In this document: piece by piece, positions 1 to 32,000 of the stretch
Layout of the letters: the number at the start of each line of letters is the position of its first letter
Numbering within the stretch: the first letter of the stretch is position 1
Notes under the pieces: model-generated
What the model saw: the letters and a program-made list of their open reading frames with translations, nothing else
The model's database searches: none
Told to the model about the DNA's origin: nothing
Made by a program: the position numbers and the translations under genes
NCBI GenBank assembly: GCA_902477075.1
Contig: CABSFU010000002.1
Span: 53,796-85,795, forward strand
Reading direction: 5' to 3'
DNA length: 32,000 nucleotides
Source of the DNA: an uncultured Bacillales bacterium
Lineage (GTDB): Bacteria > Bacillota_I > Bacilli_A > RF39 > UBA660

Positions 1-702
1 ACAAAAACAACAGAAACCTATGAAAATTTAATCCATACAGTAGAAAATATGAAGCAAAATATGCCAACAGAAATTGATACCATCAAAGAAGCAATTCAAA
101 AAATCAAAACAGCGATTGCTTCGTTAGTAGATGTGACTCTTTTAAGATTAGAATTATCTTCTAATCAAGATATTTATTATTTAAATGACTCCATTCAATC
201 ATTTACCGTAACTGCTGTATACAATGATACAACTAGAAATAAAGTATTAACATCAAACGATTATCAAATGAAATCATCTTTTGATTCTAAAACAACAGGT
301 AAAAAACAAATTACTTATGAATATCAAGGTAAAGAGGTTATTTACTATTATCAAGTAAATTATACAGAACAACAATTGAAAAACAAAACGAATTCTATTT
401 CTGCTTCTTTAAAAGAAAAATGTCATAAAAAGAAATGTGAGTACAAAATAGAATTTACTTCTTTAACAGATGATATTTCTGTTAAAGCAATCCAAATTAC
501 AAAAGATGGAAAAATACAAAAAAATATCTATTTTACAAAAGTAACAAATACGATTTTATTCATTAATAAAGAAGAGTATCAATCATTAAAAAACAATAAT
601 ACTGTGTTCGCCAATAAAAAAATAGAAATTACTTATCAAATAGGACACCAAGAAGTAACCGTTTCTTATTATGAAACATTTAATAAACTTCATAAAATGT
701 AA
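1..702 (+). CDS. Hypothetical protein, 5' end outside window
   Basis: ORF 49..702; the same frame has no stop from base 1 to 48, so the true start is upstream. Beta-rich repeated pattern (..TVTAVYND.., ..ITYEYQGKEV..) is reminiscent of bacterial Ig-like surface repeats. No catalytic motif recognised. Confidence 0.5.
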   Translation, partial: TKTTETYENLIHTVENMKQNMPTEIDTIKEAIQKIKTAIASLVDVTLLRLELSSNQDIYYLNDSIQSFTVTAVYNDTTRNKVLTSNDYQMKSSFDSKTTGKKQITYEYQGKEVIYYYQVNYTEQQLKNKTNSISASLKEKCHKKKCEYKIEFTSLTDDISVKAIQITKDGKIQKNIYFTKVTNTILFINKEEYQSLKNNNTVFANKKIEITYQIGHQEVTVSYYETFNKLHKM

Positions 703-712
703 ATATTTGTAA

Positions 713-745
713 AAATATCAAGTGAAATTCTTGATATTTTTTTTA
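713..745 (+). terminator. Rho-independent terminator
   Basis: AAATATCAAG (713-722) pairs with CTTGATATTT (730-739), followed by a T-run. Confidence 0.7.
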
Positions 746-776
746 ATATTCTTTAGACTATAATTAGGTGATAAAA

Positions 777-1169
777 ATGGCATATATAAAATATAAAGAA
801 TTAACAAAGTATTTTAATTTTAATAAAGAAATTAGTAGTAATCAATTGCCATCTTATGTAACAGATTATTTAAAAAAAGAAGAAAAAATTTATAAAGTGT
901 TTAAAACAGCTAGAGATAAAGGTGTTTTTACTAATGAAAGAATGGTTTTATTTGATGTAAATCCACTTTCTAATAGTAAAAAGATTCATATTATTCCATA
1001 TTCTTCTATTTCTAGTGGCGCTATTTTGTTTAAAAGAAGGGCAGGATCTATTTTCCTATCCTTTGATAGTGGTTATCAATTGAAATTAAATTTTGTTCAT
1101 TTAAACCCAAGTGAAAAAACAGAATTAAGAAAATTATTTACTTATATGCTGGAAAAATCCAATAAATAA
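777..1169 (+). CDS. Bacterial PH-domain (YokE-like) protein
   Basis: ATG at 777 preceded by AGGTGA. Pattern KVFKTARDKGVFTNERMVLFDV...IPYSSIS resembles bPH/YokE-like family from memory. The ORF track starts at GTG 768. Confidence 0.55.
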   Translation: MAYIKYKELTKYFNFNKEISSNQLPSYVTDYLKKEEKIYKVFKTARDKGVFTNERMVLFDVNPLSNSKKIHIIPYSSISSGAILFKRRAGSIFLSFDSGYQLKLNFVHLNPSEKTELRKLFTYMLEKSNK

Positions 1170-1191
1170 AAAATTTGAGCTGATTTATGAG

Positions 1192-1220
1192 AAATGATAT
1201 TTCCGTATATCATTTTTTTT
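1192..1220 (+). terminator. Rho-independent terminator
   Basis: AAATGATAT (1192-1200) / ATATCATTT (1207-1215), 9-bp stem, followed by T-run. Confidence 0.7.
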
Positions 1221-1228
1221 GATATAAT
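1220..1228 (+). promoter_or_regulatory. Extended -10 promoter element (TGaTATAAT) upstream of rlmN
   Basis: Exact TG-n-TATAAT match 16 nt upstream of the rlmN ATG. No clear -35. Confidence 0.4.
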
Positions 1229-1243
1229 GGATTTGGTGAATAT

Positions 1244-2269
1244 ATGAGAAATATTTATGGAATTTCATTAGAAGAACTAGAACAATATTTTGTAGAGTTA
1301 GGATATCAAAAATTTAAGGCAACACAAGTTTTTGAATGGCTTTATAAAAAAAGAGTGTCTTCTTTTGAAGAAATGTCGAATATAAAAAAAGAACAAATAG
1401 AAAAATTAAAACAAGATTTTAATTTTGATCATATAAAAATAGTAGATAAAAAAGAAGGAAAAGATGTCATTAAATATTTATTCAAGTTGCAAGATGGACG
1501 TTATGTAGAAGCTGTTTTAATGAGGCATGATTATGGCAATAGCATTTGTGTATCTAGTCAAGTAGGTTGTAATATGAGTTGTGCTTTTTGTGAAAGTGGA
1601 AGGTTAAAAAAAGTAAGAAATTTACAAACGGAAGAAATGGTTTTACAAATTTTGAATGTTGAAAAAGATTGTAAAATGAGAATTACTCATGTTGTAATTA
1701 TGGGAATTGGTGAACCATTTGACAATTATGATAACGTTATGAAATTTATCGATATTATTAATTCTGGAAAAGGAATCGATATAGGAGCTAGACATATTAC
1801 GGTATCTACTTGTGGCGTTGTACCTAAAATAAAAGAATTTATGAATCATGGTAAACAAATTAATTTGGCGATTTCTTTACATGCACCTAATAATCAAATT
1901 AGAAATCAATTAATGCCAATTAATAAAGCTTATCCTTTAGAAGTATTAATGCCAACTTTAAAAGAATATATTAAAAAAACAAATAGAAGGTTAACATTTG
2001 AATATATTTTATTAGAAGGAGTCAATGATACAAAGGAGTGTGCTTTAGAATTAGCCCATTTAGTAAAAGGAATGAATGCTTATGTTAATTTAATTCCTTA
2101 TAATGAAACAAGTCATATCGAATTTAAAAGAAGTAAAGAAGCACAAATTATGGCATTTTATGATATACTAAAGAAAAATAAAATAGCGGTGACCATTCGT
2201 AGAGAATTTGGTGGTACAGTAGATGCCGCTTGTGGACAACTTAGAAGTAAATATGAAGGAGGTAAATAA
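1244..2269 (+). CDS. rlmN: 23S rRNA/tRNA adenine-C2 methyltransferase RlmN (radical SAM)
   Basis: CNMSCAFC radical-SAM cluster motif, C-terminal ...DAACGQL motif, typical length 341 aa, and conserved position upstream of the phosphatase/kinase pair. Confidence 0.9.
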   Translation: MRNIYGISLEELEQYFVELGYQKFKATQVFEWLYKKRVSSFEEMSNIKKEQIEKLKQDFNFDHIKIVDKKEGKDVIKYLFKLQDGRYVEAVLMRHDYGNSICVSSQVGCNMSCAFCESGRLKKVRNLQTEEMVLQILNVEKDCKMRITHVVIMGIGEPFDNYDNVMKFIDIINSGKGIDIGARHITVSTCGVVPKIKEFMNHGKQINLAISLHAPNNQIRNQLMPINKAYPLEVLMPTLKEYIKKTNRRLTFEYILLEGVNDTKECALELAHLVKGMNAYVNLIPYNETSHIEFKRSKEAQIMAFYDILKKNKIAVTIRREFGGTVDAACGQLRSKYEGGK

Positions 2270-2271
2270 AA

Positions 2272-3012
2272 ATGGAATATTATTATTTAACCGATAAAGG
2301 AAAAGTAAGGGATCACAATGAAGATAGTGTTGTGATTGTTGAAAATTTTAATAAAGAAATTCTTCTTGCAGTAGCGGATGGTATGGGTGGCCATAATGCT
2401 GGAGAAATTGCTTCCTCAATCGCTATTACTCATTTAGGAAAACGTTTCAAAGAGGTCGCTTCGATTGGAGATAAAGAAGATGCTATTAGATGGCTACAAG
2501 AAACTGTAAGTGAAATTAATATTTTAATTTATAAATACACAGAAGAACATCCAGAAAGTACAGGAATGGGAACGACATTAGTAACAGCGGTGTTAACAAA
2601 AAATTTTTTATTAATTGGAAATATTGGTGATTCTAGTGGCTTTGTTTTAAAAAATAAAAAATTACATAAAATTACAACGGATCATACATTAGTGAATCTT
2701 TTAGTAAAATCGGGTGAGTTGACGGAAGAAGAAGCTAAAGATCATCCCAAAAAAAATGTTTTGATGAAAGCTTTAGGAGCTATTAGTAATGTAGAAATGG
2801 ATATTTTTGATGTAGAAAAAGATGTAGATGGTATTTTTCTATGTAGTGATGGTGTAACAAACATGTTAGAACCAGATATTATTGAAAAGGTTTTAAATGA
2901 TAAACATAGTGTCGAAGAAAAAGTAAATAAAGTAATTTTTAAATGTAATAATCGTGGTGGTAATGATAATATATCAGTTGCCTATTTGGAAATGAAAGGT
3001 GCTGTTGAATGA
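2272..3012 (+). CDS. prpC: PP2C-family Ser/Thr protein phosphatase (Stp/PrpC)
   Basis: RDHNEDS and ADGMGGH motifs, DGV..., NDNIS near C-terminus. Overlaps the downstream kinase gene. Confidence 0.9.
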   Translation: MEYYYLTDKGKVRDHNEDSVVIVENFNKEILLAVADGMGGHNAGEIASSIAITHLGKRFKEVASIGDKEDAIRWLQETVSEINILIYKYTEEHPESTGMGTTLVTAVLTKNFLLIGNIGDSSGFVLKNKKLHKITTDHTLVNLLVKSGELTEEEAKDHPKKNVLMKALGAISNVEMDIFDVEKDVDGIFLCSDGVTNMLEPDIIEKVLNDKHSVEEKVNKVIFKCNNRGGNDNISVAYLEMKGAVE

Positions 3013-4811
3013 TGATAATGAAGGGTCAAAAAATAAATGATAGATATCAAATTATAAGAACAATTGGAGAAGGTGGAATGGCAAATGTTTATTTAGCTTA
3101 TGATACCATTTTAGATCGAAACGTTGCTGTTAAAATTTTAAGAGGCGATTTAGCGGAAGATGAAAAGTTTGTAAGAAAATTTCAAAGAGAAGCCATTTCT
3201 GCTAGTTCTTTAACACATCCAAATATTGTAGAAATGTATGATGTCGGAGAAGATGATGGCAGATACTTTATAGTGATGGAATATGTAGAAGGTGTTACTT
3301 TAAAAAGCTTAATCAAAAGAAGAGGAGCCTTAACATTATCAGAAGTAATTGATATTATGCTTCAATTAACTAGTGCTATTGCTTGTGCCCATGATAGTTA
3401 TATTATTCATAGAGATATTAAACCTCAAAATGTTTTGATATTAGATGATGGTAGAGTTAAAATTACAGATTTTGGTATTGCTATGGCACTGAATAGTAAT
3501 GAATTAACACAAACAAATTCTGTTATGGGATCTGTTCATTATTTACCACCGGAACAAGCCAATGGAACCGGTGCAACGGTAAAAAGTGATATTTATTCAC
3601 TAGGTATTTTAATGTTTGAATTGGTGACAGGTACTTTACCTTTTAAAGGAGATAATGCAGTAGAAATTGCCATTAAACAGATGAAAGAACCGATTCCATC
3701 AGTTAGAGAAATTAATCCAAATATTCCTCAAAGTGTTGAAAATATTATTTTAAAAGCATCTGCTAAAAATCCAAAAAATCGTTATGAAAGTGCTAGAGCT
3801 ATGTATGATGATTTAACGACTTGTTTAGATGCTAGTAGGGCAAATGAAGCAAGATATAGTTATCCATATCCTGAATTTGAAGAAGAAAAGAAACCAGTCA
3901 AAGTATCTAGAGAACAATTACAAGAAGAAAAGAAAAAAGAATTAAAAGAAGAAAAAGTGGACAAAAAAACAAATGTTGCCTTGATTGTAACGTTATCTAT
4001 TGCAGCTATTATTATTTTGGCTTTAAGTATTTATTTCTTCTTAGTTCCTAAGTTTAGAAAAGAACCAGATATTACAATTCCAGATGTTACCAATATGACA
4101 GTTGTAAATGCGGAAAGTACTTTAAAAAATGCTGGATTTTCAGTAGCGACAGATATTACGTATGAATATAACAATTCCATACCAGAAAATATGGTTATTG
4201 GTACGACACCAGAAATTGGAAGAAGTGTAAAAAAAGATAATGTGATTACCCTTATTGTATCAAAGGGAATTGATGGAATTACTTTAGAAAATTATGTAGA
4301 TAAAAAAATAGATAATATAAAATCTACTTTAGAAAATGCTGGTATTAACGTAATTGTGGATTATGAAGAGTATGCTGAAAAAGATAATAAAGAAGAAGGA
4401 CTTATATTGTCACAAGATACAGAAGCTGGAACCATCATGAAAAAAGGCGAAACAATTGTGTTTAAAGTTGTAAAATTAATGACAACTTATCCAGACTTTG
4501 TTTCTGAAGATTATTCAGTAGATGGGGTTCAAAAGTTCTGTGATGAAAAAGGAATTACATTAGAAATTACTTATCAAGAAACAAGTTCTAAACCAGCAGG
4601 TTCTATTCTTTCTCAAAGTAGGGCAGCTGGAACAAAAGTGGTAAGTGGTGTTAATTTAAGAATTGTGGTAGCAAAAGAACCTGTTAAAACTACACCAACT
4701 ACACCAACAGACACCAATACCAAAACAGATGATAAAACAGATACAAAATCAGATAGTAAAACAGATACAAAGACAGACACTAAAACGGAAACGAAAACAG
4801 GAACAGAGTAA
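3009..4811 (+). CDS. prkC: Ser/Thr protein kinase with PASTA repeats (PrkC/PknB type)
   Basis: Kinase motifs GEGGMA..VAVK, HRDIKPQN, DFG; one TM segment (VALIVTLSIAAIIILALSIYFFLV); three PASTA-like repeats after the TM. Confidence 0.9.
   Translation: MMIMKGQKINDRYQIIRTIGEGGMANVYLAYDTILDRNVAVKILRGDLAEDEKFVRKFQREAISASSLTHPNIVEMYDVGEDDGRYFIVMEYVEGVTLKSLIKRRGALTLSEVIDIMLQLTSAIACAHDSYIIHRDIKPQNVLILDDGRVKITDFGIAMALNSNELTQTNSVMGSVHYLPPEQANGTGATVKSDIYSLGILMFELVTGTLPFKGDNAVEIAIKQMKEPIPSVREINPNIPQSVENIILKASAKNPKNRYESARAMYDDLTTCLDASRANEARYSYPYPEFEEEKKPVKVSREQLQEEKKKELKEEKVDKKTNVALIVTLSIAAIIILALSIYFFLVPKFRKEPDITIPDVTNMTVVNAESTLKNAGFSVATDITYEYNNSIPENMVIGTTPEIGRSVKKDNVITLIVSKGIDGITLENYVDKKIDNIKSTLENAGINVIVDYEEYAEKDNKEEGLILSQDTEAGTIMKKGETIVFKVVKLMTTYPDFVSEDYSVDGVQKFCDEKGITLEITYQETSSKPAGSILSQSRAAGTKVVSGVNLRIVVAKEPVKTTPTTPTDTNTKTDDKTDTKSDSKTDTKTDTKTETKTGTE
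4722..4805 (+). repeat. In-frame tandem 12-nt repeat (about 7 copies) encoding a K-T-D-T tail of PrkC
   Basis: aaaacagatgat/aaaacagataca/aaatcagatagt/aaaacagataca/aagacagacact/aaaacggaaacg/aaaacaggaaca, translating to KTDDKTDTKSDSKTDTKTDTKTETKTGT. Confidence 0.75.
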
Positions 4812-5635
4812 TGCAAGGAAAAATAATTAAGATTGTTAGTAATGACTATACCGTGCTAGCAAATACTCAAAAATATACTTGTAAGAGTAGAGGAAAATTT
4901 AGAAATTTAAAAATAACTCCTCTTGTAGGAGATAATGTCATTTTTGACGAAAAGAATTTGTATATCATGGAGATATTACCTAGAAAAACGGAATTGCTTA
5001 GACCACCTGTTGCGAATATTGAGCAAGCATTGATTGTAACTAGCGTTAAAAACCCTAATTTAGATACTAATTTATTAGACAAATTAATTGCTATCATTGA
5101 ATTTCATCATGTGGTACCTATTCTTTGTTTTACTAAATTGGATTTATTAGACAATGAAGAAATTGAAGAAACAATGGCTTATTATAGAAAAATAGGATAT
5201 ACTGTACTTAAAAATACAGAAATTGATACTATTAGAAAAATGTTTGAACATAAGATTACAGTATTTACAGGGCAGAGTGGAGCAGGAAAATCTACTTTAA
5301 TGAATCATGTTGATCCTAGTTTGAAAATAGAAACAAATGAGATATCTCTTGCTCTAGGTAGAGGAAAGCATACAACTAGACATGTGGAATTGCTTCCTAT
5401 TCAAAATGGTTTAGTAGCAGATACACCTGGTTTTTCTAGCTTGGACTTTTATGATATGAAACCAGCTGATATTAGAGATAATTTTATTGAATTTAATGAG
5501 TATAGAGAATTTTGTAAATACAGAGATTGTATGCATAATAAAGAAGATGAATGTGAAGTTAAGAAAAAAGTAGAAGATGGTACTATCTTAAAAAGTCGTT
5601 ATGAAAATTATCTTCATTTTATAGAAAAAAGGTGA
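4811..5635 (+). CDS. rsgA: Ribosome small-subunit-dependent GTPase A
   Basis: GQSGAGKSTL P-loop, circularly permuted GTPase order (TKLDL before the P-loop), C-terminal Cys/His zinc cluster (C..RDCMH..EDEC). Confidence 0.9.
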   Translation: MQGKIIKIVSNDYTVLANTQKYTCKSRGKFRNLKITPLVGDNVIFDEKNLYIMEILPRKTELLRPPVANIEQALIVTSVKNPNLDTNLLDKLIAIIEFHHVVPILCFTKLDLLDNEEIEETMAYYRKIGYTVLKNTEIDTIRKMFEHKITVFTGQSGAGKSTLMNHVDPSLKIETNEISLALGRGKHTTRHVELLPIQNGLVADTPGFSSLDFYDMKPADIRDNFIEFNEYREFCKYRDCMHNKEDECEVKKKVEDGTILKSRYENYLHFIEKR

Positions 5636-5638
5636 TTT

Positions 5639-6253
5639 ATGAAAATAGCAACATCCATTTTAAATATGAAAAAAGATTCAGAACATTTTAACCGATTAAA
5701 CCATACGACAACTGATTTCATTCATTTGGATATTATGGATGGAAACTTTGTTTGCAATCAAAGTGATATGTTTGATTTTGTAAATAACAATATAGTAGAA
5801 AAACCATTGGATATTCATCTAATGGTTCAAAATCCTATTCCTTATATAGAAAAATATAGTCAGTTAAATCCAAACAATATTACTGTTCATTATGAAGCAG
5901 ATTGTTTACTAGAATCTCTTCATTCTATAAAAGAAAAAAATATCAAAGTTGGTTTAGCAATCAATCCAAAAACAGATGTTCATCAAATAGCAGAATGTTT
6001 GGATAAAATAGATTTACTTTTAATTATGAGTGTAGAACCTGGATTAGGTGGTCAATCTTATATAGATGTTTCTAATAAATTAAAAGAGGCAAGAAATTTA
6101 CAAAAAAAATACTCATTTGTAATTGAAGTAGATGGTGGAATTAAAGATAACAATATAGCTTCTATTGATGCTGATATTGCAGTAGTAGGAAGTTTTATTA
6201 CTTCTAAAGAAGATTTTCAAAAACAAATAGATGAATTAAAGAAACAACTTTAA
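5639..6253 (+). CDS. rpe: Ribulose-phosphate 3-epimerase
   Basis: SIL...HLDIMDGNFV and MSVEPGLGGQ motifs; conserved position after rsgA. Confidence 0.85.
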   Translation: MKIATSILNMKKDSEHFNRLNHTTTDFIHLDIMDGNFVCNQSDMFDFVNNNIVEKPLDIHLMVQNPIPYIEKYSQLNPNNITVHYEADCLLESLHSIKEKNIKVGLAINPKTDVHQIAECLDKIDLLLIMSVEPGLGGQSYIDVSNKLKEARNLQKKYSFVIEVDGGIKDNNIASIDADIAVVGSFITSKEDFQKQIDELKKQL

Positions 6254-6261
6254 TTCTAAAT

Positions 6262-6335
6262 GCCGATTTAGTTTAGCGGTAAAACAGGCCCTTGGTAAGG
6301 GTCAGAGGACATTTCGACTATGTCATTCGGCACCA
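6262..6335 (+). tRNA. tRNA-Thr (anticodon GGU), CCA encoded
   Basis: Hand-folded cloverleaf. Acceptor GCCGATT/ATTCGGC (one U-U mismatch), D stem GTTT/AAAC, anticodon stem GGCCC/GGGTC with loop TTGGTAA, T arm GACAT-TTCGACT-ATGTC, then ACCA. Confidence 0.8.
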
Positions 6336-6346
6336 TATAGAATTTA

Positions 6347-6369
6347 AATGACATTAGAGTCATTTTTTT
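6347..6369 (+). terminator. Rho-independent terminator after tRNA-Thr
   Basis: AATGAC (6347-6352) / GTCATT (6359-6364) followed by T-run. Confidence 0.6.
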
Positions 6370-6404
6370 AGTGAAAAAATAAAACATTAATTTTTGAAAA
6401 TGAC

Positions 6405-6434
6405 TTGTCAATTAAAAGGAATTAATAGTATAAT
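6405..6434 (+). promoter_or_regulatory. Sigma-A-like promoter for the tRNA-Gln/gltX unit
   Basis: TTGTCA (6405-6410), 18-nt spacer, TATAAT (6429-6434), about 10 nt before the tRNA-Gln 5' end. Confidence 0.55.
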
Positions 6435-6444
6435 AAGTGTGCAT

Positions 6445-6519
6445 TGCCCAGTCGCCAAGCGGTAAGGCATCGGACTCTGACTCCGACATTCATAGGTTCG
6501 AATCCTATCTGGGCAGCCA
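6445..6519 (+). tRNA. tRNA-Gln (anticodon CUG), CCA encoded
   Basis: Acceptor TGCCCAG/CTGGGCA, D region GCCAAGCGGTAAGGC, anticodon stem TCGGA/TCCGA with loop CTCTGAC, T arm ATAGG-TTCGAAT-CCTAT, then GCCA. Close to Bacillus-type tRNA-Gln from memory. Confidence 0.85.
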
Positions 6520-6541
6520 TAATTTTTGGAAGAGTGATAAT

Positions 6542-8179
6542 ATGACAAATAAAGAATATGCAGAAATGTTACTTCCTAATGTAGAACATGATGCAGAATA
6601 TTATGAAAATTTATATAAACCAAGAAATCTGGATGAGAAATGTGTAGTAACAAGATTTGCTCCAAGTCCAACCGGGTTTGTTCATATGGGTTCTTTACTA
6701 GCCGCTTTTATTGCTTCTAAAGCAGCTCATGATACAAATGGTGTTTTTTATTTAAGAATTGAAGACACAGATCAAAAAAGAGAAGTTGAAAATGGTATCG
6801 AAGGAATTGTAGCCGATTTACAAAACTTTGATATTTCTTTTGATGAAGGCGCATTATCTAGAGAAAAAGAATTTGGAAATTATGGGCCTTACATTCAATC
6901 TAAAAGAAAAGATATCTATCAAGCATTTGCTAGAAAGTTAATAGAAGAAGATAAAGCTTATCCTTGTTTCTGTAGTACAGAGGAATTAAACGAAATTCGT
7001 TCTAAACAAGAAGAAACAAAAAGAAGAATTGGTTATTATGGAATGTCTGCTAAATGCCGTAGATTAAATAGAGAAGATGTAATTGAAAAAGTAAAAAATG
7101 GAGAGCCTTATATTATCCGATTAAAATCATCTGGTAATTTTGATAGAAAAATAAAAATAAAGGATTTAGTTAAGGGAGATATTGAATTTCCAGAAAATGA
7201 TATTGATGTTATTATTATTAAAAGTGATGGACTTCCAACTTACCACTTTGCGCATGCTGTAGATGATCATTTGATGCATACAACACATGTTATTAGAGGA
7301 GATGAATGGGTAAGTAGTTTACCAGTACATATTGATTTATTTAAAACATTAGGTTTTAAAGCCCCTAAATATGCTCATCTATCTCCTTTAATGAAAGAAG
7401 AAGATGGTAATAAAAGAAAATTATCCAAAAGAAAAGATCCGGAAGCAGCTGTAAGTTATTATTTTTCAAAAGGAATTCCTGTTGAGGCTGTAAAACTTTA
7501 CTTAATGACAATAGCGAATACTAATTTTGAAGATTGGTATAACTGTAATAAAGATAAAGGTTTAGATGATTTTAAATTTGAGTTTAATAAAATTAGTAAA
7601 AGTGGTTCTTTATTTGATATGGATAAATTATTGAATATTTCAAAGAATTACATCAGTACTTTAAAAGCAGAAGAAGTATATGAAGGTGCTTTAGAGTATG
7701 CTAAAAATTTTGATGATGAATTATATCACTTATTAAGTGAAAATAAAGAATATACTATTCAAATTTTGAGTATTGAAAGATATCAGAAAAAACCAAGAAA
7801 AGATTTCTCTATGTATAGTGATATTAAATCTGCTATTTGGTATATGTATCCAAACTTATTTGATGGATCAACTTATGATAGAAAACTAACAGATGAAGAA
7901 TTAAAAATTGTAGAAGATTATTTTAGTAATATTTATGGCATAGAAGATACAAAAGAGGAATGGTATTCTAAAATAAAAGATCTAGCAAGCAAATATGGTT
8001 ATGCAAAAGAGGTAAAAGAATATAAAGAAAATCCTCAAAATTTTAAAGGACATGTAGGCGATATTTGTGAAATTATTCGATATACAGTAACTTCTCTTAC
8101 AATGACACCAGACTTGTATGAAATTCTAAAACTTTTAGGAATAAAAGAGATTGAAAGAAGAATATCTTTGTTAAAATAA
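6542..8179 (+). CDS. gltX: Glutamate--tRNA ligase, long (about 545 aa) clostridial-type form
   Basis: Class I motifs PSPTGFVHMGS (HIGH-like) and KLSKRK (KMSKS-like). ATG 6542 is preceded by GGAAGAG. The ORF-track start 6437 runs through the tRNA-Gln gene and is rejected. Confidence 0.85.
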   Translation: MTNKEYAEMLLPNVEHDAEYYENLYKPRNLDEKCVVTRFAPSPTGFVHMGSLLAAFIASKAAHDTNGVFYLRIEDTDQKREVENGIEGIVADLQNFDISFDEGALSREKEFGNYGPYIQSKRKDIYQAFARKLIEEDKAYPCFCSTEELNEIRSKQEETKRRIGYYGMSAKCRRLNREDVIEKVKNGEPYIIRLKSSGNFDRKIKIKDLVKGDIEFPENDIDVIIIKSDGLPTYHFAHAVDDHLMHTTHVIRGDEWVSSLPVHIDLFKTLGFKAPKYAHLSPLMKEEDGNKRKLSKRKDPEAAVSYYFSKGIPVEAVKLYLMTIANTNFEDWYNCNKDKGLDDFKFEFNKISKSGSLFDMDKLLNISKNYISTLKAEEVYEGALEYAKNFDDELYHLLSENKEYTIQILSIERYQKKPRKDFSMYSDIKSAIWYMYPNLFDGSTYDRKLTDEELKIVEDYFSNIYGIEDTKEEWYSKIKDLASKYGYAKEVKEYKENPQNFKGHVGDICEIIRYTVTSLTMTPDLYEILKLLGIKEIERRISLLK

Positions 8180-8203
8180 TGGTTAGTATTTACTAGCCAA
8201 CTT

Positions 8204-8280
8204 GGTCTGTTGGTGAAGTGGCTTAACACATTGCCCTCTCAAGGCAACATTCACGGGTCCGAATCCCGTACAGATCACCA
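8204..8280 (+). tRNA. tRNA-Glu (anticodon CUC), CCA encoded, atypical T-loop
   Basis: Acceptor GGTCTGT/ACAGATC (one G-U), anticodon stem TTGCC/GGCAA with loop CTCTCAA, T arm ACGGG-TCCGAAT-CCCGT, then ACCA. T-loop reads TCCGAAT instead of the canonical TTCGAAT. Confidence 0.8.
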
Positions 8281-8291
8281 AATTGATTCAT

Positions 8292-8322
8292 ACTTGAATT
8301 ATTATATAGTTCAAGTTTTTTT
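8292..8322 (+). terminator. Rho-independent terminator after tRNA-Glu
   Basis: ACTTGAA (8292-8298) / TTCAAGT (8310-8316) followed by TTTTTT. Confidence 0.7.
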
Positions 8323-8417
8323 ATAAAATTTATATAACATTATCATGATAGTACTTTTCAAGAATGGTCAAAATGATAGAAAAATTGTTAAAACTTGATA
8401 ACAATGGCAGGTAATTC

Positions 8418-8615
8418 TTGTTTTTAAATAAAAATATGGAAGAAAATCTTATTCCAATTGAAGATATGGCAACTATATATTTAGAATATACGAAAATAGA
8501 TGGAGATAAAATGGAAAATCTTTATATTGGACTGTTAGCTTTCACAAATGAAAATGAAATTAGTATATTTCTAGCGTCTACTTTTCAAAATAGAGGATTG
8601 GGTAAAAAAATATAA
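8418..8615 (+). pseudogene. Probable remnant of a GNAT acetyltransferase gene
   Basis: 65-aa ORF ending in FQNRGLGKKI, which matches the GNAT Q/R-x-x-G-x-G/A acetyl-CoA motif. The rest of the fold is missing. Confidence 0.35.
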
Positions 8616-8723
8616 ATTATAAAAATTTAAAATATTAGAATATTTTTTAATGAAAAGAAGTAAATTATGATGCATAATTTACTTCTTATTTATTATTGTG
8701 TTAATATAAAACTAGGTGAGAAT

Positions 8724-9338
8724 ATGAAAAAGGTAATCATAATTAGTATGGTAGTGATTTTGTTCATCATTTTAATTCCAGAACATAAATATAGTAATGA
8801 AGATTTTACTATTAAAAATTATATTAGCAGTATAGATAAGGATAAAGATGCAATGGATGATCAAACAGATATTTTAAATAACGCTAAAAAATATGTGGAG
8901 ACAAAACCAAAATACAAAAGTAAATACTATAATACAGGATATCCTAATGATGGATATGGTGTTTGTACAGATGTAGTAGGATTTTCTCTAAAAGAAGCCG
9001 GATATGATTTAATGGTATTAGTAAATGAAGATGTTAAATCACATCAAGAAAGATATTCCATCACAACCATTGATAAAAATATTGATTTTAGAAGAGTAAA
9101 TAATTTAAATGTTTACTTTAAATATAATTCTATATCTTTAACATTAAATCCAAAAGAAATAGCGGAATGGCAAGGTGGAGATATTGTCGTTTTTCCAAAA
9201 CATATTGGTATTGTTTCAGATAAGAGAAATAGAAAAGGCATTAATTATGTGATTCACCATGCTAATCCATTTCAAATTTGGTATGAGGAAGATATTTTAG
9301 AAAAATATGAAATTATAGGTCATTATAGAATTAGTTAA
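8724..9338 (+). CDS. DUF1287-family protein with N-terminal membrane anchor/signal
   Basis: ATG 8724 after AGGTGAG; hydrophobic N-terminus MKKVIIISMVVILFIILI. GVCTDVV..., IDFRRVNNL and GDIVVF..HIGIVSD resemble DUF1287 from memory. Confidence 0.6.
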   Translation: MKKVIIISMVVILFIILIPEHKYSNEDFTIKNYISSIDKDKDAMDDQTDILNNAKKYVETKPKYKSKYYNTGYPNDGYGVCTDVVGFSLKEAGYDLMVLVNEDVKSHQERYSITTIDKNIDFRRVNNLNVYFKYNSISLTLNPKEIAEWQGGDIVVFPKHIGIVSDKRNRKGINYVIHHANPFQIWYEEDILEKYEIIGHYRIS

Positions 9339-9360
9339 ATAGTCATTTTATAGTCATTTT
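9339..9360 (+). promoter_or_regulatory. Perfect tandem direct repeat 2 x 11 nt (ATAGTCATTTT) over the -35 region of the ABC operon promoter
   Basis: atagtcatttt at 9339-9349 and 9350-9360; TATAAT at 9368-9373; ABC ATPase ATG at 9392. Confidence 0.45.
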
Positions 9361-9391
9361 AAAAATATATAATGTAATTGGAGGGAAAAAT

Positions 9392-10069
9392 ATGGAAATA
9401 TTAAAAGTAGAACATTTAACAAAAACGTATGGAAAAGGAACAACAAAAGTAATTGCTTTAAATGATGTATCTTTTTCTGTAAACAAAGGTGAATTTGTTG
9501 CTATTGTAGGAGCAAGTGGAAGTGGTAAATCTACTTTATTACATTTGCTAGGTGGTGTAGATAGACCAACTAGTGGAAAAGTACTAATCGATGGCAATGA
9601 TATTTACAAAATGAATGATGACAATTTGGCTATTTTTAGGAGAAGACAAATTGGCTTAATTTATCAATTTTACAATTTAATTCCAATATTAGATGTGGAG
9701 GAAAACATCACTTTACCGAGAGATTTAGATAATAATCCTGTAGAGCCAGAAAAATTAGAAGAATTATTAAGTACTTTAGGATTAGAAAAGCGAAGAAAAC
9801 ATCTTCCAAATGAATTGTCTGGAGGACAACAACAAAGAACATCTATTGGTCGAGCATTGATTACCAATCCGTCACTTGTACTTGCTGATGAACCAACAGG
9901 AAATCTAGATTCCAAAGCTAGCGATGAAATTGTTTCTTTACTAAAATCATCTAATAAAAAATATAATCAAACGATTATTATGATTACTCATGACTTGGAA
10001 ATTGCTAAAAATGCAGATAGAATTATTACTATCGAAGATGGAAAAATTATTAGAGATGTGAGAAATTAA
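9392..10069 (+). CDS. ABC transporter ATP-binding protein (MacB/FtsE-like)
   Basis: Walker A GASGSGKST, signature LSGGQQQR, Walker B LVLADEPTGNLD, H-loop ITHD. Confidence 0.9.
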   Translation: MEILKVEHLTKTYGKGTTKVIALNDVSFSVNKGEFVAIVGASGSGKSTLLHLLGGVDRPTSGKVLIDGNDIYKMNDDNLAIFRRRQIGLIYQFYNLIPILDVEENITLPRDLDNNPVEPEKLEELLSTLGLEKRRKHLPNELSGGQQQRTSIGRALITNPSLVLADEPTGNLDSKASDEIVSLLKSSNKKYNQTIIMITHDLEIAKNADRIITIEDGKIIRDVRN

Positions 10070-10070
10070 T

Positions 10071-12590
10071 ATGAAAATATTAAATAAAATAATTATTAAA
10101 GACTTAAAATTAAACAAAAAAAGATCAATTGTAACCATAATAGGAATTATATTATCAGTAGCGCTTATTTGTGCTGTAGCAGGTATGGCTACCAGTTTTA
10201 GAGCAACTTTAGTAAAAGGGGAGATAGAGTCATCTGGATATTACCATGTAGAAATAGAAAATGTAGATTCAAAATTTAAAAATATTTTAAAACATAATTA
10301 TGATATTAAGGATATTTATGAGGTAAAAGAAATAGGATATGCAAAATTGGAACATACCAATTATGCATCTAAACCATATATGCATTTATATTCTATGACT
10401 CAAAATGATTTTGAACGTTTAAAATTCACGTTAATAGATGGAAGATTTCCAAACAATGAAGGTGAAATTGTTATAAGCCGCCATCTTAGAACATTAGGAG
10501 AGGTAGATTATAAAATAGGAGATACTGTAACATTTGAAGTAGGAAAAAGAGTATCTGATGGTTATCTGTTAAATAGTGGCATGCCATATAATGAAGAAGA
10601 AAATTTAGAAAATACGTTAGAAAGAAGATTTACAATTGTAGGGGTGATAGAACGACCAGACTATATTTTTGAACAATATTCTGATCCGGGATATACTTTT
10701 ATAACAACCAATTTAGAAAAAGATACTTCAGATTTATATATATCTTTTAAAAATCCCAGTGAATATCGAAAATCTCTTAGTGAAATATTAGAAATAGATG
10801 AAAAAGATGTGGACACTTGTTCAGGCGTTGAAATAGAAGAGTGTCATTTAAAATATCCATATATTTTAAATGAAAACTTACTAAGATGGGAAGTATTTAA
10901 TTTTAGTGATACAACAATTAATATGTTAATAAAAGTAATTGCTATTGTAATTCTGATTATCATGAGTACTAGTATATTTGTTATTCGAAATGCTTTTGCC
11001 ATATCAACTACTGAAAAAACAAAAATGATTGGTATGTTAAAAAGCGTTGGAGCAACTAAAAAACAAATAAAAAGAAGCATTGTAACAGAAGGAATGCTAT
11101 TAGGTATTATTGCAGTTCCTCTTGGTATTTTATCTGGGATATTTGCAGATTATATATTAGTTATTATCGTTAATTTATTAGTAGGAGATTTTATGTTTGG
11201 AACAATGAATGGTATGGTATTTGAAATTTCACCAGTAACAATTCTGATTTCCATACTATTAGGATTTATTACGATTTATTTATCTTCATTAGCGTCTACT
11301 AAAAAGGCTAGTAAAATAAGTGCAATTGAATCTATTCGAGGCAATGATAATTATGTAATAAAGTCCAAAAAATTAAAACCACCATTTTTGATTAAAAAAT
11401 TATTTAAAACTGGTGGTGTTATTGCTTATAAAAATTTAAAAAGAAGCTCCAAAAAATATAGAACAACAGTCATATCTTTAGTAGTAAGTATATTGGTATT
11501 TATAACAATGAATACTTTTATAAACTATGGGTTTTCTTTATCAAATGTGTATTACGTGGATATGGATTATAATATTATGATTCATAATTATGAAGAAAAA
11601 GATGTAGATAAAATACTATCATTAGACTATATAGAAAAATATACAAAATTATCTTATGGTGAATCTATTTCTTTAGATAATAATCATTTAAGTAATTTTG
11701 GAAGAAGTATTTTAGATGGGTATGAAGTAGAAAATGCTTCTATAACTGTATATGTATTAGATGAAAATTCCTATAAAAATTATATAGAAAAGTTACATTT
11801 AAAATATGAAGATTATCAAGATAAAGTGATTTTGAATGATTATTTTTTATATTCCTCTAATCAAGGTTATCAATATGAAAGATTTTTTAATTATAATATT
11901 AATGATGTTATACAAGGAACAATGGAAAACGAAAAGATATCTATCAACATTGATTATATTACTTCAACGTCACCAGATGGTGAAAGCCTATATGTGACGG
12001 GTGGATTGCTTTATATGAGCGAAAACTATTATAAAGAACATTTTAATGGAAAGTTAATTCCAGAAAGTATTGCTATTAAATCAAATAATGCAGAACAATT
12101 TGAAAAAGCATTTAATAATTTAAAAATAGATGCGAACATTACAAATTTAGAAGAAATGATGAATCAAAATAAATCCATGATTTTGGTGATATCAATATTC
12201 TTATATGGATTTATTACAGTTATAACATTAATTGGAGTAACCAATATCTTTAATACAATAACAACAAATATGGAATTGAGACAAAAAGAATTTGCTATGT
12301 TAAAAAGTATTGGAATGACAAAAAAAGAATTTAATAGAATGGTTAATTTAGAAACCTTATTTTATTCTACAAAATCATTAGTAATTGGTATACTATTAGG
12401 TACTTTAGGATCTTATGGTATTTATAAGGCATTTGCTACAGGATTTGATAAAGGTTTTAAAATTCCTTTTACTGCAATTATTATTTCTACAATAGCAGTA
12501 TTTGTTTTAGTTTTCTTCATTATGAGATTTTCACTTAAAAAAATCAATAAACAAAATATGATTGAAACCATAAGAAATGAAAACATATAG
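10071..12590 (+). CDS. ABC transporter permease, FtsX/MacB family (839 aa, two FtsX modules with large extracytoplasmic domains)
   Basis: Two copies of the FtsX-type pattern (..MLKSVGATKKQI.. and ..MLKSIGMTKKEF..), each followed by TM clusters. Starts 1 nt after the ATPase gene ends. Confidence 0.85.
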   Translation: MKILNKIIIKDLKLNKKRSIVTIIGIILSVALICAVAGMATSFRATLVKGEIESSGYYHVEIENVDSKFKNILKHNYDIKDIYEVKEIGYAKLEHTNYASKPYMHLYSMTQNDFERLKFTLIDGRFPNNEGEIVISRHLRTLGEVDYKIGDTVTFEVGKRVSDGYLLNSGMPYNEEENLENTLERRFTIVGVIERPDYIFEQYSDPGYTFITTNLEKDTSDLYISFKNPSEYRKSLSEILEIDEKDVDTCSGVEIEECHLKYPYILNENLLRWEVFNFSDTTINMLIKVIAIVILIIMSTSIFVIRNAFAISTTEKTKMIGMLKSVGATKKQIKRSIVTEGMLLGIIAVPLGILSGIFADYILVIIVNLLVGDFMFGTMNGMVFEISPVTILISILLGFITIYLSSLASTKKASKISAIESIRGNDNYVIKSKKLKPPFLIKKLFKTGGVIAYKNLKRSSKKYRTTVISLVVSILVFITMNTFINYGFSLSNVYYVDMDYNIMIHNYEEKDVDKILSLDYIEKYTKLSYGESISLDNNHLSNFGRSILDGYEVENASITVYVLDENSYKNYIEKLHLKYEDYQDKVILNDYFLYSSNQGYQYERFFNYNINDVIQGTMENEKISINIDYITSTSPDGESLYVTGGLLYMSENYYKEHFNGKLIPESIAIKSNNAEQFEKAFNNLKIDANITNLEEMMNQNKSMILVISIFLYGFITVITLIGVTNIFNTITTNMELRQKEFAMLKSIGMTKKEFNRMVNLETLFYSTKSLVIGILLGTLGSYGIYKAFATGFDKGFKIPFTAIIISTIAVFVLVFFIMRFSLKKINKQNMIETIRNENI

Positions 12591-12645
12591 AATGATAAAA
12601 TAATTGTAAAAAACAATTGTATAAAATAGATAAATTGTATATAAT

Positions 12646-12695
12646 AAAAAGGAACATACCTAATGAGTTTTTGTTAGGTATATTCCTTTTTGGTT
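12646..12695 (+). terminator. Strong rho-independent terminator of the ABC operon
   Basis: AAAAGGAACATACCTAA (12646-12663 region) pairs with TTAGGTATATTCCTTTT (12674-12691), 17 bp with one mismatch, then a T-run. Confidence 0.8.
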
Positions 12696-12700
12696 GAATT

Positions 12701-12724
12701 CCTAACGCCACAAGGGGCGTTAGG
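12701..12724. repeat. Isolated GC-rich perfect hairpin (9-bp stem)
   Basis: CCTAACGCC-acaagg-GGCGTTAGG; conspicuous in AT-rich intergenic DNA. Confidence 0.6.
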
Positions 12725-13107
12725 ATATGTTTTTATTTACTTAAAATATAAAATATTAAAAGTAATAGGAGTAAAATGATAACATAAAGATGTTTTTCTC
12801 TATGTGTCAGAAACACAACCTCACTTTCTATAAAAAGTAAGGAATATTCTAATGCATTAGATATGTTCAACTATAAATATAAGGTGTTTTAAATAAAATA
12901 CCTAAAAAATTGAAATTTGATATGAATTTTGATAAGATAGATGTATAAATAAGAATAGTAATATAGTTTGTAGATAGTGAAATTCTATCATTTACTGTAT
13001 GCAAACAAAATGATTTTAAATACTTCTTCTGTTTTGCTGTTAGAAAAAGCTGTAAAGTTAATCTTAATGATTAACTTTTTGTGTGTTATAATGGTAGTGG
13101 TGATATC

Positions 13108-13740
13108 ATGAAGATTCTATTATTAGAAGACAATGAACTTATAGGAAAAGCGCTAGTCTATTTATTAAACGAAAATCATTATGAAGTGGATTTATGTACT
13201 AATATAAAAGAAGCTAAAGAGAAAAATATGAAAATCTATGATTTAATGATATTAGATATTACTTTACCAGATGGTAATGGTATTGATTTTTATCAAGATA
13301 ATAAAGAAATTAAAACAATATTTTTAACAGCTTTAGATGAAGAAGAAGATATATTAAAATGTTTTCATTTGGGGTGTGATGATTATATTACAAAACCATT
13401 TAAAACGGGTGAACTATTAGCGAAAATAAAAAGAATTTTAAATAAAGAAAATCAAATAAAAGTAAAAAATATTGTAGTAGATTTGGATAAGATGATCGTA
13501 TATAAAGATGGTGAAGAAATCACTTTGTCCCAATTAGAATATAAAATATTAGTTTTACTATTTCATAATTTAGATAAAGTAATTACTCGGGAATTTATTT
13601 TAAATCAAATATGGGATGAATCGGAAAATTTTGTAGAAGATAATACATTAACGGTTTATATAAAAAGAATACGATCTAAGATAGGTGACAATATTATAAA
13701 AACAATAAAAGGAATAGGATATAGGATTGATAGCAAATGA
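13108..13740 (+). CDS. OmpR/PhoB-family response regulator
   Basis: Receiver domain (MKILLLEDN, LMILDITLPDGNG, K at ITKPF) plus winged-helix output (LSQLEYKILVLL, TLTVYIKRIRSKI, GIGYRI). ATG 13108 chosen over track GTG 13081. Confidence 0.9.
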   Translation: MKILLLEDNELIGKALVYLLNENHYEVDLCTNIKEAKEKNMKIYDLMILDITLPDGNGIDFYQDNKEIKTIFLTALDEEEDILKCFHLGCDDYITKPFKTGELLAKIKRILNKENQIKVKNIVVDLDKMIVYKDGEEITLSQLEYKILVLLFHNLDKVITREFILNQIWDESENFVEDNTLTVYIKRIRSKIGDNIIKTIKGIGYRIDSK

Positions 13741-14939
13741 AAGAAAAAAGTCATATAAAAATAATTATATTATTTAGTTTATTACTGATATTATTTGTGT
13801 TTATTAGTAGTTGCATTACAAAAAAACAATATCATGAATATAGTAGCTCTGCTAATAAAAAAATAAACAATTTAATAGCTTTGATAGAAGAAAAAAATAT
13901 AAATATTACAAATGATGAAATATTTGAAATATTAAATGACGATAAAGAAAATGTGATTCGTCAATATGGAATTGATATAAATCAAGATAGTATTTTGACA
14001 GATTATCCAAATATTCAAAAAAAATATAAGATGATTTATAGTATAATATTAGTCATTTATACAAGCTTTATTTTCTTAATTTATTTTTATTATCACTACA
14101 AAGAACAAAAAAAGATAAAACAAATTACGAATTATATTAAAGAAATTAATCAAAAAAAATATTATTTGGATATAAAAGACAATGGTGAAGATGAGTTATC
14201 TTTATTAAAAAATGAATTGTATAAAATAACAGTGATGTTAAAAGAACAAACAGAATTATTAAAAAAAGATAAAATCAATTTAAAAGATTCCATTAGTGAT
14301 ATTTCTCATCAATTAAAAACCCCTTTAACTTCTATTTCCATTTTATTGGATGATATTTTAGAAAATCCTAACATGAATAAAAAAACAAGAGATGAATTTT
14401 TATATAATATTCGACAAGAAGCAAATAATATTCAAATTTTAGTTCAAAATTTATTAAAATTATCTAAATTTGATGCAAATGTAATTGAATTTAAAAAAGA
14501 AAAAATAAATGTAAAAGATTTAATCAATCATTCTTTAAACAAATTAGAAATTATAAGAGAATTAAAAAATATATCCATTCATGTGGATTGCGATAAAAAA
14601 ATTTATATTAATGGTGATTCTACTTGGGAAGCAGAAGCTATATCTAATATCTTAAAAAATTCGATTGAATATTCTGATAAGGATGCTAATATTGATATTA
14701 AAGTAGAAGATAATCCTTTTTATGTAAAAATTATAATAAAAGATTATGGAAAAGGAATAAAAGAAAAAGACTTAAAAAATATTTTTAAAAGATTTTATAA
14801 AGGGGAAAATTCTATTTCTGGTAGTATTGGAATAGGATTAAATTTATCTCAAAAAATAGTAGAAAAAGATAATGGTTTTATAGATGTTTCATCTACAGAA
14901 GAGGAAACTGCTTTTGAAATAAAATATATTAAAAGTTAA
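13737..14939 (+). CDS. Sensor histidine kinase (two TM, HisKA + HATPase_c)
   Basis: H-box SHQLKTPLTS, N-box NILKNSIEYS, G-boxes DYGKGI and GIGLNL. Overlaps the regulator gene by 4 nt. Confidence 0.9.
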   Translation: MKEKSHIKIIILFSLLLILFVFISSCITKKQYHEYSSSANKKINNLIALIEEKNINITNDEIFEILNDDKENVIRQYGIDINQDSILTDYPNIQKKYKMIYSIILVIYTSFIFLIYFYYHYKEQKKIKQITNYIKEINQKKYYLDIKDNGEDELSLLKNELYKITVMLKEQTELLKKDKINLKDSISDISHQLKTPLTSISILLDDILENPNMNKKTRDEFLYNIRQEANNIQILVQNLLKLSKFDANVIEFKKEKINVKDLINHSLNKLEIIRELKNISIHVDCDKKIYINGDSTWEAEAISNILKNSIEYSDKDANIDIKVEDNPFYVKIIIKDYGKGIKEKDLKNIFKRFYKGENSISGSIGIGLNLSQKIVEKDNGFIDVSSTEEETAFEIKYIKS

Positions 14940-14961
14940 AATGATATCATTTTAACTTTTT
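14935..14961 (+). terminator. Terminator (perfect 22-nt palindrome + T-run)
   Basis: GTTAAAATGATATCATTTTAAC (14935-14956) followed by TTTTT; overlaps the kinase stop codon. Confidence 0.75.
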
Positions 14962-15110
14962 AGAATGCTTGAAATCATAAGATAGTAATACTAAATCATT
15001 AAAATAGCATACGAAAATAAAAAAATGGTAATTTGAATCATAAAAAAAGATCTGCTAAAGTGTAGTAGACAGGAGATGATAGATATTCCATAAAGAGTTT
15101 ATAAAACATA

Positions 15111-15143
15111 AAAAAGAAACTATTTTTATCTAAATAGTCTTCT
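15111..15143 (-). terminator. Terminator of the collagen-like gene
   Basis: AGAAACTATTT / AAATAGTCTTCT hairpin with one bulge; the A-run on the plus strand is a T-run on the minus strand. Confidence 0.6.
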
Positions 15144-15145
15144 TG

Positions 15146-15838
15146 TTAAGCTTCTTGTCTTCCTAAATACTCAATGAATATAGTTACTAATGAATTTGTA
15201 AAATATGAATTAGAATTAATATCTTGCAAATCTGGTGAATTTAAATAGAATGTTTGGTTCCCTAAGTTAACGATTTCGTAGGCATCTTCTGTATTAACAA
15301 TAGAAATAATTCCTTCTGCAACAATTTGATTTGCTATTTCATTATTTTTCCAACAACTTGCTCCTATATAAACATCATCAGTATTTGTTTTTCTAAAACC
15401 AATTGTAATGAAATCGGTTTTTGTATCAAAAGCAGCAGGTAATTTGTGATAAGCAGATATGGTAATGCTTACGTGATAATATCCGATTGTATTAAATTGA
15501 ATCATATTATTATTTAGCGTGACTAAATTCGTCATGTCTAATTCTTTTCTGGTAATGGGAATTTGTTTTAACACAGGAACAATGATGCCATTTTCTTCCA
15601 CTCCATCATTATAAGTCACTAAATAGCTGGATCGAGCATTATTATTTCCTTGCATTCCTTGTGGACCTGTTGGACCAATATCACCTTTTTCTCCCTGCAT
15701 TCCTTGTGGCCCGATATCACCTTTTTCACCTTTAGGACCCGTTGGGCCTATTAAAAGATAGGGATATTTTTTATTAAAATCTATTTTTTTTAAGGCTTTT
15801 TGATATATTTCTTTATCTGAATTGCATTTTTTATTCAT
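15146..15838 (-). CDS. Collagen-like (G-X-Y) repeat protein with globular C-terminal domain, BclA/exosporium-like
   Basis: 11 uninterrupted G-X-Y triplets (GPTGPKGEKGDIGPQGMQGEKGDIGPTGPQGMQ, nt 15650-15748). ATG at 15838 is preceded by AGGAGG; the track start 15886 lacks an RBS. Confidence 0.8.
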   Translation of the reverse strand: MNKKCNSDKEIYQKALKKIDFNKKYPYLLIGPTGPKGEKGDIGPQGMQGEKGDIGPTGPQGMQGNNNARSSYLVTYNDGVEENGIIVPVLKQIPITRKELDMTNLVTLNNNMIQFNTIGYYHVSITISAYHKLPAAFDTKTDFITIGFRKTNTDDVYIGASCWKNNEIANQIVAEGIISIVNTEDAYEIVNLGNQTFYLNSPDLQDINSNSYFTNSLVTIFIEYLGRQEA

Positions 15839-15964
15839 AAAAAACCTCCTTTTAGTATAGAATATGCTTTTAAAATATTGTTGCATAATGTAAAATACTA
15901 TTTTAATGGTTCAAAACTGAAAATAATAAAGTATAATAGATATTAGTGAAGAAAGGAAAAAATT

Positions 15965-16294
15965 ATGGTTGGTAAAAAACAAGAAGAAAATATAACAAAA
16001 AGAATTTTAATTACATTAAAACTATTTTATGAAAATAAAGGAAGAATTAATGATGAACAATTAGCTAGATTAGTATCGATGGAAGGAATTGTTACTTCTT
16101 CTAGTACGGTTGGTCGTGATTTGACAAGTAATCGTTTAAAAAAACTAATTCCAGAAAATGAGTATGAAGAAATTCAAAGATTGCGTAAACAAAATAAAGA
16201 ACTAGGTAAGAGTTTAGGAGGCAAAAATTTTGCTTTTTATAACGATTGTACCAGAAATGAAAGTGGACAATTTACGGGAAGTAAAAAAAGATAA
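15965..16294 (+). CDS. SpoIIID-like HTH transcriptional regulator
   Basis: SSSTVGRDLT...LIPENEYEEIQRL....LGGKN parallels the SpoIIID pattern SKSTVHKDLT..LP.I....EV..IL......GG from memory. Confidence 0.5.
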   Translation: MVGKKQEENITKRILITLKLFYENKGRINDEQLARLVSMEGIVTSSSTVGRDLTSNRLKKLIPENEYEEIQRLRKQNKELGKSLGGKNFAFYNDCTRNESGQFTGSKKR

Positions 16295-16316
16295 CTAAGT
16301 ATATAGAAAAGAAAGG

Positions 16317-16895
16317 ATGGAAATTTTGTTAGAATTAAGAAAAATAAGTAAAATTTATCAAATAAATGATTTTAAACAAAAGGCATTGAATCATGTAGAT
16401 TTAAAGTTTAGAGATAATGAATTTGTATCTATTTTAGGACCAAGTGGAAGTGGAAAAACTACACTTTTAAATATTATTGGTGGTTTAGATCAATATACCG
16501 ATGGTGATTTAATAATTAATGGAATATCTACAAAAAATTATAAAAATCAAGATTGGGATACCTATCGCAATCATAAAATCGGTTTTGTTTTTCAAAACTA
16601 TAATTTAATACCACATCAAACGGCTTTAGTAAATGTAGAGTTAGCTTTAACACTTTCTGGTATTTCAAAAGAGGAGAGAAGAAAAAGAGCAATTACTGTT
16701 TTAAAAAAAGTAGGTTTGGAAAAACATATTCATAAAAAACCAAACCAAATGTCTGGTGGACAAATGCAAAGAATTGCGATTGCAAGAGCACTTATTAATA
16801 ATCCAGATATTTTATTAGCTGATGAACCAACAGGAGCATTGTTTAAATCCAAAAAATATAATAGTTGTAATTTAAGGCCTTTATATTCCTTATAA
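16317..16895 (+). pseudogene. ABC transporter ATP-binding gene truncated after Walker B
   Basis: Walker A GPSGSGKTT, signature MSGGQMQR and Walker B ILLADEPTGAL are intact. After about nt 16841 the frame reads unrelated FKSKKYNSCNLRPLYSL*. D-loop remainder and H-loop are absent, and no partner permease follows. Confidence 0.75.
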
Positions 16896-16918
16896 TACTA
16901 AATAAATTAATATTCATT

Positions 16919-16947
16919 GATATAGAAAAAAATCTATATCTTTTTTT
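16919..16947 (+). terminator. Terminator at island left end
   Basis: GATATAGA (16919-16926) / TCTATATC (16933-16940) followed by TTTTTTT. Confidence 0.7.
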
Positions 16948-16993
16948 ATTACAAATATTTTTGTCAAAGAAATAATAAAGGGGGGTTGATAAA

Positions 16994-17872
16994 ATGACAA
17001 ATGAAATAATAAAAGTAGGAACTTTTTTTAGTGGAATAGGATCACCGGAAAAAGCTTTAGAAAGATTAAAAAGTGAAGGACATATTAAAGATTATAAAGT
17101 AGAATTTTTTTCAGAAATAGATAAAAATGCAATTAAAAGCTATTGTGTAATTCATAATGTTGATGAAAGTTTAAATCTCGGTAGTATAACTGATATTAAA
17201 GGTAAAGATTTACCATATTGTGATTTATGGATAGGTGGTTTTCCATGTCAAGATATATCTTGTGCTGGTAAGATGAAAGGATTTGATTTTACAAGTTCTA
17301 CAAGATCATCACTTGGTTGGGAGATGATTAGATTACTTAAAGAAGTAAAAACAAAACCCAAATATGTTATATTTGAAAACGTAGCTATGATAACAAGTAG
17401 GAAATTTAAGGAAACATTAAGCTTATTTAAAGAGGATTTAATAAGTTTAGGATATACATTATATGATCAATTATTAAGCGCTACTGATTATGGAATACCT
17501 CAAACTAGAACGAGGTATTTTTTAATCGCTATTTTAGATAATCAAAAAAATTTTAAATTTCCAGAAAAGATAGAAAATAATATAATTTTAAAAAATTTAT
17601 TAGAGGAATGTGTAGATGAAAAATATTACTTAACAAATTCTAATTATGTAATTAGAGGAGATAAAAGAATATTTAAGCATAAGAATAGAGAAGATATAGA
17701 ATATGAAGTGGATATGAAAAAACACTTAATTGGTGGTGTTTGTGGAATCGATAAACATACAAAGTTTGCTATATCATCAAGATTATTCTCTATTTATGGT
17801 AATTCACCTACATTGACGGCAAGCAATACATCGGATAACAGTAAAATTGTTGTAGAAAGTGAGGCAGAATAA
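16994..17872 (+). CDS. DNA (cytosine-5)-methyltransferase, N-terminal part (motifs I-VIII + target recognition region)
   Basis: Motif I FFSGIGS, motif IV GGFPCQDIS, motif VI FENV, motif VIII QTRTRYFLIA. Stops before motifs IX and X. Confidence 0.85.
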   Translation: MTNEIIKVGTFFSGIGSPEKALERLKSEGHIKDYKVEFFSEIDKNAIKSYCVIHNVDESLNLGSITDIKGKDLPYCDLWIGGFPCQDISCAGKMKGFDFTSSTRSSLGWEMIRLLKEVKTKPKYVIFENVAMITSRKFKETLSLFKEDLISLGYTLYDQLLSATDYGIPQTRTRYFLIAILDNQKNFKFPEKIENNIILKNLLEECVDEKYYLTNSNYVIRGDKRIFKHKNREDIEYEVDMKKHLIGGVCGIDKHTKFAISSRLFSIYGNSPTLTASNTSDNSKIVVESEAE

Positions 17873-18042
17873 TGAGAATCAGAAGGTTAACACCAAAAGA
17901 AACGTGGAGGTTAATGGGATTTGATGATAATGATTTTGAAAAAGCGAGTAAAGTTTGTAGTGAAACTAATCTTTATCATCAAGCGGGAAATTCTATTGTA
18001 GTGAATGTAATGTATTCAATTTTAAAAGAATTACTAAAATAA
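17872..18042 (+). CDS. DNA (cytosine-5)-methyltransferase, C-terminal part (motifs IX-X), separate 56-aa ORF
   Basis: MRIRRLTPKETWRLMGFDD (motif IX) and AGNSIVVNV (motif X). ATG overlaps the upstream TAA (TAATG) in a different frame. Below the ORF-track size cutoff. Confidence 0.75.
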   Translation: MRIRRLTPKETWRLMGFDDNDFEKASKVCSETNLYHQAGNSIVVNVMYSILKELLK

Positions 18043-18049
18043 AAAGATG

Positions 18050-18313
18050 CTATTTTGCATCCTTATTATTCTCCATAAGTTTCTCATAACCATCAAAAAA
18101 ATTTCTGATATCAAAATTATATTTTTGCGCTAAAAAGAAAAGGGTATCCAGTGAAATTCCTGTATCTACATTTGGACTTTCTATGTGAGATATAAAACTT
18201 CTACTCATATCAGTATCTTCTGCCATCTTTTCTTGTGATTTACCAATTATATCTTTTCTTATGGATTTCATATTTTGTCCTATAAGGGCGAAAAGTTCAT
18301 AAGTATTTTTCAC
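18050..18313 (-). CDS. Xre-family HTH regulator
   Basis: 87 aa; HTH_3 pattern IRKD..KSQEKMAEDTDMSRSFISHIES. Confidence 0.75.
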   Translation of the reverse strand: MKNTYELFALIGQNMKSIRKDIIGKSQEKMAEDTDMSRSFISHIESPNVDTGISLDTLFFLAQKYNFDIRNFFDGYEKLMENNKDAK

Positions 18314-18455
18314 AAAAATCCCTCCTATATATAATTTTATAGGAAATATTGATTTTATACTGCTCTCTTATAAGGAGCAATTTTGTTGCACGGTATTAAT
18401 ACTTTTGTGTTATAATTAAATTGGCACGAAAAAAGAATACTTTAGATAGTATTCT

Positions 18456-18719
18456 TTATCGCCTAGGAATACGACGATTTTCAATATTTTTCCTTTTCTC
18501 AAATAATTGGAAAAGTTCAACATTAAGTGTAGTTGCGATGTGATCAATATAGTCGATTCTAGTATTTCTTTTAGCATTTTCTAAATTAGATACATAAGTA
18601 GGTGTAGTTCCAAGTTTATCGGCAAAATCTTCTTGAGACCAACCTTTTTGTAATCTATAATACACAATATTATTTGCTAAAATATTACGAGCATTTGATT
18701 TCAATTTTATTGTCATCAC
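18456..18719 (-). CDS. Xre/cI-like HTH repressor
   Basis: 87 aa; YRLQKGWSQEDFADKLGTTPTYVSNLENAKRN is a classic HTH_3 signature. Divergent from the plus-strand island operon. Confidence 0.8.
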   Translation of the reverse strand: MMTIKLKSNARNILANNIVYYRLQKGWSQEDFADKLGTTPTYVSNLENAKRNTRIDYIDHIATTLNVELFQLFEKRKNIENRRIPRR

Positions 18720-18880
18720 ATCCTTCCTTTTTACTTACTACTATTGTAATAAGTTTATGAAAATCGAACCATACTAACTATGTAGTAAGTTATCTTAATT
18801 ATAGTAAATTAAAAAGGGAAAAATGTTGGATTTTGTGCTAAAACAAAAAGGTAGATATTTTATAAGAAAAGGAGCTAGAT

Positions 18881-19369
18881 ATGAACAAAGAAAATTTAAA
18901 TAGATATGTTAAAGAAATATCTGATATTTTAGACGGCAAAATTAAAATTATTACCTCAATTGAATATTACTATGATTTAGAAAAACTAACATCTTCACTA
19001 AAAGATTTATCTGATATAGAAGCTGAAAATGTTTTAGAACAATTGATTAATGAAAAACTAGAACAAATTAAGAAAAGTGATAAAGCAGATAAATTTAGAG
19101 AAAATAATAGACTTGTGGATGATGTAACTGAATTCTTCTATGATGATAAAGAAGAAGATGGTGCTGTTGTTGAAGAAGGAAGTTGCATAGCAACAGATTT
19201 AGTTTTAAAAACAATAGGTATAAATGGTAGAAAAATTGAATTACCAGTAAAGATTTCATATATAAAAGAATATTGTATAAGTAATATTATTGAGGAAAAG
19301 GATATAAGAAAAACGTTGTTGTGGATAGTTTTAGAACTATCAGTTGTAAGTTATTTTTTAAACAATTAA
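18881..19369 (+). CDS. Hypothetical acidic protein
   Basis: 162-aa ORF with RBS (AAAAGGAG) and a following hairpin. No recognisable motif. Confidence 0.5.
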   Translation: MNKENLNRYVKEISDILDGKIKIITSIEYYYDLEKLTSSLKDLSDIEAENVLEQLINEKLEQIKKSDKADKFRENNRLVDDVTEFFYDDKEEDGAVVEEGSCIATDLVLKTIGINGRKIELPVKISYIKEYCISNIIEEKDIRKTLLWIVLELSVVSYFLNN

Positions 19370-19420
19370 AAATAACATATATAAGTAGTAGTTAGCAGTA
19401 CCTAAATCTACCTTTTTAAG

Positions 19421-19449
19421 ACACTTCTAATACTATGGAAGTGTTTTAT
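19421..19449 (+). terminator. Hairpin/terminator between the hypothetical gene and avd
   Basis: ACACTTC (19421-19427) / GAAGTGT (19438-19444) then TTT. It overlaps the ORF-track start 19435, which favours the internal ATG 19492 for avd. Confidence 0.5.
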
Positions 19450-19491
19450 ATTGTAATTAAGTTATATTTATATAGAAAAGGTCGTGATTTG

Positions 19492-20079
19492 ATGTTACAA
19501 GTTAGTAGAGCCAACAATCTTAAAGTTCCAAAAGCATTAGAAAATACTATTGATAATTTAAATAGTGTTGATGACAAAGTTGCAGTAAAACAAGCTCTAG
19601 CAACAGCAAATAATCAAAAATTTAATAAGAATAAAGTAAAAGAAAATGTTGAAAAAGATGGTGAATTAGAAAAAATTGAAAAAATTCCATTTAATGCAAA
19701 TGATTTAATGGTTATTACAGTTGTAAAAAAATTAGGAGCTTATATAATTGCAGTTACTGAAAAATCTCCAGCTAAATATAGAGGGGTGTTTGTTAATCGC
19801 ATGCAAAATTTATCATTAGAAATATTAGAGTTGCTTTTACAAGCAAATTTTGTAAGAATAGATTGCTTAGATAATAAAAAAAAGAGAGAAGAATATCAAA
19901 AGGATGCAATAATAAAGTTAAAAATGTTAGGTTATATATCAATGGTAGCAGAAAATTCAAATTGTATTTTATCTAGACAATTTAAACAAATCTCTATACA
20001 AATTGGTGAATCTATTAACTTGATAGCAGCATGGAAGAAAAGCGATGATTCTAGATGGAACAGTCGTACAAATAATTAA
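19492..20079 (+). CDS. avd: DGR accessory variability determinant (Avd-like four-helix-bundle protein) with N-terminal extension
   Basis: The C-terminal part of about 120 aa (VITVVKKLGAYIIAVTEKSPAKYRGVFVNRMQNLSLEILELLLQAN...IAAWKKS) matches the Avd / 23S-IVS-protein helical pattern from memory. Sits immediately upstream of TR and RT. Start could be 19435 or 19492. Confidence 0.7.
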   Translation: MLQVSRANNLKVPKALENTIDNLNSVDDKVAVKQALATANNQKFNKNKVKENVEKDGELEKIEKIPFNANDLMVITVVKKLGAYIIAVTEKSPAKYRGVFVNRMQNLSLEILELLLQANFVRIDCLDNKKKREEYQKDAIIKLKMLGYISMVAENSNCILSRQFKQISIQIGESINLIAAWKKSDDSRWNSRTNN

Positions 20080-20124
20080 AGGATTTTAAACCGAAAGGTT
20101 TTTAATTAAGTAAATAATTTATTC

Positions 20125-20449
20125 TAGCGGCTTTGCTTGTGTTGCGCCTTCGGCGCAGGGCTTTGTCTTTGTCCGCGCGGTCAATAAGAATGGTAATAGG
20201 AACAACAAATATAGATACAAACGCAATGGTGCTGTTCGCCCAGATTTGCTTTTGAAGAGATTATAAAATCTAAAAAACAGGTCAGAGAAATATATTTTAA
20301 GTAAAATATATCAGAACTTTAAAGCAAAGGAATTATTTACTTTTCTAACCGCTATAATAGTGCGGTGGATAAATTTTAGTGCTCACACCAACAACGATAT
20401 GTATGTATTTTTGAAGGTTAAAAAGGAGCACTTTTTTGGTGGTGATTAT
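20125..20449 (+). ncRNA. DGR template RNA region (GC-rich leader, TR, and about 200-nt spacer up to the RT start)
   Basis: Noncoding gap between avd and RT containing the TR. Hairpins GCGCC-ttc-GGCGC (20144-20156) and ACCGC-tataatagt-GCGGT (20348-20366); GTGCTC (20379-20384) / GAGCAC (20426-20431). Ends are not determinable from sequence. Confidence 0.45.
20170..20249 (+). repeat. DGR template repeat (TR), 80 nt
   Basis: Aligns over its full length with 21774..21854. All 53 non-A positions are identical and 12 of 27 adenines differ. In the target's frame it reads VRAVNKNGNRNNKYRYKRNGAVRPDL, rich in AAY/AAR codons. Confidence 0.95.
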
Positions 20450-21478
20450 ATGAATTTAGAGAATATATTTAGTTTTGAAAACTTATATGATGCACATAAA
20501 AAATGTAGAAAATCAAAACAACATAAAGGTGAAGTTATAAGATTTGAAGTAAACATTTCAGAGAATATTTATAAATTACAAAAAGAAATAATATCAAGGA
20601 AATATAAAGTAGGAAAATATAAGGAATTTATAATATATGAACCAAAAGAAAGATTAATACAAGCTCTTCCATATAGAGATAGAATTGTATTAAGATGTTT
20701 TTGCGATAATGTTTTAATTCCAAAGATTGAAAAAAAACTAATAAATGATAATGTTGCTTGTAGAAAAGGCAAAGGAACAAAATATGGAATGGATAGATTG
20801 AAATATTTTTTGCAAAAAGAATATTTTAAGTATAATGATAATAAAGTCTATTATTTGAAATGTGATATTCGCAAATATTTTCCTAGTATTAACCATAATA
20901 TTTTAATAAATAATCTAAAAAGGATTGACTTTTCAGATGATGAATTTTGGTTTATAAAAAAAATTATAAATGAACAACCTGATAATTTAGAAAGGGGTTT
21001 AGCATTAGGTAATCAATCAAGTCAATGGTTTGCTTTATACTATCTTGATAAAATTGATAGATTGATCAAAGAAGAATTGCAAATTAAAAGTTACGTAAGA
21101 TATATGGATGATTTTATTTTACTTCATCGTGATAAAAAGTATTTACAATATTGTTTAGAAAAAATAAATAAAGTTTGTATTGAAAAATTAGATTTGGAAC
21201 TTAATCAAAAAACACAAATAGGACTTGCATATAATGGAATTGATTTTTTAGGTTTTAATCATATTTTAACAAATAGTGGTAAGGTTATTAGAAAACTTAG
21301 GTTTTCATCTAAGCAGAGAATGAGAAAACATATTAAAACCATAAGAAAACTTAAAGATAAATCCATAATTGATGAAAAATATGTTGGTATGAGAATTAAC
21401 GCTTTTAAAGCACATTTAAAACATTCTAATGAAAAAAGTATGGACAAATTATTATCCAATTTAGATAAAAAAATATAA
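20450..21478 (+). CDS. DGR reverse transcriptase
   Basis: RT motifs PYRDRIVLR, DIRKYFPSINH, LALGNQSSQWFALYYL (the DGR-type [IL]GxxxSQ signature) and YVRYMDDFILL (YMDD). ATG 20450 is preceded by GGTGGTGA. Flanked by the TR/VR pair. Confidence 0.93.
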   Translation: MNLENIFSFENLYDAHKKCRKSKQHKGEVIRFEVNISENIYKLQKEIISRKYKVGKYKEFIIYEPKERLIQALPYRDRIVLRCFCDNVLIPKIEKKLINDNVACRKGKGTKYGMDRLKYFLQKEYFKYNDNKVYYLKCDIRKYFPSINHNILINNLKRIDFSDDEFWFIKKIINEQPDNLERGLALGNQSSQWFALYYLDKIDRLIKEELQIKSYVRYMDDFILLHRDKKYLQYCLEKINKVCIEKLDLELNQKTQIGLAYNGIDFLGFNHILTNSGKVIRKLRFSSKQRMRKHIKTIRKLKDKSIIDEKYVGMRINAFKAHLKHSNEKSMDKLLSNLDKKI

Positions 21479-21543
21479 AATTTGCAAAAATAGTAAGAAA
21501 AAATGATTTTATATGATAAAATATAGATGTGGTGATGATAAAA

Positions 21544-23467
21544 ATGAATAATCAAGATTTAACTTTATTGTCGGAAGGACAAATTTGGGGTAATGAAAAA
21601 GAATCTCAATTAGAAGTAATGAGAAAGTATGGAACAAAAGCTGCAATCACAGATTTATGTGTATTGACAGGTAGCTATTTATGCGAAGATACAGATTATA
21701 ATATTGATGAAGATAGTTCTTTAAAAGGCAGAACTAGTTGGTTTTGGACTAGATCTGATGATAACGATAATGATGTCCGCGCGGTCATTAGGGCATGGTA
21801 GTAGGTACGACAGGTATAGATACAGACGCGATGGTGCTGTTCGCCCAGCTTTGCAATCTTCTGTAATCTTTTCTCAAATCTCCCCGAACAGAGTGAGGGG
21901 ATACAACGGAACTGAAGAAGTAGAATATGGAGAATATCCACAATATGCTGCTGATTCAAGAATGCAAGGTATATTAGAATCAGAATATAATAGAGGAATG
22001 AATAAAACCGGAAGAAGTTATACATTTGATTCAGTAAAATATGACGATTATGATACAGGATTCAAGCCAGTAACTTATGAAGAATATGAATATCAAGGAA
22101 AGAAATATATTCGTATAAGAGCAAATTCTGATTTTGGTGGAAATAAATTTAAACTTTCAAATGGTGTTGAATATAGAGATGGCGATTGCGTTTGGGTAGA
22201 AGTATCACCTGTAAAATGGTTAATTGATGATAGAACAGGAATATTAGTTTCAAAAATAGGGTTAGTTTCTGGAATAAGATTTCTTGATAGAAATCATAAT
22301 TATAAAGGTGATTTTAGTAGAACAGAAATGAAGGAATATCTTGATAAATATATGATACGCGATTTAACTCAAACAGCAACATTTACTCGTGTTCAAGATA
22401 TGACTCCAGAAGAAAAAGCTCAATTTGAAGAAGAAAGAAAACAAGCTGAAAAAAGAAGAAATCCTTATGGTTTAAAATTTGGACAAGTTAGTGAAGAAGA
22501 AATTATTCAGGGTGCAATAGAAAGTGGTGTAGCAGTATTCTTGCATGGACCTTCATCAGAAGGTAAATCTGCAAGAGTAAAACAAATAGATCCTACTTGT
22601 GAAATAATTTATCTAAGAAATGCAACACCAGAAAGTTTAAATGGTAAAAGTGTTTACAATCAAGCAACAGGTGAAATGATAGATGTTAAACCAAGTTGGC
22701 TTAAAAAGTTAGAAGAAAAATGTGAAAAAGAACCAGACAGATTTCATATTTTATTTTTAGATGAAATTACAAATGCACTACCAAGTATTCAAGGTATAGC
22801 ATTTAATATAGTTTTAGATAGAGAAGTTAATGGTATTTGGAAATTGCCAGAAAACGCTAGAATAGTTGCAGCCGGTAATGATATGAAAGATTCATTAGCT
22901 GCAAATCAATTAGCAGAACCATTATTTAATAGATTTGCTCATGTTTATATTAAAACAACTACTGAAAGTTGGTTAAAATGGGCAAGTGAACATAATATAC
23001 ATCCTGCTATTTATTCATATATTGCTTATAAAAAAGGTGAAACATTAAGAAGTAAATATGATGGTGAAAAACCTAACGCAGATCCAAGAAAATGGGAAAT
23101 GGCTTCAAAAATGTTATATGCAACAGGTAGTCCAGAAATGTTAAGAGCGTTAGTAGGAGAGGATATAACAAGAGAATTTGTACAATTTTGTAATCAACAA
23201 GTTATAACATTAGATGATGTAATAAATGAAAATTATACCCAAAGAGACATACAAGCATTAAATACAGCAGAAAGATATGCAACAACTATGGGGTTATCAC
23301 AAGTTGATGATAACAACTTAGAAAAAGTAAGAGGTTTTGTTGCAGGATTAGGAGCAGAGTTTGGAGCAATTTTTGATGCTTTATGGACACATGGCGATGA
23401 AAGCAAATTAGAAAGACTTGCAGAAGCAAAACTTGCTGAAATGTCAGAAGGAGGTATAAGAAGATAA
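21544..23467 (+). CDS. DGR target (variable) protein: N-terminal VR-bearing domain fused to a MoxR/AAA_5-like ATPase; as sequenced it is interrupted by a 1-nt insertion inside the VR
   Basis: ORFs 21529..21801 and 21758..23467 are offset by +1. The TR frame is continuous across the junction, so removing 1 nt near 21793-21795 restores a protein of about 640 aa. Walker A GPSSEGKS (22547-22570), Walker B ILFLDE (22748-22765), sensor-1 IVAAGN, LFNRF. No signal peptide or TM segment visible. Confidence 0.8.
21774..21854 (+). repeat. DGR variable repeat (VR), 81 nt
   Basis: Cognate of TR with 12 A-to-N substitutions plus one extra nucleotide. The invariant GC-rich 3' end GGTGCTGTTCGCCCAG is a candidate IMH (initiation of mutagenic homing) site. 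Confidence 0.95.
21881..21901 (+). other. Short GC hairpin 27 nt downstream of VR
   Basis: TCCCC-gaacagagtga-GGGGA. DGRs often carry a hairpin/cruciform just 3' of VR; this one is weak (5 bp, 11-nt loop). Confidence 0.3.
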
Positions 23468-23859
23468 TGGAAAATAAGAAAGAAATATTACTATCATATA
23501 TAAGAGCAAATGTTGCACCAATTTTAGTTGATTTTATATCTGGTAATGATATAAATGGTGCAGTTGTATTACCCGCCAATGTTGATGTTAAAGAGTTAAA
23601 TGGTCATTATGATGGAGCTGATTTTATGCCACCAAAATGGCTTAATGAAATATTAAGTACAAATGCAAGTAAAATTTTAGTAATTGATAAAATTGATGCA
23701 ATAGCAAAAGAAGAACAATTAAAATTCTGTGAATTGTTAGAACACAGAAAAATATCTACATTTGAATTACCAAAAAGTTGTGTGATAATTGTAACAGCAA
23801 ACGAAATAAATAAAGATAAGATAAACGAAGAAATATTCTCATTAGTTGCACGAATTTGA
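23467..23859 (+). CDS. Small protein resembling a degenerate AAA+ half-domain (no Walker A)
   Basis: 130 aa; ILVIDKIDAI (Walker-B-like hhhhD), EEQLKFCELLEHRKI and CVIIVTAN (sensor-1-like) follow the AAA_5 order. The ATG overlaps the target gene's stop (TAATG). Confidence 0.6.
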   Translation: MENKKEILLSYIRANVAPILVDFISGNDINGAVVLPANVDVKELNGHYDGADFMPPKWLNEILSTNASKILVIDKIDAIAKEEQLKFCELLEHRKISTFELPKSCVIIVTANEINKDKINEEIFSLVARI

Positions 23860-23869
23860 GGTATAAGTT

Positions 23870-25468
23870 ATGAAATATGATATTGCAGCATTAAAAAGAA
23901 AAATGCTTGTTAAATATCCCTTTTTTGGGAGTGTAGTAGCAAGTGTAGGTTATAAAGAAAACAAAGATATACCAACCGCAGGTACAGATGGAGAAACAAT
24001 TTACTATAATCCTAAATATTTAGAAAGTTTAAGTGTTGAAGAACAAACTTTTATATTTGCTCATGAAGTATGTCATATTGCATTCAATCATATATTAAGA
24101 AGTGAAGGTAAAGATCCAGAGTTATGGAATATTGCTACTGATGGTGTTATTAATCAATTTTTAAAACGAGATGGATTAAAAATGGCACCGGGTGGTGTTG
24201 ATATGGCAGAAGCTATTAATTATGATGCTGAACAGTTATATGAAAAACTATTACAAGAAAAACAACAAAGACAACAGCAACAACAAAATGGACAAGGTAA
24301 TAGTCAAAGCGAACAAGGTAATCAGCAACAAAATCAACAACAAAGCAGTGGTAGTAGTCAAGGCGAAAATGGTCAACAACAATCTCAATCACAACAACAA
24401 ACTGGCGATTCACAAAATCAAGAACAAAATCAAGAAGACCAGAAACAAAATAGTGGTGCAGGACAAAGTGGAGATGAACAACAACAATCTCAACAACAAA
24501 ATAGTTCTAATAGTGGAAACTCACAAGAACAAGATAAGCAATCACAAGAACAAAGCGGTGGTGGATCTGAGAAAGATTCACAAGAAGAAGATAAATCAAA
24601 GCAAGATGTTGGACATGATACTCACAGTATGTGGGAGCAAGCAGTTAAAAAGCACAAAGAGCAACAAGAAAAATCTGATAAAAAAGAGAGCTTATTAGAT
24701 AAACTTTTAGGAAAAGATAAAAAAGAAAAAGAAAAGAGTGAACTAGAAAAGAAACAAGAAGAACTTGAAGGCATGGGAGAAAAAGATGCTTTTAAGAAAA
24801 ATCTTGAAGATAAGAAAAAGCAACTTGAAGAATTAAAAGAAGCAATTTCTAAACAAGCATCACAAGCAGGAACTTCAACAAATAGAGATGTTAGAACAGT
24901 TAATGATATTGGTACTGCAAAACCAATAGTTGATTGGCGATATGTTTTGAGAGAAGCAATTAAATATGATGTAGATTGGTCATATAAAAATGCTACATTA
25001 GAAGATGGAGTTGTTACTGCTAATTTAGAAGAACAACCAATGCCAGAAACTGAAATTGTTCTTGATACAAGTGGTTCAATAAATGAAGTATTATTAAAGA
25101 ACTTTTTAAGAGAATGTAAAAATATATTACAACATACTAAATTAAAAGTAGGATGTTTTGATACAGAATTTTATGGATTTCATGAAATTAGAACGGAAGA
25201 AGATATAGAAAATATGCGATTTGAAGGTGGTGGAGGAACTGACTTTGATGTCGCTGTAGGCGCTTTTTCAAGAAGAGTTGAAAATAAAATAATATTTACT
25301 GATGGAGATGCTTCAATGCCAGATATGTCAATTGATGCAATATGGATAGTATTTGGTGGTGAAAAAATTAGTCCAAAAGGTGGTAAAGTAATTCACATTA
25401 CATCAGAACAATTAGATAGGTTATATTCATACGAAATTGAAAGTGAAACTAAAGGTAGATCAAGATAA
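23870..25468 (+). CDS. Putative Zn-metallopeptidase (DUF2201_N-like, HExxH) + VWA-like domain protein with long Q/S/E/K-rich linker
   Basis: N-terminal KYPFFGSVV...PTAGTDGETIYYNP...FAHEVCHIAFNH (HEVCH at 24062-24076). C-terminal VWA-like region with DTSGS MIDAS motif (25064-25078), GGGGTDF and IFTDGDA. RBS GAGG precedes the start. Confidence 0.8.
   Translation: MKYDIAALKRKMLVKYPFFGSVVASVGYKENKDIPTAGTDGETIYYNPKYLESLSVEEQTFIFAHEVCHIAFNHILRSEGKDPELWNIATDGVINQFLKRDGLKMAPGGVDMAEAINYDAEQLYEKLLQEKQQRQQQQQNGQGNSQSEQGNQQQNQQQSSGSSQGENGQQQSQSQQQTGDSQNQEQNQEDQKQNSGAGQSGDEQQQSQQQNSSNSGNSQEQDKQSQEQSGGGSEKDSQEEDKSKQDVGHDTHSMWEQAVKKHKEQQEKSDKKESLLDKLLGKDKKEKEKSELEKKQEELEGMGEKDAFKKNLEDKKKQLEELKEAISKQASQAGTSTNRDVRTVNDIGTAKPIVDWRYVLREAIKYDVDWSYKNATLEDGVVTANLEEQPMPETEIVLDTSGSINEVLLKNFLRECKNILQHTKLKVGCFDTEFYGFHEIRTEEDIENMRFEGGGGTDFDVAVGAFSRRVENKIIFTDGDASMPDMSIDAIWIVFGGEKISPKGGKVIHITSEQLDRLYSYEIESETKGRSR
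24254..24875 (+). repeat. Low-complexity coding tract (CAA/CAG-rich Q/S/N/E segment, then K/E-rich segment)
   Basis: aa ~129-245 are QQRQQQQQNGQGNSQSEQGNQQQNQQQSSGSSQ...; aa ~255-335 are KEKEKSELEKKQEELE... The tract also generates the spurious ORFs 24192..24698 and 24216..24413. Confidence 0.8.
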
Positions 25469-25477
25469 AAGATAAAA

Positions 25478-25510
25478 AACATAATTCGTGGTTTTGAATT
25501 ATGTTTTTTT
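25478..25510 (+). terminator. Strong terminator ending the DGR/AAA/VWA transcription unit
   Basis: AACATAATTC (25478-25487) / GAATTATGTT (25496-25505), 10-bp stem, then T-run. Confidence 0.8.
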
Positions 25511-25565
25511 ATATACAAAAATAAAGTAAAAAATATATGTATTATATTATGTGAAAGGAGGAAAC

Positions 25566-26660
25566 ATGATAGAAACAATTGATAAAATTTATTCTAGAAA
25601 AGATGGAAGATTTGAAATTAGGTATCATTATGGATATAAGGATGATGGTACATCAAATTATAAATCTGTTTATGGTAATAGTGAGACTGAAGTAATAAAA
25701 AATTATCATAAAACTATAGATGATTTAATAAGTAAAAATGATTTACTTATATATGATAAAACTTATATTGGTTATTACATATATTTGTGGTTAAATAATT
25801 CAAAAATAAAAAATAAGAAATCAACTTATTCAAATTATCAATATACTATTAAATCTAGGATTATTCCAAAGTTTGCAAGTGTTAAGAAAAAAACAATTTC
25901 TTTGGAATTAATTAATAAATTTACAGCGGATTTGTTAAGTGAGGGTTTGGTTGAAAAAAGTGTTAAAGATATTTTAATTATATTACAGCAAATCTTGAAA
26001 TATGGTAATATTAATATCAAAATTCCAATGCCAAAAGTACCTAAAAATGAAATTCAAATTTTTAAAAAAGATGAACAAGCAAAACTTGAAGAAGAATTAC
26101 TAAAAAATATGAACGAAACAACTTTTGGTATTTATTTTTGTCTTTATACAGGTTTAAGAATTGGTGAAATATGTGCGTTACAATGGAAAGATATTGATTT
26201 AAAAAACAAAAAAATTAAAGTAAAGAAAACTTTAATTAGAATTAAAAACCCAGACGAAAATGTAAAGAAAAAAACAATTGTAATAATTGATGAACCAAAA
26301 TCTGCATCTTCTATAAGAGAAATCCCAATACCTGATTTCTTAATTTCTATTTTAACTAAATTAAGTGTTAATGTAACTCCGGAAACTTTTTTAGTATCTG
26401 GATATGAAAAGTTTGTTGAAACAAGAACATATTTCAATAGATATAAAAAGATACTTGAGCAGCTTAATTTAGAAATATATAATTTTCATGCTTTAAGGCA
26501 TACATTTGCTACCAGATGTATTGAAAATGGCTGTGATCCAAAAACTTTAAGTGAAATATTAGGACATTCAAGTGTAAAAATAACATTAGAAAGATATGTT
26601 CATCCTAATTATGAAAATAAGGTTATTATGATGAATCAACTAAAACCATTATTTTTTTAA
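25566..26660 (+). CDS. int: Tyrosine recombinase / phage-type integrase
   Basis: N-terminal arm-binding-like SRKDGRFEIRYHYGYKDDG; catalytic region TGLRIGEICAL, HALRHTFAT, LGHSSVKITLERYVH. ATG 25566 follows GAAAGGAGG. Confidence 0.9.
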   Translation: MIETIDKIYSRKDGRFEIRYHYGYKDDGTSNYKSVYGNSETEVIKNYHKTIDDLISKNDLLIYDKTYIGYYIYLWLNNSKIKNKKSTYSNYQYTIKSRIIPKFASVKKKTISLELINKFTADLLSEGLVEKSVKDILIILQQILKYGNINIKIPMPKVPKNEIQIFKKDEQAKLEEELLKNMNETTFGIYFCLYTGLRIGEICALQWKDIDLKNKKIKVKKTLIRIKNPDENVKKKTIVIIDEPKSASSIREIPIPDFLISILTKLSVNVTPETFLVSGYEKFVETRTYFNRYKKILEQLNLEIYNFHALRHTFATRCIENGCDPKTLSEILGHSSVKITLERYVHPNYENKVIMMNQLKPLFF

Positions 26661-26703
26661 AAGCATAATTTGATATGTTATATGTGTATTAATATTTTTT
26701 CCT

Positions 26704-26719
26704 AAAGTAATCTACTTTA
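26704..26719. repeat. Left arm of a 16-nt perfect inverted repeat (AAAGTAATCTACTTTA)
   Basis: Reverse complement of 26861..26876. The arm itself is an AAAGT-N5-ACTTT palindrome. Confidence 0.85.
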
Positions 26720-26860
26720 AGAAAAAATCAGTGTTTTTTTATATAAAATTCAAAAAAGTGTCTAAAAATGAGCATAAAAAAAGAACAATTTATAAATTTA
26801 TGCCCAAAAAATGACAAAAATAGTGTATAATTGTTTTAGGATATGGAAATATTCTAATCA

Positions 26861-26876
26861 TAAAGTAGATTACTTT
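26861..26876. repeat. Right arm of a 16-nt perfect inverted repeat (TAAAGTAGATTACTTT)
   Basis: Lies 141 nt from the left arm and just upstream of the GNAT RBS. A TATAAT box (26826-26831) lies between the arms. Confidence 0.85.
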
Positions 26877-26897
26877 GAGAAATGGGAGGTGTTTTTA

Positions 26898-27338
26898 ATG
26901 AATTTAGAATTCAAAGTTGCAACATTTAAAGATATTGAAGATATAATTATGTTATGTAATGAATGCTTTAATGAGAATACTGATTTAAATTACGCAAAAC
27001 GGATTTATCAAGAAAATGAGAAAGATCCAAATCAAATATACCTTATAGGAGTTTTAAATAATGAGATTGTAGCTCATGCAAAGATAAATATTATTCCAAC
27101 AATTTATGAGGATATGAATACTTATGCAATTTTAAATCATGTATGTGTTAAACCAAAATTTAGACGAGAACATATAGGAACAAAAATGCTAGATGAATGT
27201 TTTAGAATCGCTAAAGAACATAATTGCAAATGTGTTGAATTATGGTCAAAAAATTTTAGAGAGGCTGCACATGGACTTTATCATAGTTATGGATTTGAAG
27301 TTATGGATGCAAAATTCTTTTCAAAAAATGTAGATTAG
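26898..27338 (+). CDS. GNAT-family N-acetyltransferase
   Basis: ATG 26898 after GGGAGGTG; motif A region VCVKPKFRREHIGTKML. Size of about 146 aa is typical. Confidence 0.8.
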   Translation: MNLEFKVATFKDIEDIIMLCNECFNENTDLNYAKRIYQENEKDPNQIYLIGVLNNEIVAHAKINIIPTIYEDMNTYAILNHVCVKPKFRREHIGTKMLDECFRIAKEHNCKCVELWSKNFREAAHGLYHSYGFEVMDAKFFSKNVD

Positions 27339-27348
27339 GAGTTAAATT

Positions 27349-28530
27349 ATGAAAATTAGTAATGTTTATATAGGTGGTTGGTTTCAAAGAACCATGCTAC
27401 AATTATCAGAGATTTATGATTTTTTGAGAGATTGTAAAACTCAATTAAACTTAGATCAAGATAAATTGAATGAATTTCGTAAGAATTTAGAAATAGGAAA
27501 AATAGATTATGGAGTTTCAGGAGAAGAATTTATTGAGTTTACTACTGCTTTAAATATTAAAGTAAAAATATTTGAAGATGGTTTGATTGTTTTAAATAAC
27601 CAAAATGTTAGCGAAGATACATTATTTGCTGATATTGATCATGTAACTGATTATTATGAAAATAGATTATCTCCTGCATTTAGCTATTTATTTAGTTTAG
27701 GTGCACCAGTTCCGAAAGAACTTGCAAATATAGAAACAGTTTATCCATATTTTATAGTATGTGATAATGTTACAAAGGATGATATTTCTAATTTGTTAGC
27801 TAGGACAGAAAAACAAAAGTATTTTGAATTTGTAACTGATAAATATGACGTTATCAGAGGAGATAAATATTATTTTATTAATAATAAAAAACAATCTAAT
27901 GAGAATATTGAAAGATACATTGAAGAACAAATCTTTATAAGAGAATTTAAGGGACAATTACATCGTTATTTAAATATTCATAGAATTATATGGGAGAAAA
28001 TTGATACAGTAAAAGAAAATGCAAATGTCAAGGGTTCTGAAATTGTTAAGTTTACTTCAAAATTAGAAGGATATGCTAAGACAATAAATTTGATAGATGG
28101 AAGAATTAATCAAATGAGTACATATATTTCAACAAGAGAAAAAATTGCCAAAAGTGATAAAGAACTTGCAGAATTCTTGGCTATTTCAGGATATAGGTAT
28201 GAAACATTAAGAGATACATTAGATTATATAAAATATTTGTGGGCTATGACTAAAAATTATGTTTCATCAGCACAAAAATTATTTGATGGAATAAAATCAG
28301 ATGTTACTAGTAAATCTGTTGATAGTCTAACTATTGTTACATCTATGAGTGCTGGTGCATCAATCATTGGTTTGTTAACAGAAACAGCTCCTGAATTTAC
28401 AATATTCGGAGTAGTATATTTCTTCTTACTTGCATTATTAGGTTGGAGTTCAACAAAAATACTTGGAGCTATCTCTAATAAAAGAAAATATGAAGTATCT
28501 GATGTTGAATATGAGAAAGATATAAAGTAG
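27349..28530 (+). CDS. Hypothetical protein, large cytoplasmic domain + two C-terminal TM helices
   Basis: 393 aa with hydrophobic stretches LTIVTSMSAGASIIGLL and FTIFGVVYFFLLALLGW near the C-terminus. No motif recognised. Confidence 0.55.
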   Translation: MKISNVYIGGWFQRTMLQLSEIYDFLRDCKTQLNLDQDKLNEFRKNLEIGKIDYGVSGEEFIEFTTALNIKVKIFEDGLIVLNNQNVSEDTLFADIDHVTDYYENRLSPAFSYLFSLGAPVPKELANIETVYPYFIVCDNVTKDDISNLLARTEKQKYFEFVTDKYDVIRGDKYYFINNKKQSNENIERYIEEQIFIREFKGQLHRYLNIHRIIWEKIDTVKENANVKGSEIVKFTSKLEGYAKTINLIDGRINQMSTYISTREKIAKSDKELAEFLAISGYRYETLRDTLDYIKYLWAMTKNYVSSAQKLFDGIKSDVTSKSVDSLTIVTSMSAGASIIGLLTETAPEFTIFGVVYFFLLALLGWSSTKILGAISNKRKYEVSDVEYEKDIK

Positions 28531-28537
28531 TAATGAT

Positions 28538-30280
28538 ATGGGTAGATATTTTGACACAGTAAAAACCTTAATAAAAATAGCTAATGATAAATTTATTGTG
28601 GTAATTCAAATGTTTGTTAGTTGTTGTTTATACAATTTATCTAGTTTATTACCACCAATAGCAACAGCAGGAATTATATCAGTTATAACAGAAAATAATT
28701 TTAATGGAATTTGGTATTATGTACTATTATATATGATTTTTTATGTATTGTATTTCAGTATGTTGCATTGGAATTATCACACATATACTGTTTTAGCAAA
28801 CTATTATCATTTGGAAGTTCAAAAAAAGTTATTTGAACATGTTGCGAATAATGATTCAATATTTAACAAAATATCAAAAGGTAAAATTGTTGATACAACA
28901 AGTGATGATGTTAGGTATTTAGTAGATGTTATGAATGCTGGTTCTGAAGCTTTAATGAGATTTATCGAGCTTATTGTAATTTTCTTGATTTTTAGTTCAT
29001 ATAACATAATTGTTGCTTTAATTGCTCTCGCTATTGATTTACTTTATCTTATTCTTATGAATAATAATTCAAAAAGAGTTTCTAAATATTATGAAGGAAC
29101 AAGAAAATATGAAGATAAAGTAATCGATACTTTAAATCAAATGCTAGTAAATTTGAAACAAGTAAAATCTTTAAATATGATGCCTAGTTTAAATAAAAGA
29201 TTGGACAAAACAAGAGTTAAATGGACACAAGAATACAAAGGTAAAAGGAGTGCTCTTACAAGTAGATATTGTAAAATGCCTTATATTGTATATATAGGTA
29301 AAATATTATTATATATATTCTTAGCATATTTAGTATGCAATGGTAAAATGACTATTGATAAATTAGTTCTTTTAATAAGTTATTTTGAGTTAACTATTAC
29401 TTGTACTGATTCTATGCTTACTTACTTATTGAATTTAAGTAATTATGGAATAAGAGTAAAGAGAATTAAAAACATATTAGACTATACTTCTGATAGTAAT
29501 ATTGATTTTGGTGATATTACAAATGATTATATTAATGGTGTAGTTGCATTTGATAAAGTTAACTACGAAATAAAAAATAAAACAATACTTAATAATGTTT
29601 CATTTAAAATATATCCAAATGAAATTACGACAATTGTAGGTCATAGTGGTTCAGGTAAAACAACAATAGTAAATTTATTATATAGACTAGATAGAATAAA
29701 ATCTGGAAGCATAACAATAGATGAAGAAAATATATATAATTATGATAAGAAAACTTATATGTCAAATGTTTCAGGTGTTTTTCAAAAACCATTTGTATTT
29801 GAAATGAGTATAAGAGATAATTTGTCTTTAGTTGATAGCAATCATAGAAATCAAATAGAAGCTTGTAAAAGAGTAGGAATACATGATTTTATTGAAAGTT
29901 TACCTAAAGGATATAATACAATAATTAACGAAGAAGAAAGATTGTTATCTGAGGGGCAAAAACAGTTATTGGTTATTGCAAGAGCGATACTAACAAAATC
30001 AGAAATATTATTGTTTGATGAAGTAACTAGCAATATAGATCCAAATTCAACTACGAAAGTTGGAGAAATATTAAAAGATTTAAAGCAAGATCATACAATA
30101 ATTATGATTACGCATAAACCAGAAATGATGCAAATTGCTGATAGAGTAATTGTTCTTGATAAAGGAAAAGTAGTATCAAAAGGTACAAATGAAGAGGTAT
30201 TTAATAAGAGTTCTTTGTATAGAGAGCTTAGAAACAGAACATTTGCTAGTATAAGCAATGTTGAAAACGAAATAATTTGA
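28538..30280 (+). CDS. ABC exporter, fused permease/ATPase (MsbA-like half transporter)
   Basis: N-terminal 6-TM region; Walker A GHSGSGKTT, signature LSEGQKQ, Walker B ILLFDEVTS, H-loop ITHK. Confidence 0.85.
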   Translation: MGRYFDTVKTLIKIANDKFIVVIQMFVSCCLYNLSSLLPPIATAGIISVITENNFNGIWYYVLLYMIFYVLYFSMLHWNYHTYTVLANYYHLEVQKKLFEHVANNDSIFNKISKGKIVDTTSDDVRYLVDVMNAGSEALMRFIELIVIFLIFSSYNIIVALIALAIDLLYLILMNNNSKRVSKYYEGTRKYEDKVIDTLNQMLVNLKQVKSLNMMPSLNKRLDKTRVKWTQEYKGKRSALTSRYCKMPYIVYIGKILLYIFLAYLVCNGKMTIDKLVLLISYFELTITCTDSMLTYLLNLSNYGIRVKRIKNILDYTSDSNIDFGDITNDYINGVVAFDKVNYEIKNKTILNNVSFKIYPNEITTIVGHSGSGKTTIVNLLYRLDRIKSGSITIDEENIYNYDKKTYMSNVSGVFQKPFVFEMSIRDNLSLVDSNHRNQIEACKRVGIHDFIESLPKGYNTIINEEERLLSEGQKQLLVIARAILTKSEILLFDEVTSNIDPNSTTKVGEILKDLKQDHTIIMITHKPEMMQIADRVIVLDKGKVVSKGTNEEVFNKSSLYRELRNRTFASISNVENEII

Positions 30281-30306
30281 ACACCTTAATGGTGTTTCTT
30301 TTTTTG
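30280..30306 (+). terminator. Rho-independent terminator
   Basis: AACACC / GGTGTT hairpin followed by a T-run. Confidence 0.65.
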
Positions 30307-30390
30307 AAATTGAAGTAATTCAATATGATAAGTACAGTAAATATGGTATAATTTAATATGATGACATAAAAATAGGATGTGGTAGTCTTG

Positions 30391-31197
30391 ATGAAAATGA
30401 TAGTTTTAGATTTAGATGGAACAATTTTAAATAAAGATAGAAAAGCATCTGAATCTACAAAGAAGTATCTAAAAAAATTAAAAAAAGAAGGATATATTGT
30501 TGTAATAGCAACAGGAAGAATTTATGCTTCTGCGTTAAAAGCAACAGATGGAGCAGATTTTGCAAATTATGTAATATCTGATACAGGTGCTTGTATATAC
30601 GAACGATTAAGTTCAAAACCAATATTTGCTAATTTTATTGATAGTGAAACAGCTGAGGCAATGTTTAATTATTACAATGAAAATTGTCGTTATGTAGATA
30701 TATGTGATAAAAATACTATTTTTAAATATTCTGATGAGCCAGAGTATAGTGAAGTCATTGAAACTACAAAAGATAAAAATTATATTATCAATAATTGTTC
30801 TGAAATATCTCATATAACAATTTCAATGAAAACAAATGAAGATGTAATGAGAGTTTATAATGATTTGTGTAGTAAATTTACAAATCTTGAAATAATAATT
30901 ATGCAAGACTCATTTTCAGAAAGAAAATGGATAGAGATGATGGCAAAAGGAACATCAAAATATAATAGTATTAGTTATTTAGCAAATTATTTAAATATAA
31001 AAAATGAAGAAATAATTGCCTTTGGTGATGGCTTAAATGATATAGAAATGCTTGAAAAGTGTGGATATGGAGTTGCTCTTAATAATGCACTATCAGAAGT
31101 CAAAAGCAAAGCAGATGATGTTACAACATTAGATCATAACAATGATGGTGTTATTAATTATTTAAAGGAGCATTTGTATGATGAAAGAAAGATTTAA
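30391..31197 (+). CDS. Cof-type HAD-IIB phosphatase
   Basis: Motif I DLDGT, motif II TGR, motif III/IV K...GDGLNDIEM. Start taken at ATG 30391. Confidence 0.85.
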   Translation: MKMIVLDLDGTILNKDRKASESTKKYLKKLKKEGYIVVIATGRIYASALKATDGADFANYVISDTGACIYERLSSKPIFANFIDSETAEAMFNYYNENCRYVDICDKNTIFKYSDEPEYSEVIETTKDKNYIINNCSEISHITISMKTNEDVMRVYNDLCSKFTNLEIIIMQDSFSERKWIEMMAKGTSKYNSISYLANYLNIKNEEIIAFGDGLNDIEMLEKCGYGVALNNALSEVKSKADDVTTLDHNNDGVINYLKEHLYDERKI

Positions 31198-32000
31198 TAA
31201 TTATAAGATACTTTTTTCACTAAGGATTTTAAAAAGTATTTTAAATAATTTTGTTGATGTATTTTTAGTATTATACTTTTTAACTGTATCAAATAGTAAT
31301 ATTTTACCACTTGGAATATACAAGTTAGTTGCTATGATAGCTGTATGGTTGGTTATTTTCCTAACGAGAAATTATTGTAAATCAAAAGGAAGAATAAGAT
31401 TTATGCGTATAGGAATTATACTTTATTTTATATATTTTTTGTCAATTATTATCTTAAAAGAAAAAGTAGTTGAATATATATATTTGATTGGACTTTTATA
31501 TGGATTAGAAGAAGGATTTTATTATTCTGTATATAATATGATTGAGTCTGATGGAGTAGAAAATAAAGATAGAGCAAAGTATATAGGCACTTATACATTA
31601 GTAAAAAATATAATTTCCATAATATTTCCATTAATATTTGGAGGAATAATTCAGAAATCTGGATTCATTAATGCTACGATATTTGCTTTGTTTATAGTAA
31701 TTTTAGAGATAATACTTTCAAATATTTTTAAGGATAATAATATTCCAAAGAGTAATAAAACCAATTTTAAAGAATTCAAAAAAATCACAAATAATCATGA
31801 AGAATTTAAAAGGATAATAGAAACTAAAGTATGTGCTGGATTAACATATTCAGAAGGTGCTTTATCTTATGTGATTACGATATATATCATTAAAGTTTTT
31901 TCAGAAAGTGTGAGTCTTGGTATATTTACTTCCATTTTTAGTATTATTTCTGCTTTAATTGGATTATTATTTGTTAAAGTAATAAAACCTAATTATTATA
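31178..32000 (+). CDS. Multi-pass membrane protein, probable MFS-type transporter, 3' end outside window
   Basis: ATG 31178 is 7 nt after AAAGGAG and overlaps the HAD gene's end. By hand translation the frame stays open to the window edge. Several hydrophobic helices. Absent from the ORF track, presumably because it has no stop. Confidence 0.55.
   Translation, partial: MMKERFNNYKILFSLRILKSILNNFVDVFLVLYFLTVSNSNILPLGIYKLVAMIAVWLVIFLTRNYCKSKGRIRFMRIGIILYFIYFLSIIILKEKVVEYIYLIGLLYGLEEGFYYSVYNMIESDGVENKDRAKYIGTYTLVKNIISIIFPLIFGGIIQKSGFINATIFALFIVILEIILSNIFKDNNIPKSNKTNFKEFKKITNNHEEFKRIIETKVCAGLTYSEGALSYVITIYIIKVFSESVSLGIFTSIFSIISALIGLLFVKVIKPNYY

Follow-up and report, generated by a model that had tools for sequence, protein, structure and literature searches.

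A probable chromosomal diversity-generating retroelement and its frameshifted AAA+ ATPase target gene in an uncultured Bacillales bacterium

We examined a window of 32,000 nucleotides (the whole stretch of DNA analysed) from an uncultured Bacillales bacterium, and conclude with high confidence that it contains a chromosomal diversity-generating retroelement (DGR) of canonical machinery that is active in its lineage. The adenine-specific pattern of differences between a template repeat (TR) and a variable repeat (VR), together with a reverse transcriptase (RT) resembling that of the Bordetella phage DGR (bRT) and an Avd gene, identifies the locus as a DGR. The original prediction of a DGR is thus upheld by an RT closest to bRT, an Avd match in PHROG, a non-coding TR situated between avd and the RT gene, and adenine-specific differences. 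It had also called the element complete, which is correct for the list of parts but not for the target ORF, which is frameshifted. The features of the locus and its surroundings are as follows.

18881..19369, + strand: 162-aa protein, the first cassette gene, kept upstream of avd in L002-L008 at 66-97% identity
19492..20079, + strand: Avd-like accessory gene, 195 aa from the ATG at 19492 (ORF open from 19435)
20170..20249, + strand: template repeat (TR), non-coding, with 27 adenines, from repeat search and alignment
20245..20449, + strand: putative structured spacer RNA, from the TR to the RT gene, from an alignment of 9 loci
20450..21478, + strand: predicted DGR reverse transcriptase, 342 aa, with PDB, PHROG and Pfam RVT_1 matches
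21535..21801, + strand: 5' part of the target gene (88 aa), which stops at a frameshift-created TAG within the VR
21758..23467, + strand: rest of the target gene, a 569-aa ORF that is in the target's frame from 21795 on
21774..21854, + strand: variable repeat (VR), 81 nt, with 11 substitutions at A sites and one inserted base (21793/21794)
23467..23859, + strand: 130-aa protein, a conserved partner kept in L002-L009 and in the DGR-free triad of L095
23870..25468, + strand: DUF2201_N metallopeptidase and DUF2201 VWA-like protein, 532 aa, the last cassette gene, from Pfam and PHROG
25551..26660, + strand: tyrosine integrase (Pfam Phage_integrase, 5e-28), beside the cassette and outside the conserved unit

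Repeat comparison and alignment give a TR of 80 nt and a VR of 81 nt, so the two do not align end to end as had been proposed. A GC-rich 16-nt block at their 3' ends, GGTGCTGTTCGCCCAG, is identical between them and occurs exactly twice in the window, where zero occurrences are expected; within the window the repeat search found no second TR/VR-like repeat and no extra VRs. Translated in the frame of the target, the TR reads VRAVNKNGNRNNKYRYKRNGAVRPDL. The corrected alignment contains 11 substitutions from TR to VR, all 11 of them on TR adenines (20184, 20187, 20189, 20196, 20201, 20204, 20208, 20209, 20220, 20225 and 20244), and the probability that all 11 would fall by chance on the 27 adenines among 80 positions is 1.2e-6. 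The earlier count of 12 substitutions was one too high: the presumed A to C change at 20190 is actually a 1-nt insertion in the VR (TR AAGAATGG, VR AGGGCATGG; the extra base is either 21793 or 21794). This insertion, which puts the target out of frame, is the sole exception in the window to the claim that the pair differs only at template adenines. The 53 C, G and T positions of the TR are unchanged in the VR (53/53), in agreement with the prediction, and careful alignment in search of substitutions off adenines, which would have spoken against a DGR, found none in this pair.

The best solved relative of the RT in a PDB search is bRT (8ub7_A, E=1e-36), with the next best match at 3e-8, and the protein matches phrog_1423 at E=1.3e-106. 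The YMDD and DGR-type LGNQSSQ motifs that had been reported between the repeats were located at 21101-21112 and 21005-21025, respectively. By its best PDB match, motifs and PHROG, the RT is, on sequence grounds, a member of the DGR clade. The upstream gene proposed to be Avd-like matches phrog_3206 ("Avd protein of DGR") at E=1.1e-13, and its matches to NCBIfam DivGenRetAVD (3.9e-5) and Pfam bAvd (1.4e-4) are both full-length and both under the curated cut-offs; no PDB match was found for it by sequence or profile search. In relatives this gene always adjoins the TR and the RT gene.

A reading that dispenses with a DGR would have a chance or duplicated repeat lying beside an unrelated RT, such as that of a group II intron, a retron or a defence system. 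In its favor, NCBIfam contains no DGR-RT match above cut-off, the best being a group II intron RT model at 88.7 bits versus a cut-off of 300, and PADLOC returns generic RT and DRT matches for the RT. However, the bRT match of 1e-36 far exceeds that to any group II or retron structure, the LGxxxSQ motif of the RT is of the DGR type, an Avd gene adjoins the TR and RT, and the adenine-only pattern is repeated without exception in more than 20 related loci. These four observations rule this reading out, and we consider its probability to be close to nil.

The spacer between the TR and the RT gene contains helices P1 (20245-20252/20321-20328), in which the 3' end of the TR is paired with AAAGCAAA, P2 (20258-20262/20267-20271), P3 (20290-20298/20303-20311) and P4 (20344-20352/20362-20369), and a terminator-like hairpin at about 20381-20437. 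In the alignment of 9 loci 96.5% of cells are paired, versus 37-56% in slid controls, and compensatory changes are found in 17 of 30 pairs; 0 of 500 shuffles came out as high. The covarying pairs include the duplex of the TR 3' end. The P1 duplex fits the cis-priming duplex from a cryo-EM study of the bRT-Avd-RNA complex (bioRxiv 10.1101/2023.10.23.563531). No Rfam family matched the TR/spacer RNA, and on the 3' side of the VR the fold of 21826-21930 was no better than shuffles (z = +1.17), with no hairpin or cruciform detected.

Position 20244 is an A in every TR and a C or T, never an A, in every VR, including those of distant relatives; this difference looks like a fixed IMH*/IMH-type mismatch rather than a fresh product of mutagenesis. 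A20242 never varies, although it is the synonymous third position of a Pro codon, and at the C/T site 20232 the TR and VR agree in 4 of the 4 loci carrying both. From the invariant A20242, the never-A position 20244 and the agreement at 20232, we infer that the boundary of transfer lies between 20232 and 20242. The shared block, together with the mismatch at 20244, is consistent with an IMH. Within the proposed mechanism, the avd-TR-spacer-RT region would be transcribed and the RNA would fold such that the 3' end of the TR (UUUGCUUU, 20245-20252) pairs with AAAGCAAA about 70 nt downstream. Cis-priming would presumably take place at P1, the RT-Avd complex would copy the TR into cDNA with misincorporation at adenines, and the cDNA would take the place of the target's VR, the putative homing boundary being the GC-rich block that the two repeats share at their 3' ends.

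Comparison with related loci points to an active family. TRs of relatives are identical or 1-2 bases apart, with 12 distinct VRs; in L002, L004, L005, L008 and L092 the TR is identical or near-identical to the present one, whereas the VRs of those loci differ. Of the changes in 15 VRs taken from other assemblies, 194 are A-to-N and 7 are of other kinds; these VRs differ from the TR at 24 of its 27 adenine positions. Six of the 7 non-adenine changes are C/T at 20218 and 20232, sites at which the TR is polymorphic in this clade; a cognate TR on the same contig carries the same base as its VR, and such changes are not among the six. Polymorphisms of the TR are, as judged from these alignments, transferred to the VR. 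Among about 120 intact homologues of the target protein the columns of highest entropy are exactly residues 82-96, and the codons without adenine (G85, R95 and G97) are nearly invariant. The excess of A-to-N changes and the entropy peak at the VR codons argue that this DGR family is active, and the comparison across assemblies and strains indicates that diversification of the VR is ongoing with a constant TR.

As assembled, the target gene of this genome is broken by one additional base in its VR; in relatives the gene is intact. The insertion shifts the frame, such that the 5' ORF (21529/21535-21801) runs into a TAG within the VR. The remainder of the target continues in another frame as the ORF 21758-23467, which includes the other part of the N-terminal domain as well as a MoxR-class AAA+ ATPase. 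Removal of one base gives a protein of 640 aa with 93-97% identity to the intact database proteins mentioned above. The exact sequence of the 88-aa 5' fragment is on record as P0137. The same frameshift, in identical sequence, is present in two assemblies, one under NCBI and ENA and the other the Logan assembly of SRR1761706, which may derive from the same reads.

The DGR could be as described and the extra base an artefact of assembly or sequencing, in which case the genome itself would have an intact target gene. VR sequences are mixed within a population, where assemblers can yield a chimeric consensus; a short run of G (AGGGC) precedes the extra base; each of the 15 other VRs from close relatives in this clade is 80 nt long; and reads may be shared by the two frameshift-bearing assemblies. 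Nevertheless, the frameshifted sequence is identical in two different assemblies, and frameshifted VR alleles arise independently elsewhere: of the -1 alleles in the A-rich tract, one is shared by L096 and L097, which come from two different samples, and a different one is carried by L098, while L013 has a +2 allele. Frameshifting indels between TR and VR have also been reported from throughout the DGR tree (Wu et al. 2018, PMC5758913). We therefore regard an artefact as unlikely, though with a chance that is far from negligible. Additionally, L011 has a TGA allele, stop alleles are found at AAG, AAA and AGA codons, and the TRs of L010 and L011 contain a TAA. These further null alleles (-1, +2 and stop codons) indicate that DGR-made knock-outs recur in this family. 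In the present genome the latest homing event, or a later slip, would have left one extra base in the VR and thereby a null or truncated allele of the target, which further homing from the in-frame TR could restore, presumably making the change reversible.

Another reading is that of a decaying, no longer active DGR whose TR/VR pair is a fossil, with the frameshift marking the start of the target's pseudogenisation. The broken target ORF would fit such decay, as would the adjacent C5-methylase, which likewise appears as two ORFs, and the VR of L013, in which the +2 indel is accompanied by several non-adenine changes. On the other hand, the RT, Avd, TR and spacer RNA of this locus are intact, the RT is 98% identical to the RTs of relatives that have intact, diversified targets, and there are zero non-adenine substitutions between this TR and VR, where a fossil would gather random changes. 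Decay is in our estimation very unlikely.

The VR lies near the N-terminus of the target, in a domain that weakly resembles DUF6273 and is joined to a cytoplasmic MoxR-class AAA+ ATPase; in the structural model it encodes a beta-hairpin and loops at residues about 85-99 of the 643-aa protein. Similarity of this domain to DUF6273 is under the Pfam threshold (E = 0.022; 1e-4 for the best family member), its AF2 model is confident (pLDDT 90.7, pTM 0.90), and Foldseek found no significant match for it in PDB or BFVD. A C-type lectin fold for the VR domain was rejected, since these Foldseek searches returned nothing significant and the only similarity is the sub-threshold one to DUF6273. Within the ATPase, Walker A (GPSSEGKS) is located at 22547-22570 and Walker B (ILFLDE) at 22748-22765; the match to the ATPase phrog_1297 has E=1.3e-47 and that to Pfam AAA_5 is weak (E = 0.01). 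The best Foldseek matches of the ATPase model, from an AF2 prediction for the intact homologue P0005 (pLDDT 86), are NorQ and CbbQ (E 6e-10 to 2e-8, TM 0.63-0.68). From the Walker motifs and the Foldseek matches of the predicted structure, the target is classified as a MoxR-class AAA+ ATPase.

The target belongs to a 6.6-kb cassette that recurs in gut Bacilli and Alphaproteobacteria with the gene order avd-TR-RT-target, then the 130-aa protein and then the DUF2201 protein. Homology with other genomes begins at 18867 and stops at 25467/25468 in L002, L005 and L009 and at about 25470 in L088. The 162-aa protein has no Pfam, NCBIfam, PHROG or PADLOC match and the 130-aa protein has a weak AAA match at most, while the DUF2201 protein matches Pfam DUF2201_N (5.6e-39), DUF2201 (VWA-like, 7e-14) and phrog_1314 (E=6.3e-67); we found nothing relevant in the literature on DUF2201. 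The same triad of ATPase, 130-aa protein and DUF2201 protein is encoded without a DGR in L095. The MoxR ATPase would work together with the 130-aa protein and the VWA/metallopeptidase protein, and the position of the VR in the ATPase's N-terminal domain suggests that what the DGR varies in this intracellular ATPase-VWA machine is its presumed ligand-recognition tip. The most plausible role of the machine is that of a sensor for elements that invade or compete. PADLOC lists none of the proteins of the ATPase/VWA module in a known defence system, and Pfam, NCBIfam and PADLOC detected no VMAP, trypsin-like peptidase, TIR, EAD or adaptor domains in the cassette proteins. No match to the integrase was found in the 2 kb downstream of the L002 cassette, no att repeats were found around it, and the TR/VR pattern is absent from IMG/VR viral contigs. 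A prophage origin was rejected on the latter two results and on the location of the integrase outside the conserved cassette.

The prototype of these elements is the DGR of Bordetella phage BPP-1 (mtd-avd-TR-brt). The two have in common an RT of the same clade with an IGxxxSQ-type motif and YMDD, an Avd partner, a non-coding TR beside the RT gene, adenine-specific TR-to-VR transfer, a GC-rich shared 3' block with a mismatch that distinguishes TR from VR, and pairing of the TR 3' end with downstream spacer RNA. Unlike in BPP-1, the order here is avd-TR-RT-target with the target downstream, the element is chromosomal, no hairpin was detected 3' of the VR, and the Avd protein is longer at its N-terminus by about 70-90 aa; the VR is found close to the N-terminus of a 643-aa cytoplasmic ATPase, whereas in BPP-1 it lies at the C-terminus of a tail-fibre C-type lectin.

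DGR-linked MoxR-vWA (VMAP) ternary conflict systems are found in cyanobacteria and purple sulfur bacteria (Kaur et al. 2020, PMC7159879; Dore et al. 2024, PMC10907252). Like the present locus, they combine a DGR with a MoxR-class AAA+ ATPase, a vWA protein and a peptidase, and their diversified domain is likewise proposed to be a cytoplasmic sensor. However, their VR is carried by a C-terminal CLec/FGS domain, in most cases as a fusion with the vWA protein, while here it lies in an N-terminal DUF6273-like domain on the ATPase itself; the vWA protein here bears a DUF2201_N metallopeptidase, domains of the VMAP, TIR, trypsin or adaptor kinds were not observed, and the hosts are small-genome gut Bacilli and Alphaproteobacteria rather than multicellular bacteria. 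DGR targets with a DUF6273 domain are known from gut phages, as tentaclins (PMC10743442) and in Faecalibacterium prophages (PMC11792537). These also have the VR at the C-terminal end of a DUF6273-type segment, in a beta-hairpin and flanking loops, but they are receptor-binding proteins in which Ig-like domains follow, whereas the present domain has sub-threshold DUF6273 similarity and is fused to an ATPase. The NorQ/NorD and CbbQ/CbbO pairs, which are MoxR-VWA chaperones, resemble our locus in that the ATPase model superposes on NorQ and CbbQ and the VWA partner gene lies two genes downstream; in contrast, NorQ/CbbQ ATPases are without an N-terminal recognition domain and without a DGR, their VWA partners are without a metallopeptidase domain, and their clients (nitric oxide reductase and Rubisco) are not encoded nearby here.

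The DGR element itself is of a known kind and its target is uncommon. Tens of thousands of DGRs have been catalogued. The VRs reported by large surveys are C-terminal and sit in proteins that have C-type lectin folds and are mostly membrane-anchored or part of phage tails (Roux et al. 2021, PMC8144416), and among the 372 DGRs counted by Wu et al. 2018 (PMC5758913) only 3 had an N-terminal VR. The cassette is kept across two phyla of gut bacteria, and the family takes the concept of intracellular sensors diversified by DGRs beyond multicellular bacteria. Public datasets contain a natural series of DGR-made knock-outs, both frameshifts and stops, that is informative on the cost and error rate of mutagenic homing. 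It is conceivable, though in our opinion quite unlikely, that the DGR serves an intracellular immune-like sensor in unicellular gut Bacilli and Alphaproteobacteria, diversifying a recognition domain seated on a MoxR ATPase that acts with a VWA-metallopeptidase, and that the frequent null alleles are a reversible OFF state limiting cost or self-reactivity. The OFF alleles would then be the +1 here, the -1 and +2 elsewhere, the stops at AAG, AAA and AGA, and the TAA in the TRs of L010 and L011, and one retroelement would provide both phase variation and specificity variation.

A single GC-rich direct repeat stands out in the window, against a genome-wide G+C content of 26.6%. Its two copies are the template repeat (TR) and variable repeat (VR) of a diversity-generating retroelement (DGR), and the 16-mer GGTGCTGTTCGCCCAG is present at these two places only, with no occurrences expected. 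The features concerned are listed below.

Features of the DGR and its target (window positions)
19492-20079, avd (accessory variability determinant) gene, 5' of the TR
20170-20249, TR, 80 nt, inside the 371-nt non-coding gap from avd to the reverse transcriptase (RT) gene
20450-21478, RT gene; RVT_1 domain, LGNQSSQ, YMDD
21774-21854, VR, 81 nt, in the target gene
3' of the target, gene for a 130-aa protein
3' of the target, gene for a DUF2201_N metallopeptidase plus VWA-like protein

Base-by-base comparison of the repeats gave 11 substitutions, every one at a TR adenine: positions 20184 and 20201 become T in the VR, 20187, 20189, 20196, 20204, 20208, 20209, 20220 and 20225 become G, and 20244 becomes C. 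The probability that all 11 would sit on adenines by chance is 1.2e-6, and none of the 53 non-adenine TR positions is changed, as the original prediction had stated. The VR also carries a 1-nt insertion at 21793/21794, where TR AAGAATGG corresponds to VR AGGGCATGG. The end-to-end alignment first proposed is off by one base (80 nt against 81 nt), and the twelfth substitution claimed with it, 20190 to C, is this insertion; the description of a difference confined to adenines is accurate for all 11 substitutions and does not cover the inserted base. Immediately 5' of the TR, at 20142-20158, is a strong GC hairpin (UGCGCC-UUC-GGCGCA). It is found in the close clade (L002, L004 and L005, related loci in other assemblies) and is not evident at the same position in the related loci L006, L007 and L009, where TR/VR homology reaches further 5'.

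The retroelement machinery is canonical. The RT encoded between the repeats has both motifs claimed for it, YMDD and the DGR-type LGNQSSQ; its best match is the Bordetella phage DGR RT (8ub7_A, E = 1e-36), ahead of the group II intron, retron and Cas-linked RTs, none of which does better than E = 3e-8, and it matches phrog_1423 at E = 1.3e-106. The Avd-like gene anticipated upstream matches the PHROG 'Avd protein of DGR' (E = 1.1e-13), and its product gives full-length matches, under their cut-offs, to the Pfam and NCBIfam Avd models.

These genes belong to a 6.6-kb cassette, for which homology to other genomes spans 18867-25468; its first gene encodes an unassigned 162-aa protein, and the adjoining integrase lies outside it. 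Scanning genomes with the RT recovered this cassette from gut MAGs, some labelled as Tenericutes or Bacilli (RT identity 61-98%) and others as Alphaproteobacteria (about 51%). Wherever a locus has both repeats, its TR and VR form a pair of their own that differs almost only at adenines. In 15 close-clade VRs, four from the genome scan and 11 from a metagenome pattern scan, we counted 194 A-to-N changes and seven others, and departures from the TR at 24 of the 27 TR-adenine positions. Six of the seven exceptions are C/T changes at 20218 and 20232, which are exactly the sites of TR polymorphism in the close clade, and at loci holding both repeats the base at these sites is identical in TR and VR; we read this sharing as direct evidence for TR-to-VR information flow. 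Across the columns of 120 intact homologues, protein variability peaks exactly at residues 82-96, and the adenine-free codons G85, R95 and G97 are near-invariant.

We aligned nine loci, whose RTs are 50-100% identical, over the spacer, taken from the TR 3' end up to the RT start codon (window 20245-20449 with L005, L006, L007, L009, L010, L011, L012 and L016). Four helices make up the spacer RNA fold; 96.5% of cells are paired and 17 of 30 pairs have compensatory changes, across Bacilli and Alphaproteobacteria; none of 500 shuffles scored as high as observed, slid controls were 37-56% paired, and no Rfam family matches this RNA. In helix P1 the TR 3' terminal bases UUUGCUUU (20245-20252) pair with AAAGCAAA (20321-20328), about 70 nt downstream, and this duplex would prime cDNA synthesis at the window DGR. 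A20242 is invariant even though, as third base of a Pro codon, it could change synonymously; position 20244 is A in all TRs, whereas all VRs have C or T there and none has A, alphaproteobacterial loci included; and the 20232 polymorphism is concordant between TR and VR in four of four loci with both repeats. From these patterns we infer that TR-to-VR transfer stops between 20232 and 20242; the 20244 difference would then be a fixed one of the IMH*/IMH type (IMH, the 3' homing boundary element) and not a product of mutagenesis. No hairpin was found 3' of the VR.

The target gene is split into two ORFs because of the 1-nt insertion: translation from ATG 21535 or 21544 meets a TAG at 21799-21801, within the VR, and the remainder is an ORF in a different frame (21758-23467). 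Deleting one base in silico gives a 640-aa protein; about 120 intact database proteins, 640-645 aa long, share 93-97% full-length identity with it. The extra base may be an assembly error. The 569-aa ORF product is known from two contigs only among NCBI, ENA and Logan records; the Logan assembly of SRR1761706 is identical to window 14450-27478 and has the same broken target.

Wu et al. (2018) observed frameshifting TR/VR indels throughout the DGR tree, and template slippage has been put forward for errors of bRT, the Bordetella phage BPP-1 RT (PMC12875486). Among other VRs we found two distinct -1 deletions in the AACAACAAA tract, one of them present in two separate samples. A decaying copy may be present at the related locus L013, whose VR (7275-7387) has a +2 insertion, three changes at non-adenine positions and numerous A-to-T changes. 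The TRs of the alphaproteobacterial loci L010 (about 5660-5790) and L011 (5639-5749) carry an in-frame TAA where relatives have TGG, so that an unmutated copy would be a null allele; the L011 VR (7275-7385) has TGA from the TAA of its own TR, and the target is truncated at 77 aa. Target fragments in databases terminate at stops derived from AAG, AAA and AGA codons, which can mutate to stops, whereas AAY cannot. Null VR alleles are a minority, because all 15 close-clade VRs at the DNA level are in frame. Two further fragments of 33 aa (P0139 and P0147) are truncated upstream of the VR (...EVMRKKL*); P0139 occurs on 76 contigs, the longest of 1.5 Mb, suggesting that the pseudogene became fixed in a single, widely sampled strain or species.

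The intact homologue P0005 was modeled with AlphaFold2 from 43 diverse relatives, and the model is confident (pLDDT 86). Its C-terminal half superposes on the MoxR-class ATPases NorQ and CbbQ (TM 0.63-0.68), and this half of the target has Walker A and Walker B motifs. The N-terminal 285 residues, modeled separately (pLDDT 90.7, pTM 0.90), gave no significant PDB or BFVD hit. Residues 50-106 resemble the C-terminal end of Pfam DUF6273 below threshold (E = 0.022), with matches in five of 22 family members (best E = 1e-4); gut phages are known to use DUF6273 as a DGR scaffold, described as C-type-lectin-like and as carrying the VR at the C-terminal end (PMC10743442, PMC11792537). The modeled VR is a beta-hairpin of strands 80-84 and 90-94, flanked by loops. 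The target is presumably cytoplasmic, since its sequence, when read for a signal peptide or hydrophobic N-terminus, has neither. Many of the 7,976 relatives from a library-wide search share this N-domain-plus-ATPase layout.

DGR links to MoxR-vWA conflict systems have already been published (PMC7159879, PMC10907252); in those, however, the VR lies in a C-terminal CLec/FGS domain, usually of the vWA protein, and they occur in multicellular bacteria. C-terminal VRs are the rule in surveys (PMC8144416), and N-terminal VRs were reported for three of 372 DGRs (Wu et al. 2018). In the open-access literature we found no description of a DGR diversifying a domain fused to the MoxR ATPase itself. The window DGR is of a known type with an uncommon target layout, and the function of its target system is a putative one.

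Several other features surround these genes. In the DUF2201 gene, a low-complexity linker rich in Gln, Asn and Ser and containing imperfect 69-nt repeats (24272-24499) separates the metallopeptidase and VWA-like domains, and gene length varies among relatives. A C5 cytosine DNA methylase adjoining the cassette consists of two ORFs, of 292 aa (16994-17872) and 56 aa (17872-18042), both matching PF00145; the split may be natural or due to a frameshift. Two small HTH (XRE/cI-like) regulator genes on the minus strand (18050-18313 and 18456-18719), divergent from and upstream of the cassette, could regulate its expression. A minus-strand ORF for a collagen-like Gly-X-Y repeat protein (GPTGPKGEKGDIGP...) lies at 15146-15886 and contains short tandem repeats at 15642-15731.

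At the related locus L095 (6001-9630), an ATPase 61% identical to that of the target is encoded with the same two partners (131-aa and DUF2201 proteins) and without RT or Avd; this triad adjoins a 1822-aa protein with sigma-70 domains. The ATPase/VWA triad is thus an independent module, which a DGR serves in some lineages.

Follow-up and report, generated by a model that had tools for sequence, protein, structure and literature searches.

A diversity-generating retroelement rewrites the N-terminal head of a MoxR-class ATPase in a predicted cytoplasmic three-gene module of gut RF39-like Bacilli

The window, a 32,000-nucleotide stretch of DNA from an uncultured Bacillales bacterium of the RF39 lineage (contig CABSFU010000002.1), contains a complete diversity-generating retroelement (DGR; Avd, TR and reverse transcriptase, RT) upstream of three tightly packed genes (Table 1). 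The core of the locus is a three-gene module of the phage N4 gp24/gp25 type, predicted to be cytoplasmic and consisting of a MoxR-class ATPase, a small inactive AAA paralog and a zincin-linker-VWA partner. The ATPase has gained a domain of some 285 residues at its N-terminus, hereafter the head, in which the DGR rewrites approximately 11 to 14 codons of a hairpin/loop (residues ~82–98) in part of the lineage, yielding thousands of variant receptors among RF39-like Bacilli of the human gut. The chances are about even that the module is a hypervariable intracellular recognition machine, composed of a DGR-aimed head, an ATPase ring and a VWA/peptidase partner. Comparable recognition machines are so far known only from descriptions in other lineages of bacteria, where the layout differs. 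Gene order and coordinates from the end of the RT gene to ORF3, including the overlap at 23467, are the same as in a preliminary description of this DNA.

Table 1. Features of the DGR and the downstream module (positions in the window)
Feature	Position	Strand	Remarks
162-aa ORF, candidate accessory gene	18881–19369	+	co-occurrence with DGR
avd-like accessory gene of the DGR	19492–20079	+	longest ORF starts at 19435
Hairpin AAACC-GAAA-GGTTT, avd/TR interval	20088–20101	+	compensatory changes
TR	20170–20249	+	direct repeat with VR
Hairpin AGATT-ATAA-AATCT, directly 3' of TR	20258–20271	+	compensatory changes
DGR RT, intact, YMDD	20450–21478	+	longest ORF starts at 20360
DGR target	21544–23467	+	variable domain ~1–285, linker, MoxR-class AAA+ ~316–640; frameshifted at 21791–21793
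VR	21774–21854	+	TR/VR alignment; 81 nt
ORF2, 130-aa degenerate AAA core paralog	23467–23859	+	hhalign to target family
ORF3, zincin metallopeptidase-linker-VWA	23870–25468	+	Pfam, PHROG, motifs
AT-rich hairpin and T-run	25474–25510	+	15-bp stem, -13.5 kcal/mol, z -2.5

The Avd-like protein matches phrog_3206 ("Avd protein of DGR", E 1.1e-13) and scores under the cut-offs of Pfam bAvd (E 1.1e-4) and NCBIfam DivGenRetAVD (E 3e-5). The RT matches Pfam RVT_1 (56.9 bits, cut-off 29.6) and phrog_1423 (E 1.3e-106). The TR, which is kept conserved in the DGR-bearing loci, is translated in frame as V R A V N K N G N R N N K Y R Y K R N G A V R P D L. The two hairpins on either side of it are probably RNA elements of the DGR, judging from compensatory changes in 4/5 pairs of the upstream (10 DGR loci) and 3/5 pairs of the downstream one. 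Homologs of the 162-aa ORF were found in eight other loci, all of which encode Avd and RT; searches of Pfam, PHROG and PADLOC with this ORF gave no match, and its membership in the DGR as an accessory gene is uncertain.

TR and VR share ~85% identity. All substitutions in the 80-nt core are located at TR adenines, and the only other difference is a single extra G in the VR, which accounts for its length. Similar patterns were seen in other RT-bearing loci, with 12 mismatches at A and none elsewhere in L009, 11 at A in L062, and 12 at A plus one at C in L057. The VR codes for target residues ~78–104. A survey of VR diversity in relatives, as suggested in the preliminary description, revealed hypervariability exactly at the adenine-containing TR codons: 41 VR alleles occur among 120 proteins with 93–97% identity to the target, and protein entropy in these close homologs is 1.5–2.5 bits at AAx codons and ≤0.2 bits at most adenine-free codons, with peaks confined to 11 AAx/TAx/AGx codons. 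A natural control is provided by a lineage in which the RT is broken into 82 and 187 aa (L001–L006) and the VR is frozen without a working RT; a single VR allele is common to 49 of the 120 proteins, and one protein of this lineage was found on 77 contigs. A different fixed allele (18/120 proteins) is present in the DGR-less lineage L084.

The C-terminal half of the target is a MoxR-class AAA+ ATPase, as described before. The motifs FLHGPSSEGKS and xFLDE are present and conserved, Walker A and Walker B are kept in the locus copies of the ATPase, and the PHROG match is phrog_1297 (E 4.4e-48). With an AlphaFold2 model of the target (pLDDT 91), the best Foldseek matches of the ATPase were the NorQ hexamer, NorQ-NorD complexes and CbbQ2 (E 1e-9 to 1e-8, target TM 0.63–0.67). 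A confident model of the head (N-terminal 286 residues, pLDDT 92) had no significant match among solved structures (PDB) and viral predicted structures (BFVD), C-type-lectin DGR proteins included, and a C-type-lectin fold was not demonstrated. The proposed likeness of the VR region to the C-type-lectin DGR scaffold is weakly supported; similarity was seen to the VR-bearing C-terminal end of DUF6273 (sub-threshold, E 0.013–0.022) and to the tentaclin of phage nd12 (31% identity across 70 residues by hhalign, E 3e-4). The first 300 aa of the target are 33–95% identical across loci, compared to 59–99% for the ATPase, and tandem arrays of two to four copies occur in L031, L039 and L084. With both observations counted as support, the head may evolve under diversifying pressure, a part of the explanation to which, as a whole, about even chances are given.

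The two downstream genes correspond to the earlier assignments. ORF2, an AAA fragment devoid of Walker A as described, contains DK/Dx in place of the Walker B DE and aligns to residues 316–465 of the target family (hhalign probability 96.3%, E 1.7e-9); its mean column identity is 62% (18 homologs) and its ATG is overlapped by the target stop. In ORF3, a zincin domain (HEVCH) is followed by a disordered, Q/E/K/S-rich linker of ~200 aa and a VWA-like domain whose MIDAS motif reads DTSGS. Matches over the Pfam cut-offs were obtained with DUF2201_N (E 5.6e-39) and the VWA-like DUF2201 (E 7e-14), in agreement with the predicted HExxH peptidase and VWA domains, and the PHROG match is phrog_1314 (E 6.3e-67). 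Alignments with JWAlpha gp36, a protein whose annotation points to similarity with N4 gp25, cover both domains, and ORF3 is assigned by sequence to the phage N4 gp25 family. HExxH and DTSGS are invariant in 61 ORF3 homologs, i.e. those recovered with both motifs, with a spacer of 211–562 aa. No 19-residue window with a Kyte-Doolittle mean of 1.6 and no signal-peptide-like N-terminus was detected in the target, ORF2 or ORF3, which for the target had already been noted.

ORF2 and ORF3 are located downstream of the ATPase in 55 of the 60 genomes with sufficient downstream DNA, and ORF3 without ORF2 in four more. The three genes are co-conserved to ~45–50% identity, and in P0183 head, ATPase and VWA are fused in one chain. 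The DGR is present in 13/56 genomes with the trio, remnants in 11/56, and 32/56 have none; the module can therefore do without DGR diversification. The hosts are gut RF39-like Bacilli, in which the trio is flanked by housekeeping genes at three different places, and the fusion was found on 1 of 2.9 million viral contigs. The hairpin downstream of ORF3 is probably the terminator and the right-hand end of the conserved unit; a terminator near 25478 had been proposed, and a simple terminator scan misses the hairpin because its stem is poor in G-C pairs. Homology with all other loci stops at ~25441–25488. The adjoining integrase (25551–26660) lies beyond this point and in no other locus was it found, so that it was rejected as a member of the unit.

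The architecture, previously regarded as undescribed, is related to published systems (PMC7159879, PMC10907252, PMC5758913, PMC7824862). DGR-diversified FGS/CLec domains occur in VMAP/MoxR-vWA ternary conflict systems (Kaur et al. 2020, PMC7159879; Dore et al. 2024, PMC10907252), where DGR-diversified sensors were proposed for cyanobacteria and Thiohalocapsa. These systems likewise combine a MoxR-class AAA+ ATPase, a vWA protein and peptidase activity, one component has a ligand-binding domain diversified by a cis-encoded DGR, a cytoplasmic location is predicted for several targets, and the interpretation as sensor, transducer and effector is the one used here. They differ in that a CLec of the FGE-sulfatase type at the C-terminus of the vWA protein serves as the variable domain, whereas the VR lies near the N-terminus of the ATPase in the window; in that a trypsin or caspase resides on a separate VMAP protein instead of a zincin fused to the VWA protein; in the third component, which in the window is a degenerate AAA fragment; and in their hosts, multicellular cyanobacteria and gammaproteobacteria rather than small-genome gut Bacilli. 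DGR targets fused to an AAA_5/Midasin-related ATPase are also described for CPR/DPANN organisms, which have reduced genomes as well (Wu et al. 2018, PMC5758913; ref. 20 in PMC10907252). In the available text of both sources, and compared by description, these proteins have a C-terminal CLec or unclassified VR, and a VWA-peptidase partner is not reported. Since DGR sensors in MoxR/vWA systems and AAA-fused CPR targets are already published, the locus does not represent a new category.

According to the abstract of PMC13036017, a VWA finger is threaded through the pore of NorQ, which also remodels the linker of NorD. NorQ/NorD and CbbQ/CbbO resemble the module in the ATPase structure and in a VWA/MIDAS partner with a linker acted on by the ring; unlike the module, they function in metal insertion or Rubisco activation, have fixed clients and lack a variable head, a peptidase and a DGR. 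In a recognition machine, the ligand of the head would be cytoplasmic and changing, most probably a phage protein or one from another mobile element, and its binding would be coupled to the ATPase ring. By analogy to NorQ/NorD, the ring would engage the VWA domain and pull the linker of the partner, thereby switching the attached peptidase or passing the bound ligand to it. The DGR would allow the host to re-aim the receptor with motor and effector unchanged; DGR-less lineages may diversify via tandem paralogs and a fast-evolving head. An anti-phage or immune function is plausible. The C5 methylase and RM control-protein-like regulators that accompany the DGR, and the published proposals of DGR-diversified sensors in MoxR/vWA systems, count in favour of the recognition machine. 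Against this reading, phage homologs of the pair were proposed as assembly chaperones and not as defence (PMC7824862), PADLOC had no model or match for the target, ORF2 or ORF3, the head has no significant structural match, the copy in the window is frameshifted, and the majority of genomes with the trio have no DGR.

Jumbo phages encode a MoxR AAA+ ATPase together with a metallopeptidase-vWA protein (Iyer et al. 2021, PMC7824862). In the N4 gp24/gp25 pair (PHROGs 1297 and 1314), ATPase core and DUF2201_N/DUF2201 partner are homologous to those of the module and in the same order, with small ORFs separating both genes. A 300-aa head is absent from the phage ATPases: in 750 phage records, the listed tblastn matches start at residues 256–331 and cover the C-terminal half only, and no DGR is annotated in the two phage regions inspected. 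Virion assembly and processing is the role proposed for the pair (PMC7824862). In line with proposals for the pairs of jumbo and N4-like phages and for that of Acidianus two-tailed virus (MoxR/VWA), the module might be a dedicated chaperone or maturation machine that folds, assembles or proteolytically processes a client, its head choosing among variable clients (e.g. a polymorphic surface or prophage-derived structure) without sensing invaders. Membership of the ATPase and ORF3 in the PHROG families of the N4 gp24/gp25-like proteins fits this explanation, as do the maturation roles of all characterised MoxR/VWA pairs (NorQD, CbbQO, RavA-ViaA) and the majority of trios without a DGR. It is nevertheless considered rather unlikely: no conserved client gene lies beside the trio, the flanks of which vary between genomes, a hypermutated head evolving faster than the motor and tandem paralogs are unexpected for a housekeeping chaperone, and the fusion is nearly absent from viral contigs.

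In gut Firmicute phages, tentaclins and other DGR targets with DUF6273 carry their VRs at the C-terminal end of DUF6273 (PMC10743442, PMC11792537). The locus shares with that of the nd12 tentaclin the nearest phage RT (41% identity), the order avd-TR-RT-target with the VR near the 5' end, and the aligned scaffold motif W.W.R(S/T)...V..V...G......(G)VRP(A/L)L. The likeness is detectable over just ~60–70 residues, with none at head residues 116–280, and tentaclins, unlike the target, serve phages in receptor binding or decoration, contain Ig domains and have no ATPase. From such a phage, whose DGR first diversified a DUF6273-type receptor-binding domain, the unit could have been inherited as cargo serving a mobile element in superinfection exclusion, anti-defence or host takeover. 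It is found at different chromosomal sites, a C5 methylase and regulators similar to RM control proteins travel together with the DGR, one copy adjoins prophage tail and lysis genes, and the integrase is adjacent in the window. This origin and role are judged improbable, given the single viral contig with the fusion, the confinement of the integrase to this locus, and the majority of trios, which are embedded among housekeeping genes without DGR or mobility genes.

The extra G of the VR, in GGG at 21791–21793, shifts the frame by +1 and leads to a stop at 21799–21801. As a consequence, the target is split as sequenced (ORFs 21544–21801 and 21758–23467), and this copy may be non-functional. The 640-aa protein, reconstructed with its VR position in the preliminary description, is obtained only once this base is removed; the best 120 of 3388 target homologs are intact in reading frame (640–651 aa). 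That truncation at residue 85 marks a dead gene in a decaying relic, like relatives that lost the RT, is very unlikely, even though DGR decay is frequent in the family (RT remnants in 11 loci, broken RT in L001–L006): Avd, TR, RT (YMDD), ORF2 and ORF3 are all intact in the window, and the lesion affects one base of a G-run at the mutagenised site and may reflect an error in sequencing or assembly, or else a slip during retrohoming; PMC12875486 discusses slippage of a DGR RT on its template. With the TR in frame, the next retrohoming event would repair it.

In the window, a DGR of functional type is directed at a hairpin/loop in the N-terminal part of a cytoplasmic MoxR-class ATPase, which occurs in fixed genetic linkage with an inactive AAA paralog (ORF2) and a metallopeptidase-VWA protein (ORF3). 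The unit covers 19.4-25.5 kb and comprises an Avd-like gene, a non-coding stretch bearing the TR, the reverse transcriptase (RT), the target, ORF2 and ORF3, all on the forward strand. The RT is of DGR type and adjoins the repeats, which form the sole long direct repeat of the region apart from a low-complexity run in ORF3. The Avd-like gene product scored below the cut-offs of both Pfam bAvd (23.1 bits, cut-off 40) and NCBIfam DivGenRetAVD (24.3 bits, cut-off 80). In-frame translation of the TR gives V R A V N K N G N R N N K Y R Y K R N G A V R P D L; such Asn/Lys-rich coding is typical of DGR templates. The two hairpins flanking the TR show compensatory pairing over ten loci, which fits a structured DGR RNA, and they are probably structural elements of this RNA. 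An additional G+C-rich hairpin is kept in close relatives only. A search of the whole window against Rfam returned three tRNAs only and no known RNA family at the DGR, and PADLOC assigned the RT to generic RT models only.

Features of the DGR unit and its surroundings (positions in the window)
Feature	Position	Strand	Evidence or remark
Collagen-like triple-helix-repeat ORF	15146-15886	-	just left of the island
C5 cytosine methylase	16994-18042		split into 292 + 56 aa
RM control-protein-like HTH gene	18050-18313	-
RM control-protein-like HTH gene	18456-18719	-
162-aa ORF	18881-19369		no family match
Avd-like gene	19492-20079	+	phrog_3206, E 1.1e-13
Hairpins on either side of TR	20088-20101 and 20258-20271	+	kept over ten DGR loci, with compensatory base changes
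G+C-rich hairpin	20136-20161
TR	20170-20249	+	direct repeat with VR
DGR reverse transcriptase	20450-21478	+	RVT_1 above Pfam cut-off; phrog_1423, E 1.3e-106; YMDD motif
Target ORF	ATG at 21544	+	head + AAA+ ATPase once repaired
VR	21774-21854	+	direct repeat with TR
ORF2 (130 aa)	23467-23859	+	ATG overlaps target stop
ORF3 (532 aa)	23870-25468	+	DUF2201_N (zincin, HEVCH) + DUF2201 VWA-like (DTSGS)
ORF3 linker	24240-24870	+	residues about 125-335
Integrase	25551-26660

In the 80-nt core of the TR/VR alignment, all substitutions are located at TR adenines, and the VR contains one inserted G in addition (GGG at 21791-21793). Because of this extra G, the target as sequenced ends at 21799-21801 and resumes out of frame (ORF 21758-23467). 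The target is truncated at codon 85 in this assembly and intact in 120 of 120 close homologs; removal of one G yields a protein of 640 aa. The extra G may reflect an error of sequencing, a true null allele or a slip in retrohoming, the last reparable by the next retrohoming.

A search with the repaired target retrieved 3388 relatives, the best 120 of which (93-97% identical, intact, 640-651 aa) were used for VR statistics. Among these 120 proteins, the highest-entropy alignment columns are 11 VR codons. The entropy follows the TR codon, with 1.5-2.5 bits at AAx codons, 0.7-1.4 bits where one adenine is present in the first two positions and not more than 0.2 bits at most adenine-free codons. 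The adenine-specific TR/VR pattern was seen in at least ten related loci; in the RT-bearing loci L009, L062 and L057, mismatches at adenines accounted for 12/12, 11/11 and 12/13, respectively. In six further loci (L001-L006, about 9081-9937, compared with 20360-21478 of the window), the RT is split into 82 and 187 aa and Avd is truncated. The VR allele of this lineage is fixed (49 of the 120 proteins, one of which occurs on 77 contigs), and these loci are a natural RT-dead control for DGR activity. The lineage is widespread in the human gut. Another fixed VR allele, present in 18 of the 120 proteins, belongs to the lineage of L084, which lacks any DGR. In the lineage of the window, the DGR is genuine and active and its VR is diversified in nature: the VR occurs as 41 distinct alleles in the 120 close relatives and stays frozen in loci with a broken RT or none.

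The C-terminal half of the target matched phrog_1297 (E 4.4e-48) and, weakly, the Pfam families AAA_5 and AAA. Its description as an AAA_5/MoxR-like ATPase held for the MoxR class by structure and not by sequence profile, the target remaining below the AAA_5 cut-off (E 0.012, 16 bits, cut-off 22); relatives of the target score AAA_5 at E 1e-6 to 3e-10. When the AlphaFold model of the target (pLDDT 91) was searched with Foldseek, the best 19 matches were NorQ (18) and CbbQ2 (1) at E 1e-9 to 1e-7. Both are MoxR-class ATPases with VWA partners. The GPSSEGKS (Walker A) and FLDE (Walker B) motifs are kept in target copies adjoining ORF2 and ORF3. ORF2 (mean column identity 62% over 18 homologs) matched residues 316-465 of the target family in a profile-profile comparison (probability 96%, E 1.7e-9), lacks the P-loop and has the Walker B DE changed to DK. 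Because of this match to the AAA core and the missing P-loop, the earlier call of a Walker-A-less AAA fragment is correct. Homology of ORF2 to JWAlpha gp35, a small ORF between the phage genes, was discarded (BLASTP E 0.31).

Both DUF2201_N and DUF2201 were detected above the Pfam cut-offs in ORF3, confirming the peptidase and VWA domains described from the sequence. Each of the 61 ORF3 homologs recovered contains HExxH and DTSGS. A Q/E/K/S-rich, low-complexity linker with internal repeats separates the two domains; in homologs this spacer is 211-562 residues long, the flanking catalytic motifs being invariant. ORF3 belongs to phrog_1314 (E 6.3e-67) and is similar to gp36 of the N4-like phage JWAlpha, with one match per domain (E 1e-17 and 5e-14). 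JWAlpha gp36 is annotated as similar to N4 gp25 and the adjoining JWAlpha ATPase as similar to N4 gp24. Based on both family matches and their adjacency, target and ORF3 are an ATPase and metallopeptidase-VWA pair of the phage N4 gp24/gp25 type. In agreement with the cytoplasmic location claimed initially, neither a signal peptide nor a hydrophobic segment was found in the target, ORF2 or ORF3.

The N-terminal head (residues 1-285) was modelled as one unit (pLDDT 92, pTM 0.90), in which the VR forms strands 78-81, 87-90 and 101-104 and the intervening loops. A C-type-lectin fold, to whose DGR scaffolds the region around the VR was likened in the preliminary description, was not demonstrated: neither PDB nor BFVD gave a Foldseek match to the head model at E<0.1, and a profile search against PDB sequences returned noise only, with nothing relevant. 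A DUF6273 phage protein was second in the BFVD listing (probability 0.33). Residues 47-103 aligned with the last 60 positions of Pfam DUF6273 below threshold (E 0.013-0.022, 15-16 bits, cut-off 23.5), and the head has no sequence membership in Pfam DUF6273, FGE-sulfatase or Mtd/TvpA. With hhalign, the VR scaffold of the head profile was aligned to the tentaclin of phage nd12 (31% identity over 70 residues, E 3e-4, probability 39%); no similarity to this protein was found in the other 160 residues of the head. Phage nd12 also encodes the phage RT closest to the DGR RT (41% identity) and shares with the window the avd-TR-RT-target order and a 5'-proximal VR. Judged from these alignments, the VR scaffold is probably of DUF6273 type. 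A circular permutation of DUF6273, with head residues 116-280 as its N-terminal half, was rejected, since permuted sequences of five members gave no Pfam extension and hhalign of residues 116-280 with the N-terminal part of the nd12 tentaclin gave E 0.33. Across the loci, identities range from 33 to 95% for the head compared to 59-99% for the ATPase. Among relatives from the protein-representative search, three (P0202, P0223 and P0251) have the head joined to non-ATPase helical C-termini, and others are stand-alone heads of ~300 aa.

A scan of 185,579 species-level genomes yielded 253 encoding stretches. Almost all of the 75 best loci stem from MAGs of uncultured gut 'Bacilli' or 'Tenericutes' (CAG:605, CAG:417, Candidatus Faecisoma and a 1.46-Mb chromosome among the hosts); a few hosts are Clostridia, including the cultured Zhenpiania hominis, whose strain BX12 (L077) has a version of the locus that lacks the DGR. 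Within the 60 loci whose downstream DNA spans 2 kb or more, ORF2 and ORF3 are located directly 3' of the ATPase in 55 and ORF3 alone in 4, so that ORF3 adjoins the ATPase in 59/60, at trio identities falling to about 45%. One relative (P0183, 882 aa) even combines head, ATPase and DUF2201 VWA-like domain in a single polypeptide. The trio is kept with and without a DGR: upstream of it, a full RT was found in 13, RT remnants in 11 and neither in 32 of the 56 loci that extend 2.5 kb or more in this direction. In L040, a methylase remnant without Avd or RT lies directly upstream of the target, which points to DGR loss by deletion. Tandem arrays of two to four full-length head-ATPase paralogs were detected in three loci (L031, 2663-12113; L039, 7980-17448; L084, 9986-17047). 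No DGR is located near the arrays of L031 and L084. L039 has a DGR, with TR/VR mismatches that are not adenine-specific and four copies identical in the VR-region sequence.

In every locus, homology to the window stops at about 25441-25488, where a probable AT-rich terminator hairpin is located. The integrase, which had led to the proposal of an integrase-bearing island, lies outside the unit and is common to none of at least 80 other loci. On the other side, the methylase gene (split also in L082) and the RM control-protein-like genes travel with the DGR cassette in L009, L027, L029, L046 and L082; no restriction enzyme was recognised beside them. The 162-aa ORF occurs in eight other loci, each with Avd and RT, possibly as an accessory gene of the DGR or as cargo of the island. 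The genes flanking the unit are housekeeping genes and differ between genomes. The head-ATPase fusion was found on one of 2.9 million viral contigs, beside prophage tail and lysis genes.

Cytoplasmic sensors that combine DGR diversification with an NTPase are already a published concept, and so is an association with MoxR and vWA. DGR sensors in MoxR/vWA systems are described in PMC7159879 and PMC10907252, and AAA/Midasin-fused DGR targets in CPR bacteria in PMC5758913 and PMC10907252. Large DGR surveys report C-terminal VRs in targets and, for most targets of cellular origin, signal peptides or TM segments (PMC8144416); N-terminal VRs are rare among DGR targets (PMC5758913). The VMAP ternary conflict system (Kaur et al. 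2020) has a third component with a VMAP domain carrying trypsin, caspase or cyclase, unlike the AAA-core fragment encoded by the third gene here, and its variable FGS domain is the C-terminus of the vWA protein, whereas the VR in the window is on the ATPase. No VMAP-type domain was found in the target, ORF2 or ORF3 with Pfam profiles, which are not those of Kaur et al. Literature searches on DUF2201, and on RF39 together with DGR, gave nothing relevant. New are the layout (VR near the N-terminus of the ATPase itself, zincin-VWA partner, AAA-fragment third gene), the family (N4 gp24/gp25 type) and the host group (human-gut RF39-like Bacilli).

The head is probably a ligand-binding module. By analogy with NorQ/NorD (PMC13036017), the ring probably acts on the linker of the VWA partner, and the trio may serve in conflict with phages or mobile elements. 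A more far-reaching reading, which we regard as possible and rather doubtful, is that of a minimal DGR-programmed intracellular immune receptor of gut bacteria with small genomes: the head would recognise cytoplasmic phage or plasmid proteins, and the MoxR ring would activate the VWA-tethered zinc protease or feed the ligand to it. A role in conflict is favoured by the hypermutated and fast-evolving head, the paralog arrays in DGR-free genomes, the varying chromosomal location with RM-like genes nearby and the precedent of DGR sensors in MoxR/vWA systems (PMC7159879 and PMC10907252). It is disfavoured by the absence of a defence-database match for the trio and by the phage homologs, which have been proposed as chaperones; for the MoxR and metallopeptidase-vWA pair of jumbo phages, a role in assembly or processing was proposed by Iyer et al. 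(PMC7824862). If the trio acts as a chaperone, the locus would still be the first indication of the substrates of the N4 gp24/gp25 pair, which is widespread.

If the module is an immune receptor, three genes of phage origin would carry an anticipatory, antibody-like recognition layer that differs in both layout and lineage from the VMAP/STAND systems known in multicellular bacteria. The cytoplasmic DGR 'antigen sensors' inferred so far belong to multicellular cyanobacteria and to purple sulfur bacteria, are large proteins with many domains and are hard to test; the locus is a compact three-gene version with the variable head directly on the motor. Anticipatory hypervariable immunity would then reach unicellular, reduced-genome gut commensals, and the trio would be a tractable model of a MoxR ring coupling ligand recognition to a VWA-tethered protease. 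The locus also offers VR alleles that number thousands in metagenomes of the human gut, RT-dead natural controls, DGR-free relatives diversifying via paralog arrays and phage homologs (N4 gp24/gp25) in culturable systems.

Annotation of the locus as a defence system was not obtained, since no PADLOC-DB 2.0 family matched a protein of the trio at E<=0.01 and the neighbours are the methylase and RM control-protein-like regulators only. An Amidoligase_2 gene, located with a 267-aa unknown gene directly upstream of the DGR-less trio of L084 (8193-9972), was also considered as a conserved neighbour; the pairing recurs in L014 only (two loci), so Amidoligase_2 is no general partner. Just left of the island in the window, a collagen-like triple-helix-repeat ORF is encoded on the opposite strand.

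Follow-up and report, generated by a model that had tools for sequence, protein, structure and literature searches.

The window, meaning the whole 32,000-nt stretch of DNA analysed here, carries what is apparently, judging from its sequence, a complete and functional DGR. It consists of an Avd-like gene, a TR, a reverse transcriptase (RT) gene and one target gene with one VR (Table 1). The first gene of the module, a 162-aa ORF, has no match in Pfam, NCBIfam or PADLOC. The Avd-like protein matches Pfam bAvd (E 1.4e-4, 22.8 bits, below the curated cutoff of 40) and NCBIfam DivGenRetAVD (E 3e-5, 24 bits, below the curated cutoff of 80). Both matches cover the whole profile and fall in the C-terminal ~110 aa of the protein, and the called length of the gene is identical across related loci. 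Directly 5′ of the TR lies a stem-loop with arms GCGCC..GGCGC, which read GCACC..GGTGC in the related locus L244, a compensatory change. The TR itself is rich in AAY codons, and also contains AAG, AAA (twice) and AGA, the triplets from which stop codons can arise in a TR (PMC12875486; bioRxiv 10.1101/2025.03.24.644984).

Table 1. Positions of the DGR module, its genes and its repeats within the window.
Feature	Position	Strand	Remarks
Conserved DGR module	18864-25441	+	First gene is the 162-aa ORF
162-aa ORF	18881..19369	+	First gene of the module; adjoins the Avd-like gene also in L241, L244 and L057
Avd-like accessory gene	19492..20079	+	195 aa as called; longest ORF from 19435
GC-rich stem-loop	20136..20161	+	Directly 5′ of TR; from a terminator-like scan
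TR, 80 nt	20170-20249	+	Reads VNKNGNRNNKYRYKRNGAVRPDL in the target frame
DGR reverse transcriptase	20450..21478	+	342 aa, intact; RVT_1, PADLOC RT, motifs
ORF1, N-terminal target fragment	21529/21535..21801	+	88 aa as called; ends inside VR
ORF2, rest of target	21758..23467	+	569 aa; +1 frame
VR, 81 nt	21774-21854	+	12 substitutions relative to TR, all at TR adenines
Extra-nucleotide site	21791..21796	+	TR AAGAAT, VR AGGGCAT; exact base ambiguous
130-aa ORF	23467..23859	+	Start overlaps ORF2 stop (ATGA); weak AAA-like match
DUF2201_N putative metallopeptidase with VWA-like DUF2201 domain	23870..25468	+	Pfam 5.6e-39 and 7e-14

The RT matches Pfam RVT_1 (3e-15) and the PADLOC RT model (4e-35), and has the same length in L241, L244, L252 and L254. 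Its translation contains YMDD and LGNQSSQ, the latter of which we take to be the DGR-type GxxxSQ motif. These profile matches and the two motifs together point to an RT of the DGR type.

The module is found in differing mobile backgrounds. A Mob_Pre relaxase accompanies it in L241 and L244, while the window has a methylase and a tyrosine integrase (25551..26660). The hosts that are named for related loci are MAGs of uncultured gut Bacilli or “Tenericutes”, which come from human, mouse and chicken. A known phage was considered as carrier and rejected, as megablast of positions 19400-23900 against INPHARED phages gave no match and a protein-pattern scan of IMG/VR found no relative. The best explanation is that the DGR rides on a mobile island of an uncultured gut Bacilli or “Tenericutes” bacterium.

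The target protein consists of an N-terminal domain of ~270 aa that displays the VR (residues ~78-102 of 640), followed by a MoxR-type AAA+ ATPase. Its predicted structure has a pLDDT of 83 for the full protein, and a pLDDT of 93 with a pTM of 0.91 for residues 1-275. The top Foldseek matches of the C-terminal half are NorQ and CbbQ (E ~1e-9; TM 0.6-0.66, normalised on the target). Pfam AAA_5 is matched by 6 of 29 family members, and the GxxGKS and hhhhDE motifs (Walker A/B) are present in the family alignment. On this evidence the C-terminal half is predicted to be a MoxR-class AAA+ ATPase with a VWA partner encoded nearby. That partner is likely the DUF2201 protein, whose gene lies two genes downstream of the target and is kept in related loci; the 130-aa ORF in between is kept in all of them. 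The N-terminal domain is less familiar. Its model matches no PDB structure better than E 0.16, with no C-type lectin fold found, and its only hints are weak ones to DUF6273 (BFVD E 0.02; Pfam in 1 of 29 family members). Searching the target protein against PDB sequences, NCBIfam and PADLOC brought no match.

The VR and the split target gene

No copy of the 16-mer GGTGCTGTTCGCCCAG, taken from the repeat's 3′ end, would be expected in the window by chance. Exactly two are present, which identifies one TR and one VR. Global alignment of the two repeats shows 12 of 12 substitutions at TR adenines and one extra base in the VR. TR codons AAG AAT (20186-20191) align to AGG GCAT in the VR (21790-21796), so that the lengths of 80 and 81 nt differ by a non-multiple of 3 and the indel lies opposite AAG AAT. 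The tract around the candidate +1 insertion is AATAAGAAT. Bases on either side of the extra base carry A-to-N changes. The original prediction, that a VR of 81 nt differs from a TR of 80 nt by a one-base insertion within the mutagenised tract, is borne out by this alignment. It had placed the base ambiguously within 21793-21795; the ambiguity is real and the range slightly wider, since four alignments score equally with the base at any of 21791-21794, and placing it at 21795 costs one more adenine substitution.

As also proposed, the insertion splits the target gene in two. ORF1 reads ..WFWTRSDDNDNDVRAVIRAW (..DVRAVIRAW) and then runs into tandem stops, TAG TAG, at 21799-21804. Only the +1 frame gives the conserved VR end, GSRYDRYRYRRDGAVRPAL; it belongs to ORF2, which goes on to encode the latter half of the N-terminal domain and, after a linker, the ATPase. 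The two ORFs overlap by 44 nt (21758-21801). The first ~12 codons of ORF2 are out-of-frame sequence from upstream of the VR, and reading the sequence upstream of its ATG at 21758 revealed no Shine-Dalgarno-like sequence. When one base is removed from the target, a 640-aa ORF results, which full-length homologues match over 100% of its length at 93-97% identity. The remainder of the gene is thus undamaged once the frame is repaired, which argues that the disruption is recent.

The normal layout of the gene can be seen in its relatives. The best 120 listed homologues of the repaired protein are all single proteins of 640-645 aa (93-97% identity, 100% coverage). The spread of 640-645 aa stems from the choice of start codon, and the spacing from DVRAV to RPAL is 18 residues in every listed match. 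Comparison of the locus in relatives, suggested with the original prediction as a check, therefore gives an in-frame VR of constant length in the listed intact relatives. Because these are single in-frame proteins with a VR of fixed length, the split in the window is not the normal layout. At the level of sequence, the target is normally one protein of 640-645 aa, and the window allele is a disruption of it.

The VR is hypervariable among these otherwise near-identical relatives. At least 142 full-length proteins, pooled from several searches, have 59 distinct VR peptides, and the variation is confined to codons with TR adenines. This indicates that the DGR family is active in nature. The wider target family comprises 7,983 representatives of 50%-identity clusters at E <= 1e-3, many of which share the full-length architecture. 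Specific flanks of the VR in the family are GATAATGATGTCCGCGCGGT ... CAGCTTTGCAATCTTCTG. A lineage from which the RT has been deleted carries a frozen VR allele, NKHGDRDDLFRYLRYG.

The frameshift allele is probably real, as seen at the level of assembly, though it may not be fixed in the population. Over 14,935 nt (window 12951-27885), the 81-nt VR included, the window and a Logan contig of run SRR1761706 agree at 100% identity, and the exact 569-aa ORF2 and 88-aa ORF1 are recorded from NCBI, ENA and Logan. Because Logan contigs are k-mer contigs and owe nothing to the depositor's assembler, the allele is unlikely to be an assembler artefact; they may share reads with the deposited genome, in which case the agreement rules out assembler error and not systematic read error. 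Besides the target, the only fragmented gene in the 32-kb window is a Dcm C5 DNA methylase, which is split into 292 and 56 aa with an ATGA overlap at 17872. This split was considered as a sign of poor sequence quality and rejected, because it is identical in two diverged MAGs (L058 and L088); from the sequences, we read it as natural.

Disrupted VRs in related loci

Disrupted loci were drawn from the cluster of ORF1 and the cluster of the downstream 524-aa ORF, other fragments were fetched, and each fetched VR was aligned to its own TR. The loci are a sample from cluster listings and not an exhaustive census. Two other searches contributed little. A gapped DNA pattern, GTCCGCGCGGTC N{42,62} GTTCGCCC, run over genome and metagenome contigs proved GC-generic, with true loci numbering at least ~10. 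A 70-aa query for other +1 alleles (N-terminus MITIMMSARS) returned 5 irrelevant fragments, the query being too short for the word index.

Five further frameshifted VRs were found, all of them -1 and all in the TR tract AACAACAAA (AAC AAC AAA). Three come from short-read assemblies, namely one allele shared by three samples (L241 = L242 = L243) and the loci L244 and L245, in each of which the VR differs. The other two, L252 and L253, come from long-read assemblies and have an identical downstream protein with different VRs; for these it should be kept in mind that a -1 in a run of A is a typical long-read sequencing error. In addition, L251 has a 50-nt deletion in its VR by which the whole variable tract is gone. 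Nonsense changes occur in the VR as AAG>TAG (L246 = L247, and L249) and as AAA>TAA (L254). Three other candidates were discarded: L250, with an additional T in the VR (+1), as its whole contig is riddled with broken ORFs; L248, as its contig ends in the VR; and L255, as its VR is interrupted by an N gap. Among the disrupted loci that were aligned, none offers a second trustworthy +1 at the window's site.

The positions of these defects are far from even. Ten of the 11 independent truncating events in the first 351 nt of the gene fall inside the 51-nt mutagenised tract (binomial P ~4e-8, or 1.6e-6 without the long-read loci L252 and L253). The sole exception, a 33-aa N-terminal fragment, occurs on 76 contigs and has the look of a pseudogene fixed in one lineage. 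In 9 other loci with their own TR, every TR/VR substitution is at an adenine, which marks the disrupted VRs as fresh retrohoming products and not decayed relics. Disruptions of the target family outside the VR are of another kind: the 33-aa fragments are found on 76 contigs, and fragments of 158 and 379 aa on up to 137. VR-disrupted alleles, by comparison, are seen in 1-3 samples each, which fits the view that VR defects are short-lived and are purged or overwritten. Altogether there are ~10 independent null VR alleles against roughly 700 or more distinct full-length public sequences, which gives a rough lower bound.

Origin of the extra base

The frameshift is best read, with somewhat better than even confidence, as a genuine by-product of mutagenic retrohoming. 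In the last such event, the RT would have lost register while misincorporating opposite consecutive adenines, giving a cDNA with one extra nucleotide in AAT AAG AAT along with the usual A-to-N changes. Translation of the resulting allele would halt at TAG TAG after 85-90 residues, leaving a fragment of ~10 kDa that ends midway through the VR. With the VR so close to the N-terminus, the frameshift removes ~85% of the protein, the ATPase included. Since no Shine-Dalgarno-like sequence precedes the ATG of ORF2, the ATPase part would probably not be made, and the target would effectively be null. A polar drop in expression of the 130-aa protein and the VWA protein may follow as well, given that the start of the 130-aa ORF overlaps the stop of ORF2. 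Nothing is damaged in the Avd-like gene, the TR, the RT or the two VR borders, all of which keep the length seen in relatives; another round of retrohoming could therefore, in principle, overwrite the defect and restore the frame.

The recurrence of VR defects and their clustering in the mutagenised tract are the pattern expected of indels and stops made in adenine-mutagenic cDNA synthesis; they are not proof for the window's own extra base. The original prediction had proposed a footprint of error-prone retrohoming that had switched the target off. The first part gains from the recurring frameshift, deletion and nonsense alleles; a reversible switch is no more than possible. It had also offered, as other possibilities, a minority or consensus artefact from a heterogeneous VR population or a sequencing error. 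These are now less likely, given the identical second k-mer assembly, the lack of a long homopolymer and the conserved Dcm split.

An artefact of this kind would mean that the base arose from a sequencing error or from a consensus or minority path through heterogeneous VRs, with the dominant allele in frame. All that is known of related hosts are MAGs, and the contig that matches was assembled from an SRA run, so a metagenome or MAG is the probable source. VRs do trouble assemblers, as the contig end in L248, the N gap in L255 and the obvious errors of L250 illustrate. Against this, the two assemblies do not differ at a single base over 14.9 kb, and their contigs (130 kb and 14.9 kb) run through the VR, which argues for low heterogeneity. 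VR variants also share one register, so a chimeric path should keep the length, and no other gene in the 32-kb window is broken, the Dcm split being conserved in L058 and L088. An artefact is on balance unlikely. Much the same low probability is given to a real frameshift that is unrelated to the DGR, in which slippage or a point indel after retrohoming changed GG to GGG (21791-21793) in an in-frame VR of a dispensable gene. The extra base can indeed be placed in the G run of an in-frame ATT AGG CAT allele, and the disruptions of the family outside the VR (76 and up to 137 contigs) testify to loss without DGR error. It counts against the retrohoming reading itself that the five other frameshifts are all -1 and at a different tract, and that the sole other +1, in L250, is from an error-prone assembly. 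Against an indel unrelated to the DGR, a G run of 3 nt is a poor substrate for slippage compared to the many longer A/T runs in this AT-rich gene of 1.9 kb, the 51-nt mutagenised tract takes a strongly disproportionate share of the disruptions, and the A-to-N changes on both flanks fit a single cDNA event.

Programmed recoding, by which a +1 ribosome shift within the overlap at 21758-21801 would yield the full-length protein, is very improbable. The 44-nt overlap and the tandem TAG are superficially like stop-stimulated +1 sites, but the two-ORF layout is not conserved, the listed close relatives all being single in-frame ORFs, and programmed +1 frameshifting was rejected for this lack of conservation. 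In the other disrupted alleles the frame is shifted the other way or a stop codon is present, and no recognisable slippery +1 motif could be read in the sequence before the TAG. A further view goes beyond the origin of the base and regards the DGR as a stochastic on/off switch, in which null VR alleles are the “off” phase of phase variation in a VWA-MoxR conflict or sensor system. A VR near the 5′ end, slippage-prone A runs and the codons AAG, AAA and AGA would maintain a steady null fraction, which the next retrohoming would erase, and selection might favour the “off” phase for a self-reactive or costly VR variant. This view is speculative and unlikely.

If the frameshift is a by-product of mutagenic retrohoming, the disrupted alleles represent a measurable cost of that process in one widespread gut DGR family. 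With an N-terminal VR, errors are fully inactivating and not mere changes of the tail. For annotation, this means that when a target is split exactly inside its VR, the split is to be taken for a DGR by-product, and the parts should be joined for functional inference. The analysis also outlines a family in uncultured gut Bacilli, in which a DGR-diversified N-terminal domain and a MoxR ATPase are paired with a VWA/metallopeptidase protein on mobile elements. If “off” alleles turned out to be both reversible and under selection, DGRs would also serve as phase-variation devices, a second role for them.

Relation to known systems

Indels and frameshifts in VRs have already been described, and the window is a new instance with unusually good comparative support. 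Among 372 DGRs surveyed by Wu et al. (2018, NAR 46:11), 25 had TR/VR length differences, of which 11 were frameshifting; 74% of the indels adjoin AAC, and RT template slippage was proposed (PMC5758913). A slippage model has also come from reconstitution work on the error profile of the DGR RT (PMC12875486). The indels of Wu et al. and the one described here are alike in that they are confined to the VR, lie opposite an A-rich (AAY) part of the TR and are accompanied by otherwise canonical A-to-N changes, and the -1 alleles of the relatives are likewise in AAC AAC AAA. The VRs of that survey are C-terminal, where a frameshift rewrites the tail, which the authors read as extra diversification (PMC5758913). 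In contrast, the VR here is N-terminal and ~85% of the protein is lost, and the defects recur at the population level within one DGR family.

Compared to canonical DGRs such as BPP-1 Mtd and Treponema TvpA, the window likewise has a TR, an RT with YMDD and GxxxSQ, adenine-specific differences, one cognate VR and AAY-rich TR codons, together with a putative Avd-like gene. It differs in its gene order (Avd-TR-RT-target), in the N-terminal position of the VR, and in the stop-capable AAG, AAA and AGA in the TR. It further differs in that the VR domain has no C-type lectin match in the PDB and the locus has no match in the phage and viral collections. A C-terminal VR fold of the C-type lectin or Ig-like type, which is usual in DGRs but not strictly defining, is not seen in the window's target.

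The gene content of the operon is likened to that of the DGR-diversified vWA-MoxR (VMAP) ternary conflict systems described by Kaur et al. (2020, eLife; PMC7159879). Both combine, in one operon, a DGR-diversified ligand-binding domain, a MoxR-class AAA+ ATPase and a VWA protein. In VMAP systems, which occur in cyanobacteria and gammaproteobacteria, it is the vWA component that carries the variable FGS/CLec domain (PMC7159879). In the window, found in gut Bacilli, the MoxR ATPase carries the variable domain as an N-terminal fusion, and a DUF2201 metallopeptidase/VWA protein acts as the likely partner. Lastly, slipped-strand contingency loci resemble the window allele in that expression is turned on or off, reversibly in principle, by a frameshift in a hypermutable tract close to the gene's 5′ end. 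The tract described here differs from theirs in being rewritten by templated reverse transcription instead of by slippage at a repeat during replication.

Altered VR alleles in related loci

Most TRs avoid codons that can become stops through adenine mutagenesis. The TR of the window (20170-20249) contains four of them, namely one AAG, two AAA and one AGA. Nonsense VR alleles carrying TAG or TAA, which match such stop-capable TR codons, are found among the related loci from other assemblies in L246/L247, L249 and L254.

Other relatives have lost nucleotides from the VR. L252 and L253, both long-read assemblies of related ENA samples, encode an identical 524-aa downstream protein. Their VRs (at ~2385-2462 in both) differ, and each has a -1 deletion within the AACAACAAA tract. 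Either slippage by -1 is very frequent at this tract, or the deletions are homopolymer errors of the long reads. A larger loss is seen in L251, read from a 183-kb MEGAHIT contig, where 50 nt are gone from the VR (2400-2470) and GTCCGCGCG abuts TGCTGTTCGCCC directly, so that the entire mutagenised tract is absent. Template jumping during cDNA synthesis may explain this, as may a collapse in the assembly.

A lineage with a deletion in the RT gene

In one lineage of related loci (L185, L233 and L250), 242 nt are missing within the RT gene, relative to window positions 20559-20800. The RT remnants are ORFs of 165 and 187 aa. This lineage carries one very widespread VR allele, NKHGDRDDLFRYLRYG, with proteins on 77, 43 and 14 contigs. 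The presence of a single allele is consistent with a VR that became frozen once the RT was lost. Some of the lineage also has a target interrupted mid-gene, with its 158-aa and 379-aa fragments on the same 516-kb contig.

Mobile backgrounds of the module

The 6.6-kb DGR/MoxR/VWA module (18864-25441) moves between mobile backbones of different kinds. A Mob_Pre relaxase accompanies it in L241 and L244, joined in L241 by a UvrD-like helicase. In the window its companions are a tyrosine integrase (25551..26660) and a methylase, and a two-component system and ABC transporter genes lie alongside.

The neighbouring methylase is encoded by two ORFs that meet at 17872 through an ATGA stop/start overlap. 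L058 and L088 divide the gene identically and carry substitutions on either side of the split, and the arrangement looks like a natural two-subunit enzyme rather than a frameshift error.

A stem-loop near the TR and the fold of the target's N-terminal domain

Features of the window discussed in this part
Feature	Position	Description
C5 cytosine DNA methylase, two ORFs	16994-18042	292 aa (N-terminal motifs) and 56 aa (C-terminal QAGNS motif)
GC-rich stem-loop	20136-20161	GCGCC-TTCG-GGCGC, ~10 nt upstream of TR
VR-bearing N-terminal domain	21535-22360	target residues 1-275, AlphaFold model

The N-terminal domain is modelled very confidently (pLDDT 93, pTM 0.91). A Foldseek search of the PDB with this model returned no significant match, and the model gave weak matches to DUF6273 phage proteins and nothing stronger. 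Its fold may be lectin-like but divergent or permuted; alternatively, the domain may be a VR scaffold without a solved relative.

The stem-loop has a counterpart in L244, GCACC-TTTG-GGTGC, in which a compensatory change preserves base pairing. The DGR RNA may thus have a structural element here, on the 5′ side of the TR rather than downstream of the VR.
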